Assembly (NCBI GenBank): GCA_040954595.2
Contig: CM082577.2
Coordinates: forward strand, 5,568,301 to 5,632,300
Length of the DNA: 64,000 nt
Source: Balanoglossus misakiensis
Lineage: Eukaryota > Animalia > Hemichordata
Direction of reading: 5' to 3'
Shown: piece by piece, positions 1 through 64,000 of the stretch
Position numbering within the stretch: position 1 is the first letter of the stretch
Layout: every line of letters begins with the position of its first letter
Notes under the pieces: generated by a model
The model's database searches: none
What the model saw: only the letters and a program-made list of their open reading frames with translations
Told to the model about the DNA's origin: nothing
Translations under genes and position numbers: made by a program

Positions 1-132
1 CCCTAGCTTTATGGCATTTCTATATACATACCAACACTTCTCCACTTGTATGATTTCCAAAGGTTTACTTACACATTTGTCAATATAGATAACAAATAAC
101 AGGAAGAAAACTTGAAAATTTGATGTCGCTCA

Positions 133-3100
133 TCATAAAAGGATACGTGAGTGGGTCCTTTTCCTGGTGATGGCAGGCTGCGTGTACGATCTCCCGAAAA
201 GGCTGGTCTTTGGTAGGCTTTTGATTTTGAGATCGTTTGCAGACGGGGTGTAGTTATTGGCGATGGACTCGCTGGGAGTGCGGTGGTATTTCTGTTCTTT
301 GAATGGTGCTGCCAGCGTCCAGGACGTCCCTTTCATTATCGGCGGATGTTCACTGTTTCTGAGAACAATCTGTGTTTGAAAAAAAAAAAACATACATCAT
401 AGAAAACAAAGGTATAGATAAACATCGTCCATACGAAATCTATAAAATATGGCTCCAAACACTACACTTACAACTACATAATTATTTTTTTATTTTTTTT
501 AAATGAATGAATATTGATGGAAACACAAGGTAATGTCATTGATTTCTTTTGTTGCACAGAGATTACACGTATAGCTGTCATGTGTAAAGGGGGGGGGGGA
601 CATCAGTTCCAACCTCCCGTAAAAAAAAAAAATCCATGAATACTGAAGAAAATCACAATGACACAGCGACTTCTGTTTTATCATCCATTCAAATAACAAT
701 GCTAAACTCGTAGTCACAAAAGATTGACGTCATGTTTTCTTTCCTTCAAATGGGACCAGCTCCTGTCATTAAAACCGGATCAAATGCGATTATGTGAAGT
801 TTGTTTACAGTTTACCTGATTTAGGAGAATTAGATTTGATCAGCAGAGAGACCGATACATTGTATTATTTTTTTTTTTAGTTTTGGAGGACGTGAGTGAT
901 CTGAAATCAAACTGAGCTCCAAGGCATGTTGAAGTGAATTTGGGCATTACAATGGTAAAAGAACTGTTTGGAAATGATACATGTACACTATTTCTGGGCA
1001 TGCCGTTATGATGAATTTCCATAAAAACTTACAAATTATAATTTATTGAACAAACTTCAATTGTCACAATTTGCGAATTCCAAATATTGCAGTAAAAAGC
1101 AAGTGGAAGTACATGTAGAGTAATTTCACTTTTAGTCCTTTTTAACATCAGCCACTCTTCTAGATCAATTTACGGAACAGTCAGTCATTGTCATCAAATA
1201 TTCATGGTAACAATTACAGCCTACTTTAATGGCATTTATAATGGAAGTGTGTACAAGTGGTATCATTGTTGTCATCTACACTGTAGGTAGGCAAGGTAGA
1301 GTCTGCCAGGCTAGCTGCAGACTACATGTAGCTGTATAATTTTCTTTAAATTCACATTTATTTTATGACCCAGACTTTATCATATTGGACTGTAAATTGA
1401 TATCATGATTGAATTTTCAATGCTTTCCCAAACCTTGTAGGATTTTCTCTCAAACAGAAAAAATTTAGGGTCAACTCAACATTGGGGTTGAACTAGGGAA
1501 CATAATGCGTTGGATTTACAAGAAACATGCAACTTGCAAATTCTTTTTTTCTTGGCATAAGGGACCGTTCAGTTTTTACGGCCGGGGGGGGGCCGGCAAA
1601 ATCCAGGGGGGGGTCACTTAAATTTTGAAGTCCACAAGGGGGGGGTCATCTGGTTTTTTTAAACGTTTAGGGGGGGGGTCACATACTTTTGCCAACGAAC
1701 TTTTGCTTTTGAGTCTACAAAATTGCAGTTTCGCACCCTCTATTTTACAAAATTTTCTAATGTGGGAGGGGGACACCCCCTCCCACACCCACCCCCTCCA
1801 TTCTTCGCCACATTGCATTTTTTTGCTGGTTTGTCTAGTGTACCAGGCCAGAGTGCTTGCCACCCCAACCCCACCGATGATAATATTTAACAAATTGAAT
1901 ACATAAAGGAGAATAATTGTTTAAACCATTTTGCATAACTGATAGTTTCGCGCTGCATCTTCTATATATAATAATGTCATGCCGAAGATGACGCCAAATC
2001 TTATAACTTTGAGTGGAGTGGCAAAAAGTAAAATTGGTCCTCCCAAACATTGAGATAATTTGCTTTTTAGTTCATAAAAATGCAACTTTGAGCTACAAAT
2101 TTTACAAAATTTTCTAATGTGGGAGGGGGACACCCCCTCCCACACCCACCCCCTCCATTCTTCGCCACATTGCATTATTCACTGGTTTGTCTACTGTACC
2201 AGGGAAGACTTCTTGCCACCCCACCCCCGATGCTTACTTTGAGTGGAGTGGCAAAGTTAAAATTTGTCCTCCCTAACATTGACTTAATTTGCTTTTGAGT
2301 TCATTAAATTGCAACTTTGAGCACCGTATTTACAAAATTTTCTTATGTGGGAGGGGGTGTCCCCCTCCCACCCCCTCCAATTTTCTTGTTTTACCGATTC
2401 TAGCAACTATTGTATTGACTTGTCATTTTAATTTGTTCATAGATTTCTTTATTGCAACAATATACTATTATATACTTCAATAATACTTTAAGAAATTTAT
2501 AAATGAGGTGTGAGGATCCTCATTCCCTTTATTGCCTACAGTGTACATAGGATCAGGACGGCGAATGTTTTTGGCGTGGGGGGGGGGGGGGTCATCATAT
2601 TTTTGGGTCTGTCAAAGGGGGGGGTCATCATTTTTTGGTCCTGGGTGAAGGGGGGGTCGGCCTGATTTTGTGATCTGATGACCAAAACTTGCCAGCCCCC
2701 CCCCTGCCGTAAAAACTGAACGGTCCCTAAGCTCCAAGTGCATCTTTACAATTAAGAAGCAATTGTGCATGTCGATTTTGCAAGTACTCCATGTCATCAT
2801 TCAAAGTGGAGTCTGGATCTCCAGAAAATGGATGATAACCATCCATTTTCTGGCTGTTCACTGGCTGCAAATGGAGTGTGTGTTGGCTGAGTATCACAAA
2901 TCAGACAAGTAGGTATACACTCAACGCACTGCAAGTGGCTGCATCTTTCAAGCATCCGTATAGAATCGCAGAATCACCCAAGGCATTTCAGTTCGCATGT
3001 CTTTTGATTAAGAATGCACTCCGACAGTAAATTAAATTTCAAACAACAGACTTACTGTAGAAATGTGCCAATCGCCCGTGGGTTTACACACATACAGACA

Positions 3101-6100
3101 GGGCAAACAGAAAAGGCCACTGGAGTCAGAACATGCAGGCTTATAATCCAATAGAATTTTGTGTTTTATGTTAGCGACCATTGCTTAATTGATTCTGTGA
3201 AATAAGTCTTGCTAGCCTCATGGATCAGGCCACTGTTATTACATATATATATAGACATGTAGACCTGTCTAGTAAAAGTAAAATATGGAAGAAATTACAG
3301 GCATACATCTGTTAGAATTTTTGCTATGGATATGAGTTACTGTATAATGTCGATGTGTTTTGATTCATACGCACATATTATAACACTAACAGTATGTATA
3401 TGTACATATACAGAGAATGAGTGACATCTATGGAATAACTGAACAGGGTAGACTCTCCATCGCTGTAAGGACAGGGTCAACGAAATTTGCAGAATAACAG
3501 CGCAACACGTGTAATTGACAGTTACAAAGCATCGACCGACTAACACGCACGTACCTAATCAACCATCCATTTCGCTGATATCACATCCAAGTTTGCCCCA
3601 ACATTAAATTGGCTCAATTTTGTACTCAGTGTAAAACTTGATTGTATTATCATCCAAGTAAACATTGGGACACGAAAATTTGAAATTAAATCTCTCTTTT
3701 TTTTCGGCCTGTCTAATATTCTAATCAAGGGCCTTGCTCCTTAGTTACCAGATTGGTACATTTATTTACTGTACATAGAACAGCTCTCATGCAGGGCAGA
3801 CAAGCTCTCAGACACACCAGGTACCTCATATTGAACGCATCTTTACACTGTACAATACATGGGGGTATAATGATTCCATACAAAAACAGATCAATGCAGA
3901 CCTTGATTAGAAGCATTGTATGTGATTTGATAAAAATGTGAGGCACTCTTGTTGAAGATAAAATATCTTGAAATATGAAGCCAGTGTGTATTCTTTTATA
4001 ATGGTTAATGTGTAAAAATATATATTTGCTTCAAATTTTAGGATTACTCTAATTTTGATATAAAAAAAATATTCAAGATTTAAAACACCTGGTACATTTT
4101 TCAGAGTATCAACTTGTATTTCCTTTTTGCTTCCCTGAAGAATTTTATGCAGTTCTTCACTGTGGCTGTGAATGTATAAGTGATCTAGGCAACGTCTAAC
4201 ACATTTACGTGCAATAATGACCGACAGAACGTAATAGAGTAATATTCCACCAAGTAAATTTATTTAGTGTGATCAAATAAAAACGGTATGTCTCTTCGTG
4301 TACCATGTGTACAGCACAATGCAATGAATAGATGCTGTAAAACACACTACAATAGTCCACGGCCATGTTAATCATGTCTGGAAAATATGAACTAATAACC
4401 GCATTCATGTTTGCCTCTTTAGTTCATTTGCTTCAGAATAACACAGTCTATTGTGTCAAACTACTAACTAAAAGCAGTTTTCATTTTCATAAAAGAGGCT
4501 GCCTCAGGGTAATTTTCATGTTTTTTTTCAGTGAATTGTATTGTTACTTTTTATTTCATAAGTCCAGGTACTTAGATATTTTAAATGAAATTTTGATACA
4601 CAATTTAGCACAGTTAAAAAAGTGTTGAGAATTTTAAAAATCGGCTCATATAAACTGTGGCCCCATAAATGTATCAATTACATCTTTTTTAAAGATTTAA
4701 AAAGTACCGGCAATTTGACCACATCAAAATGAGTGTCATGACATCAATTTGCTACTAGCAGTACATCTGCAATATTGGATATTTGTAAGCGTTGCATTTG
4801 ATCATTTTATCTTGACATATGACATACCGTACATATTGCTCACAGTAATAACTCAAAATGTTCACAAAGCCCCCCCACTACATCATCACAAATGGTACCA
4901 TATTTTGTCTGTTCCCATGAATGCTGAATTATTGCTATTTCTCGATATCACCTGACATTTGAAACCTCTTCACAATTTTCTGTACAGGCACAGGATAAAT
5001 GACAAAATGCACTATGGAGAGTCATTCAGATTATTAGATTTCGCGTCAATAGCAAGATTGGGCACCTGACCGCGCAGAGGTGCTACTCTGGGTCAAAGAG
5101 AGCTAATTGAGCAATTACCATGGTAACGCCACCAAGCTCAATAACTGGGGAAAACGATGCATTTGCAGGCATACAATGGGTGCCTAGGTATTACTGTTGT
5201 ATTCATTTATTAACATTGGGAGAATTTGATTCACTCACCTGATATAAGTTTGAGGGATCATCAGCTGCAGTTGACGGTAGGGGTGGCAGACCAGGCAATC
5301 CCCTTGTCTGACTGCAGCTCTGGATTGGTGTCTCTACAAACTGCCATTAGACAGAAATAAATAATATACACCCATCAATATTAAAAGCTGTGATAAGCTG
5401 AGAATATATATGATAAATGGATGGAGAGAATTTTTTTTTGATAAAACCCTTTACTCACTACCATAGTCTCTCCACATATCGCTCTGAGTAGCGAGAAAAG
5501 GGTTTTATACAAAAAAATCCTTCTCCATCTATTTTAGCTCTAGATTATCTATTGAACACTCTGGCAGCTCAAAAAACATCTGCCCGCATACACAAGGTTG
5601 AAACACTACAGGAATCTTGAATGTGTGAGGCATCCTTGCCCTTCTATTTGACTTTCACAAGACATCAACAAATGTACAATACATCACAAGTCCAATGAAT
5701 TCAGTGAGAACAAGTTGTTTTCAATGCAAAGTGTCAGCAGGCTACATTCCTTTACCTAGTAACTATGTCGATGTATTTGTGTGTATTTCTTCTTTTTATA
5801 TATTTTTCTCTGACTTTTCTTTGTGATTTACAATACACCACTGCAGTCAAATTTTTAGGACAACTTAATTGTTAAAAGTTATAGAAATTAAAATGACTTA
5901 AATTTAGTGTCCTGTTACTTGCGAATAATTTACTTATATTCATATTTTTCTTTGACAACCATTGTACTGTCTAACAATGGATAAAACGTGTGAATTAAAA
6001 AGTGTAATTGAACACAATACAAGTAGCCACAACATTCAGCTCTCGCACACCTGACAAAGTGACTGGCAATTTTGCACAGACATTAAAAATTCATGACCAT

Positions 6101-6448
6101 GAAACAAGTTTTATGGTTCAACGACAGTTTCCTTTTGTAATCATTAACAGGTAATAGCACTGGAATACGTAATTCACGTTGATGATCAGTGCATGTCGTT
6201 AGCGTGGATTTTTCTGCAAATTAAAGTCTGCTGTCCAGGTAACTCGCATTGTGAGAGTCTGAGATGAGGGGTGTCCCCTGATCACGATAAGGTACAGCTC
6301 TGCCATTACAGCCAGTTCATTACTGGGGTCAGGCGGGTACAGTGCAATGGCTGCCATGGGTGCGTAACTTGGTAATAGTGGCGATCGAGCACAAAATAAC
6401 AACGTTTCCCTCACAAAACGGGATCATACTTACCCTTGCCCTTTCCAT
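133..6448 (-). CDS. Small uncharacterised protein (~117 aa), 3 coding exons; possibly cilia-related
   Basis: Exons 6448-6434 (MERAR|gtaagt), 5340-5239 (cag|FVETPIQ...NLYQ|gtgagt) and 369-133 (cag|IVLRNSEHPP...RILL*). All junctions are phase 0 with canonical GT-AG. X-box-like motifs lie upstream of the ATG. No family recognised, and further exons in the 4.9-kb intron cannot be excluded. Confidence 0.6.
1561..2727. mobile_element. Non-autonomous PIF/Harbinger-type DNA transposon (MITE-like), 1167 bp
   Basis: Terminal inverted repeats GGGACCGTTCAGTTTTTACGGC... and ...GCCGTAAAAACTGAACGGTCCC. TAA flanks both ends (1558-1560, 2728-2730), matching the 3-bp TAA/TTA TSD and GGG termini of PIF/Harbinger. 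Internal direct repeats lie at about 1690-1880, 2055-2230 and 2285-2380. No transposase. Confidence 0.85.
5416..5533. repeat. Imperfect palindrome / degenerate hairpin element
   Basis: GATGGAGAGAATTTTTTTTTGATAAAACCCTTTACTCACTAC pairs imperfectly with GTAGCGAGAAAAGGGTTTTATACAAAAAAATCCTTCTCCATC. Confidence 0.6.
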
Positions 6449-6495
6449 GATGTCTCGATCGTCGGTATTTCAAATGTTGATCACAGACAGAAAAC

Positions 6496-6512
6496 GTTTG
6501 CCATGGTACAAC
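6496..6512. promoter_or_regulatory. RFX X-box-like motif about 50 bp upstream of the small minus-strand gene's ATG
   Basis: GTTTGCCATGGTACAAC resembles the consensus GTTNCCATGGNAAC. Related motifs occur at 5114-5127 (ATTACCATGGTAAC) and 6807-6819 (GTATCCATGTAAC). Confidence 0.45.
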
Positions 6513-8134
6513 TTGGATCAAAACAAACTCCGTCGAAAGTTAGGAAGGTCCGATCATCTACAAGTGGCGGTACAAAAATGATGCCTGAAAAACTGTTGGG
6601 ATCGTAAGACAGATCAAGTAGCTGTTCCAAAATACAACTTGCTACCCTTCTACAGTCTCCGATCGCTTAAATTTGATGGTATTCGAGGGTATTAAAATAT
6701 AGTCCCTCGGTTGACTTCAGAAGTTCGTAGCAGACCGATGTCCTATTCAGTAGTTGACATCCGGGGACTACAGGTTGCTACGCAAAGCACACGGCCTCGC
6801 TTTCGGGTATCCATGTAACTACACAACTTCGTAGTTCGTCACTGACAGTGGGCGCGCGATGAGTGGAAATGGATCCACCCCGCGGCCGCAGAACATCTTA
6901 TTAAAAAAAACAGAGATGTGTTTGTTTTCATACCCTCTTGGGTAATAAGTATGATTTTATGCCACTGATATGCAGGCCCCAAGGGAAGACAGCGCTTCCA
7001 TTGCGTTTTACAACGAAACTGTAGTAGCCTCATGTGTGTGACAGTGTGTCATAAATAAAGTACATGTACAGACCCACACGAGTGTGTTTTTCTTCCCGAT
7101 TACACCTGTCAGATAAGGAGAACTACCAGGGAGAACTACCGCCCAGAAGTGGCCCGTAGTAATAACCTTCCGAATCCTAACATTTTAATTTCGAGAAAAC
7201 ACTTTGTAGTATTATATTGAGCCCAAAGGGAAACTTTATCCATTGACAAAAAGCGAATGCCAGGTCACCAGTCTTGATTTTTTTTTCGCGTAGTCCTAAA
7301 CGTTTCTCATTTCCATACACAAGAAAAGTATAATAACGCGAGTGCAGGAAAGTGCTGACTCGGTGGACTTTACACTGAAAAGGAAGGATGGTTTTCTATG
7401 TTGTGTGCGTCTAAAATCCGCGTGCCTTCCCAATCTCTCCAATGAAAACTGTTTTATTTGCATGGTACAAGCATAGGCCTACTCTGTAGTATCTATGATA
7501 AAAGGTGCAATGTGCACACGGTTTACCTTGCCTTATTCCACTGTCACTTACCATATTTGCCGTAGAAAATACAATTTCCTGACCAAAACAGAGAACAGAA
7601 CATGACAGTGGTATTTTTTAAAAGTTATAAATGAGGCCTAATAGTATCCGACGCGAATGATCTTGCAGCCGGGTCAAGCATTACATCTTACCTTTCTGCC
7701 AACTATTATATTTCTTGTATTTTTCCCCCTTCTTTGTGGTGTTTGAACGCAAACCAGTTAACACCACGGCCAAATTAATTTACTTTTTTAAGCTCTTGCT
7801 ACGACACATTTATTAGTGTAACAGAACTAGATATTTTTCCCTGGCAAAAGAAATTGAGACTGTACAGTGATGAGTTATACTTCTTCTGTGCAAAATTCCC
7901 CAATTTTTATCTCTCGGAAAGTTCAGATACCAACGAGGCTTTTAATTCTGACGTTTTCCCACACTTATTTCGCGTGGGGTGGCGGTTTTCGTTACTATTT
8001 CAGCCAAACATAGTCACCACCCCAGGGACCAGACTATCGAGCAACCTAGTACCTCCGTGGGCTTCGTGCACAGCGCAGCCAGCGGCGGAAATGGGCCAGG
8101 TGACTAGACAAGTCAACCAATGAGAAACTTCAAA

Positions 8135-8374
8135 TCACCAAAGCGGGACCGATGAGTGAGGAGTGGTGTGGAGCAGTATCCGTAGTTTATCGACGATGTC
8201 ATTCCGTTTCTTCATATAAAACGAATACAAGTAGAGTTTGACTGTGTAGTCTCGATCACCATGAGGATTTTCGTGCGGAATCGACAGCGATACGATCCTA
8301 GCAGTCGCCCAAGACCGTGGATCACGATTGATGTGACCAATTTTGCAGGGACTCACATCAGCCATATCAAAGAG
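8135..8374 (+). other. Putative non-coding first exon of the MUS81-like gene
   Basis: CpG-richer region with CCAAT near 8117 and a consensus donor GAG|gtaagc at 8374/8375. An acceptor tag at 8917-8919 precedes the ATG at 8935. The 5' boundary is approximate. Confidence 0.45.
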
Positions 8375-8934
8375 GTAAGCTTCCCTTGCATCAAACTTTC
8401 CAACGATCCCTACGAATAGCTACATTGTATGCTTCTTCGCAAAACCCTTCGTTCAGATCCGCGCGGTTCACACCGACGATCACACCAAGAAAACGCTATC
8501 TTCTTTCCTTCGCCATGTTCATTCTTCGCGAGGGTCCGATTGTTTGTTTACATAGACGCACATTGTGTATTGTTTATTTACGTGTCAGCTGGTAGACTTC
8601 CGGTCAGTGAGAGCTTGCACGCGCGATGAGCGTGAGACGGCAAACATCCGTCATGTCCACGACCACTTCACAAATAACAAGTCAGTTGTTGTTGTTGTTG
8701 TTGGTGGTGGTGGAAAAATGACAAAAAGTAAACAAAAACAACAACAGGAAAACATTTCTAAAATACCAATAAAATTATGAAACTAAAAAATATAGGACAC
8801 ACTAGTAGTGTACGCCCTGTGTTCCCCCAACTAGCTGAAACTGTAAAAGACTACACCCAATATCTTTCTCATGAGTCATAAACTCAGACCAACATGAATT
8901 GTCCTAATACCCAATATAGATATGTAAACGACAA

Positions 8935-11900
8935 ATGCCGATGGCTAAGGTGGATGAACTCTACTACAAGGGTCACCGGCTCGCTGACGAAAATTCCATG
9001 GGCTTCTACCAAGGGAGGTTCCTTATGGAAGACAATGCCATCTTTGAAACAACCAGCAATCCATTCTGGAGTGCTTGCATGCTGGCCTGCATCAAAGAAG
9101 CGGAACAGGAGGCTGCCGCCAATCCGAATTGTCGGAACACTCAGAACTGGACCAAGAAGACAATAATACACCGGGCTGCTGCACTGGGAGTACTTTACAA
9201 TAGTAACAAGTGAGTATGGTAAACTTCATTCTTGTGACAGCTTTTTATCTAATGATATCGAAAGATAGAATAATTATTCATACCAAGGACCTGAATTATA
9301 ATTTTGTTTCTAAACTCCAAGTATTTCATGTAATTTTTCCCCTGGATACAATCTCCATGTTATTACTGGTAGTTACTGAACATATTCTCTGACATTTCAG
9401 CACACAGGAAAGACAGCCACCACCCTTCGAAACTATTGACGACCTGGAGAATTTCCTGCAAAGTCACGGCAAGAAGGAATTGACCATGAGTCGATTCACG
9501 AGATTAAAACTTGAGAAGTTCCACAAAGAACTCATGTACGAACACATCAATCGAGCTGATCCAATTGGTGCGTTTGTACACGCCCAGGCCGTTGCACTAG
9601 GATTCAGGACAGGTGAGTGGACCAACCAAGTGGTGAAACTCTGTGATTGGCCAGATCTCAACTTTCCAAATTTGCATGTGGAGATTTAACCAATAACAGA
9701 GAGTGTTACTTCTCACCCTTCCAGATGATGAAGACGACACCATTGAGCATTTCATGGATAACCATCATGGAGGAGGTCATAATGGAGCAAGAAGAGACAG
9801 AGGAGCTGGGGCCGTTGGAAGGGGGCGAGGGGGTAGAGGAGCCAGATTGGGAGGTGGAAGGGAGGGGGCTGTTAACGGAGGTGGTCAACAAGGAAGAGGG
9901 GGTGTCGGCGCTGGGAGAAGTGCGAACAGGCCGACCAGGCAAGGCAACGCTGCTGGCAGGAGAAACAGACCAGTGATGTGCGCAGACTGCGAAACGGAAA
10001 CAGCCACAGTGTATTGCAGGGACTGTGAACAGGGCTTGGCACTGTGTAATCAGTGTTCACTCAACATACATCAGGGGGCAGCCAGGAGACGCCATCAGAT
10101 TTCAGGTGAGGTCTTTGCAAAAAGTCAAGGCACATGTTATTGTGTGTGTTAGCATTATGTGACTACATGTACTGGTAATGTACAGCAGGATGGTCTTAGA
10201 AATAGTTGTTCTGGTGATAGTCAACTGCTAACACCTTCACTTATATGTATTCATTTTGTGCCATTCTTTGCATTAGATGTATCTGAAGCTCCCAGAGTTG
10301 TATCATACACTCCTAAGGTAAGTCGACTGCACACTTCAACTTCAAGTGTACACTGTATCCGCTAGACATTATGGATAAAGTTGAAACATCCTAGATGTCT
10401 TTTAGCTCAAACCATTACCGAATAAAACTGAACGTAATAACCAACCACAAGACATGAATATGAGCAGTTTCAGACCTGTATACTAGTATTTGCATCTAGA
10501 CAAGTGTACACATGTATATCAATCCATGTTGCTAAACTTTTATTATCTTTTCTGTGTTTTTCAGTCATTCAAGGCACCATTTGCATTATTAGTTGCTTTA
10601 TACTAGTAAGTATATCAAAACAACCCCAAATTCTAAAGATCATCATCAGGTGATGGAATTGATGGATGTAGAGAAGGGAGAAGAGGGGGGGGGGGAGTGT
10701 TTTAGGTCAAGATATGTAGCCACTCGTCTTCTTTGCTTTTTCTTCACTGAATGATGTCTGTTTTCTTGACAGTGGGATCACAGAGCGACCACCACTTCTG
10801 AGTATGACCGCTGACGAAGTCAAACTCCGAGCTCAGAAATACACTGATACAGACCTTTGGAATAAAACTGCAGGTATGTGTCCCTGTATTATTTTTTCAT
10901 TTTGTGTCATACACAGTACATGTTCATATATTCCAAAGAAAATTTTCATGGTGTGAACTGACTTAATATCTATTTATGGGTGCAATTCTTTCAATTTCTC
11001 TGTTGCAAAGGTCGTTTCTTCGGTGGGTTCGATAGCATGGACAAGACGCTGGAAAAACTTGGCTTTGTTCAGAAAGAAGGCGGGCAGGGATCAAGGTAAG
11101 GTCCTATCACAGTCTATTTGATCTTGGCTGTGCATGAACATCAAGCTTTTACACACACTCACTGCTTATCAGTGACTTCAGACGAGTTACAATTTTGCTT
11201 CAAAGTTGAATTAATTTACCAGTACATTCCATATACACGTCTGAGATAGAAACAAGCACTAGACTCTATCACAGCCCTCGTCTGGGGCTACAAGGTCTTT
11301 TTATTGAATGCGCTCAATCACAAATGTTCAGCTTGTCTGTTGATAATATTTCAGATATGCCCTACAAGAGGCTGGTAAACCACTGGCTAGAAAGTGTGTG
11401 GAGTTTCGCGAGGCTGTTGATAGACTATACACTGTGTACAAAATTCCCAAAGCCCCAGATCAGTATAGGTAAGTTGAGTTAATGCAATCTGTTGAATTTT
11501 TAATGTTTGACATGGTGACTTTGACTGACACTGTGATCACATTCACAATTAATGACATTTCTAATCTTTTTGACTATCTGCAGGGCTGTGTGTGGATTAG
11601 GCACGGTGTGTTTACTGATTGACCATCATGAACCCCTCAAAGACAGACTCCTTTCCATCGCTAGGGAAAAGAACATCCCAGCTATTGTCAGAGAAATCCC
11701 TGTGGGTGACTTTCTGTGGGTGGTTTTGCCACCTGATGTGGACATCAGGTACTATGATGGAAACATGCAGCATAGAGAAATGGTAAGGTGGATTTTTATG
11801 CTTGTGGTATATTAATTTGAGTTGAGGTTTAATGAACAGTGCCCTCGGTGTCACAAATGAGATTTGATTTTGTCTTTTACTACAGGTGCTGCCACACGTG

Positions 11901-14900
11901 GTGGAAAGGAAGACATGGGACGATTTGCAGGACAGCATGAGTGGCACCAGATACAGAAACCAAGTGAAAAACATGAAGGTAGGGGAGTGGTTATGATTGG
12001 AATTTCTTCATGGATAGCTATCACTCTTACTGCTCGTAGCTTCCACTCACATAGCTTTCACTCTTACTGCTCATAGCTTTCACTCACATAGCTTTCACTC
12101 TCACTTGCTCATAGCTTTCACTCTTACTGCTCATGGCCTGGACTATTAGGTTTAGGCAGTACCAGTTATGTTGCAAACTTTCCTGTTTTGATGAATTTTC
12201 TGATTATGGTATCACATCGGTAATTTGTTAATTTGAATGTTCCCCAACATTAGCTGTGTGGACTGCGTGACCTGTTTTACCTTATGGAAGGATCCGTTTA
12301 TGACATGAAAACCAAGCCCACTCCCGAACAACAGATAAGACTGCAGGTTAGTACACAATTACCAATCTGTAGTGAATTGAAATTGAGTTGGAAGGGCATT
12401 CTATGGATCTGCCATTCATTCACGAACCAGTGCAAACAAGGTTCTCCGTTCATGGGTACTGAGATTTCATGACACTTCAAAAACTCTGCAATAAGTGTTA
12501 TGTTCAAATTGATGATTAGTACCAAGATGTTGTTTTCTTTACAGAATGAACTGCTGCGACTGCAAGTCAGGGATGGCTTGTTGGTCAATTACACCGGTTC
12601 TTGGTTGAAGACAGTGCAGTGGCTGCTGCAACTTACTACCATGGTAACAGGTCTTCACGATTCAGGTAAGTGATCTAAGAACCTGTTGTTTTTATAATTC
12701 TGGGCAAATATGATATTTCAGTATGATCAATTATGATGATCAATTTTGTAGGGGTCAACAACAACCTGATGAGCTTTGCAGACTTGGATGATTTGGTGAA
12801 GACAAATCGACGTCTACATCCACAGGATGATCAGCAAATGAAATCAGGTGGGTTTTTTGATATTATACTAATAGGACCTAGTAGGAGTTTAACTTGTCCA
12901 CAGGGACTTGCAGACTGGGGTCCATCCCACATACTCTGTCATACTGTTTAATTTGTATTTTGATGTACTCAACTTAAGTATTTTAGTTTATGAGGAAACA
13001 CAGCATACTTGCTTAAAATTGCCAGTGAATGGCTACAAAGATAATTTGTGTCCTTTTTGTGTTTTTTTGCAGGCACAGTTTATAAGTTGCAAGGCAAACA
13101 TTTTGTGGATATGATATTCAGGTAATGTTTTCTCAGTTTTCTTTTGGTACAGCTTTTTCCCATTATAAATAAAATAGGGAACTGAAGACCATTGGCAATG
13201 GTCATTAAAAGGGGATCAATTTGTTGTGCATGCACCTTCGCATTTATTTCAGTTAATGTCATTTTCAACAAGTGTGTTTAAAAAAGGTTTCTTCATTATC
13301 ACATTCAGTGATTTTCAGAATGAAGTAAAATTTACAGACGCGGTGAGAGCTGACATTCAGAGTGTACCGATGAGACAACGTGAGCGGAGAAATCGGTCTC
13401 TTCTTGTCATTGAGAATCTACGCGAGTATAACAAGGTGAGGATGGACAATACAGAAATTTTGTTTCTGCTATTGTGACAACACATTTTATGATAATAGCC
13501 TTCTGGATTTCATTCAGTACATGTACTTCTGTGATGATTTCTGTCTCACTTGCATATTGGTTATCATCTCCTTCTACACTGCAAAATAAAGTCAGCACAA
13601 GATTTTGGCCTGCAGTCATTGTTAATATCAAATTTGATTTGTCTTTATACAGGAAAGACAACGATTACTCGACAGAGCTTTGGCTTCCTACATCAACCAA
13701 CCCATGCCGGGCATTCCTGCACATGGTAAGTCCGATATGTACTTCGTTTTTTTTTCTTGATGAGCCAGGTCACTGCCAAATCTAATGTCTCAAATCAGTG
13801 TACATGCGGCCTTATGTTTGTGGATGCTGCTCCATAGACTACATGTACATGTATCTATAATGGTTGCTCCTAATAAATATGGAAGGAGGAGAGATATTTC
13901 ACCAAATGCCCAGGACCCTGTACATGTGTACTTGCCACTTTAACTTATGTATGTTTTCTTCATTTTTGACAGAAATTGTGGAGAACGAACTGACAGGGTC
14001 CGTTCTTGAGCTGGTTCACTTTGATGCATTTACATACTGGCAATTATGGCTACAGGTAAGCTCATGTCTATTTTAATATAGCACCATATTCTCCCCAGAT
14101 GTCTGACAATGAAAGAGCCCAGTGCTGTGATACTGACAGTGACCCCTAAACTTGCAATCATAGACAGTTGTACTACACTGGGAAATCTTTCAGTTTTTCT
14201 GATCAGGCATCCTCAGTTGATCTAACTGCTCTCTTTCCCAGGTTCACATTGGTGTGTACGTTTGTAGGACAGAAGCAGCAGATGAAACTCAGAAAGTTCA
14301 GAGGTTGTTTGAAGAACATTACAGAACAGGTAAATAATACATGATGAAATGTCCGACTTGGTCTCTCTCATCATCATGCCAACTCTATAAACTACAACAT
14401 GTTTTCCACTTTCTGACCTGATTATTGTATTTGTTCCTTTCACTATGTGCCAGGTCCGACAAGAACATATCCTCATCCAGGTCCAGATGGTAGAGATGAC
14501 GGTGGCGATGACGGTAATGATGCCCATGATGGTGGTGATGGGAACAGAAGGGGGAGATCCCCAACACATTGGAGGAATCATAGAAGAGGGAGAAATCCCT
14601 CAACTTCAAGAACAGATGAGTCTCATCACCAAGAGCAGATTCCTCACATTGCCAATGTGGCCGACGTCACTGGTGACTTAAGTATCCATGGCAACCAAGA
14701 TGATGGTACATTTGATATGGAAGACTTTGCAGCTGATTCACAGTCAGAAGATGCCATGTTACAGCAGGTATTTATTTGCTCTTTACCAATTTACCCTTTA
14801 CATGGTGTGTTTCAGAATTACAGTTCTACCAATGAAAGAACAGAAATGATATTTGCAGGAAAGATTGTCTTTAGTAGGAAGTAGTATACATGTAGTATAA

Positions 14901-17900
14901 TGGCAATACGACAATCAAGCTTGTAAGTTTTTTTGTCTGTTGAATGTGTTTGGATGTGCCTTGCAGAATCAGCATTTTTGACCGAAATATTTCTCCATTT
15001 TTGTGTCCCAGAATGCTCTCACTTGCTCAGTTAATTGCAGTAGTACTAATTTTGCTATGTCTTGTCTGTAGGTAATGGCACTGAGTGCTCAAACAAGTAT
15101 ATCAACCGTGCACGAGGATGATGAGCAGGTGCAGTTAGCTCTTGAAATCAGCAGAGAAGAAAGCAGGTCAGCCCAGAAAAAACAGAGGAGAAGGACAGGT
15201 GATCAGGCTGGGCTGGAGAGTGGGAGAGTGCTAGATGAGATTCCGAGATCTAGGCCTGTGGCTGAACCACTGATGGCAAGAGAGGTGGCAGGGAGTTCAG
15301 GGCTTGGTCCTCGAAGAAGCACCGGCACGCCAACTAAGCAGGGCACACCACGGAAAAGAAGTGTTTCAGACAATGCAACGATGTCGCCACCCGGTCAAAC
15401 GCTACAAACTGGGTCGTCTCCAGATTGTGGTCAAAGGTCAAAGAGTGCAAGGAAACAGGGCAGGAAGGAGGGAAGGCAGGCTGAACCCAGTTCCCGTCAG
15501 GAAGGGAGGGATAAAGACGCAAGGGTTGGCGACTCGGAGGATGAAGACTTGAAGCGGGCACTGCAACTCAGTCTGGAAGAAAGTCGAAAAGCTGCGTCCG
15601 AGGGAACAGGGAAAAGTGAGAGTGCGGAAGATGAAGATCTGAAGAGAGCGATAGAGTTGAGCCTGAAGGAGAGCCAGATGTCCACAGACGATGTGGTTAC
15701 ACGGCAGAAGGAAAATTTGGCAGCATCATGTAAGAGCCACATGAACACGCATGGTAAGGAGATATTGGCACATGATAAGAGCATGAGTGAAACTGACACA
15801 GCATGTGACGGGGTTGTGATTGAACAGGACAGTGATGACACACTCGATGATGTTCCCATGCAAAGCCTTGACGACTCGATGGACCTAGAGAGTGACAGGC
15901 ATCACAGAATTACTGAAGATGTGTACGCAGGAAACAGCACGGCCCCGGAACCTGCATCGAGCAGACTAAGTCATGCGACAGCATCCAGCATTGTGGGAAC
16001 AGCACGTGATCTGGCAAATAAACCAGACTGCGATTGCAGAGACGGATCTGCAAGCAACAACAGTGTGAAGACTAGAGAGAGCAGTGTTTGTCAGTTATCG
16101 TCCGACTGTGTCAAGTCCAAGGATCCTGGATTCACCCAAACTGATAGTGACAAATCAGTAGCAGAGAAAATATCCAAAGAAGATATGCCATCCCAGCTAC
16201 CTGATACAGTCTGTGTATCTTCACAAGTTTGTAATGGGGCAAATTCTGGCGCTGTTGAATTAAAGACTTGTGCATTAGAGTCACCAGTAGATGAAAACCA
16301 CAATATGATGTCTATGAAGGCAGTACCTGAACAAGAGAACTTTGATGCTGAAACCATGTCCTATAATTTCAACTTTTCTGATCCTGAAGAGGAGATAAGC
16401 GATGGTGTTAATGAGGATACAGAGAAAGATTTCAAGAGAGAGACAGGATTGACTGTGCAGGAAACTGAAAAATCCATCCAGCCTGAAAACACCATCTTGC
16501 CCAGTTCAACATCAACACAGTCAAAGTTTAGTCATGAGCTTGACAACAACTGCCAAGAATCTCTGAAAATTACACCTGGTGATAGTGCCAGGTCATGCAA
16601 GACAGATATCAGTGTCAGCGTCGACCAAACCACTCCTTCCTCCTTGACCAGAAACCACAGTGCCAACAGATCTCTAGATGATCACCCCGTGGATGATGCC
16701 ATTGATCTGACTGATTCGCAAGAGTCTGAAATCGATCTGACCAGGTCGCAGGGACTTTCTGATTCCCAAGAGTCTTTGTATGTGTGTGACGGTGATGATT
16801 TCATTCCGGTTATCTCAAAAGAGGAGAATCCTGACAATGCGAGGAAGGAGAGCGTCACTGAAGACTGTCTGTTCAGTTTGCTTGAATCATCACATGACGG
16901 AGGAGATAGCACAGGTCAATCAGCGGTCGTGACAAAGCCACAGGACAAGAATGGAAGCAGGGTCAATGTTGTCACGTCTAGACGACAGAACAGGAATGGA
17001 TCTCCAAGAGGCGGAGGGGAGAATGTTGACAGTGTGAAATGTGGAGGAGATTCGGGAAACGGCGGAGAAGATGCTGAACTGGCCAGGATTTTGCAGATGA
17101 GTAGAGAAGAATATGAGATACACCAACGACAGGGGAGAGGAGAGGTGTGGACCGACAGAAGAGATGACACCACAGGAAATAAGAGACAGCGTCTTTCAGA
17201 CGAAGAACTTGCGAGGCAGTTACAGAGACAATATGAGCAAGAGGCAAGTCAGACTCCACGAAGAACCGAGATCCCAGCATCGGATCGTGTCCCGTGGCAA
17301 GACATCATCACTGCCGCAGCCAGCAGGGATTACAACAGATCGAACACCAGGGCGTCGCCTATGAATGCTGCACCACATGCTGCAAGTCCAACGGCCACCA
17401 AGAGACGTGGAGCTGACGATGATGAGTGGACGGCCAAGAAGCAAAAAGTGGAAGAAGAAAAGGACTTTGAGATTGCCCTGCGCTATCACGCTTTTATTAA
17501 CGACAAAGGAAGTAACAGCTGTGATGAGGATTTTGGGAAAAAGAAGACATTGAATAAGCCAACTCCGAGCAAATCAAAACAAGCTTCTATCAACCTACAG
17601 AAGCAGGTAATACACATGTACTAGTATTTCCAAAAGAATCAAATTCCACATAGATATAGATTGGGTGGGGGAAATTGTCAGTTTTCTGAAAGGTGTCTTG
17701 CTATTGGTATATTATTAGTAAATAAGTATATTATTGGTATATCCAGTTTTGATACATTTTGGCAATCATATATGGTATGTATTCATTGAACATCTTTATC
17801 TGAATTCCTCTTGCAGCTGGAAGAATACAGGAAACAGATGCGAGAACAAAAAGGTCAAAGAAACCATGGCAACATGCCAGACAAATCAGGTAACAAGTTA

Positions 17901-19509
17901 AAATGATAAAAAAAATTGGGTTTGCCTGAGGGGATTCATTTTAGTTTTTCATGGTGGTCTAATGAATGGTCAAGGTGCTTATTGTGTTTGGATTAGTGAT
18001 CATGTGTCCTTTACCACCAGGTGGACTTCTCATTATCTTTGCATAATTGATACTTCTCGGAGGTGTTTGACAGGACAGATAAATTTCCGTGTGTACTCGT
18101 GTCATGTTTATCTTGAGACTGAAGATGCTGGGTTGAATGTATTTCATTTCTGTTACACGATCAGTAAGTTCACCTATGGCCACGACCGGACCAGTTGCCA
18201 GGAACCACCACACCAGGCCATCAGCCACAGTGCTACCGAGGACATCAACGTCGAGGGTGGCTACTCCATCCAGGGTCCTGAACACGTCATCCTCCCTGTC
18301 ACCAAGACTGTCAACACCTTCAACAGGCATGTCACCAGCAAGGTCTTCAGTGACCTCTGCGTCGCCAAGACCCGGGCTGTGGTCACTGTCACACACTGTC
18401 CCAGTTGCCAGTATTGACCTCAGTGATGATGATGATGATGATGATTTGCCAGATGTGTCTCAGTGGTGAGTGTTTACTTCTACTGGAATTTTTCTGGGAA
18501 CTTGAACTTAGCTCATTAGTATTTACCAACAGTGGACAGACTGAACAAGTGTCCATGTGTCAGTTTTGGGCATTTCACATCAATGGTTTCTGATACTTCA
18601 TAGGAAATGTTTTGAAGCATTAGCTATAAGATTTCAGAGGCCAAAATGGAGATTGAAAGATTAACCTATTCACACCCTCAACTTTTCTTATACCTGACAG
18701 CTTTGGTAAAATGCCTTCCTCCGCATTCAGTTCTTTGCCATCCTCAGTGTCTAGTTTCCATCTATCATCATCGATGTCGTCACCAGCAACATCCGCACCT
18801 CACTGCAGCAGCACTTGGTCTCCTCCAAAGAGAACAGCCAGCCCTCCTCCCCCACAAGTCCAGCAGGTGAACAGACAAGCCAACATGACCTGCGGGAATT
18901 GCCACCAGAAAGGCCACAACAGAACCAGCAAATCATGCCCTCAGTACTTCTCGGAATCCGAGGTAGCCAGGCGGAAGGTAAGGAAAAGTATTTAAATGCA
19001 CAAACAAATGCTTATAGTTGGTGGTAAAGGGTCATATAGACATTGCTGGACCACCCTCAAAGGACTGAATCTGTTTTACATAGAACATTGCATTAGTCTG
19101 TGTGATGCTCTAGACCTATTGCTCACACTATATGAATTTTCATAGGGAGGGGGATTTACTTTGTATATTTTTTAACGTATTCATGTATGATATTACTTTG
19201 CAAATTACAGGAGAGAGCTGATAAGATAGAGCGTGAAAAAGAAGAAGAAAGACAAAAATTGGAGAGAGTGTTGACAAGGCTGGTAGGTTGTTTGTTTGTT
19301 TGTTTGTTTATTTGTTTGCTGTTTTCTAAAGACATTTACAAGAATAGTGTGTTGATCTCGTGAAAACATTTATTTGTTGATTTCAGAGAGAGAATGATGA
19401 GCAAGTCCAACAATTCAAGGAGCAGGTTCTGAGGAATTGTGACAGTTTAAGACTGACTTCACTGGTGGAAGAAGTGAACAAGATGAAGAAGAAGAAACGG
19501 AAGAGATAG
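8935..19509 (+). CDS. MUS81-family (XPF/ERCC4) structure-specific endonuclease-like protein with B-box, winged helix, EME1-like segment, UIM/SIM array and zinc knuckle; 25 exons, ~1988 aa
   Basis: Exons 8935-9209, 9401-9612, 9725-10105, 10277-10317, 10565-10605, 10773-10873, 11011-11095, 11355-11468, 11584-11782, 11886-11978, 12254-12346, 12545-12665, 12752-12847, 13073-13121, 13309-13435, 13653-13725, 13973-14055, 14242-14329, 14454-14767, 15072-17606, 17817-17889, 18165-18465, 18701-18977, 19211-19282, 19387-19509. Total 5967 nt, open and phase-consistent. ERCC4 motifs: LIDHHE, PVGDFLWV, VVERKTWDDL, RYRNQ, LFYLMEG, LQVRDG. MUS81-like winged helix YTPK..APFALLVALY..RYALQEAGKPLA. C-terminal KKKKRKR NLS. 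Confidence 0.85.
12015..12133. repeat. Intronic minisatellite with alternating 22- and 15-bp units
   Basis: TAGCTTTCACTCTTACTGCTCA and TAGCTTTCACTCACA units, about 6 in total. Confidence 0.85.
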
Positions 19510-21904
19510 CTTCCAACAAACTTGAGTTTTGCACTTGAAAAACAAAGAATTTTATATCATGCAACTCACTGCCAAACCATTTTATTCATGATCTCATTTA
19601 TGTTTAAAGTTGACTTGTTATGTACTTTATTATAGCATGCATTTTATTATAAAAAAAAAAAACGAACTGGAAACGTAGAGCTTCTTCACCTTGTGTTTGG
19701 TCGTGTGTATGTATATGTGCTTGTATGTGTACATCCATGTATGTGTCTGTCTGTGTGTACATTGCCGACTGAAAAACAGCAGCAAAGATTATCTGAGCAT
19801 CTCTATAACCCCAAAGCATTGATCTGGACATTCAATCCCCCAAAAATTCTGGGTGGTTCATTATCTCGGTGGTAGAACATCCAAAAAATGTCAGGATGCT
19901 GTTCAGGTCATGTCCAAGGTTCCAGTGCAATATCTTATAAATCCTTCCAACTTCCAATATAATTTACCCACACAGTAAATATAAAGGCAGCGTGTCCCCT
20001 AAGGAGTACCCTGACTTTAGCTAAAACTTGTGATGCAGACAGTTATTTTTCTTATACATTTATTTTCAAGTATACAAAGCTAAACGACTGACGCTAGCCA
20101 GCTATATCGCCTCCTATAAGGACGCCCTCGACCATTGTTCGTAATCTATACTTTTGTTTTTATTGATTGCTGTACTTTTTGTTTTTCTTCCGTACATCTT
20201 GCAAGGTTTGTCCCTAAAGTTTCATATAATATTCATATTAAACTCGGTCAGTCTGCCGTGCATTTAGAGAAAGAAGGGAGAGGTATTTTTACAGTATGAA
20301 AACCCAGTTTCAGTCTTCAAGTTGAGTCTCCAGATATTCTTTACTGGAAGATAAGTACTTCGACTGTAACAACTAAACCAGTAGACATGCATTGTTTGTA
20401 AGATTATCACACATCAATTTAAAATTGATCTCATATTCACATATTATTCATATATAGTGTTAATTACATGTAGATTGCTACAACACAAACTGAAGTCATC
20501 GAAAAAAACACAGGACACCGCCAGCGTCCTGTATAAATTATTTATCACTTTAAATACACACTTGCACCTGTGCATTGAAGGATCACAGGAAACACTGACA
20601 TGGTAATATTATTATATTGATAAAAAATACCAATAATATGAGGAAAGAAGCCAACAAGCGTGACCGATCCTAGATTTATTTTTTCCCATATGTACGTTGC
20701 TCATATCGTTGGCCGCAGCGCACACGGTGACGTGGAAAAACGCCCATTGGCAACAATTTAATTATTTATCAGGTTACATTATGCGTTGACAATGACGGCA
20801 ATTTCTTTCGTCCCCGGCTAATTACAGTGTTTCCTAAAACACGACTGTGAAAATATCAATACCTTGTTTCAGTAATTGATTAACGGGACTGCCCGTATTT
20901 GATCACGCCCCATTGCGCCGAGGTGCCAGCCGCATTGATAATGTATGTCAACAACAACATAAACGGCGTTCGTCGCCCTTGGTTACAAATTTGCATAATA
21001 CAGCGTACTGCCACCATTCATCGAACGGTGAGCGGTGGAACAACTTTTCTTCCTGTACATAACCCCAGCTCGGGTCTTATTCTGTTCCATGTCCTTCCCG
21101 AACCCTGGGTCTATTCATCCCTGTAGTTCAACAGTGTCAAAATATACCCATGTCAGTAGAGGTGAGTCCATTCATTTAAAATGTCAGTCAACCAGTGACT
21201 ATTTTGAGGTATATTATAAAAACTACTGTCAACAGTTTACATGTTTGCCGAAGTTGACCACACTTGTGAATGCAATGCAATGTAATGGCGGATGTAGCCT
21301 TTGACAACCCGACGGGCGCTCCAATTTGGCGGCTAATTAGGATATGGACAGTGTTGACAGCCGCATTAGACCCTGTTTGTAGCCTGGCTCAGATTTTTCG
21401 AAAATGTGTTTATTAAACTTAACTTGCGATCCGATCTTGGCAGTAAAGACGTCGAAAATATCGAAGTTGCCGAGCAACATTCTCGGACTATTCGATGTGA
21501 CATTCCCACGGCGTTTCAAGTTCACAGACAACAGTCCTCTCGTTGCATTTGCAGTCTAATGAGAGTCGTGTGATATCTTATCGCCACTAAATGTGATAAT
21601 TGTGTGAATTGAAGCAAATATTTGTTTTGGTATAAATATTATTATTAGCTACCAGTACTGATACACCCTTATTCTTCTTTACAGTACCGTGCCCGAGTAA
21701 CTAGGTGCTTCCACATTTCGTAATTTATCCAGGATGATCCAAACCAAAGTTCTCTGAGGACACGCAATGTATCTGATAATGGGTTGTTAGTCTGGCAGTC
21801 TGGCACGATTTCTGTGCAGCCATAGGAACCGAGTGTCTGGCCTCAAACGTCAAAACATTGTACTTCAGCCTTCACTTCAGGGCGATTCCCGATCCCTGGC
21901 TGCG

Positions 21905-24900
21905 ATGAAGCACCCGTCTGAAAACACGGAGAACTTCGAGTTCAATCTCGGCAAGGCCCCGGAACTCCGGTGCGTCTACAACGAAGTGACGACTGTCTGT
22001 GGAGAGTGTGAATCGTGCAAGCTCGGTGCCAAACTGAACCACACCAAGGAGTGGTTCATGCGCGCCGGGGAGTACACAAAACGGAGATTCATCCTGGGAC
22101 TTGTGAGGCGCTTTCGTAGTCTGGACCTTCTGCAGTATGTCATCAGTTTGCTGCAGCCACTGCTGTACAAAGACTTCACGTATGCCCGGTCGCGGCCCAA
22201 CCCGGCATCCAAAGCCGACCAGGCCGATATGTGCGGCGACAGGGCCCTCCACTCGGGCTCTGTCGACCACGACATCACCGAAACCTGGCTGTGGTTCGCC
22301 AACTCCAAATACTGGACCAAAGCGAACTATTTGCTCGGAGTCATGCAGATGTCAGACGCCGAACTTTTATACATCATGGGCTCGCAGGCGAGAACGATGT
22401 TGAAAACGCAGCAGAAATCTCACCAGAAAGAATACCTAGATGGTACGTATACGTAATAATAAATTTGATTGCAGCAGACCAACACTCAATCATCCAGTGA
22501 GTCAAATAGCTATGTTGGTTTGGATGGAACATTTTTGGTGTATGATACCACAGTCACCAACCACACACATTCTATCTACATGTATTGCACAATGCAGTAC
22601 AACAGCATACCAAAAGTCAAGGACAGAAAATAACTTTTAGTTCCGCTTTACCAGGTGTTTTAAAAGCACTGCCATGGTTACTAACATTTCCACTCAGGTG
22701 TGTAGACACAAGCCCGGTAACTTGGCAACCAAATGATAAAGATCATGCGAGAAATAGCATATTTAATGAAAAAACACAGCAGTCAACCCTATTAATTAAG
22801 CAGACAGTTAAATTTAAAACACAACAAGCAAAAACAAACAAACACATTGGTACCACAAATTTAGTATTTTTGAAACACTGACATATTGGTAGATATGTTA
22901 ATTGGCAAACACATTGTCAGCATATGTGCATTGTGTTTGTTCTCCTATTGTCAATTTAGTTCTTCAGCACAGACATTCTGATAAGAGTGTCCTGGGCAGA
23001 GCCACAATGGTTATCAGTGAATACAACTGACAATCTATTGTGATTCATTGTCACAGAGGGTAAAACTTAATAAGGTGTCCGAGATCTGATGTTTGAGTAT
23101 ATTTAGGTAGACCCAGTGTCATTGTTAGAATACTTAGAGACAATTTAACTAAAGAGGTGAAATGTTACCAAAGAGTCATTTGGAAAAAGGAAAAACAGAG
23201 GGTGAAGATTGTGGAAATAACATTTTACATCCTAAGAAATGTTGAGGTAACATCATTTGTGAGGATGTCTTTTATAGTATGCATTAATTTCTCAGTTATT
23301 GTAGGTAAAGTCATGATGTAGGGTTGATTGACAAGGAGAGATTAAAACAAAAGAAATTGGCAAATAAGTGTTAATTTTCTCAATCAAGATGTGAATTGTC
23401 ACCACATCCCTGCCAAATTCCTAAATGCAATTAATGGTATTGTGTTCAAATAATGGAAAGGTTTACATTCTGGTGTTAGATAATAAATTTATTTTGAACA
23501 TTTTTGGCTATACACTTACAGACAGAAATATCTCTGAGTTTTCTTCTTTATAAATCTTTTTTTACTTCCTTTGTGTCTGGGATGATGTCATTTTGTCTGC
23601 CGGCATTGGCATAAAATCCTCATTCATTCTTTATGAATGTTCAGCCACACATATCAGATCCCGACAAACCGATAATGCGCTTTTTTAGACACACTAATAG
23701 CTTAGAAACCCTAATCCTATGGTAAATAGAGTTGTTGTCCGGAAAAAAACACGATAATAGGTCCAGCATCACACACCTTTGTCTCGTCTGTGAAAACGAA
23801 AACCGCCGTTGGATGTTTTATGAGTTCCTTGGAGTGTCCAAACCAACACTGTTACAGTCCGGTTGCACTGCATAGCTCATTGACTGCGTTGATTAGTTAC
23901 CATGGCAACATGGCTTCATCGGCATAAGCTGCCAATCCTGATATTGTTTAGAAGTGTCTTGCCGTCAGTGCGAGTCTATTAGTTGGGTTTGATCATGCGT
24001 CTCTCCGACAGATCTTGATTTGGATCATTGCATTTTTCTGTATTTGATTATTTGTAGTCAAATTGTCATGGGTTTTATCCTCCAGGTATTTGGTCTGGCT
24101 GTTTTAGTGGCTTCTTCTGTGCCCGGGTTGAGACCTGTCACAAGCCCTAGTTACAAGAACACCGGCAACATTTTCAAGTTGTTCTGTATTCAAGTAGAGA
24201 CATAGTCAACATGCAAAGAGAAAAGAAGGTGTTTATTTACGATCATTCATGACTTTTATTTGCAGTTGAGGTTTTTTTTCCAAGGATATCTCCAAGGAGT
24301 CAAATCATTGGTTCCAAATGTTTAGCCTGAACCTGAAATCTTGTTCTATTTTCTACTACATGTAGTTTTAATAATTCACAGATGGCTCAGTGGTAGTAGT
24401 CCTCATTATGGTAGAGTGTTGAAACAGAGAGAAACAGTGTTCCCATATAATTCCCTGTATGTTGCAGTTCTGCATTTAAGTACTTACAGAGTTAAAGTTT
24501 GTTGGTGTGTTTTCTGTCTGGCATTACCATGGTAGGGGTGCTCATGGCCAGCCCCAAGGGTGCATTGAACCATTACACAAGTGATTTAGAGGAACTATGC
24601 CTCCCAGGTTTACATTGAGTATTTGCTTCCCAGCATCACCCAAATAGCGACCAAAGCACAAGATGTTTGGTGAGGACTGGCAGAGAGGAGTGTTGTATTT
24701 GCGCATGCAAAATAGTTTCACGTAATGTTGCGCTGGCTGTTTTTACAGTTTGAGGAAACACTGTCGCCCAGAAACTGTCAATAAAGTGCAAATGTGAATT
24801 GGAATTCTCCACTGTCAAAGTTTAAACTTGGATCAAGTGAGAGTAAGGTACACGTAATTAATATGTTTTATTCATGACACCGACAGAAGAGATTAACCTG

Positions 24901-27900
24901 ACTGTTTGCATATGCCTAGCATCCCTGGAGTGAAATTACCATGATGTAATGAACGCCAAGTTTGGACAAAAACTGTTTCCATGGAGATCTACATAAACAG
25001 AAGACAATTCGCCATAAAAGACAAAACCAGATGATGATTTGCAGGTATAGCCTGTTCAATGGCATTGTAATCATGGGGTGAAGATTCCTTAACAATAAAC
25101 AGATCAATTTTAATGGAAATGTTTTTATAACATAGCTGAGATGATAGCTGAGATGTTTACTACTTGACTTGTTTCTAACACAAAAGAAATTTTGCCAACA
25201 ATCCCTTGAGATGATCTGCTTGTTTAGTTGGTTTTCCCAGAAGAAAGATTGTATTGTACTGGTGCTAATGATTATTGCAGACCTGAATGAGAGATTATAT
25301 TGCCCACAATTATTTTAATGAGCAAGGTCTCTTAAAAAACACACTGCCATTAAATGCTAAAATATATTTAAGCAATAAAACACCCCCAGCCATGGTATAC
25401 CACGAGATTTTGACCAGTTCACAACATATACGCACGAGCCATAGCGAGTGCGTATATGGAGTTGAACTGATCAAAATCGAGTGGTATACCATGGCTGGGG
25501 GTGTTTTATTGCTATTATATTATGCCGTTATATTGAAACTTTGCATAAAACATTTTAAAAAGGCATTTTCTTTGACTATGATATATGACTGTGGTATATG
25601 GCTAATATATCACGGTCACGTGTCGTGTCTCGACCAATCAAATAGCGTGATTTACACCATCAATATACTGGTATAATATAATGATTAATTAATAATCAGT
25701 TGTGATGTGATCTGAATAATTTTTTGAGACATGTTAAAATAATAAGAATCAGATCAAAACCTAAATTTTTTGTGTTTGAAAGTCCTGACAAAATTTGCAA
25801 GTGAAAATCCACTTCAAAACATTAGTATAGATCCTCATATAATGGAAGTTCAGGAACAAGAAGTTCTTGAAAATTTGCCAATGATTCAATAGATACTGGA
25901 CTGATACAGTAAAAGAGATCGATAACAATGAAACTTGTTCCATAACTTTTACAAATTACACATTACTAGCTGTCAAGTTGTTCCATAACTTTTTACGCAT
26001 TAATAGTGACAGCTTTATATCTGTGATAATGTATTGCTTCAAAGTCATCAGGGATTTTCCATTCTGTACAAGACCCACCCGAAGATGAGACACTTGTTGT
26101 AACATGTGTCATACTTCAAGATGTCTGCGGCCAAACCTTGTAGATCTCATTTCATTTTATGTATCTCTAGGGGGCTGGTGATACGAGATGAAAATGAGTG
26201 CAAATTGTCTGATTATAACTACACCCTGTTGCTATTTTTATAAAAAGCCTTTTTGAACACTGGCAAAAGAATGTACATCATTGTGTTAGACAAGCCATGC
26301 CTAACGTGGGCAAACATCTCGTTTCATTGGCACAGAAAAAAATTCAATACCCATAATATTTTATGAGGTTTCCGTGTGTATATTAAAAGGAAAACTGTAG
26401 AGCGCATTGACATTATGCAGTCTGTTGCCATAACAACCGTGTACAAATATACAAATATTGACATGTGACAGAACTTCCATTATTTACCATTGCATATTAT
26501 GCAATTAAACCTGACTTCTGTTTGCAGCATAGTAAATAAATTACTTCAATAATAATGGTAATATACAGATAAATAATATTATATTTGTTTGTTTGTTTGA
26601 GTGCATGTGTATATGTGCATGTGATATGAAATAAAAGGCCAGTGACTCTGCAGAAAACCTGCTCACAACAGAACAATTTTATTTAGTACAATGCACTTAC
26701 ACTCAGTACATGAGGGACAATTCTCCACAAATCCATCAACCCTGTATTCCCTGTGGATGCTGTAGCAATTGCATATTTTCTCACAGCGGCTGTGTCACGT
26801 ACCGATGTTAAATCAGCGTAGGCCTAATCTAATTATGACATTTTACATTTCAATTCTAAATGCGCATATGTTTTATTATGTGTAACTCAGAGGTTTTAAA
26901 AAATGTTAAAGAATTCATACAAATTTTTAAAAAAATCAGACGTGCATAAAGGAATTGTTGTAACATCCACTGTAAATTACAACAACCCACGTGAGGTAAT
27001 CTGTTGAAATGTTCATTTCCTGGCAAACGGATGGAGAGTATTTCCAGATGTATATTTTGTAACCCGGAGTCAAATCGCCCTAAATTTATAACCATTTGCT
27101 CTCTCGTATATCAACCACAGCCTTAAATGTAACAAATGTAAATTTTCAAGATAATCATTTGGTGACATGGCAGTTTGACATTGGGAAGAATTTCAGTGCG
27201 CCGGCATTGAATTGAATGTTTACATGCTGCCTAGCAACCATTGAAAAAGAAGTCAGTCGTCTCAGTGGGATGCAAATATAGCGTTGAGTACATTATGACT
27301 GTTAATTTTACGTGTGTCTTTTTCACCTGTGTTGGTCTCGGTCATGTGACTAATGCTTTCATGGTTAATTAACTATCAGTAATTACTATGGTATTTAAAG
27401 CTACACCATCATACTTGATGATTAAATTTCTTTGCCATATTCTTTCTCATTGATAGCATGTTACTATGTTTCATGTAGGAAAAAATGCATGCTAAAAGCA
27501 TATTACGTGTCATTGGCAGTTAACTGTCATGTTACGGTAAAAGCATCTGTAGTATGCAGGTATTGTAAGCAGCTACGTGTTTAGAATGTGAGCCCATTCC
27601 AACATATCTTTAGAAAAAAATTATTATCACAAAATTGTCTCTAATGACTTTCCGCATAATATTGATGAATATTTTAATTACAATCCCCTATCTGAAAAAA
27701 ATCTACGCATGTAGCGAACTTCTCCGTTATTTCCATGGCAACGCATTGATTGCACCTTGTGTAAACATACCATGGGAAATTGGATTGATTTGAACCATCA
27801 GTGTCAGGAAATTTCGTACTCTTGGTTTCCATGGCAACAAAGATCAAGCGAGAAGGCGATCAATGGGAAAGAGTTGTAGTTGAAAATTGGAAGTGATTTT

Positions 27901-30900
27901 TTGACTTCACTCACAATTTAGAATGTAATGAATTTGGCAGGAGATGAGATGTACAGCGTACCGATATTTGATGCGAGGTATTAATCATTTCAGTCGTAGA
28001 TTTGTATGCAAAAGAGCACCAGAGATTCATTCATATGTTTTCCATGTAATATTGATATTTCAACTGGCCGTATCCTTTACCGGTAGTAGGAATTGCTCAC
28101 AAGGCAGTGTATGGTTTTGTAATTTATTATTTTTTATGATGAATCAGGGTAGTGTCATGGCAGCGTACAAATCATTGGGATGAGGTTCTGTGAGGTATTA
28201 GCCAACTGATGCGTGTGAGCACTCAGCAAACAGCTCGATCAGTGTGGCACTGAAATTCTGCCGCTTCACTGATTGATACCAACTGGTGTATGTAATGTAT
28301 TGTACCTGTTGCATGTGTTGCCCATACTGATGAATTTTCAGAAGAAAAAATCCCACAAAAATCCCAGTAGAGAATAAACCATCTGTTCTAGTTTTCAATA
28401 CTAGGTGACATGATCCAATATATTCTCAAGTCTTAGACAGAAGGCAGGCACATATATCAATGGCAGCTACCAGTATTACCTAAACAAACCTGTAAAATAG
28501 TTGACATTTACTGCTGATGTTTTTATTTGATTCTCAGCCTACTCATAGCAACCAGTAAGATGTTGTTTGAACATCCACTTGAACTGGCATGGCCCAGATA
28601 TTGATCGTGAACTTTAAACTTGATCATTGTACACTATCTGTGATACACTTCACTGGGGTGCTTGCTCATTTGAGTCTGAGTGTGTGAGGCTGTAAATGGA
28701 CTGTGAGGGCGCTTCTGTGGTAACGTTTGTTTCCTTACTGCCTGACAAAACTAAAACTGTATGAGTTTGACTATCATAACTTGTTCTGCTGCTCTCAGAT
28801 CTATGGAAAGTGTACTGTAGATTCAAAAGTTTTCTGAACTTTTTTTTGAAAAACAAACCTTGAACTGGCCAGTGGTATGATAATGCCTTTTGTGTTGACA
28901 AATACTGGAGAAGTTCATTCTTTAAGTGCAAAATGGATGAAGGCTAACCATTGACAATTGTTGCTGTGGTCTGCAGAATGCTCGCTCTGACATTGTGCTC
29001 TCACTCAGGTTTCACAATGTGTTTGTCACTGATTCATACCAGTGAATAATGCCAGCAGACACACAAAGATAATAGTGATACCACCCTTTTTTTCCCTTTC
29101 ATCTTTTTTCATCATTCAGTCCAAGAAGTAGGTCACTGTCTGTGTGGTTTGTCCTCAGTTGAACTTGACAGACCCTCTCAGTCTAAACAGAACCCGTTTG
29201 CAATCTCACATCACTGGGCACTATGATCCATGCAACAAAATAACTGCAATACGTTGTTCCTATTAGAACACAAACTGACTGTTCTGAATAGGATGTGTGT
29301 TTTTCACACCTTCTCTCATTTAAAGCAAATTGCCTCATTGTCCCTAGTTGCAGTAAACACTGCACTGACAAATCGTCTTAGTAACAGGCATGCCATAACA
29401 ACACAACTGCAGTCTGTGAATCACATTTCTTGCTGTTTAAAATTCCGTTATTTCAGATGACCTCTGCAGTGAAGACACCAAGTCCCTGGCCAGCTCTGTC
29501 TATTCCTTCGACTCCGAGGACCACCCACAGTGCAATCTGCTGAAACTGGCCCGTTCCGAGTACACCACCCCGGTCACCAACCCCTTCACCGGCGACGACC
29601 TGGCCAGCGACCATGAGTACGTGGAAGACGACGACGACAACTACTCCGAGACCTTCCACTCGGAGGGCGACGACGGGCGCTCGGACCTCTCCTCCATCGA
29701 CCCCACCTGCCTGGTGATACCCACCACGCCGCGGGCCGTGGCCGGGGTCATGCGCCACCGGGACTTCATCCGGGACCTGCCGGTGCACCTGGCCAAGTAC
29801 GTCCTCAGCTTCCTGGACCAGCCCAACCTGTACAACATGCTGTGCGTCAGCAAGCACTGGCGGATGATCGTGGAGGAAGTGCACCGAGACAGGAACATCA
29901 ACCAGGCCATCTGGGAAGAGGTCATGTTGATGCAGGTTGGTATGATATGATGAACGTAGTAAAACGTCACTGTCCAATCGCTCTACTCAGCTCAGTAAAA
30001 ACCAAGTATATTATTATCGCAAGCCTTCAGTCCTTCTTAGGCACAGCCTTTCTCTCCAATGTATAATTAAATGTAATTACAATCACTTGATGGTAACAGT
30101 AACTTATCAGTCTCTAGATCTTAAATTTAGACTACCGTATACAGTCAATCTTTTGTAGTTCATTCTTGATGGCATTATATTGTCCTCTATAGTCACAGCC
30201 TTTCTATCTTATAAATACAGATAAATACAGATCTAGTGATAATTTAGAAGAGAAAATGGTAGTTGAGAATAGATTCAATGTAACTATAGCTGAAAACAGA
30301 ATATGATACATATTTTTAGACAATGCACTGCACTAACAAATAAGACAATAATGAATAACCAATATATTGCAAAGTGGCCTCATGGAATTTTGAAGCTGAT
30401 ACCAGAATATGAAATAGATGATAGCCCTCACCCCTATTTCTCTGTATATTGGTTCAGCCTCAGTGTTGACAATAGTAGTTTGGAATACAAGTTTCATCCG
30501 AATATAAATAGCTGTTGAGGGCGCTGTTAGCACAGGTATTAGGAGTTTAAATATAGAAACTTAAAAATTCAGCTATTGTCTGCAAGTTAAGTCGGGAGAT
30601 TTAGGGTTTGTTTGAACAGGCAATTCAGGAATGACGGGGACTTTGCGGTGATCGTACTCTACAGTCCACCAGCTGTTTCTAAGTCCAGGACAACCATCAT
30701 CCTTCTATATTATACGTAAATGTAGAAATTTATTCTCTGGCTGAAATATCAGAGTTTCGTGGGCTGTGTTTTCATGATGATTCCAGAGCTTAATAGTGTC
30801 CGAAATCCAGGGTTGGTATGTCGGAAGAATTCCGGGAATATCAAGAAAGTAACTTTCAAGGATACGCGGACGGAACCTAAGGATGATTTCATCCACAGTT

Positions 30901-32073
30901 TAGGTCTGATGGAACTGATTTTCGTAAGTGTGCATACAAGGACTGAAGGCTTGGCTGTGTTTGAATTGTGTTTTTTTGTGCTGAGTATTGCGTGTGATGT
31001 GAATGATTATGACTCAACAGGTCAGGAGTATCCTTGTTCAAAAATCACCAAAGACCACCCATTTCATGTAAATCGTGCTGGCATGCTTTTATTTATTTAT
31101 TTATTTATTTATTTGTTTATTTTGATGTCAAATACAATTTTGCTTAGGCACAAGAGCTATACATGCTGCAATTAATAATCAAAAGATTCAGTGTTGAGCA
31201 CACATTCACTTTCAATACCGAGCAACTATAAACAAAAAATTGTTATTTGGAGAGAGTGTGGCGATTTCTGTTTTAGAAATATTCACAGAATCACATAAAT
31301 TGTAATTTCAGTTCATATCTGAATCTAAACTAGTGCTTGCATCGCTAGCACAGCTTAGAGGGTTTTGCACATAATATCAGGTGTAGTTTACACGTGTGAA
31401 AAAATGGTCTCCACAACAAATTTACTTTAGAGATGAAAATCAAAGCATTCTGTTGTCACCTTATAATTTTTGAAAACACACAATTGCTTATGCACTGGTG
31501 CGAGCAACTACACCTAAGTGAATGCTGCATCATGGGAAGGCATGGATTTAATACAGCAGCTTTGATGTGTTAATGTTCCTGCAGTGTGGTGTATATGCAC
31601 GTTAAAAATCTTATCATCCTGTGTAATTTTCTGTAACAACCCTACCTCTGTTTCTTTAACCTTTTAACATTTTCTAGCTCATTCATAATGTCGGTGTTGT
31701 AAGTAACACAGCATTTTCTTCAATGTGGCCTTTGCTTTGCTCTTGTCGAAACTGAATTCACAATTTTTCTGAACGTAGTTTTGAGCAGTCAGTGTACACA
31801 AGTGGACTGGAAATTTTGAAATAACGTTTGTGTAAAGACAAAAGCAAAGCATAATGGCACACTAAACATTTATCAATGATCTCCAGACAGCACATATATT
31901 GCATCCACTATCCTCTTCTACATCCTTGCGTCATTCACTCTGTGTCGTATCCAAACCTATTCCTGTTCTCTCTGTTGAGTTTTAATCTGTATTATACTAC
32001 TTTGTTATATCTTATCAATCCTAAACATTAGCATGGAAATAACACATCTACGCATTGATAATATTGGTACCTG

Positions 32074-32142
<69 letters not shown>

Positions 32143-35100
32143 GGCAGACAATTTCATTGTATACATTGGTGCATTCTGTACATATGTACATACATACCGG
32201 TACATACACACACACATGTTTGTGGGTATGTAATCTCCATATACTGTATCACACTTGCACAACTGTATATTGATGTGTTCTATAACAAACTAACAGAAAG
32301 TTCAGACTGGCAGACAGATAATGTAAAAATAATATGCATGCATGCATGAGACAGGTTTCATATGCATTTTTGGTATGAAAAACCTTTATTAATCATACAA
32401 TGCACAGATCGTTGATCATACATTATTAACTGTTCTTGTTGATGAAATACATCTTTTCCAATGAGGGATTCAAACATCATTGAGATTAGCCGTTCTTGAG
32501 ATACTATGCAAGCACACTGTCAGTCAGACTGCAGTATGACACTTGAGTTCTTATGTGTGAAGATATTCTGTTATAGTTCCCTTTGAACTGAAAGATTGTG
32601 TTCCTTCCGGAATATTAAGACAACTTCATACCGGTCATTCGTGTGAGCTATCCTGGTTGCTGGGTATTTCCAGAATGCATGAATTCCATTGGATCAGGAC
32701 AGCCTACCAGGGTGGGAAGCCTGTGAATTAAACCTAATATTTTGATTAAATTGTCAACTGGAGTCAATTGTCGCCAGGCAACCTATTTGTCACATGATCT
32801 ATCCAGGTTCAGGGAACAATAATGCGCCGTAGCTATTGTCATAGCAGCATATTAAAATTGCAGTATTTGATACAAAGGGCCGTGCATACAGGATGAGTAT
32901 TTCTTGACGAAACGAGTTTTGATCAAAATAAAGGGCAGTTGGATCTGAGCGGCGGTGATGTCTCGTCACGGGTGTGGGACCCGTCCGAAGCTCTCTGTTC
33001 AGTTGTTAGCCACGGCTGTGGTGAGCATCAAGGTAGGAGGTCGATCGCGCTGTGGTTTGACCCCTTTGAAGTTAAAGTTCAAATGAGATCAGTTGGGATT
33101 TAGGCTGAAAGCTGTGGGTTTAAAGCAACTTAGGAATCCACCCCTGTTTGACAGGTGCCTCAAGAGTTATACTCAGATATGTTTCATTCTACGGTTCACA
33201 TTTTTTTCTGGACTAGAAATGGTCTAGAAATATGCTTGCAGTGTTTGTACTGTTTTATACACATTTTCGTAGGGTGCGTCGGCCCACGGCTGTAACCCAG
33301 TGTACGCCAAGAAGATAGAGGTGGCTGTTCCGGTGCTGGAGAGCGAAGACTCCTGGGAAATTGCCGAAAAGGAAGACGAGGAGACGGAGGAAGTGCATTT
33401 CAAGAGCGAGATCACTTTGGAGCAATCATACCGCGGCATACAGACCAAAGAAGTCACCATTGAAGAACGCAATGTGTACTGTGGAACTTACAATGTGATG
33501 GTTCTCTCCGATCAGTAAGTTTTTTTGCTCTGTTAATTTCATGCTTAAAGTTGGCAATGGCAAACACACATCTGTTTATCCTGGCGGCAATTTTAGCTTA
33601 ATGTCTCATCACATCAGTTAAAATCATCATATTTTTTATCAATAATTTATTTATGTTGGTCCATATGTCGATTTGAGCCGTTGCCATAATCAAGACAGTG
33701 TTACCCTGTAGAGATGGTGTTCAACATGACAGTTTGAGCATGCATACATTTTGTACAGCACATCAACAGACATGGAAATGATAGTTTTGTAGAACTTCAA
33801 GTCAGGGATGCAAATACGGAGACAAGGAGACGTAAACACACATACCCTACATTTTACATACTGTAAACGAATGTTGGTAAACACACACACACATGCACTC
33901 ACATGCACACATCTAACCCTACATAAAGTTACAATAAAACAGCAATTTATATCATTCAGAATTTATCACAGCCTAATTTTAATATCATTCCATTTAAATC
34001 CCTGCATGCCGGTTCAATTAACCAACATTTCTCCCCAAAACAGCAAACCCAGGCCTTTCCTTAAAAAGCAACCCCGCATGTACATCCATCACCCAGTGTA
34101 TTCCTGATCCGTAATCTTTCCTTTCCCCTATGCTTTGCTTCCACACCATCCAGCCGGCAGTACTATAGTGGATTAGACTTTATGAGGCGGTAAGGCACTG
34201 CTGTGGGTAGTGGCACTGTTTACTGCACCAAAATATAGAATGTAGCCTTGTATGTCTACTAACCAATGGCATGAGTTTTGCAGATGTTTATGCTGTTTTG
34301 TTTATTTTAATTTACTAACAAATATATGCATATATTACACAGCATTTTGGCGCACAGTTTTCACTTTTAGCTTTTAGTTGATTGATTCCTCTCTTCCAGC
34401 CTTTTCTGTAGAAATTAAAAGGCCACTGTCTGTGACTTCTGGCTATTTTTCCCCCAGTTTGTTTTGTTTTGTTTACAGCTTGAAGTTTGTGTTCTGTTTA
34501 TACCTGTGTCTTGTGTGTGGTTTCTGTGGGTTGAATTTATGATCGTAGCTGCATGGGTGGGTTAGTGGTTGGGTTGGTGATTACCGGTAGGTTAATAGAT
34601 CGGTGGGTTGGATTAGGTAGAATGAAAATATTTGATGGGATAGTAGGGTCATAATGTGCATGGATTGTGAACTTTGAACTTTGATGTACAGTAGTGTGGT
34701 GGGATGGGGATACTGGGTTTTGAGCCACTAGTGTGGAATGGGTTGTCTATAGTTGAAGTTGTTAGAACGGAACGGATTGTGTGGAGTTGGATTATATTTG
34801 ATTTGATTGTTTGATACCGGTATATTAGATAAGTAGAGGGTTTAAAATGAACAGAATGGATGGGGTTGGATGAGGTTTAGGGTACATTCAAAATGGGGTA
34901 CAGGTAATTAGTGACCTTAATTAAAGTCAGGTTTTATCACCTTCTACAGAACACATTTCTTACTAATTCTGTACTTTTCCTTCATCAGAGATGACTACGG
35001 CCGAGTGGTGCACTACAACTACGGCCGACTGGTGGCGCTGGGCTCAGCAGACCGTAAAGTGCGCCTGGTTGATGTGATCACCAGTAAAGACGTGGGACCG

Positions 35101-38100
35101 GTGATCACTGGACACGCTGGCTCCGTGCGATGTGTCTTCATTGATGAGGACAGGAACTTTGTGCTGAGTGGAAGTTACGATACCAGTATTCGGTAAGAGT
35201 GATGGGAATACGTTCAGATTTTTTATCGCTTTTGGACCAGATCATTGTGTTGAGAAGGTTAAAGTCACATTTGAAGGGGGTATGAAAGTAATGGTTAATC
35301 TTGAGATAACTACTCTCATAACAATCCACTCCACCATTTTTCTTATATGACATTTAATTAACTCTTGACCTCATATTCACATTTCAGATGCTGGGATTTA
35401 GATACGGGTCACTGCTTGAAGATATTCCGTGGTCATCGTAACACAGTGATGTGTTTAGATATGTCGGGCGATCGAATTGTATCGGGCGGGAAAGACAATG
35501 CTGTCAAAGGTAAGCTGGGACTGGCTATACAAATCTTTCACACTATATCAATATAAAAGACAGAATTAAACTTTCCTGAAGTATGCATGTAAATATAATA
35601 ATCATAAAAGATTATTTATAATAATTCTTTTCTTTATGAGGTATTGTGTGTTTTGAAAGTCTGCCATGGCCTCGTGATAATGGAGACATCAGACTTTTTT
35701 TCATCACATACCGATGCTGTATTGTACTGTATTGCATTTCAGTATGGAATTACCTCAGTGGCAAGTGTCAACGTACGTTCAAGCACAAGAATCAGATTTT
35801 GGCTGTGGTCATCAAAAACGACAGAGTGGTCAGTGGATGCGAGGGAGGCAAGGTCAAAGTGTGGGATATCCCGTCGGCTACTCTCATCAAGGTGAGATAA
35901 TAATCCTCAATGCTTGCAGTGTATGTGTGCCTGTGTGAATTAACCATGGCTAATTCACACCTCAATAACTCATAGGTTGACTGAGTCCCACTGTGGTCAA
36001 ATTCCTCAATAGGGCAAAGTCACACCCTAACACTTCCTGCAATGTTGATTCATTCTATTGGGCGAGTGGACTGGCTGTTACTATGACAATGAATTGTTTT
36101 GCTGTTTTTACTTCTAAATAATTGTTGGTGTTTCTTTCAGAAACTTGATGGTCACCATGGTCCAGTGACCAGTGTGAAGATGGACGAATGGCACATAGTG
36201 ACTGCGAGTAAGGACTGCTATGCCTTGACTTGGAGTAATATTGGAAATCATAAAAAATGTCTGACTGCACTCAGACACCCCAAGTAAGTAGGCATGAATA
36301 ACTGCTCTCAGACCTCCCCTACTAAGTTAAGTGGGCCTATTAGGCACCCTAAGTGGGTGTGGGTGACTGCTCTCAGACACCCCAAGTGGATGTGGGTAAC
36401 TGCTCTCAGACACCCCAAGTGAGTGGGCTGTTGCATTTGGACAGCCTAAAGGAGTGTGTATAAACTGCTGTAGTCAGACACCCATAATAAATGCACAAGG
36501 ATAATTCAGGCCAATTAGCAGTCAGAGCTGTGCTACTTCTTATGGCAACTCAAAGAGCTTAAAATGCAACTCATCTTTACTTTTTTGTCGCAGGGAAGTG
36601 CTGTGCATTGAGATGTCGTACCTGCGTTTGATCACTGGATGTGCCGACGGCAAATTGCGGATCTGGCACTGCTTGAAGGGAGAGTGTCTGCGGGTGATGA
36701 GGGGAAATAGTCGATCGGATCCTGTGGACACCATTCAGTGTTGTGGGGACAGGTGAGTAGTACTAACATATCACATCTGTGTCATGAAATGTCAGTGTTT
36801 GGATCTGTCGTTCATTTCTCTTGTGGGGATACATCTTTAGAGCAGTGAACCAGACACCTTTTTTTACCACTGTGCAACATTACATCAGCCATCAGATGAT
36901 CATTGCAGGATCATGTACAACCCCACCAAAAAACACCCCATCTAAACAACACATCACTATTGGTAACATAGTCAAATGTAGAGTAATACATCAGAATGGT
37001 TAATTATCATAATTGTCATATTGGAAAGATGTTTCTGTGTCTTATTTCACCCAAAATGAAAAGTTGCTGGTTCCAGTCCTGAAATAAATTTTTGTCCCCA
37101 GTTTCATTCTGTACATTGACTTGCCATTGAAATGACTGTTTCATCTCCCGAAATAACCGGCAAAATTATTATTTTTTATCTCGACACAGAATGTTACTGA
37201 ACACCGTCAATACTCTGCTGGTGTTCAACTTCGAGCCTGTGGACTGGGACTACACCCTCGACAGCGAGAAGATAGAAATACTGACGTACACCAACAACTA
37301 CTCGGACGCCCCGCTTCGACAGCATAATTATTCGTATGTCCGGGCCAACCGCATGGAACGCACGGGGGCCGCCAACCCCAAAATCATCCACCACTCCAAA
37401 AACGAGCCGGCGCCCAGCTCCTTGGTGTACCTCAAGTACGCGCAGATGCCGCACAGCACCCGGGGGCTCAGCGCCAAGACGATGAGGCGGGCGGCTTTCA
37501 TACAGAAGACCATGAAAGACGTGGAGTTGACGAACAGTCTGAAGGGGAGCGTCTACCACAACGTTCAGGGGCATCGCCCCACCACGGCCGACACGGTGTG
37601 GACTAACGTTTCGACCGGCGCCCCCGCTTCAGCAATGACGAAATCCGGCGCCTTGTTGCGACCGGAGACCGCCGAGACGAGGGTCACGACTCTGACGGGG
37701 AGGCCCAAGTCGAACACGGAGAGCGTCGTTTCCAGGCCCGTGACGTCCTTCTCGACGCAGAGCGGGAAACACGGCAAGAAGTCGGTAACGCTTCCCGAGA
37801 GGGGTCACAGCGCTCCGGCCAAAATGCACAGTCTTCACTGGGGAGGGCAGTCAGACTTTGACCGAGACGAAACACTGTCCGTGTTGGAAGCGCGAGCCCT
37901 GCACAGGTCGTACATGCGGACTAAAGACCGAGCCACGCCCAGGGACAAACTGCTGCTCGTACACAACGCCATCGAAACCTCGAAGAACACCACCAACGAG
38001 GTGGTCCGCAATACAACGGCAAACAGTCAAGATATCGAGTACGTCGTCGAGAAACAGACGGAGAAGAAAAGAGTACACGTGACCACCGGCGACGAGGCGT

Positions 38101-38858
38101 TCGAGGGCCTGGCGCAGGGCAGCAGGCCAGACACGGCGTTCAGCGACGCGAGCTCGTATCAATCATTTACACCGCAGAAAGTGACTACCTTGGAGACCGT
38201 CGTCACTCCGCTGGAATCGGTGCCCCTGGACGCCTCGCCGTACCTCAGCATGTTCTCGAGGACCGTCCAGTCGACCATTCCGAAACCGGTCCTCCTGCGA
38301 CCCCAGACGGCCAAGTCAAAGGTCATCAAACAGTCCACCATTTCCAACACGGGGGAGGAGACGAAGTCCGTGGTGCAAGACCTGTCGAGAATGAGGCGGT
38401 CCAAGAGCGTGGGCGCCATGCCCAGCACGCCCCACGCATTCGGAATGGCCGCCAGCACCAAGAAAACGAAGACGAACGTCTTCACCACGACAAGTACCGA
38501 ACCCATGGTCATGGTTCCCATGTTCATGCACGGACCCAGCCGGATCGAGCCGGGATACTGCAGCAACGAGCGCCCCGCCTCTCGTCCGCACACCGCTTCG
38601 TCGCGAGCCACGACAACGGTGTCCATCAAAGATCCGCTGAGAGTCGGCGGTCCGTCCAGTTTCCAACTACGCACCCGCCAACAGACGGAGGAGTACCTCG
38701 AAAAGATCAAAAAGATTCAAGAGAAATACATGAAGGAGAGGGAGGGCAGAGGGAAGAGAGAACAGCAGCAGGCGTGGAAGTTGAAAGCAAAAGGCCTCAC
38801 CCACGTCGACTTCAGTAAGCGACCGACACCTGTGGCACCTGAAATCGGTGAATATTGA
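21905..38858 (+). CDS. FBXW10: F-box/WD40 repeat protein 10-like (FBXW10/CDRT1 family); 9 exons, ~1234 aa
   Basis: Exons 21905-22442, 29457-29935, 33273-33514, 34989-35192, 35388-35509, 35743-35891, 36141-36283, 36594-36752, 37190-38858 (3705 nt, in frame). N-terminal CGECESC..TKEWF..KRRFILGLVRR region as in FBXW10/CDRT1. F-box RDFIRDLPVHLAKYVLSFLD..VSKHW. EERNVYCGTYNV motif. WD40 repeats such as GHAGSVRCV..LSGSYDTSIRCWD and GHRNTVMCL..VSGGKDNAVKVWN. Confidence 0.88.
23896..23909. promoter_or_regulatory. Consensus RFX X-box in FBXW10 intron 1
   Basis: GTTACCATGGCAAC matches GTHNYYATRRNAAC. Confidence 0.6.
25371..25683. mobile_element. Palindrome-headed non-autonomous element, Crypton-like
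   Basis: 33-bp perfect arms AGCAATAAAACACCCCCAGCCATGGTATACCAC (25371-25403) and its reverse complement (25481-25513), around a CACGAGCCATAGCGAGTG-centred stem. A tail with CACGTG..CCAATCA..TATAAT follows. The layout resembles non-autonomous Crypton elements as I recall them; the family call is tentative. Confidence 0.6.
26424..26437. promoter_or_regulatory. RFX X-box in FBXW10 intron 1
   Basis: GTTGCCATAACAAC fits GTHNYYATRRNAAC. Confidence 0.5.
27729..27838. promoter_or_regulatory. Paired RFX X-boxes in FBXW10 intron 1
   Basis: ATTTCCATGGCAAC (27729-27742) and the consensus GTTTCCATGGCAAC (27825-27838). Confidence 0.6.
30774..30923 (+). CDS. Putative alternative first coding exon of FBXW10 (50 codons, phase 0)
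   Basis: ATG ATG ATT CCA...CTG ATT TTC|gtaagt with a perfect donor. It is phase compatible with the exon at 33273 and encodes MMIPELNSVRNPGLVCRKNSGNIKKVTFKDTRTEPKDDFIHSLGLMELIF. Confidence 0.5.
32074..32149. repeat. (GACA)n tetranucleotide microsatellite
   Basis: Direct tandem GACA run. Confidence 0.95.
36262..36425. repeat. Minisatellite (~33-38-bp units) derived from an FBXW10 exon end and splice donor
   Basis: ACTGC(A/T)CTCAGACACCCCAAGT occurs at the exon end (36264) and again at about 36301 (degenerate), 36366 and 36399. Confidence 0.75.
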
Positions 38859-40894
38859 GAAAAAAAAACAAATCATGCAAATATGGACTGCTGTTAATAT
38901 TTTTATCTTTTGAATACTGAGGTTTTCACTGAAGAAAACAATTTATCATTGATCAGAGTTTTGTAAGCAATATAACACATTTTACAAATGAAGGAGAAAG
39001 CAGCTATTTTCATGAAATGTATCATTACGTGTTTTGTAGATCGAAAATGAAGTCTATTTTCAATTTGTAACATTTTTGTAATAAAATCAGTGCAAGTCAG
39101 TTGATTCATTGAGTAAATAAACAACAGTGATTGTTGTAAGTTGTAGACTGTTCGTCTTAGCCCCAAAATACATTCTAGTTGAAATGAAACGGGACCCAAA
39201 TGTATGGTGGCATTATTGTCGCGGCAATGCCAAATTTTTAGTCAGTGTAAATATTTGTTTGTATCTATAGCTGTAAATATGTGTTATTGTAAATTAAGAA
39301 GCCTCCATTGGTCATGTAGTGTCGCACCACTTTTTATGACCAAGTGTTTTTTTGTTTTTGTAGAGCCATTTACACAGTATCGCTCTCATGCACTGTGAGT
39401 CTTATACATGGTTGTACATTGTTCAGTGTGTGATGGGAAAGATGCTGCACATTCCAATGTAATTTTTTAAAACACTTTTGTACAGATATATGATTAACTG
39501 GTAATAGAGAGGTTTAGTTTTTTTCCTCACAACACCAGTGTGGACAACTTCCAAAGTGCCTTTCATTAAAAACAATAATGCTCTTGCGACATTCAACGTT
39601 TTAAAACCCCACTGAGTTGCGAAGTGCATTTTCACCTTGTCAGTTTCAGCAGCTCATTCCAGTGAGCAATTAAATCACACAAAATGTAGTCAAAGTAGTT
39701 CTTCAAGTTGGGAAGACGTGTTGTTAAATTTGAACTGACCAAATAAAATTGACTGCTAACTGAAGTGGAATGCGACTATTTTATTAGGTTCAATTTGCCA
39801 TATGTGCATATGCCAATAGAATTTGTTTGTGTAGGCTGGAATATATGTATCTGTATGGTTGTCTGTCTGTCTGTGTACTGCACTGTACATCTATGTTAAT
39901 ATCCCTGGGTTGATTGATACATGTTGTGTATTATGTAGAGAATGAAACCACAAAGCCTTACCTATTTTTATGCAGCATTTTATTGCCTTCAAAAGCCAAC
40001 TGTATTAATACTAATTACAATACAGTAATTAAAGACGATATCTAAACTCTGTACTGTCAATGTAAATGTCATCTGAAGGAAAATCGAGCAGATTTTATGC
40101 AACAGTATAAACGCCTGTGCAAAACTGTCCTCAGTCATGAGAGGATATGAATACTAAAAAAATGTTCATATATTTATTGTCAGGACAAACACTTTCTTCT
40201 TGTAAATACATGCGTTCCATTACCAGATCACACTGATGAAAACGGTAGTGCAACGTTAAAAGTAAATTTGTACAGGAGGTAAAAAACCACTGAGTACAAA
40301 AGCTAAAAAATCACAGACAATATGGAAAAAGTGACCATATAAATTCTATTCATAGATACCACATTATTATTGCAACATGTATGCACTCTTTCTGTGCACT
40401 TCACCAATTTAAAAACAATGTCATTTTTAAAAGCTAAAACAGCTACGATTGCATTCGGCAGACTTTAATATCAGTGATTTTTCAGTATTCGGCATTTGTT
40501 AATCATGTGGTGGAAAGGTTTTCACTTTATAATTAATTTTACAGAAAAAGTTATGTACATCGGCAATTGTTCAATCCAGCTGCGTCATAAGAACGGTTTT
40601 CCGGTGACGATATTGCATCACTCACTGTGTGTGATTTCTACTTTTGAGTTGGCATAATTTGGGTCTAAAAAATATTTGATATAAATATTATTATATCTCT
40701 GCATATACAATTGTAGGTACTGGCATAAACATACTGAAGCCTTTCACCGTCATAGTTCAGTGGTCGGTATGATTGAATCTCTCTGGTGACACTTTTGATG
40801 GTGATACACCCAGATGACCTCTCTGGAGACACAGCGCCCTCAACGACTCAATGCATTAAACCTTTCTGCAGAGAATCTTCATGTGCTGCATCAT

Positions 40895-43576
40895 TCAGAT
40901 TGTGAAACTTGCAGAAGGTCTCATCCCCGGCTTATCCAACAGAGGTGTCTTTTCGGGAGACTGTCTGTCTCTCTTGAATCCTGACGGTGACGGGACCATC
41001 AGGGCGATGGAGTACAGTCCGTCCCGGTAGCTCCTACTTCTCCGGAAGTCGAAATCGGCCACTTCCACAAACTGCGCCCGTCTTGCCCGCACCACTTGTA
41101 GGATGGCAAACACAGCCACGAAGATGCTGCCAACCGTTGTCAGGAGCGCTAGCGACGTCACCGATGCAGTCACAAACGGCGGCCAGGGAGCTGATGGTAG
41201 ACAGAAGAGCCGTTTTGTGACATGCGGGTTTTGCGCAATGAGATTCTAGTCGGTCAGTCACACAATACAGTCACTCAAAACATTTCTAGCGTCATGACAA
41301 ATCATGTCATAATCAAGTCTGAGCCATGATCACTTTTTCTTGCACAATACTTCTTACAACTTGAGAAATTTCTTTTATCCAAACTCAGACGTAACATGGC
41401 TGATGATTTTTGCAGGAATACATAAATTGTCAGTATACATTATGGAAAATCTTACTGATACAAGAAAAGACGCAAACGTACGAACAAAAACACAGATAAA
41501 GGGTCAAAGATGAACTTACGTGGAATGACACTGATATCAAACTCAGCCAAATCCACACTGACGTCATTCTCTGCCCAGACACCAAAACAGTGCTGGCCCG
41601 TCGAATTGAAGTCAAGTTCAATGTCGTGACGACACCTCTCATGGAGGACTATCTCCTCACACAGGTCGCTCATGCTGTCGTTTTGGCTGGCTTCACACCC
41701 ACTTTCAGACAGCAGGTACCAACAAAGTGTCACTGGCAAACTGTAGGAAACAGAGAAACTTGTTCAAAAAAAACCCCAATACAGCTCCAATGTCACTCCT
41801 CATCATCTCTTTTATTACTTGAACAATTATAAACCGCATATAATTTCCACTTGCACTGCATCAGTGGTGTGACATATAAGGAAGACGTTGGTCAACACTT
41901 GCTATCAGTAGTCAGAGTTACGTCTCACTAACCTGCCATTGCATGACATGGTATAATTTGACCTGTCTCCCACGGTTACTTCAGAGCTGCCCAGTATTCT
42001 CAAGTCAGTGACTGAGTCTGAAAAATAAGAAGTTATATGAGTTAAAGCCAACATGAATTACAAGAATGTTCAATCCAAATGTGTCTCTATTTGTTGGGCG
42101 ATCGAATTTTGAGGCCACAGCTTGCGTCTAAGGTACCAGGAACCATTCCAGAACGGTTACCAGTGCAGATATTATACTCACCCATGAGTTTGATTTTCTG
42201 GTCCAAACGACCAGTCTTCACTGTATATACACCATGCTCCTGATGTGGCACCAGTGCTGTGATATTTACATTAATGTTGTAGACAGCTGCCTTTCCAAAA
42301 CTGTGGACTGTATTTGCCTGTGAAGAAAACAGTTACTGTTTACTTCAATGCGCAATAATTTCAGACCGACTCAGAGCTCCTACATTTCCACAGTGACTCA
42401 AAGAAACATATTCGTTTCAGGCATTCTTAATATTGCAATTCATTACCTGTGATGTGTTTTTTGAGAAACCGCGTCCAAAGTTCCATGTAAATGACATATT
42501 TGCCTCTCTGAAGTAACGGCTGGGATCATGAATCTCAGCCAGGAAGTCTATCTCTTGATTGGTTGCAAATGTCCACTGACTACTTGAAGTGACATTCTTC
42601 TGCGTAACGTCCAACAAACCAGTGATATACTCTGTGGAGAAAAGACACAGAACAATATTTTATACATGTAATGAATAATCAAATTACAATAAATTTGACA
42701 CTAGGTTGTTCATATGACTTTTTGTCTGATATCAACCCAGGAGGAAGTCATCTGCAAACATCAAAGGAGAACTTATTACCTGTGATTTCAAACAGTGTCA
42801 CATTGTGTGCTATTTTTCTGAAGGGTCTCCATGCTTGAAAGACATCCACTGTCATCGAATGAGTTCCCACGATGTTAAACTCTCCTTCCTCGTACTTTTC
42901 AGTGAGGCTAGTTTCATCGCTCGCAAACTGTGTCTGTTTCTGTTTGCCTGGTGTAGTCTGTTTCCACACATATCTATATTCTTCACCATCTGCAACTTCA
43001 TCTGGTAGGATTAGCCGGGCACGGAAAGTTGCACTGGCATCCAATATTGTGGGGCTGTCATTTTCTAAGATCAGAAGAGTATCTGCATCCTCAGCCGATG
43101 CTACAGAAGAACGAAATAAAAGTAACAATAGTAAGAACAGCAGGTACAAAATATATTGACTGGTTGACAAGAAGCAAGTGTGTTTAAAATGAGGTGAGAT
43201 TTTCATACACACTGTCAACAACATCAGCCTCTTTGAGTTTTACATGTATACTATACTATGACACACAAGTTTTGAAAGGGTTATCCGGCGACTGTTGTCA
43301 ACCTATGGGGTAACAGTATAGACCTACCAGTACCATATGCCCAACCCTAGTTAACAACACATTAAAGGAGGGAAATCCTTCTAAAACTGATGTGAGGACA
43401 CTGGAAAATGATCTGTGAACTTGCAGAATGTAGCAATTTCTTAAATAAACATTGACACCTTTACCTGATTTCGCAATGTTATTGTTGTCTTTTCCAAGTC
43501 CAACCACCGCTCCACCTCGGGTAAGGATTTGAACAGAAATCAAGAACACAGAAATTACACCGTCAGGCGATGGCAT
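40895..43576 (-). CDS. TMEM130: Transmembrane protein 130-like (PKD-domain, PMEL/GPNMB-related type I membrane protein); 7 exons, ~451 aa
   Basis: Exons 43576-43465 (signal-peptide-like, least certain), 43100-42780, 42631-42447, 42317-42182, 42017-41933, 41740-41520, 41190-40895 (1356 nt, in frame). Motifs: LENDSPTILDA, HDPSRYF..FTWNFG (PKD), CNGSLPVTLCW, a TM helix, EVADFDF as in TMEM130, dileucine EKTPLL and a PDZ-like SFTI end. Confidence 0.82.
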
Positions 43577-43937
43577 CTTTTAATGTCAGATCTTGTAACT
43601 ATCACTCACTAATCTTATGCCATGGTACTCGTCTGCCCACCAGCCTCGATACCTCTCTCAGCACAGGACGTGTGATGATGACCAGTACGTCCAGTTTAAT
43701 ATGTCCATTTCCTGCCATGCCATTGAGGGCGCTAATATATGTGTGTGTGTGTCATGTGACAAGTCAGGTGACTATGTTATCATGAAACGGTCAATGTACA
43801 TGTACATGTGTACACGCAGAATGGGAGCTTATGATTATGGGGTGCGTGACACACACACATATATAACATTATTATTCTTTTCTTACTCTACAGCCAATTT
43901 AGAAAGTAATATCAATATGTAGCTATAAGCATTGGCC

Positions 43938-46032
43938 ATGCATGTTTTGAAGAGCCTTGAAGACACTGACTACAGGTCCAGTGGTTGCACTCACAGAAAT
44001 CTGCACCATGCAAGGAGTTTATTGGATATCTGTGCTTCAGTGTTGGCAAGAGACCTGTCTGCCATCAAACATGCCGTTACCTTTCTACCTGCTGAATTAT
44101 ACGGGCCTCTGATGAGAGCATGTGTACTGGGCAACCATTTGCTGGTAGCCAGAGAATTATTGTGTCACTGGCCATTCCGGGTACTGGACTTCAAGCGCCT
44201 CATCCTTCCGACGGACAACGCAACCATTGACGCAACTAACCGTGAGAATTTAAAGAAAGCTTTCCAGGAATGTGGGAATTGCGTCGGATCTGTCATCATC
44301 TTGACGGTTGGTGAATTGAAAAACAAGATGCTGAAAGTTGTGGATATTTGTGACTTTGATCTTGGTATGCACAATTTTTCTTTCTCTGTCAGTGCAAAAC
44401 ACATTATACATATATATCTTCACTACTTTTCTGTAAAGTGGTGGCATTTCTAACATCTTCAGTTTGGAGAAAAAAATTAACCATGGTTTAGGATTTGGTT
44501 AAGGTGAAGGCAAACTATTCAAAATTCCTGGCAGTCTGTAGGCTTAGTAACACATTCATCCATATACTCTGCCGGTCATGTATTTGTTAAATCAAATGTA
44601 TTATATTTTTCTCTCAGATGAAGAAGTGACAAGTGTGATTTGTTCGACTGTGACAGCACCACTGATTGACAGAGATGGCTGCGACTACCTCCTATACTTG
44701 GCAGAGAAGGCTGTCAGACTGGAACCACTACCAGAACCACCAGCTGAAGGTAAATGCTTGGGCAGTTTCTAAAGTTTTATATTCAGGCCTTAAGTCAAAA
44801 CTAAGAGCATCAAATTCTATTCCATTTTTTTTTCTGCTGTTAGACCCTGTAATACTCAATGTGGACTGTGTTGTTGGAGAGAAGAATGTGGACGTGGTAA
44901 CCGTGGCAATGGCCGTACACCGGGTTTCTCCCATCAGCCTGAAGTGTCGCAAACTGACTGCCAGGCACATTGGATGCATGAAATTGATTGCATTGATCAG
45001 ATCTCTAGATCCGGATGTGAGTGTGCAATTCCCATATTATGGACCTGGGCCAATATTTACACTGTGTTTATTCCACTGGGATTATAGACGCATTGTCTTC
45101 GATTGGTCTTGAGATGAAGTTTGGTTAACTGATGTTCAGTAGACAGATTGGATAATGATGAATTTTCTGTTCACTTTACATGTAGTTTCCACATATTTTT
45201 AAACTAATCGGAAAAAAATCTTCACTTATGTCTTGTTTGTGTTGAATGTATATAGTATTGCCGAGGTGTGGATACCAGTATGAACAGCCTCCAGTGTGCC
45301 GGGCTCTTGAAGATCTTGCCGGATTTGGTCAAAGTCAGCAAGCTTGAAGCATTAGGTCTCAGCTACAATCTACTGGACTTCCGGTCAGAATCAGGCCCCG
45401 CTTCCCAGCGTGCGGCCAACTCGCTGGCGGACGCCCTCGCCCAACTGGAATGCCTGAAGAGGCTCGACCTCAGCAGCAACCGAATCGGCGGGTCGTTGAG
45501 GAGACTGCTCTCGAGCCTCCGCAGGCCCTTGGAGGGCCTCGACGTCAGCATGTGCGGGCTGAGGGAACGCGACTTGGCGTACTTGGGCAGCGGTGACTGC
45601 ACGAGGGCGCTGCGCGAACTCGACCTCAGTCACAACAACCTGTCGAGAGACCCAGAATCGGTCTATGCGATGATCAAGCGCGTCGAGGGCACCATCGAGC
45701 ATCTGTCCATGAACGGATGTCAGCTCTCCAAGATCGAAAACATTGGACCCCGACTGTCGCTCGCTTGCCAGAAATGCGTGAAGCTCAGGACGCTGAGACT
45801 CATTTATAACAGATTCCTGGAGAAAGACTGTCTGAAAATAATCCAGCAATGCACTGCGATGGCGATGATGGATAATGTGTCCATCTCAATACCTGCTGAT
45901 CTTTTTGATGAGGAAGGAAATGGCATTGAAGAGAGGAGAAAAGATTTCTTTGAGACTGTTGAGAAACATCTCAACTGTAAACGTCCGGGTGCAAGGCACA
46001 GAATCGTTCTGAACTTTGAAGAAGAATGCTAG
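43938..46032 (+). CDS. LRRC14: Leucine-rich repeat protein 14-like (LRRC14/PRAME family); 4 exons, ~502 aa
   Basis: Exons 43938-44364, 44618-44749, 44844-45016, 45256-46032 (1509 nt). BC-box-like SLLDICASVL, LPAELYGPLM and LLCHWPFRVLDF are typical of PRAME/LRRC14. LRRs include LKRLDLSSNRI, LEGLDVSMCGL and LRELDLSHNNL. Orthologue versus paralogue is not resolved. Confidence 0.8.
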
Positions 46033-47523
46033 GAAAAACATTTGTTTTGACACGAACCCCCTCGCTTGCTTCTTCATGTAAACTGACTATATCAAGGCAG
46101 GGGACGTTATGCAGTGTTTACCAGTACCTGTCAGATCTGCCAGAATGGACGAAAATATGGTTTATTATTTATATTTGTTTCTTTCAGTCCCTGCAGAATC
46201 TGGCTTTGTGAAGCAGGTGAAAAGAATTTCATGTAACTGTGCTGATTATTCATTTCAACTTGGCACAAGAACACTGTACTATAAATGCACTTATTAAAGT
46301 TTGTTTCATAATATGGGGTCAAACCTGACCTGTCCATCTGTGTGTGTGTAACTGTATGTGTGTGTGGCGATCAAAGCTTTGGAAATATTAAGGCACGCCT
46401 GGGTAAGAAGGCTGCAAAATTGCCATCAGCACATTCAGGTCTCAATATTCAGGAGTGACATCTTCTGCCTCAGATTCACCTGAGATTTAGAAGCATCTCA
46501 ATCAATACTATAAATTTGGTTTTAGGAGGAGGTAGTTTTGCCTTAGGGGCTGCAGTGAGCAGAGTTGAGTTACTCCCTATGTATTTATGTGTGCGTGCGT
46601 GCGTATGTATGATTCATGTATGTATACATTGTGGAATCCACCACCACAAAATGATCTAAAAACCACACCTGACCATTTAGTGTATATGTTTATTCTTGAA
46701 TTTAAATACAACAAATGCCATGGCTTGAGCAAAACTTAGATGATACAACAAGCTCAACAAGATCATTTGGGAAATCAAAATATACAAAGAATTAGATTTA
46801 CTCATCTAAATCATGAAAACAAACCGACAAGGACGTCAATGAGACAGATGAACTCCAAAGACCGCTCACAGAAAATCTACACATGGATCTAAGTATAAAA
46901 TTTTGATTGGCACAGCAGAAAACAAATTCCTTTTTAGTCGTCATTCGGCATTACCAATTTTGAATATGCCAATATATGGTTAAAATGGGTGTGTCTTAGT
47001 ATTCACATGACCATGCGGTGGTACACTTTTATTGTGTGACCACTGAAGTAAGAATCTGTTATGAGTGGCTATATTTACACAGGTCACCATATACAGTTAA
47101 CAGGACAAAATCATTCCTAGAGAATTGAGAATTTTTTATTCATCTGCTGTCAGTAACTCTAGATGTATCTCTATGTAAAGTTGGCCCAAGTTTGGAAAGA
47201 TTTCGCCTAGTTTTTCCACGGAAGATTTCAAAATGCTAGGTAGAAACTCTGTACATAATGAATGGTTCTGTTAAACTGAACGAAATTGGTTTATTTTTTG
47301 TTGGAATACCGTTGAAAAAAATGCATTTTGTATAAAAAAAATGTAAGACTACATAAAAACATTAAACTGCACTTATGTTGGTCCCAAGTGGAGAAAACAG
47401 AGGAAATGTTTGCTTGCGACCTCAGTCTTGCTGGAGACACTGCTAGGCCACGTCATTCTTGTGTTGAGTTTTGTTTTCCCCGCATCAACACTCAAGTTCT
47501 TATTTCCAAGATGGCAGCTGCTT

Positions 47524-48625
47524 CTATGAGCACTTCCAGACTGTGATAGCTAGGTTACCGCCAAAGAACATGTAGATAATATTTTTAACTTCGTGCGTGA
47601 TCTCGAATCCGTAGCCTTCCCCGACAATGGCGTGCCACGACGACCCAAATTTCTTGTCCATGCTCTCCTTGATCATTTTCGCTGCATTCTGGAATGAAAA
47701 GAAAGGTAAAAACCGGTGTCAATCTTTTTAAGGGAATCATTACTGGAACAGTGCTACTGTCCTATACACATTGTGATGAACAGGATCCAGTGTTCATACG
47801 TGTATATCTCCAGGAGCTGTGTACGACAGGGTATCAATTATGATAATGCGGACGGTAACTACTGACTTACCTCGTTATTACTTGCAAACTTTTCACAGGC
47901 TGTTACACACAATTCCATGGCTTCTGTCCGCATTTCATCGTTCATATCCGAGTGCTGTAACAATCACCAAAAGGAAATAAAATCAGAACACTTGGCACTA
48001 ATGATTCGTCCAGCATCTGCTGCCCTCCCGCTAGATTCTTATCTACATACTCAAGGAGATTGGCTGCTTTTGAAACAAATCTTGAAACTTATTTGAGATG
48101 TCAAATATTATAACCTTGATTAAATTATGTGATAGCATTCAATATTCTGATTGTAAATTCACAGAATATTCAAATTTTTTCCTGATTCAGGCATTACACA
48201 AGTCCAGTACCAAAATGTACATTCCCCAGAGGCGCTCATGTGCACCACAGATTCTTTTCATTAGTCATCGTCTGTTTAATGTTAAATTAGCAATGAATAG
48301 TATGCAATGTGTCTGCTACTTTAGTTTTCAAATCACGTAAACTGGCTCTTCCCCGGACATGATGTACAACGCCGTTTGTGTTTGGGTAAACAAAACAACC
48401 GATCCGGATCACCATGTACAAAATGGTAAACAGATATTACCAAACAATGTTAATGGTTAGTATTCAGACGTAAAGCATACTACATATTATTATCCCAAGT
48501 ATTTTGACAGTGTATTTGTCAGTTAAAATTAACATTCGAAACATTACCCTGATCAGTGGATATGTTTGTAGCCTTCTGATATCGGTTTCCTTCTCTTCCT
48601 TCTTGCCTTCTGCTCCTTCTTCCAT
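47524..48625 (-). CDS. DNAL4: Dynein axonemal light chain 4 (LC8 family); 3 exons, 108 aa
   Basis: Exons 48625-48548, 47954-47871, 47688-47524. Translation: MEEGAEGKKEEKETDIRRLQTYPLIR|HSDMNDEMRTEAMELCVTACEKFASNNE|NAAKMIKESMDKKFGSSWHAIVGEGYGFEITHEVKNIIYMFFGGNLAITVWKCS*, very close to vertebrate DNAL4. It is absent from the ORF track because the exons are short. Confidence 0.95.
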
Positions 48626-48778
48626 GTTTCAAAATTGCTATGCACTTAAAACACACTAGAAGAATGTGACTGTGTCATAAAATGGACACAAACTTGTTCG
48701 CACGAACGATGAAACGGACAAAATTCAACGAAAACTTCTTCGAATCAAGTATCAGCAGCGGGCGATCGCGAACGGCTT

Positions 48779-48793
48779 GTTGTTCATGGTAAC
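48779..48793. promoter_or_regulatory. X-box-like motif in the DNAL4/ENDOV divergent promoter
   Basis: GTTGTTCATGGTAAC about 155 bp upstream of the DNAL4 ATG. The DNAL4 and ENDOV start codons are 741 bp apart, head-to-head. Confidence 0.5.
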
Positions 48794-49365
48794 CAATAAA
48801 GAACCCTTAGCTCGGTGATTAAAGTATCACTATGGCTGCGAATGGAAGATTTTTTTTAGTTCGAAGCCTGTTTGTGCCATTTATTTTTTCAGTTAAACGT
48901 TTTGTTGTAATTTCGTATTTGAAATTTCTCTTTTTAAACAGAAAAATTTTCAAATATGTATCAAAATTAACCTTGTTTCGCACTTGGCTAAAAGGTAACA
49001 TTTGAAGAAAAGTTTATACGCATGTGCAGAAAGTTCCATGGCTGCGCCCATGGTTGTTCAGTGTTTACAAACGAGGCGAATAAATGCTGTTGCATAGTTT
49101 GTGGCACCACAATTGAACGTGTTACCAAGTACTCAGCTTTCAACTTTTGCGTCCGATGAAGTAGGCGCATCGGAGAAGGGTGTCGCAATCACGTTCAAAT
49201 ATTGTTGACAACAAACTAAACCCCAGAGTAATGAATCTCACGCAACAACAGTGAGAAACCTGGCTGGGATCATCACCCACTGGTTCAGTGCAAGTGTACA
49301 GGCAGAGGTACATGTTAGACTCTTGAATAAATACAGCAGCGCCGTATTACTTTTGCCGTGGCAAT

Positions 49366-52300
49366 ATGGCAAGTAACAGTGATGAAAGTAAGAGCATTGG
49401 CGTTTCTGAGACCATCGCCCAGGCTAAAAGTAAAACCGAGGCCGAAAGTCGAGCAGAAATAGCCGACGAATTACGTGAGAAGTGGGAAAGGTAAGACGGG
49501 TTTGTGTCTCTGCACATGCATCCCCAATCACATCTTCACTCATATAGTCACGTGTCATGCCCGGGGACGTTGTGATTGTTCCCACTCGTCCACTTTTTGG
49601 GGGTGGGTGGGGTGGAAGGGGTAGAATAGTACATGTACTACTAAGGTAGCATAGCCATTGCCTTTCAAACATTCTCCCGCCCATTTGTAACTTGAATCAA
49701 CCCAGTCTTTTATTGTCTTGAAAACATTATCCACCCATTTGTCATTTGACACTGTCACCCTTTTCACACCCACCCTCATGTACCCTCGGCCCATCCCAAA
49801 ATAATGGTATTGTCTGAGGGTCAATTTCTCCAGGCAATTGAACCCTCATAGTCACACCCCTTCAACCCACCCTAAAATATTGGTATTGTCCAGGGGTTAG
49901 CCAGGTGTTCAATCAATATTGAACATATCTGGTAGAAACTTGCATTGTACTTGCATGATACTACTATAAATGGAGATTTGAAATTTATGACTTTTTATAC
50001 TTGGGGGAAACAGTCATTGCCAGGATTTTAGTGGACAGGAGAGTTATTACAGTTTTTGTGTTTGCATGTAAAATAAAAACACAGCCAAACTCAAGACAAG
50101 AAGTTTTTTTTATCAAGCAGACTGCAGGCTTTTAACAAACACACACACACACACATACCCATGCATACATATACATATACATGTACAATACATTGTATCC
50201 ATATTGTACCAGTATGTATACCGGTACATACATGTACATAACATATGTATATACAAAGAACTGAATGAAGCCAGCATGTAAACAAAATGAAAGAAGTCAA
50301 CACACTACGACAAACAAATGATAATTATAACATTACTGAATTTCTTTTATGAAAAAATGAGATTGTGAAATCACAACTCTGACACCAATCTTGTTGAGGG
50401 CTAAAACTTCAGTGCTTTTACTATCAGTGCTGAACTAGTGAGGGGTACTGTTTTCCGCACAAATTAAATTTAATTTCACAGTGGACAACTAAAGAACTTG
50501 AGTGAAGTGATTCTAATTTTTATATTTTTTTTTCACAGAGAACAGATAGAGCTGAAAAGGAAGATGATCATAGCGAACACACAATCTTGGCAAAAGAGTG
50601 ATGCCTTTGATGGTTTGGAGTATATTGGAGGAGTTGATCTGTCGTTTGTGAAAGGGGATAACATCAATGCATGTGCATCACTCATTGTTTGCTCATATCC
50701 ACAGCTACAAGTAAGAGATCTCTAATACACCATTTCTGAGTAAAAATGAATAATTTATTATTACATGCAAATATTGTAATTATTTAAAGGTCTCATGTCA
50801 TGCTTTGGAAAGTTTTCATTTTTCCACATCAAAAGCTCACCTAAGGTACTTGTCTATGCATTGCCTATTGTGTCGGTTCCGAAAAATGTGCGCGAATGCC
50901 GGAATTTGCCCCCTTTTTTCATGCCTGTGATCAGGGAGCCACTTCGCACTCGAGCCAGGCGAAGGTATTTGCATATGGACAAACAAGTACACTACATCTT
51001 AGTGTACCATTCTGCTAACAGTATGGTGTAATTAGCGGTCCATGCGTAATTAAGTCCACAGACAAAGACAAGCTATATAAACAGTGTTCAAAGCAAAGGA
51101 AGCCCTTGTTTCACATTACAGGCAGAGGATTTGCGAAGGTGTGAAAGACTATTTGTCCACATCAAGATAAGCCTTCGACTGAACTTCGAAAAGCCGAAAA
51201 AACTCGACTGAGTTGGGTTAGGGGTACACGCCCACCCGCCACTTTTACTTGCTTGTTATCTAAGCACAAGGGGCAAAACGCATTGCAAGATAGTAACATA
51301 CGTTAACTTCAAGACCCAAATAGTGATTTTACGCGTGGTTGTATAGGGCATGGCATGGGACCTTTAAATATACATAGCAGCTCATCAAATTATTCAAATA
51401 TACATTGCAGGTTGTTTATTCCGACTGCACCATGGTGAAATTGACAGCTCCGTACATTCCAGGGTTTCTTGCATTCAGAGAAGTGGAATTTCTTGCAGAT
51501 TGTGTATCTCGGCTGAAGAAACACAAGCCTGAGTTTTCTCCTCAGGTGAGATTTTCTTTGCATGTTCCTTTAATTAAAAATGATGTGAAAATTGGCTTTA
51601 CTCTTTTCATTTTGAATAATGATCAAATATAACATGTTTAATTGAGTGAGAATAAATTTGTCTTTAAGCAACAAAGTCTCTCTCGCTGCCCTTTTTCCAT
51701 TAATTATGTTTGATACTGTTTATGTTATTCCGCATGTGGATGTATGGTGAATAAACGTTTTACCACACACAACTTCCATCTCAGAGAGAGAGTAAAAATC
51801 TAGCCAAAATGAATAAACGGTAGAGACCGATTAATCTGTTCAAATATGTGTGTACGCAATAGGAATAATGAATTGTTCCATATCTTTGTCAGGTTATCCT
51901 TGTTGATGGCAATGGTATGTTGCATCCAAAAGGTGAGTCTCATCTTAGTGTTTCAGTACACGGAATAAAACACCATTAACCATTTTGTGAGGTTATCTTG
52001 AAAGTATGGTGAAGTATGCGTAAATACATACATGCAGCTGACGGCAATGCCCAGAGCTCTTTAAATGTTTGATGGCCCACTTCAGAGATTTTTTGTGATA
52101 TTCTCATATTTTGGTACATTTGACACCTTTGTCATAGCTTTTCATGTGATAATTGCGATTTTTTTTGTATGGACAATATTGCACAATTTCCAACAGAATC
52201 TTACGTAATTATCCTCCTGTTTTTGTATTTTATTTTTGTTTATGTACTCCATCCACTCTTCTTGTATGGAACAGAATTTGGCGTAGCTTGTCATCTGGGT

Positions 52301-55300
52301 GTTGTGACCGATATTCCCTGTGTTGGAGTGGCCAAGAAACTGTTCCAGGTTGATGGACTTGAGAAAAATGCAACACATCTAGAAAAGGTATGAAATGATG
52401 AGAACCTATATAAGAATGATGAGCAATTTATTATCGCCAAATGTTTGTATTATAAGGGAAATTCATGAGAGTGTCAGCAGTGTCAGCAGTCTCTATCAAT
52501 TGGCAATTTTATATGACTAGCGCCACCTATGTTTAGTTTCATAAAATCTTTCTTTGAACAATGCCTCCTGTACTGAAAAGTCACCAGTAATGTGATAGCG
52601 CCACCACTCAAACAAAATTGACGTTTCTTTCCTTTTTGTTCTATTTCCAATTTACTAAATTCAGTCAAAAGGTGATGTACGCGAAAGGAAATTTGGAACA
52701 AAGAGAACGGAAATTAACCTCGCAACATGATCTTTATTAAAAAAGAACGATGTGTCTTCATTTTATGTCCCGATTCTTTGCTGATGGCATTTAAAGCTCG
52801 TGCCCAATGTCTCTCAAGATCCATTTTTTTCAATCTGAGCGATATACCGGTATACCTTAATTCAATCATGCTCAGTTGTAGGCAGGAAATGTAGACTATT
52901 AGTATTAGGTTCTGTTGTTGGTGGCTGAGTTTCAGTGGTATTATATTTACGTAATGTACTTCGTGTCCCTACAGATCAGCCAGCTCAAAGACGGCGGTGA
53001 TAAATTCCCACTAATTGCTGCCTCGGGTCAAATTCTTGGAATGGTCAGTAACAATTTTTATTGCTTTTAATATAAAGTGAATAATTCCACTGGTACTTTC
53101 CCCAATTTTACCTCGGCAGTATTTACCGGGTACCCGTGTCCCTCACGGTACCTCACCCATTTGCCCTGGCCGTGCCCCCACCTACCATCGTGGAATTTTT
53201 CAGAGGAATGACGATGTTCAGTGAAAGTGACATCAGACGCGTAGATGCGTAGGAGAGGATAGGATGTTGACTTTTGAATTGGGATCTCACATCACGCAAA
53301 GCAGTTGTTGCCGATTTTATGGCATTCTAGCATATATCCATAGTATCAACTGTAAGTGTTTTATACAGACTCTGAAAAGAATAAACAAATGAACGAAATC
53401 TGCCTGTTGGCTGGAAATAGCTTGAAGTTATCAACATTCATATTTGGAGCTCTGGTTAAGACGTCCATAAAACAATAAACAGTATTTTGATACAGTACGC
53501 TGCAATTCGTCGCTGATAAACCCACAAATTGTAATTTTGTTCATAACTTCTATTAAGCACTGAAAAAATGTGATTTATAAAAAGTGATAAATTTTGACAG
53601 CTCGGGGAAAATATGAACAAGTATATGGTATTGATCTGTCTTATAGAAAGGGGAAGCTTGCAGTTTTGTCAGATTATCAGAAAACTATATTGAAGGCATG
53701 GGCATATCTATTTTTAAGAACAGGTTTTCATCGTATTTCGTTCGAGAAATAACATTGTTAGCAACAACAGATGTGATTAATGGCCACAGCTGGGGATTGC
53801 AGCCGGAGAATAGTTTTGCTGATTTGATATCCGATCCGAATTTCACACATGCTTACTGGTCATGTACACTGAGCTCATCAAATTATCATTGTACATGTAG
53901 GTCTATAGCTGCTGAGCAGTTTAGCACATGATTATGTACTTGCAGCCAATTTGAAAAACTATAATTTTAGCTAAAAATAGATGATTTTGGCAATGATATT
54001 CAGCTCTAATTGATTGTGATACTGCTAGAAAAATAGAAAACTCAAAGATTAAAACAAGTTTAGGCAATCGCGTGATATTTATGTTTGATAGTTCATGGAA
54101 ACATTGCCTCGAATCTAGTTACTGACCTCACAGTGTTAAAGCTTGAAATTCCCCATCGGGAAAATTGCTACACAAGAACTCGCGATTCTGTTGGAATCAT
54201 CTTGTTAGCGTCTGTAATCGCTGTCAGTTTTTCTGTCAGTGATAAGGACGTATCGTATTGAACTACTTAGAGTGAAGACAATTTAAACATCATACTGTGT
54301 TAATGGCTTAGCGTCAATTATGCAGGTGAAGTATCACATTGTACTGTCTATGATCAAACACAGTAGACCTTTTAAAATCATCTGAAACGGTAGATATCAG
54401 ACGCGGGTAGAAAATTAAACATTTTCAGCAAAATCTTAAGAGTACAGAGATAAAGACCGGTTTGTTTTTACAGTCAATTTTTTACATACCTGCTGAGTAT
54501 AAATGCCTTGTTTAGGAAACCTTGTCGATTCTGAGTGAGTGTGTTTACATTGCACGCCACTGGGACCGAATGCAAATATGTAGCAATCAATGCAAACTCA
54601 AGTACTCCTAAATGTAAACAACAGAGTGAAACTGCCTGTGTTCTTTTTGTGATCACAGCATTACAATTTCGTCAATTACGGCATTAGCAATTATGACATT
54701 AGCAAGGGGGCGAGCTCTAAGGCCTCTGCGTGAACTTTTAAACTACCGGGCTAAAATGTGTTTATTTAGATAGCATCTTTTAATGGGACATTACTGATGC
54801 ATTCAATAAACATTGAATGTCCCTCGTGGACAGCGGGAACAGTCTTAGCTTTAAGCCGAGCGTGTTTATCTTGCCGGGCACCCTCCTTTAATATGTCCCT
54901 ATGGCAGCTAGCTAGGGGCAAGAATTCGATTGGTTGATCTCTGAATTGACAAGCCCAAATGTCGATTGTGCAGTTGTAAATTGCCTGGGAGCATCCGCTA
55001 AGAGCCAAGCACAAATTCCAATTGTTGCACTCAGATATACACACACTTGAGGCAGAACATGAGAGGATTCGGGGAAATAATATTTGGAGACCTCTTTAAT
55101 GTGGTAATGAACTTTGCTCAATGGAAAACGCTATCTCTGGCAAGTGCATATACTGTTATCCAGCCATCTCTGTTGCATGGGTAGAGTTGACTTTTCAGAG
55201 CCCTCTGAGTCAGAGCCCCTCAGAGCCCTCTGAAGTTTCAGAACCTCAGAACCCGGACCATGTACTAACTGCGTTCCACTTGAAAATCATCATATGAATC

Positions 55301-58300
55301 ACAATTAAGCTCTAGAGTATCTCAGGAGTTGTAGAATGTGTACGCACCATAAGCTGGAGTTGCTGAAATAAATCACTAGACAATTAAGGAAAGTTTCTGT
55401 TAATCATTTCAAAATTGTGCGCGTGTGGGTGTGTGTATGTATTTTGTCCAATTTCGAACATGTGTGGACACAGACCAAATCTACTATCCCCAGGGAGGAT
55501 TCCACTATTCTAACCGTAGCCAGGTCCCAGAGTCACTTTGTTGGACACCGAATCGACCAGGCTTTCAGAAGCATGGAGGAATCTTCACGCCATAAAATAG
55601 AGATTTTCTCCTCCTTCATCGCAGATGTTTTTTGTGACAGCTGAGCTATCTTTTTCTCGTCTTGCGTTGTTTTCTTTGACAGTTGGAGCAACATGTACCG
55701 TGGAAAAGAAATGCCAGAAAGTGTTGACCGAATTGTAAGTTTTCATTAAACTGCCTGGCATAGTTGTTTCACCGGTCAGTTCCCACGTACAGGAATGTTA
55801 CTGTGGAGTGGTGTACGCTTTGGAAAATAAATCACCGAACATTTATGTCCTCGTGTTGTTTAATGACCGCAGTTTTCAACATATTGGGGAGAAATTTAAA
55901 CAGTTGCCAATGTGTGTCCATTTATCAGTTTTATTTATGTATATGCTTTTTCCTCTATTACCGTACCAATCTTTTTCTTTTTCTGACTAATATGCAAATT
56001 TGTTTACTCATCTGTATGTGTCAGTACATTTATTTCTGGGACTTGTTCAGAGGAAGAGTTTCATCTCCGTGTGTGGGACAATCATACCCCAAAATTTTGT
56101 GAAAAAATTAAAGAAATTTCAGAATTTGTTATCGTACATGTACAGGTTAATTTGCATAGTTGAACAACAGAAACAGTGGAGTATAGATGTCATCATTATC
56201 GTGATCTCCATCATATACCTTAGTCATGATTAATAAACAGATCGACGTTACAAGGACACTTTGTTTGCTACGCCTCGAGTTCTCTGCGGCATAATTACAT
56301 CACGACTTCTTCTGAGCCACAAAACGCGCAATAATTCAAGGGCCCTGGACCCCACACGCACACCGAGTTAATGCTGATGGTGACCTCGTGGAATTGTTAT
56401 ATGTCACCAGCGTTGGTGATGAAATTAGTCTCAGTGACGTGTATATATAACCACATAAGTGTCACTGACGCGGAAGAAAAATCCTTGACGTTTATTTCTC
56501 AAGTACGTGTAATTTTCAAGAATGAGAATTTGATGTGAAGAGTCTCTGTGCTACTGAATGAGTGTTACTCTCCACTGTGCAGTGGCTGATAATTTACTTA
56601 CAGTGCGATTTTATTGAGTTGGTTGAGGCAGGGGACTGTCCAGATGCAGTGCATGGTTATCACATTCCATAGCCTTAGATATGAAATTTTGAGAAAACAC
56701 TGTTGCAATATTGTCATTTTCTTGAAATTTTCACAAAAGGTGCCAGAATAGAAGCTTTTTTAATATATGATATAAACAAACTCTATGTCACCATACATGA
56801 TTTTTTGATAGAGCTGTTCAGATGTTTTATTTGAGCAAATTGTGAGAGAATAGTTGTTTTATTTGAGCAAATTGTGAATTTTGAAGCGTGAAGAAAAATG
56901 TGAGACATGATTGTTTTTTAGTAGCTACTGACTTGCAATTTTGCATTTCACTTCAACTGATTAAAACAAAAATAATAAAATAAAAGTTCGAAATAAGAAT
57001 AAAGCAATATATTAAATATATGTAATAATACATTTTATAAAATTTATTTGGAGTATCATCTTGAACAACTGCAACTTTATAAAGTAGTGGTGCCAGGTGT
57101 CTGGAGTGGCATGAGCGTACTTTGCTTGAATTTTACACCTGTCAAGACTGATCCCAGAATGTAAAAATCCAGCTGTAATCCGGTGAAGTCGCTGAATTCC
57201 TGTCTGTGTCAGAGTGAGGAATGCCGGCATTTATCATTCAGTAACAGGTGTGTCTTGTTTGGATATATAGTCACCATTATGTAAAGATCCTGTAAAATGT
57301 TTACAGGCTTCATTAGTTAGCAAAGAGTTGTTGTGTCTTGCTTGAAAGTCATTGTTCATCATATAAATCACAAGGCATGCAGGGAAATTAAGTCATGAAA
57401 TAAATGCACCGTATTGAAGCTGCATTGCTGGACAAGTACAGGTTAGCCTGTATTACAGCTAGGGTTACTGCATATGCACAATCTCTACCTAAGGTTGCTG
57501 ACATGCATAAACTTAAAATTTTAAAAGCCATTCGACAAGGTATTTGACTTTTTGATTTTTGACCATTTCTACATTTTTTCCATTACATTGTACCATAAAA
57601 CCTGTGATTGTACTGACAACCTCTCTTCCTGGACATGTGCATTGTGTAGTCTGCTGCCACTGTGCAGTTTAAACAGGAAAGAATAGTAGACAAATGCAAA
57701 GAGGGGGTATTACAGAGATTTAGGCGAGGAGACATTTGGAGACAAAGAGACAGAAAGATTTTAAGGTGACAGCAGTGGAGAAGTTCTCACTTTGCATGTT
57801 TCTGAGAATTAAAGCGACTGAGCCACAATGTATCAGCTTTTCAATCAGTACCGGTAATAAAATAAACCGTGACCTTGAGTTTCAGCACACCTTGTTTTTA
57901 CGAAGGAAAGCAGCAGAAACCTGTCCATGGTAAATTGCTTTGACACGGTAAATTGACATACATGACATGTCTACAACGTCGTGAAATTGCATTTGAAATT
58001 TAATTTTCCACCTGTTGAATTCGCAAGTTCACTGTCTTGCGTGAATTGTGCACCGAATGAAAAGTCATGGCAGGTTTAATTCGATACATGTTTCAAATAT
58101 TGGTTGTAATTACAGTGTACAACCAATTTTGTAAAAAAAATTGGATTCAACTCAAAATTGAAAGGTGGAAATCATATGACATTACAAAACGCACCGAAAG
58201 TGTATTTCTTTATTGTGAGGAGTGGATGGAGTTTATAATACTCACATATTGCCTACAGCGGTAGACTTCTGTGTGTGACTAAAATATAACAGAGTCTGGC

Positions 58301-61300
58301 TTTTTTTTATTAACATCACGTTTAAATAGTCCTTTGATGTGTAAGCTGTTCAAATTTGTAGACATTCGACAAGGATTAATTATTTTAGTGCAGTATCGGG
58401 AAAAGTAATACTTGTAATTTAATTGCAACATGAGAAGACTGATGAGACGCATGTGAATAAAGTGTTAACTAAGTAATAATTAATATTGGCACATTGATTT
58501 TCCAAGCCTACTGACATGTATGTATTCATATAGATTCGGATATATTCCCATGCTTTAACCAATTTCACTGATCATCAATCCAATAATGTAAAGGTGATAT
58601 TTACATTTTCCTGATAAAAGCTATACTTGAGTTTGATTTGACTGAATTTGAAAGCGACAGTCAATTGGTTTAATCATACATTATTTGTCGTGGCTGAAAC
58701 CTTGAAGTTTTCATGCATTCCAGCAGCCAATGCATCCATCAATGGTGTTAGTGTATACATTTTCCAATAAATCTTCTTACTGTGTGTTTAATTGTGTCAA
58801 AACTTGAAAGTGACAGTCATGGTTCAGTTGGTTCAGTATTTGTTGGCGGGGAAAATATATATTCCAACCCCTGTGTTGATTTGGTGAAAATACGTCTCCA
58901 CATGGGCCTCCTGTGCACACAGACTACATTTTCAAAAGTTTTTTTAGGTCAGTATGCTTAGTTTGAACACATTTTCCAGGACTTTCCAGGAATTAACGTC
59001 ATTTTCCCCCTGAGACTTCAAAGGACTTTCCTGAATGGGTGACAATTCCAGGAATTTCCAGAAACATGAGCCTTCCATCAGCAGTGGGAGGTGTCTGCTT
59101 TAGTTTACCGACAAAGACGCTGCAATCCGATATCGCCCTTCTTGCATTCAATCCTCAAATTGCCTTTTGAAGATGGTGCGAATTACATGTAGAAGAAATG
59201 TGTCTCTCTACACACATCTCCCCTCCCCTCCCCCCACCCCAACACGCACACCTTTGACAAGTACACATCCCGACAGCTTCTGCCGATTATAGTCTCTGGG
59301 ACCTGAAACATATGTGTGTGTGTACGTACAACAGAGAGTAATGAGAGTAATGAACAAATTTATGGACTCAGCCACTGGGGATTTGAGGTCTGCAAAATTT
59401 GAATGAAAGAGGCAGCTAGTGTTCACCGTAAACTGAATCATGTCCATTAGCGCCTCGAGTCCTGTCCCTTTGACCTGTCATTCAGAAAGCCCCGACTGCC
59501 CTAGTCTAGTGGAATCCTGGGAGACAAGATTAAATTAGAGACAATGATGAATTTTCACACCCAGGTAGATTTTCTTATCTCTGCACTTCTGCTTCAAGAG
59601 AGGATGAAATGACTGGATATAGTGACGTTTGTTTGCTCACGTCGGCTCTCCACATGAAGCTCTTGATTTGCTTGACAAGGTGAATTCATCATCGAGTTAC
59701 GATCTGAGTTGAACTGTGCCAGTTGGTTGCTCTCGCTAACTTTCCCCATCCATCTCACTCACACACGCACTCAGAAATGGAGATTGGAATGGTATACATA
59801 TGCTTTGAATATAGAAATCACTACAGACATGTCTTTCCACTGAGGTTGACGAACTGCGCGCGAGCTCATAAATTGATGTTTCTTCTATTATTTCGTCTCA
59901 CATTGCTTTTTTTATATTGCTCATTGTAAATGTGCAGATACTCAAACGTGACATGTATCATCACTTTATTAACACATGCCTGTCTTTGTGATTTTATTTT
60001 TACACAGAGTATGCATTCATTCTCTCCATGCAAGTACTTGTCTTGTCACGTAAAGTTGATAACAATTAGATAAATTAGGCGTATAACATGGATTATCTCC
60101 GCAGCAAAATTCCTTCCTTCAATGAAATTCAGCGAAAATTTGGTGACAATTATTAATTCATTTTTTCCTGAATTAAGCTGTCATGCATGTACTTCGAAGG
60201 ACCTTGAGAATATTCATCACTTCAACGCGAGTTTATTAATGAATTAAAAGGAATAGACTTGTTATCTTGTAGAGAAAGTTCATGTCTGGAAATGTGGGCC
60301 AATTATTTTCTTACATCGGTTGTTGGATCTCCCGGCTAGACATGGCATTTTCCCAAAAGACGTCGTATCAGTTGCGTTTTCCCCAAAGACATCCAGTAAT
60401 GATTATTACCATCTCCCAGCTGCATGTGTTATCCCCCACACTTGAAATAAAGAGATCGCAGAGTCTTTCTCTTGGTCAATGTGTAATGCTCGATATTCGA
60501 CGTGATCAATTGGCACCATAAGAATATTCACAGTTAATGTGGTTTAGATGAAATATCCTCTCACAGTACCAAATTTATCTCATCTGTATTATACTTTCCA
60601 TATCACTGAATTTCTTCCAGGTGTAAAGAAATCCATCCTATACAATTAGTCTCATTAGCACCTAGATATTTTTTTTGCCAAATATAGGTTGGAGCTTATT
60701 GAATATGGTGTTTGCAATAGATGCGTTTGTGTGACTTTGTGTGCGCGTATGTATATGCTAAACTGTCACTTGTCCTTGTAAAGTCTCTAAGTCTAAATTA
60801 TGAGACAACTTCAAAAAATGAAAACCTCCGTCAGCAAATTTCTAATTTTGTTCCAGAAATCATCAAAAATCATATCCATAGTTTGTGTTTGTGATTTTGG
60901 AATGTTCAGTTAACTGACATTGGCCGTCAGCAAGTTGTTGATTAGATTTCTGAAAGTTGCTCCATTTGCATGAAGCCAAAATATATTCTGATTAAGTGAA
61001 TGGTTATCATAATTTTAGAATTTGATATAAAAAAAATGTCATTGCAACATGCTGGTAAATATTTCCATAGTAGCTGCATGGCCTAATTACCACCTACAGT
61101 ACAGTACTGTATGACAGTAGTGAATGGTTGACAGACTCAGAGATTTAAAAAACAACAATGTGTACCGGTATAGTATTTCTGTATGGTTAGTAGTGTAGTG
61201 AAGTGCATTGTACTGTGGTGTAGTGTAGTGTAGTGTAGTGTAGTGTAGTGTAGTGTAGTGTAGTGTAGTGTAGTGTAGTGTAGTGTAGTGTAGTGTAGTG

Positions 61301-63342
61301 TACTACTGTACCGAACTGTACTGTACTGATGTACTGGACTGTGATCATGTGTTGCGCTGTATAAATGGTCTTGCCATCAGTTACTGTCACACATTTTACT
61401 TCATGTTTACATGTTTAACCCTTGATTGCTTTTGGATGTCCAAGTTCCTGGCCTTAAAATTGATAAACCTAGCAACGCCCCGTGACTTAATGCGTTTAGT
61501 TCTGACAGAACACTGTTGTAACAACTAGATGAAGTGGGAGAGCAGCTGGTTAGGGCGCAATCACTGTATGTTTTTCCGTTCAGTCAGCGGTGTGCGTGGA
61601 CTGGAATTTTTGCCGCTTTGAATGAAATATGGCGGGATGATGCTCCACAGTTGATTAGGTCAGATGAGTGCAGCCAGGAAGTGACAGACCTCTGGCGGTG
61701 ATAAGTAGTATTTTATACTGCATTCATGCCGTTAACAGGTAACTAGTACAAATTTCATTAGAATGAATCGCGATGCGGTCTGATTACCAGGGTGCGATAC
61801 ATTCACTGTTCTGGCTTGAAGTGGTAGAATTTATTGCCGATGGTAATCGACACTGGCAGAATCGCATAAATCTTAAGTTTTGACGTTAGTTCCGACTCTT
61901 AAAGAAAGGTATTCTGACAACTATGACTGGTTTTCCTGGAGGTGGCTGTAAATTGATGGACTTTTCATGGCAGTGTCTGTTGGTGTTTGTATTCTGTGCA
62001 TCAGTCAACAAATTTAACAGAAGGGGATCCACGGTTTTAGTATGACTGGTAATAAACAGTTGAACTGAGAAGAGTTGGACATGTATCTCTGCAAAATTAT
62101 TTTGTGAACTATTTATGCGCTCGCACAACTAATAAGTTGGGAAATATATACCCAATAGTCTGTGTGGTGAGGGTGGAATATTGCTGTCAAGTTGAGGGAA
62201 TATTATAGTTGCTTGTAATCATATGTCATGTAAATATGGTTGTTAACTTCAGGGAGCAGAAATTGATATAACGGAATTAGTGAAAAACATGTTTTTATGG
62301 TATGTTGCACTTCCAGATTGGCAAATTCAGTGACAGATAGACTGTTCAGACTTACTGATTGACTGTCAGAATGTATGAATAAACCCTGTGATAACTCTAT
62401 GAAAAATAATTAAATTAGTAATTGCTTTGAAAATTAGAAGCTAAACATCCTAATGTTGTTACTGTCAAAACCACTTCACCCATAAGTTTTATGAAGGTTC
62501 CGGTAAAGATATTTGCCGATTATTTTTTTTCTGGAAATTGTCCTCATGTGTGCGTTTAACTTCATTATTGTCTTGACGTTTAATATCCAAATTTGACATT
62601 TAATGTCTAAATGTGTCAATGGAGGTGGAAATATCCTGAACGGCAGACATGTCCCATCCATTAACTTCCCAAGTAGTTTTGGTACATCAAAAATTTAATC
62701 ATGAATGCAAACATTTCTGCTTATCACTTACTCTTCTTGCATATGACAATATGACCATGCACCCTCTTTAGTCTCACGCCACATTGTCAAAATCATGAAA
62801 TGAAACAGTTAATCAATTTGGTCTATAAAATGAGCACTTCTGTTCGTACATCTGTCATACTTGGCACGTCTACAAAATGTTTGGGGCAGCTTGACTGCCA
62901 TGCATGGAATGATATGTATGAATGCATTAATTGGCTCTAATGTTTTGAAGGGAAACTCTAGCATGAGTACGACAAGATGTAGTTGTTGCACAGACCGATT
63001 GAGTGAAATAATCTTCAAGATTTATCCACTGTCAATAAAATACTAGTAATCCCCCATTTAGCACATTACAGCCTCGTGGTATGTATCTCAGGCTTCATCA
63101 AACTGAATGGGTTGGAAACAATTGTAAACTTGTTTCTGCTGAAAGAAAATCGTGTGATCTTGTTGAAGAGATTATAGAGATGAGCTTTAATGTTCTCTGC
63201 TTTGTGGTTTCAGACGCTAAGAAGCTGCGCTAAAAGCACCAATCCTGTCTATGTGTCAGTCGGTCACCGCATCACCTTGGAAACAGCTGTCAAATTGGTC
63301 CATCAGTGCTGCAAATACAGAATTCCAGAGCCTATCAGACAG
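49366..63342 (+). CDS. ENDOV: Endonuclease V (inosine-specific), 3' end beyond window
   Basis: Exons 49366-49490, 50539-50710, 51411-51545, 51893-51932, 52275-52387, 52975-53043, 63214-63342. Motifs: [58 protein letters not shown]. The terminal exon (AD..SR) was not seen in the window. Confidence 0.95.
50788..51363. mobile_element. Non-autonomous Kolobok-type DNA transposon (576 bp) in ENDOV intron 2
   Basis: TTAA|AGGTCTCATGTCATGC ... GCATGGCATGGGACCT|TTAA. The 16-bp TIRs have 2 mismatches, with TTAA on both flanks and purine (AG) termini as in Kolobok, unlike the CCC termini of piggyBac. Confidence 0.72.
55194..55255. repeat. Short degenerate tandem repeat (TCAGAGCCCTCTGA-like)
   Basis: tcagagccctctgagtcagagcccctcagagccctctgaagtttcagaacctcagaaccc. 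Confidence 0.6.
58970..59065. repeat. TTCCAGGA-rich repeat, probable decayed MITE interior
   Basis: Several copies of (T)TTCCAGGA / ACTTTCC. No clear TIR pair was found. Confidence 0.4.
61188..61301. repeat. (GTGTA)n pentanucleotide microsatellite
   Basis: Direct tandem GTGTA run with degenerate edges. Confidence 0.95.
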
Positions 63343-64000
63343 GTATGTAGGAGTGTGTGGAATCCTCAACAAATAGGTTGTATGATGACATCAGCACTGT
63401 ACGCCTTTCCGATGGTGTGCATAAAAACAAAAAAAGACAGACCGTATGCTTACAAGTAAAATGCATAGTTATTTAGGCGGGAAAATATTTTTGTTACAAA
63501 AATGAAAGGTTGTGTCACCCACCAAATGTGTCCTGATGTACTATACATGTTGAAACCGAACATGTGCTTACCAATAAAATGCGTCATAATTTAGGTCAGA
63601 AAGAATACATTCGTTACAAGGAAATAAAAAGCAGCAAAGGAAACCAGTTGGTGCAGATGACCAGTACCGCATTTTGTGCACACAGGTCGTGAATCCCTCT
63701 GATGACTGTAACTATGTATATATTTTATGGTAGCTTAAAATCACAAGAGGGGAGAAAGCAAGCCCCATGTGTTTTGAAAGTGTGTCTCTATACAATAGGT
63801 GTATGCTATTAGCCTCATGTCCAGTCAGTTATTTTTGTAATGCCTCTTACGAATCAACACCACCTACCATGCCAGGTTGTGTTGGCCGAGGAATTTTGTA
63901 CTAATTCCAACTGGAATCAAATCTAGTTTTGGAAGCAATTAAGCCATAGGCTATATTTACTTTTATTCATACAAAACTTTCAAATTTGACGGCTCTTGCA

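Follow-up and report, generated by a model that had tools for sequence, protein, structure and literature searches.

A MUS81-type nuclease gene of Balanoglossus misakiensis encoding a predicted second, inactive ERCC4-like fold in the same chain

Canonical MUS81 is an obligate heterodimer with a separate EME1 or EME2 subunit and cleaves flaps, forks and nicked junctions. The window analysed here, a stretch of 64,000 nucleotides from Balanoglossus misakiensis contig CM082577.2 (all positions are those of the window), raises the question of whether a nuclease of this type may carry such a partner in its own chain. An earlier note on this DNA had proposed so for positions 11584-14329, which it read as an active ERCC4 nuclease (segment 1) followed, in the place of the (HhH)2 of MUS81, by an EME1/Mms4-like pseudo-nuclease seemingly comprising only the C-terminal two-thirds of the fold (segment 2).

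Gene model and joining of the two segments

The predicted gene reaches far past the stretch marked in the earlier note (Table 1). The 26-exon model has GT-AG boundaries at 25/25 introns and zero internal stops, and is colinear with the Ptychodera and amphioxus proteins by tblastn; its least certain exon, 18165-18465, lies in low-complexity sequence. The order of domains is ubiquitin-like, B-box, MUS81-type winged helix, ERCC4 nuclease, segment 2, and a tail with ubiquitin-interacting motifs (UIMs) and a zinc knuckle; of these, the earlier note described the ERCC4 nuclease and segment 2 only. Ubiquitin variants align with residues 14-95 of the orthologue model (Z 10.5, rmsd 2.3, 72 aligned), and the Lingula orthologue has a Pfam ubiquitin match with an E-value of 8.2e-5. 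Together with the all-helical domain that follows, this region is 43% identical to amphioxus and to Lingula. The all-helical domain occupies the position of the N-terminal HhH of MUS81, for which there were zero Pfam matches (HHH_8) and no significant hhalign result; its reading as a diverged HhH gained no support. The winged helix of the orthologue aligns with that of MUS81 (2mc3) with Z 9.7 and rmsd 3.1 over 95 residues, and with WHD_MUS81 at a TM-score of 0.76; the hhalign comparison reached a probability of 92 and an E-value of 6e-7. Tail exon 15072-17606 has a Pfam UIM match (E 6.6e-9), and the tail holds four UIM-like, three MIU-like and three SIM-like pattern matches, counted without a chance control.

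Table 1. Predicted features of the gene in the window.
Feature	Position	Strand	Details
Whole gene	8261..19509	+	predicted: 26 exons, 2031 aa, single open frame
Ubiquitin-like domain	8261..9056, end approximate	+	exon 8261-8374 plus the first half of exon 8920-9209
Conserved all-helical domain	9057..9612	+	helices 97-212 in orthologue model
B-box zinc finger	9970..10105	+	Pfam zf-B_box E 4.6e-8
MUS81-type winged helix	10277..11468	+	exons 10277-10317, 10565-10605, 10773-10873, 11011-11095, 11355-11468
Segment 1, ERCC4 nuclease	11584..12665	+	exons 11584-11782, 11886-11978, 12254-12346, 12545-12665
MUS81-like linker helix and flexible loop between segments	12752..12847	+	
Segment 2, predicted truncated ERCC4 pseudo-nuclease	13073..14329	+	exons 13073-13121, 13309-13435, 13653-13725, 13973-14055, 14242-14329
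C-terminal helix-strand-helix of segment 2	14018..14329, start approximate	+	H105-118, E122-125, H129-145
Long low-complexity tail with ubiquitin-interacting motifs	14454..18465	+	
Zinc knuckle (zf-CCHC_6)	18882..18950	+	Pfam E 5.2e-4, 20.3 bits, slightly below the Pfam cut-off of 22 bits, which orthologues exceed
Charged helical C-terminal end after zinc knuckle	to stop at 19509	+	

The ten exons between 11584 and 14329 join in one open frame. The exon boundaries given in the earlier note (11584, 12847, 13073 and 14329) are all AG/GT sites, and the LMSF linker and segment-2 motifs that it quoted are present in the spliced model. For the second exon of segment 2, acceptor 13319 breaks the frame and 13309 was used instead. 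The two segments are separated by a phase-compatible intron of 225 nt (12848-13072), in which pyrimidines fill 14 of the 17 positions before the CAG and the polyadenylation signals AATAAA and ATTAAA are absent. Database proteins hold both segments in a single chain in amphioxus (Branchiostoma), Lingula, Owenia and six mollusc genera (Saccostrea, Mya, Pecten, Mytilus, Haliotis and Batillaria). Two separate genes were rejected on these grounds: one frame, a joining intron free of polyadenylation signals, and single-chain models in nine named genera; that both segments lie in one chain, as first proposed, is supported. The Ptychodera annotation is split, at a point inside the ERCC4 domain and not between the segments. 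ERK and segment 2 occur in one chain in 17 of the 22 aligned family proteins; four more join the C-terminal part of ERCC4 to segment 2, and one ends within ERCC4. A search of 1.84 billion representatives with segment 2 returned 18 matches, 14 of them with ERCC4 sequence directly upstream and the remaining four fragments of 62-121 aa; among the 18 there was no stand-alone segment-2 protein and, by Pfam or BLAST, no EME1-like protein.

An active-type nuclease domain and the missing (HhH)2

Segment 1 matches Pfam ERCC4, and its orthologue model aligns with MUS81 (2ziu_A) with Z 19.4 and rmsd 2.5 over 174 residues, the structural alignment continuing over the linker helix. The catalytic GDXnERKX3D signature is intact, as had been noted, with GD at 11705-11710 (VGDF, 11702-11713) and ERKxxxD at 11904-11924 (VERK, 11901-11912; downstream Asp, 11922-11924), all in frame. 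Judged by its sequence, with an ERCC4 domain and this motif, segment 1 is of the catalytic-subunit type of the XPF/MUS81 family. The catalytic D, E, R, K and D are invariant in 10/10 lineage rows, and ERK..D is present in 13/13 family rows, from coral to molluscs and including the window protein; this invariance argues for catalysis.

Segment 2 stands where (HhH)2 would be expected, in keeping with the earlier note. An HMM built from the tails of three canonical proteins gave scores below 0 bits for the window model and for all family proteins compared, and Pfam EME1-MUS81_C matched 2/2 fish MUS81 controls and none of the family proteins scanned. In a tree with three canonical MUS81 rows, without an outgroup and with one long branch flagged, the family (13 rows, with coral, amphioxus and the window protein among them) split from the canonical rows on a branch with support of 100/99. 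Sequence comparison places the family as a separate, conserved paralogue of fish MUS81, outside the vertebrate MUS81 grouping, and not as the MUS81 gene itself, a point that the earlier note did not make. The window protein shares with MUS81 (2ziu, 4p0p, 2mc3) the succession of winged helix, ERCC4 domain with GDXnERKX3D and linker helix, but differs in having neither the C-terminal (HhH)2 nor a detectable N-terminal HhH, and in adding the second ERCC4-like module in cis along with the ubiquitin-like domain, B-box, UIMs and zinc knuckle, which are absent from the canonical MUS81 controls; it is about 2000 aa long, MUS81 about 570 aa.

These differences bear on what the enzyme may cut. According to PMC3834828, MUS81-EME1 requires both (HhH)2 domains to bind junctions, and the winged helix of human MUS81 binds DNA. 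Neither (HhH)2 is present in the window protein, which counts against its reading as a branched-DNA nuclease. A protein paired in cis could have lost MUS81-type cutting of flaps and Holliday junctions, and act as a scaffold in ubiquitin signalling or cut R-loops, protein-blocked ends or foreign DNA. The failure to find (HhH)2, the additional domains foreign to the canonical controls and the long branch that the family carries to canonical MUS81 would all fit such a function, as would the precedent of FANCM, which according to PMC3763369 retains the fold without cutting. We nevertheless consider this quite unlikely, given the invariant catalytic residues and the retention of a winged helix of the DNA-binding type. 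If the protein instead cuts branched DNA, DNA binding in place of the missing (HhH)2 would fall to the winged helix, perhaps aided by the zinc knuckle.

The fold of segment 2

With amphioxus, segment 2 shares 48% identity across 135 aa, and with Lingula 34% across 122 aa; it is not a product of chance. Its orthologue folded alone gave a pLDDT of 86.9; the folds were computed on orthologues (Haliotis, Ptychodera), not on the window's own spliced protein, from 22-row alignments and with AlphaFold, which knows MUS81-EME1. Compared with 48,161 chains, the model found XPF/MUS81-family entries at all of ranks 1-7 and at 11 of the top 13; in a Foldseek-preselected set the family fills ranks 1-14, and Foldseek itself returned no E-value below 0.13. 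The best match was EME1 306-447, with rmsd 3.2 over 104 aligned residues and a Z of 7.4, which is middling and, by the tool's own guide, in a range that unrelated alpha/beta folds commonly reach. The match covers the C-terminal 70% of the ERCC4 fold (EME1 306-447 of 247-447; Hef 42-135 of 5-135), close to the two-thirds proposed before, and begins, in MUS81 (325-424), at the ERK-bearing strand; ERK was found at this strand in 0/12 segment-2 rows. Conservation within segment 2 peaks in the C-terminal helix-strand-helix, at its first helix (mean pair BLOSUM 2.95) and its strand (2.53), and is poor in its last helix (0.79).

Sequence comparisons gave no significant link of segment 2 to EME1 or MUS81. 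Pfam ERCC4 matches 4/13 segment-2 rows weakly, with a best E-value of 0.053. A shallow profile searched against PDB sequences had one match, unrelated, with an E-value of 1.2, and a deeper profile had none at E 10. With hhalign, segment 2 scored 12.8 against segment 1 (shuffled mean 12.8) and reached a probability of 0.3 against fish MUS81. Neighbours of segment 2 in the ESM Atlas include ERCC4, EME1-MUS81_C and Rad10 at 0.82-0.85, which serves as a lead only.

Segment 2 might be a small alpha/beta domain without relation to ERCC4, resembling it through a common arrangement. Its Z-score below 8, the scores of 5.0-5.6 obtained for G-alpha and TRAPP C11 chains and the non-significant sequence tests would suit this explanation. 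It is nonetheless highly improbable: the first seven ranks are seven different family members in a common register with rmsd of 2.8-3.2, against 4.3-4.8 for unrelated rows, and ERCC4 is the sole Pfam family matched by more than one segment-2 row. We favor segment 2 as a predicted ERCC4-like fold that has neither the catalytic motif nor the first third.

The structural ranking supports the earlier claim of a pseudo-nuclease as a predicted fold, and the Pfam matches are a weak lead to the same. EME1 ties with Hef (Z 7.2) and MUS81 (Z 6.6), both within 1 Z of it, and segment 2 may have arisen from EME1 or by duplication of the protein's own ERCC4 domain. Like the nuclease-like domains of EME1/Mms4 and EME2 (2ziv_B, 7f6l_B), segment 2 lacks ERK and retains the helix-strand-helix, and the span of this part is similar, at about 140 residues against 100 in MUS81. 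It differs from EME1 in having no equivalent of residues 247-305 and no (HhH)2, in being fused where EME1 is a separate subunit, and in an identity of 15-17% with no significant sequence match.

Proposed pairing within the chain, and distribution

The presence of an intact nuclease motif and a predicted dead, shortened copy of the fold in the same chain suggests that the protein probably carries its own partner and would need no separate EME1. XPF-ERCC1, FANCM-FAAP24, Zip2-Spo16 and archaeal XPF/Hef, all ranked near the top against segment 1 and against segment 2, consist of two ERCC4 folds paired through equivalent elements, which PMC7048804 describes as an equivalent helix-strand-helix in XPF-ERCC1, MUS81-EME1 and FANCM-FAAP24. 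They differ as two-chain dimers with (HhH)2, and no listed solved chain has two ERCC4 folds; the literature consulted describes eukaryotic XPF/MUS81 enzymes as complexes of two chains in which (HhH)2 is needed to grip junctions. We consider that the protein is probably a MUS81 paralogue in which an intact motif is joined to a predicted dead, N-terminally shortened ERCC4 fold that likely folds back onto the active domain as a built-in EME1-like partner, which would make it a self-contained branched-DNA nuclease. The helix-strand-helix of segment 2 would then pair with its counterpart in segment 1, with the linker of about 35 residues between them (a helix at 614-624 and a low-confidence loop at 627-634 of the orthologue model). 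The UIMs may recruit the protein to ubiquitylated damage sites, and the ubiquitin-like domain could dock on the protein's own UIMs as a switch.

Segment 2 may alternatively pair in trans, in a head-to-tail dimer or with segment 1 bound to EME1 and segment 2 to another family member. All family members with solved structures pair between chains, the linker varies in sequence across the family, and the protein has a B-box, often an oligomerisation module. Against this, tethering at a distance of about 35 residues should make the local concentration of the partner surface very high, the loop of the linker is of sufficient length for disorder in the model, and 0/18 segment-2 matches stand alone; we regard pairing in trans as unlikely.

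With its active site kept, both (HhH)2 domains lost and a trimmed pseudo-nuclease in cis, this conserved animal family would be a natural minimal test of the role of the dead partner, with a single-polypeptide construct of about 340 aa on offer for structure and enzymology, and would point to an invertebrate pathway of DNA processing that is linked to ubiquitin and still unstudied. A wider reading may equally be right or wrong: that this is an ancestral bilaterian third active XPF/MUS81 nuclease, single-chain, (HhH)2-free and ubiquitin-guided, in which MUS81 is fused to a trimmed partner domain. It would have been retained in hemichordates, amphioxus, brachiopods, annelids and molluscs, and was not seen in the models on which the family was defined (vertebrate, fly, worm and yeast). 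Such an enzyme would cut branched DNA without a partner subunit and would grip DNA by a different mechanism. The Acropora model stops right after ERCC4, so that among the named proteins segment 2 is seen only in bilaterians. The DNA surrounding P0026, an Asn-rich family member, was looked for and not found. No description of the family was found in the openly searchable literature, judged mostly by titles and the opening of abstracts. Some family proteins are labelled plainly as MUS81 in databases, a label under which members of the family are hidden.

Gene model, domain order and catalytic segment

The coordinate-spliced model has GT-AG boundaries at 25 of 25 introns and no internal stops. 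The exons singled out in an earlier note encode amino acids 460–801 of the 2031-residue protein and belong together, as that note had proposed, in one frame with GT-AG junctions throughout. The intron joining the two segments is ordinary, being phase-compatible with a strong pyrimidine tract, and holds no polyadenylation hexamer. The splicing rests on splice signals, the open frame and homology; the closest protein found, from the hemichordate Ptychodera flava, matches at 77% over the first ERCC4 exon and at 76% over 557 amino acids. A 31-residue ERCC4 exon with a core strand is exactly missing from the amphioxus models P0002, P0003 and P0006, by annotation error or exon skipping, and its equivalent is retained in the amphioxus models P0004 and P0005.

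Features of the gene and its neighbors, in window coordinates
Feature	Position	Strand	Remarks
Gene model, ATG to stop	8261–19509	+	26 exons, 2031 aa, spliced by coordinates
Helical domain	9057–9612		Conserved; between UBL and B-box
Segment 1	11584–12665		ERCC4 nuclease
VGDF	11702	+	Segment 1 catalytic motif
VERK	11901	+	Segment 1 catalytic motif
Fourth-position Asp	11922	+	Segment 1 catalytic motif
Direct repeats	12013–12147		Six of 19 nt, spacing 15–23 nt; short array inside an intron
31-aa exon	12254–12346		ERCC4 core strand
Joining intron	12848–13072		Between segments 1 and 2
Segment 2	13073–14329		Pseudo-nuclease-like
F-box gene	~21900–38900	+	F-box exon 29444–29947, Pfam E 1.3e-6
575-aa open exon	37131–38858		In F-box gene
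Leucine-rich-repeat gene	~43900–46030	+

An AlphaFold2 model of the 810-residue Haliotis orthologue, built from a 22-row family alignment (pLDDT 75, pTM 0.62), comprises in order a ubiquitin-like domain (UBL; Z 10.5), a helical domain, a B-box, and then a winged helix and a nuclease domain, both of MUS81 type. The winged helix superimposes on MUS81 2mc3 (Z 9.7, rmsd 3.1, 95 aligned) and is matched by hhalign (E 6e-7); the nuclease domain with its linker helix superimposes on MUS81 2ziu_A (Z 19.4, rmsd 2.5, 174 aligned). Ubiquitin-interacting motifs (UIMs) and a zinc knuckle lie in the tail of the window protein and most orthologues. The conserved helical domain carries no fold or family label.

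The catalytic signature is intact, as the note had read it, and its Asp, Glu-Arg-Lys and Asp are unchanged in 10 of the 10 rows left after near-copies and rows lacking the region were dropped. The last helix of segment 1 bears invariant, family-specific Trp, Lys and Leu. The family profile aligns to MUS81 chains of solved structure only within the nuclease, no family protein has a Pfam match to EME1-MUS81_C, for which both fish MUS81 controls were positive, and an HMM built on canonical tails found no match in the window model or the family; all three bear out the claim that (HhH)2 is missing where MUS81 has it.

Fold of the second segment

Segment 2, modelled alone from the Ptychodera orthologue (pLDDT 86.9), forms three strands and seven helices, with a helix-strand-helix at the end. 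Among 48,161 representative chains EME1 ranked first (Z 7.4, rmsd 3.2, 104 aligned, residues 306–447), followed by Hef (Z 7.2, 42–135) and MUS81 (Z 6.6, 325–424), although values below 8 may reflect a common arrangement. ERCC1, FANCM, archaeal XPF and EME2 complete ranks 1–7; XPF/MUS81 family members supply 11 of the 13 top chains, and the best unrelated chain scores Z 5.6 (rmsd 4.3). A rescored Foldseek-derived set agrees, with the family at ranks 1–14; the Foldseek E-values themselves are 0.13 or worse. Four sequence or profile comparisons were all non-significant; Pfam ERCC4 in 4 of 13 segment-2 rows (best E 0.053) and Atlas neighbors at 0.82–0.85 are weak leads in the same direction. We predict an XPF/MUS81-family fold, as the note had, with EME1 at the top; its closer EME1/Mms4 assignment is one candidate among several, since EME1, Hef and MUS81 tie.

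Set against the complete nuclease-like domain (EME1 247–447, Hef 5–135), the matched part is about the last 70%, close to the two-thirds anticipated. Segment 2 starts at the strand equivalent to the ERK-bearing strand of MUS81, and ERK occurs there in 0 of 12 rows. The N-terminal strands are lost and the helix-strand-helix kept, its first helix and strand being best conserved and its last helix variable. Segment 2 is very likely a dead fold derived from ERCC4.

Relatives and place among known families

A winged-helix/ERCC4 query retrieved five amphioxus proteins and one from Lingula (1724–2026 aa). The segment-2 profile matched 18 proteins among 1.84 billion representatives, none a stand-alone segment 2; four are fragments of 62–121 aa, uninformative on chain linkage. 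Sources were looked up for ten, two more being already known and six remaining without; those named include Ptychodera, Owenia, Saccostrea, Mya, Pecten, Mytilus, Haliotis and Batillaria. ERK and segment 2 occur together in 17 of the 22 alignment rows; four join only the later ERCC4 part to segment 2 and one ends inside ERCC4. The Ptychodera locus is annotated as two adjacent models broken within ERCC4, the second holding the ERCC4 end and segment 2. Both segments almost certainly lie on one chain: frame, intron and the 17 relatives uphold the single-chain proposal, and the architecture is real and conserved.

The gene is a member of the XPF/MUS81 superfamily. An unrooted tree of 16 ERCC4 rows separates 13 family rows (coral, window and amphioxus included) at 100/99 from three canonical ones, a side of few rows and one long branch (two fish MUS81 and one further canonical-type protein). 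Amphioxus clusters with coral and molluscs, not fish, so the family is a paralogue; unlike canonical MUS81, the window protein lacks (HhH)2 and falls outside MUS81 orthology, and unlike EME1, segment 2 is incomplete. Vertebrates, arthropods, nematodes and echinoderms are absent from the named matches, which is weak evidence for loss there. No description of such a family appeared in the full text, titles or abstract starts searched, a scope outside most subscription journals and supplements, and the available portions of PMC3057012 and PMC8117345 do not mention it; supplements of comparative surveys could list such genes.

In P0011, the Lingula cluster member, the N-terminal block through ERCC4 is present twice, probably an assembly or annotation artefact. 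P0035, a 268-aa Acropora digitifera coral model, combines the family winged helix with ERCC4 (54% to amphioxus) and stops directly after the nuclease domain. P0026 (349 aa), Asn-rich and divergent, shares the zinc knuckle and carries segment 2 as well as the ERCC4 tail; judged by composition it may come from a non-animal eukaryote, in which case the architecture would predate animals.

Predicted working and neighboring genes

XPF binds ERCC1 by way of a helix-strand-helix that has equivalents in MUS81-EME1 and FANCM-FAAP24 (PMC7048804), and the nuclease and (HhH)2 interfaces are independent of each other (PMC3763369). On the simplest reading, segment 2 would cap the dimer face of segment 1, the two being connected by the linker helix plus a short loop that is disordered; such packing in cis is likely. 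Junction binding by MUS81-EME1 requires both (HhH)2, and DNA binding is a property of the MUS81 winged helix (PMC3834828, PMC7516265), so the DNA grip here would shift to the winged helix, with the zinc knuckle perhaps contributing, and the protein may act on a substrate unlike that of MUS81. The UIMs suggest ubiquitin-driven recruitment, and the UBL might, speculatively, dock on them. On balance we favor an active, EME1-independent branched-DNA nuclease, its predicted working most like that of MUS81-EME1.

Downstream in the window lie the F-box gene, putatively FBXW10-like, and the leucine-rich-repeat gene, putatively PRAME/LRRC14-like.

Follow-up and report, generated by a model that had tools for sequence, protein, structure and literature searches.

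Eukaryotic enzymes of the XPF/MUS81 family are described as two-subunit complexes that are joined and aimed by their (HhH)2 domains, and the same account presents (HhH)2 as required in the family for dimerisation and DNA binding (PMC6320978). MUS81, which works as MUS81-EME1 or MUS81-EME2 and in yeast as Mus81-Mms4, has a winged helix ahead of its ERCC4 nuclease domain. EME1/EME2, ERCC1 and FAAP24 have the ERCC4 fold without its catalytic motifs, and archaeal Hef and XPF pair two identical nuclease-fold chains with (HhH)2. The N-terminal HhH (N-HhH) of MUS81 is reported to be the module bound by SLX4 (PMC5344696), a long disordered chain described as serving a nuclease with ubiquitin- and SUMO-binding modules (PMC8599992). 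SLX4 has UBZ4 and BTB/SAP/CCD and no nuclease.

Here we analyse a gene in a 64,000-nucleotide stretch of DNA of the hemichordate Balanoglossus misakiensis (the window), which probably belongs, judging by its sequence, to an undescribed family of MUS81 paralogues separate from canonical MUS81. The protein shares with MUS81 the winged helix and the ERCC4 nuclease domain, including the same metal-binding and wedge residues. Unlike MUS81, the family falls into a clade of its own and has neither N-HhH nor (HhH)2, and it adds a ubiquitin-like, a helical and a B-box domain, a further ERCC4 half-domain and a tail of 1,200 aa. The most likely explanation, to which we assign a probability of roughly 50%, is a conserved invertebrate MUS81 paralogue that would be an active structure-selective endonuclease, with its own predicted inactive ERCC4 partner in the chain and with likely recruitment to damaged chromatin by a ubiquitin-reading tail rather than by SLX4. 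The features are as follows.

8261..19509, + strand: whole coding span (26 exons, 2,031 aa; hand-built model)
8261-8374, 8920-9209, 9401-9612, 9725-10105, 10277-10317, 10565-10605, 10773-10873, 11011-11095, 11355-11468, + strand: exons 1-9
11584-11782, 11886-11978, 12254-12346, 12545-12665, 12752-12847, 13073-13121, 13309-13435, 13653-13725, 13973-14055, + strand: exons 10-18
14242-14329, 14454-14767, 15072-17606, 17817-17889, 18165-18465, 18701-18977, 19211-19282, 19387-19509, + strand: exons 19-26
8261..9060, + strand: ubiquitin-like domain (aa 1-85, two exons), without a C-terminal di-glycine
9061..9611, + strand: conserved all-helical domain (aa 86-205)
9769..9963, + strand: Gly/Arg-rich (RGG) linker, its length differing between species (sequence and alignment)
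9976..10104, + strand: B-box zinc finger (Pfam PF00643), Cys/His columns conserved
10303..11409, + strand: winged helix of MUS81 type (aa 342-440, five exons)
11600..12810, + strand: ERCC4 nuclease domain (aa 466-648) with D473, E476, D502, E533-R-K535 and D538-D539
13073..14319, + strand: second, truncated ERCC4-type domain (aa 661-797), with a two-helix insertion starting at a conserved L-x-x-YNK
14726..15092, + strand: FAxDSQxE motif, then a UIM-like helix; first conserved island of the tail
15120-15161, 15537-15581, 15627-15671, + strand: three UIM-type helices (two Pfam stretches, the third by eye)
16701..16745, + strand: two SIM-like IDLT motifs, the first followed by DSQE (sequence)
17070..17240, + strand: two D-x-x-LA-R-x-LQ helices, candidates for ubiquitin binding (pattern; without a Pfam match)
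18891..18956, + strand: zinc knuckle CGxCxxxGHxRxxxxC of the TAF1-like class (PF15288)
18960..19509, + strand: charged coiled-coil-like helix and basic C-terminus (KKKKRKR, NLS-like)

The preliminary description of this locus placed the gene from position 8935 onwards. One open spliced frame of 25 exons does run through that span (1,988 aa, all introns GT-AG, a single terminal stop), but the start was wrong, as the gene begins at 8261. The upstream exon 8261-8374 matches the Ptychodera protein P0001 at 75% and completes the ubiquitin-like domain; in the extended model, all introns are again GT-AG and the only stop is the terminal one. Exon borders in the tail are based on frame and splice signals only. 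The window protein is 76% identical to P0001 over 569 columns, and its core is collinear with 15 relatives in the alignment.

Relatives of like layout, about 1,490-2,531 aa long, were found in corals, molluscs, a brachiopod, an annelid and amphioxus, and two hemichordate records end within or just past the nuclease domain. Three repetitive matches (P0014, P0019 and P0022) were unrelated by Pfam and were dropped. A tree of 20 rows from the family and 25 of the 67 matches outside it (LG+G4 without mixture, with long-branch warnings) bears out the proposed separate subfamily, which forms a 100/100 clade on a long stem and is set off from canonical MUS81. The window protein groups with the hemichordates. 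For the 20 rows, the AU test rejects a grouping of the deuterostome members with vertebrate MUS81 (p 1.4e-5). As XPF, EME1, FANCM and SHOC1 rows were left out, the tree neither roots nor dates the family. The suggested restriction to invertebrates stands insofar as every named member found is an invertebrate; absence elsewhere is a search result only. The possibility that the tail belongs to a separate transcript is contradicted by independent annotations, which join it to the core in one protein in five phyla besides that of the window. In a published table, amphioxus MUS81 is a different gene model, and EME1 and SLX4 are entered as well. No paper describing such a MUS81-like family was found in the literature searched, outside which lie subscription journals, InterPro and bioRxiv supplements.

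Both modules of the core had been recognised correctly. The winged helix is of MUS81 type (HHalign 96.7%, E 3.3e-10), and in the model of a relative it matches 2mc3 with Z 9.8 and rmsd 3.1 over 95 residues. The ERCC4 domain is above the Pfam cut-off on one exon (E 1.4e-5); the nuclease fold of the relative is nearest to that of MUS81 (2ziu_A, Z 19.8, rmsd 2.6, 177 residues), whereas archaeal XPF reaches Z 15.4 and FANCM 12.8. A scan of yeast Mus81 is reported to pick out eight functional residues (PMC12207449). In the window, 8/8 tested positions of the catalytic GD..ERKxxxD motif and the metal-binding acids are kept, as they are in 26 of the 27 family records with that exon (near-duplicates included), one S being replaced by T in the other. 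All the wedge residues that act on branched DNA are retained. The nearest ESM Atlas clusters to the core are those of MUS81 (0.75-0.76), which is a lead only. The 810-residue core model has a pTM of 0.68, and 169 of its residues are of low confidence; the two structure models represent proteins of relatives and were built from 18-row alignments. The paralogue is probably catalytically intact and an active enzyme.

The segment that follows the nuclease domain had been called EME1-like. It is indeed an ERCC4-type half-domain, but not specifically that of EME1. In a search of 48,161 chains with the model of its Lingula homologue, folded alone (pLDDT 88), ranks 1-8 all belonged to the ERCC4 superfamily, with Hef (Z 9.2, the highest), EME1 (9f98_D, 9.0) and MUS81 (8.8) tied and ERCC1 (7.4) and FAAP24 (7.0) lower. 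The domain corresponds to the C-terminal two thirds of the ERCC4 fold (aligned to Hef 45-134, MUS81 330-421 and EME1 311-445), and the GD and ERK motifs are missing from it in the family alignment. It is conserved from coral to the window, with 33-66 identities over about 135-146 columns in complete members. Foldseek returned nothing under E 0.001 for this domain; EME1 came 35th, although its probability (0.77) and TM-score (0.49) were the top values among the rows shown. The nearest ESM Atlas clusters were of ERCC4/EME1/Rad10 types (0.81-0.85, a lead only). Profile comparison with canonical MUS81 gave 5.3%, and an internal duplication found no support at the level of sequence, the match to the family's own ERCC4 domain being only 0.3%. 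The models would fit descent from EME1 and internal duplication alike. In contrast to EME1/EME2, ERCC1 and FAAP24, this domain resides on the nuclease's own chain and has neither the first third of the fold nor (HhH)2; compared with the identical chains of Hef and XPF, there are two unequal units in one chain.

The half-domain occupies the exact position where (HhH)2 would stand. An (HhH)2 profile built from canonical C-termini reached at best -0.4 bits on 23 family members, and 6/6 controls scored 18-78 bits, partly owing to the last nuclease helix. A cryptic (HhH)2, named beforehand in the preliminary description as a refutation, is ruled out by this profile, and the region folds as the ERCC4 half-domain. 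The second ERCC4 fold in the place of (HhH)2 is the main point that the earlier description had overlooked. The N-HhH that it had tentatively seen in the helical region was not upheld, since HHalign to the MUS81 N-terminus gave 0.1%; an N-HhH profile, which detects 3/6 controls, reached at best -1.2 bits on the 23 family proteins.

The ubiquitin-like domain had also been missed, as the earlier gene model began after the first exon. Its beta-grasp fold is apparent in the model of the relative P0008 (Z 11.1, rmsd 1.7, 70 of 75 residues against 8vk9_F), residues 15-94 of which match ubiquitin-fold chains with Z 10-11 and rmsd 1.5-2. Pfam ubiquitin scores E 8e-5 on P0006, under the cut-off. The UBL domains of Rad23, Dsk2 and Ddi2 are among the Z 9-10 matches, tied with ubiquitin, SUMO and many others. 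The helical domain has 39-104 identities per 120 columns in 15 relatives and a pLDDT of about 80-93 in a relative's model; the structure and profile comparisons of the family listed no match for it. The RGG tract is present as described, read from the sequence, and is short or absent in several family members in the alignment. The B-box is above the Pfam cut-off (PF00643, E 4.6e-8).

The UIMs proposed for the tail were recovered by Pfam in two stretches (E 6.6e-9; 35.4 bits, the cut-off being 21). A UIM-like pattern occurs in 16 of the 20 full-length members and is missing in 4/20, and we predict that these UIMs are ubiquitin-binding modules. The FAxDSQxE pattern, drawn up after viewing the sequences, is found in 13 of the 20, from coral to amphioxus. 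The D-x-x-LA-R-x-LQ helices, which we take to be MIU-like, account for 2 matches to a post hoc pattern in the window tail, and 0/2,000 shuffles reached 2. The claimed SIMs are weaker, as the window tail matches the SIM pattern twice and 104 of 2,000 shuffles score as high. An S/T-Q cluster domain is not supported for the window (11 sites against 13.7 expected). DSQ is enriched, by a post hoc measure, in 7 of the 12 tails tested; in the window the enrichment is marginal (43/1,000 shuffles), and in Lingula it is absent. The zinc knuckle, described earlier, matches zf-CCHC_6 in the window with E 7e-4, below the curated cut-off, but is above the Pfam cut-off in several relatives; its pattern is present in 18/20 full-length members, and the family profile matches TAF1 chains. 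The coiled-coil-like end and the basic C-terminus were likewise read from the sequence as described, and both are conserved in relatives.

The evidence was weighed against four other explanations. That the paralogue is active but needs a second subunit, be it EME1, another ERCC4 protein or a second copy of itself joined through the coiled coil or a half-domain swap, with the half-domain as a DNA- or partner-binding module, is somewhat unlikely. Mus81 is described as an obligate heterodimer and archaeal XPF/Hef as homodimers (PMC12207449, PMC6320978), the second domain is without the first third of the ERCC4 fold, amphioxus has an EME1 in the published table and the coiled-coil-like end is conserved; against this, the dimer-driving (HhH)2 is absent in 23/23 members and the half-domain is in its place. 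We regard as improbable a nuclease tied to protein turnover (ubiquitylated DNA-protein crosslinks) or to RNA substrates (R-loops or RNA, through the RGG tract and the zinc knuckle). Shuttles of the RAD23 or DDI2 type are a model of how a ubiquitin-like domain and UIMs act, and the ubiquitin-like domain, several UIMs, the B-box and the RGG tract of the window would suit such a role. However, the Rad23/Dsk2/Ddi2 matches tie with ubiquitin, SUMO and others, the RGG tract is short or missing in several members and the branched-DNA wedge residues are kept.

It seems very improbable that the protein is a resolvase or crossover factor confined to the germline, giving broadcast-spawning invertebrates a second route besides MUS81-EME1. 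Another ERCC4 pair, SHOC1-SPO16, is reported to act in meiosis, and the named hosts are all marine invertebrates, but a ubiquitin-reading tail suits damage signalling at least equally. This proposal concerns the site of action and is compatible with the biochemistry of the favoured explanation. Finally, the gene could be the only, remodelled MUS81 of these animals or an artefact that fuses neighbouring genes. UniRef calls several members 'Crossover junction endonuclease MUS81', the 88 matches include no canonical MUS81 of any species that also has the family, and both hemichordate records stop within or just after the nuclease domain. Yet this idea is largely refuted and retains hardly any credibility: the AU test and the separate amphioxus MUS81 gene model contradict a sole MUS81, whereas the core-tail join in five other phyla contradicts an artefact, as do the 1,489-aa records, which come from contigs of ~5.0 kb that are too short for introns.

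In the favoured explanation, the loss of the HhH pairing and scaffold domains, together with the pseudo-nuclease and the UIMs carried, makes a self-contained, self-targeting nuclease likely. We lean slightly towards an arrangement in which the half-domain packs against the nuclease domain in the way that EME1 packs against MUS81; such packing in cis would make a second subunit unnecessary. The pTM of the core model agrees with ordered domain packing, whereas the moderate Z of 8-9 of the second domain counts against a cis partner, and the short linker that joins the two ERCC4 domains, which in the window has ~12 residues, may preclude the MUS81-EME1 geometry. DNA is reported to be bound by the winged helix of MUS81 (PMC3834828) and by the zinc knuckle of TAF1 (PMC5854669); the knuckle of the paralogue may do likewise. 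The chances appear even that winged helix, zinc knuckle and a basic insertion substitute for (HhH)2 on branched DNA; the 1,150 residues between the zinc knuckle and the nuclease count against a joint grip.

It is quite likely, given its motifs, that the disordered tail of 1,200 residues recognises ubiquitin chains where forks have stalled or where DNA is crosslinked or broken, and from these motifs we infer self-recruitment by ubiquitin. The layout resembles that of SLX4, with no homology implied, but with UIM/MIU-like helices fused to the nuclease itself. The case for SUMO reading by the tail is weak, and tuning by DSQ phosphorylation beside the SIM-like cores is a tentative suggestion. We speculate that the ubiquitin-like domain might fold back on the UIMs and keep the enzyme inactive until ubiquitin on chromatin competes, or else that it might connect the enzyme to the proteasome or p97 factors. 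More broadly, and with some doubt, this may be an animal XPF/MUS81 branch that predates the cnidarian-bilaterian split and was lost in vertebrates and ecdysozoans. It would hold the MUS81-EME1-SLX4 logic in one chain, with a cis pair without HhH, a tail reading ubiquitin and ATM/ATR-type phosphorylation, and an N-terminal ubiquitin mimic as an off-switch until chromatin is ubiquitylated.

If true, a catalytically intact member that has shed both HhH modules, yet has retained a pseudo-nuclease half-domain on its own chain for over half a billion years, would reveal which parts of the partner are truly needed, and would offer a single-polypeptide test of MUS81 activation. As databases label some members 'MUS81', surveys of repair and meiosis genes may mix two genes. 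For corals, molluscs, amphioxus and acorn worms, the family points to a route of repair or recombination that seems to be missing from the usual model animals.

The gene was modelled from reading frame, splice signals and homology. Within the sequence read (8001-20000), 25 hand-joined exons gave an open frame of 1,988 aa that begins with the ATG at 8935 and ends with the stop at 19509, with all introns of the GT-AG type and 86-304 bases long. Ptychodera flava XP_070579256.1 (P0001), the relative closest to it in the databases, reaches further upstream than 8935, and tblastn located a missing 5' exon at 8261-8374, spliced to 8920 (75% identity to P0001). Hence, the stop of the preliminary description holds, but its start does not. 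With this exon, the complete model comprises 2,031 aa in 26 exons; over 569 columns it shares 76% identity with P0001. An intronic degenerate short tandem repeat of CATAGCTTTCACTCT-type units lies at 12016-12140. The palindrome TACATGTA is present in 21 copies across the whole window, compared to 1.6 in base shuffles. The surroundings contain the following features:

120-372, 5232-5350 and 6230-6600, minus strand: possible short exons of an upstream, divergently transcribed gene
21791-38858, plus strand: downstream gene whose ORF 29441-29950 contains an F-box (Pfam E 1.3e-6) and whose last exon is long and of low complexity, perhaps resembling FBXW10/CDRT1-type genes
43929-46032, plus strand: leucine-rich-repeat gene (Pfam LRR E 9e-11), perhaps resembling LRRC14/PRAME-type genes

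The 810-aa core of the Haliotis relative was modelled with AlphaFold2 (18-row alignment, pLDDT 73.7, pTM 0.68) and compared with the PDB; its nuclease domain was closest to MUS81 (Z 19.8 versus 15.4 for archaeal XPF and 12.8 for FANCM). PMC12207449 names three residues of Mus81 for metal binding and five for the wedge; these were placed by spacing, a placement checked on nine canonical proteins. The window retains all eight, as do 26 of the 27 records with that exon. Profiles of the canonical N-HhH and (HhH)2 had no match in 23 members, ruling out a cryptic (HhH)2. MUS81 carries (HhH)2 after the nuclease domain, whereas the family has a 135-residue second domain at the same place.

A search profile of six nuclease domains matched 88 proteins in a pool of 7,996. 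Of these, 21 were family records, scoring 119-295 bits; the remaining 67 scored no more than 91 bits. HHH_8 and EME1-MUS81_C, typical of these 67, were found in none of the 21. In a 45-row tree, a 100/100 branch of length 1.21 separated the 20 family rows from the other 25; within the family, corals branched first, and the window gene grouped with Saccoglossus and Ptychodera (100/98), which makes a hemichordate origin probable. Constraining deuterostome members to join vertebrate MUS81 cost 92.6 log units (20 rows, AU p 1.4e-5). The clade and this test support the separate MUS81 subfamily proposed earlier. We take the amphioxus model numbers of PMC3969565 and the BRAFLDRAFT numbers to be one numbering scheme. 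The amphioxus family member, BRAFLDRAFT_67480, differs from model 125665, listed as MUS81 in supplementary table 3 of PMC3969565 together with 117481 (EME1) and 111136 (SLX4), which indirectly suggests that it coexists with all three canonical proteins.

With the 91-aa second exon as query, HMMER gave 24 matches among 1.84 billion representatives, and word searches gathered more members. Those named come from corals (Montipora, Stylophora), amphioxus, Lingula, Owenia, several molluscs and the hemichordates Ptychodera and Saccoglossus, whose records are truncated. No vertebrate, arthropod, nematode, echinoderm or tunicate was among the named members; the HMMER search was run without a word filter, but nine short unnamed fragments were left unplaced. 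Full-length members have 1,490-2,531 aa, and the core is collinear between the window model and 15 relatives. In databases, members are labelled uncharacterized or, as in UniRef, plain 'MUS81'. Public annotation problems affect P0001 and the database proteins P0002, P0030, P0028 and P0077: hemichordate records end in or near the nuclease domain, and others owe the names 'platelet binding protein GspB-like' or 'serine-rich adhesin' to their low-complexity tails. The literature searched yielded no account of this family (subscription papers, InterPro, bioRxiv supplements and PMC3969565 file 1 lay outside its scope), nor a description in the parts covered of PMC11377751, PMC10564563, PMC3380836, PMC3969565, PMC12207449, PMC5344696, PMC8599992, PMC6320978, PMC3834828 and PMC5854669.

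The N-terminal helical region had been likened to the MUS81 N-HhH, a likeness that fails: the profile match is 0.1%, and the helical domain is preceded by a ubiquitin fold (Haliotis model residues 15-94; Z 11.1, rmsd 1.7, 70 aligned against the PDB). This conserved domain of ~120 residues (window 9061-9611) has no Pfam or PDB match among those listed, equals the nuclease in conservation in the alignment of relatives (motifs SNPFW, QPP and DP-G), and is possibly new. The B-box, which passes Pfam, and the winged helix, of MUS81 type (96.7% profile match, Z 9.8), had been recognized correctly.

The second domain was folded alone from Lingula (pLDDT 88). Among 48,161 chains, its eight best matches all belong to the ERCC4 superfamily: Hef (Z 9.2, rmsd 2.3, 90 aligned), EME1 (8.1), XPF (8.0), FANCM (7.9), ERCC1 (7.4), MUS81 (7.4) and FAAP24 (7.0 and 6.5), all above the best unrelated chain (6.3). 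These ERCC4 scores of 8-9 are moderate; Foldseek gave no significant match, and sequence-profile comparison reached 5% at best. In a repeat comparison Hef (9.2), EME1 (9.0) and MUS81 (8.8) were tied. Of the ERCC4 fold, the domain retains the C-terminal two thirds alone; it is without GD or ERK and contains a two-helix insertion. 'EME1-like' was right as to the ERCC4-type kind, and EME1 fusion and internal duplication are indistinguishable as origins. For this domain in database protein P0027 (residues 622-765), the nearest ESM Atlas clusters include small ERCC4-type giant-virus proteins (0.84-0.85), a lead only, with no sign of transfer.

Of the motifs described in the tail, the UIM passes Pfam, and UIM and MIU-like patterns occur more often than in 2,000 shuffles, but SIM-like patterns do not (104 of 2,000 as high). 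UIM-like helices are present in 16 of 20 full-length members, and the zinc knuckle, confirmed and of TAF1 class, ends 18 of 20 (both post hoc patterns, near-duplicates counted). DSQ, a candidate ATM/ATR site, often sits behind a hydrophobic SIM-like core; 7 of 12 tails are enriched in it, the window's marginally so. Several 1,489-aa records in the cluster of database protein P0029 come from contigs of 4,964-5,003 bases. As a 4.5-kb frame in a ~5-kb contig leaves no room for introns, we infer that they derive from a spliced transcript carrying core and tail together, consistent with the single chain originally described.

The protein has dropped both HhH modules and acquired, in a single chain, a predicted pseudo-nuclease half-domain and putative ubiquitin-binding helices. 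That the paralogue still needs EME1, or dimerises, is the main alternative and seems rather unlikely to us. The simplest reading, to which we give a probability of about one half, is that the protein replaces MUS81-EME1 as a single chain and has its targeting built in.
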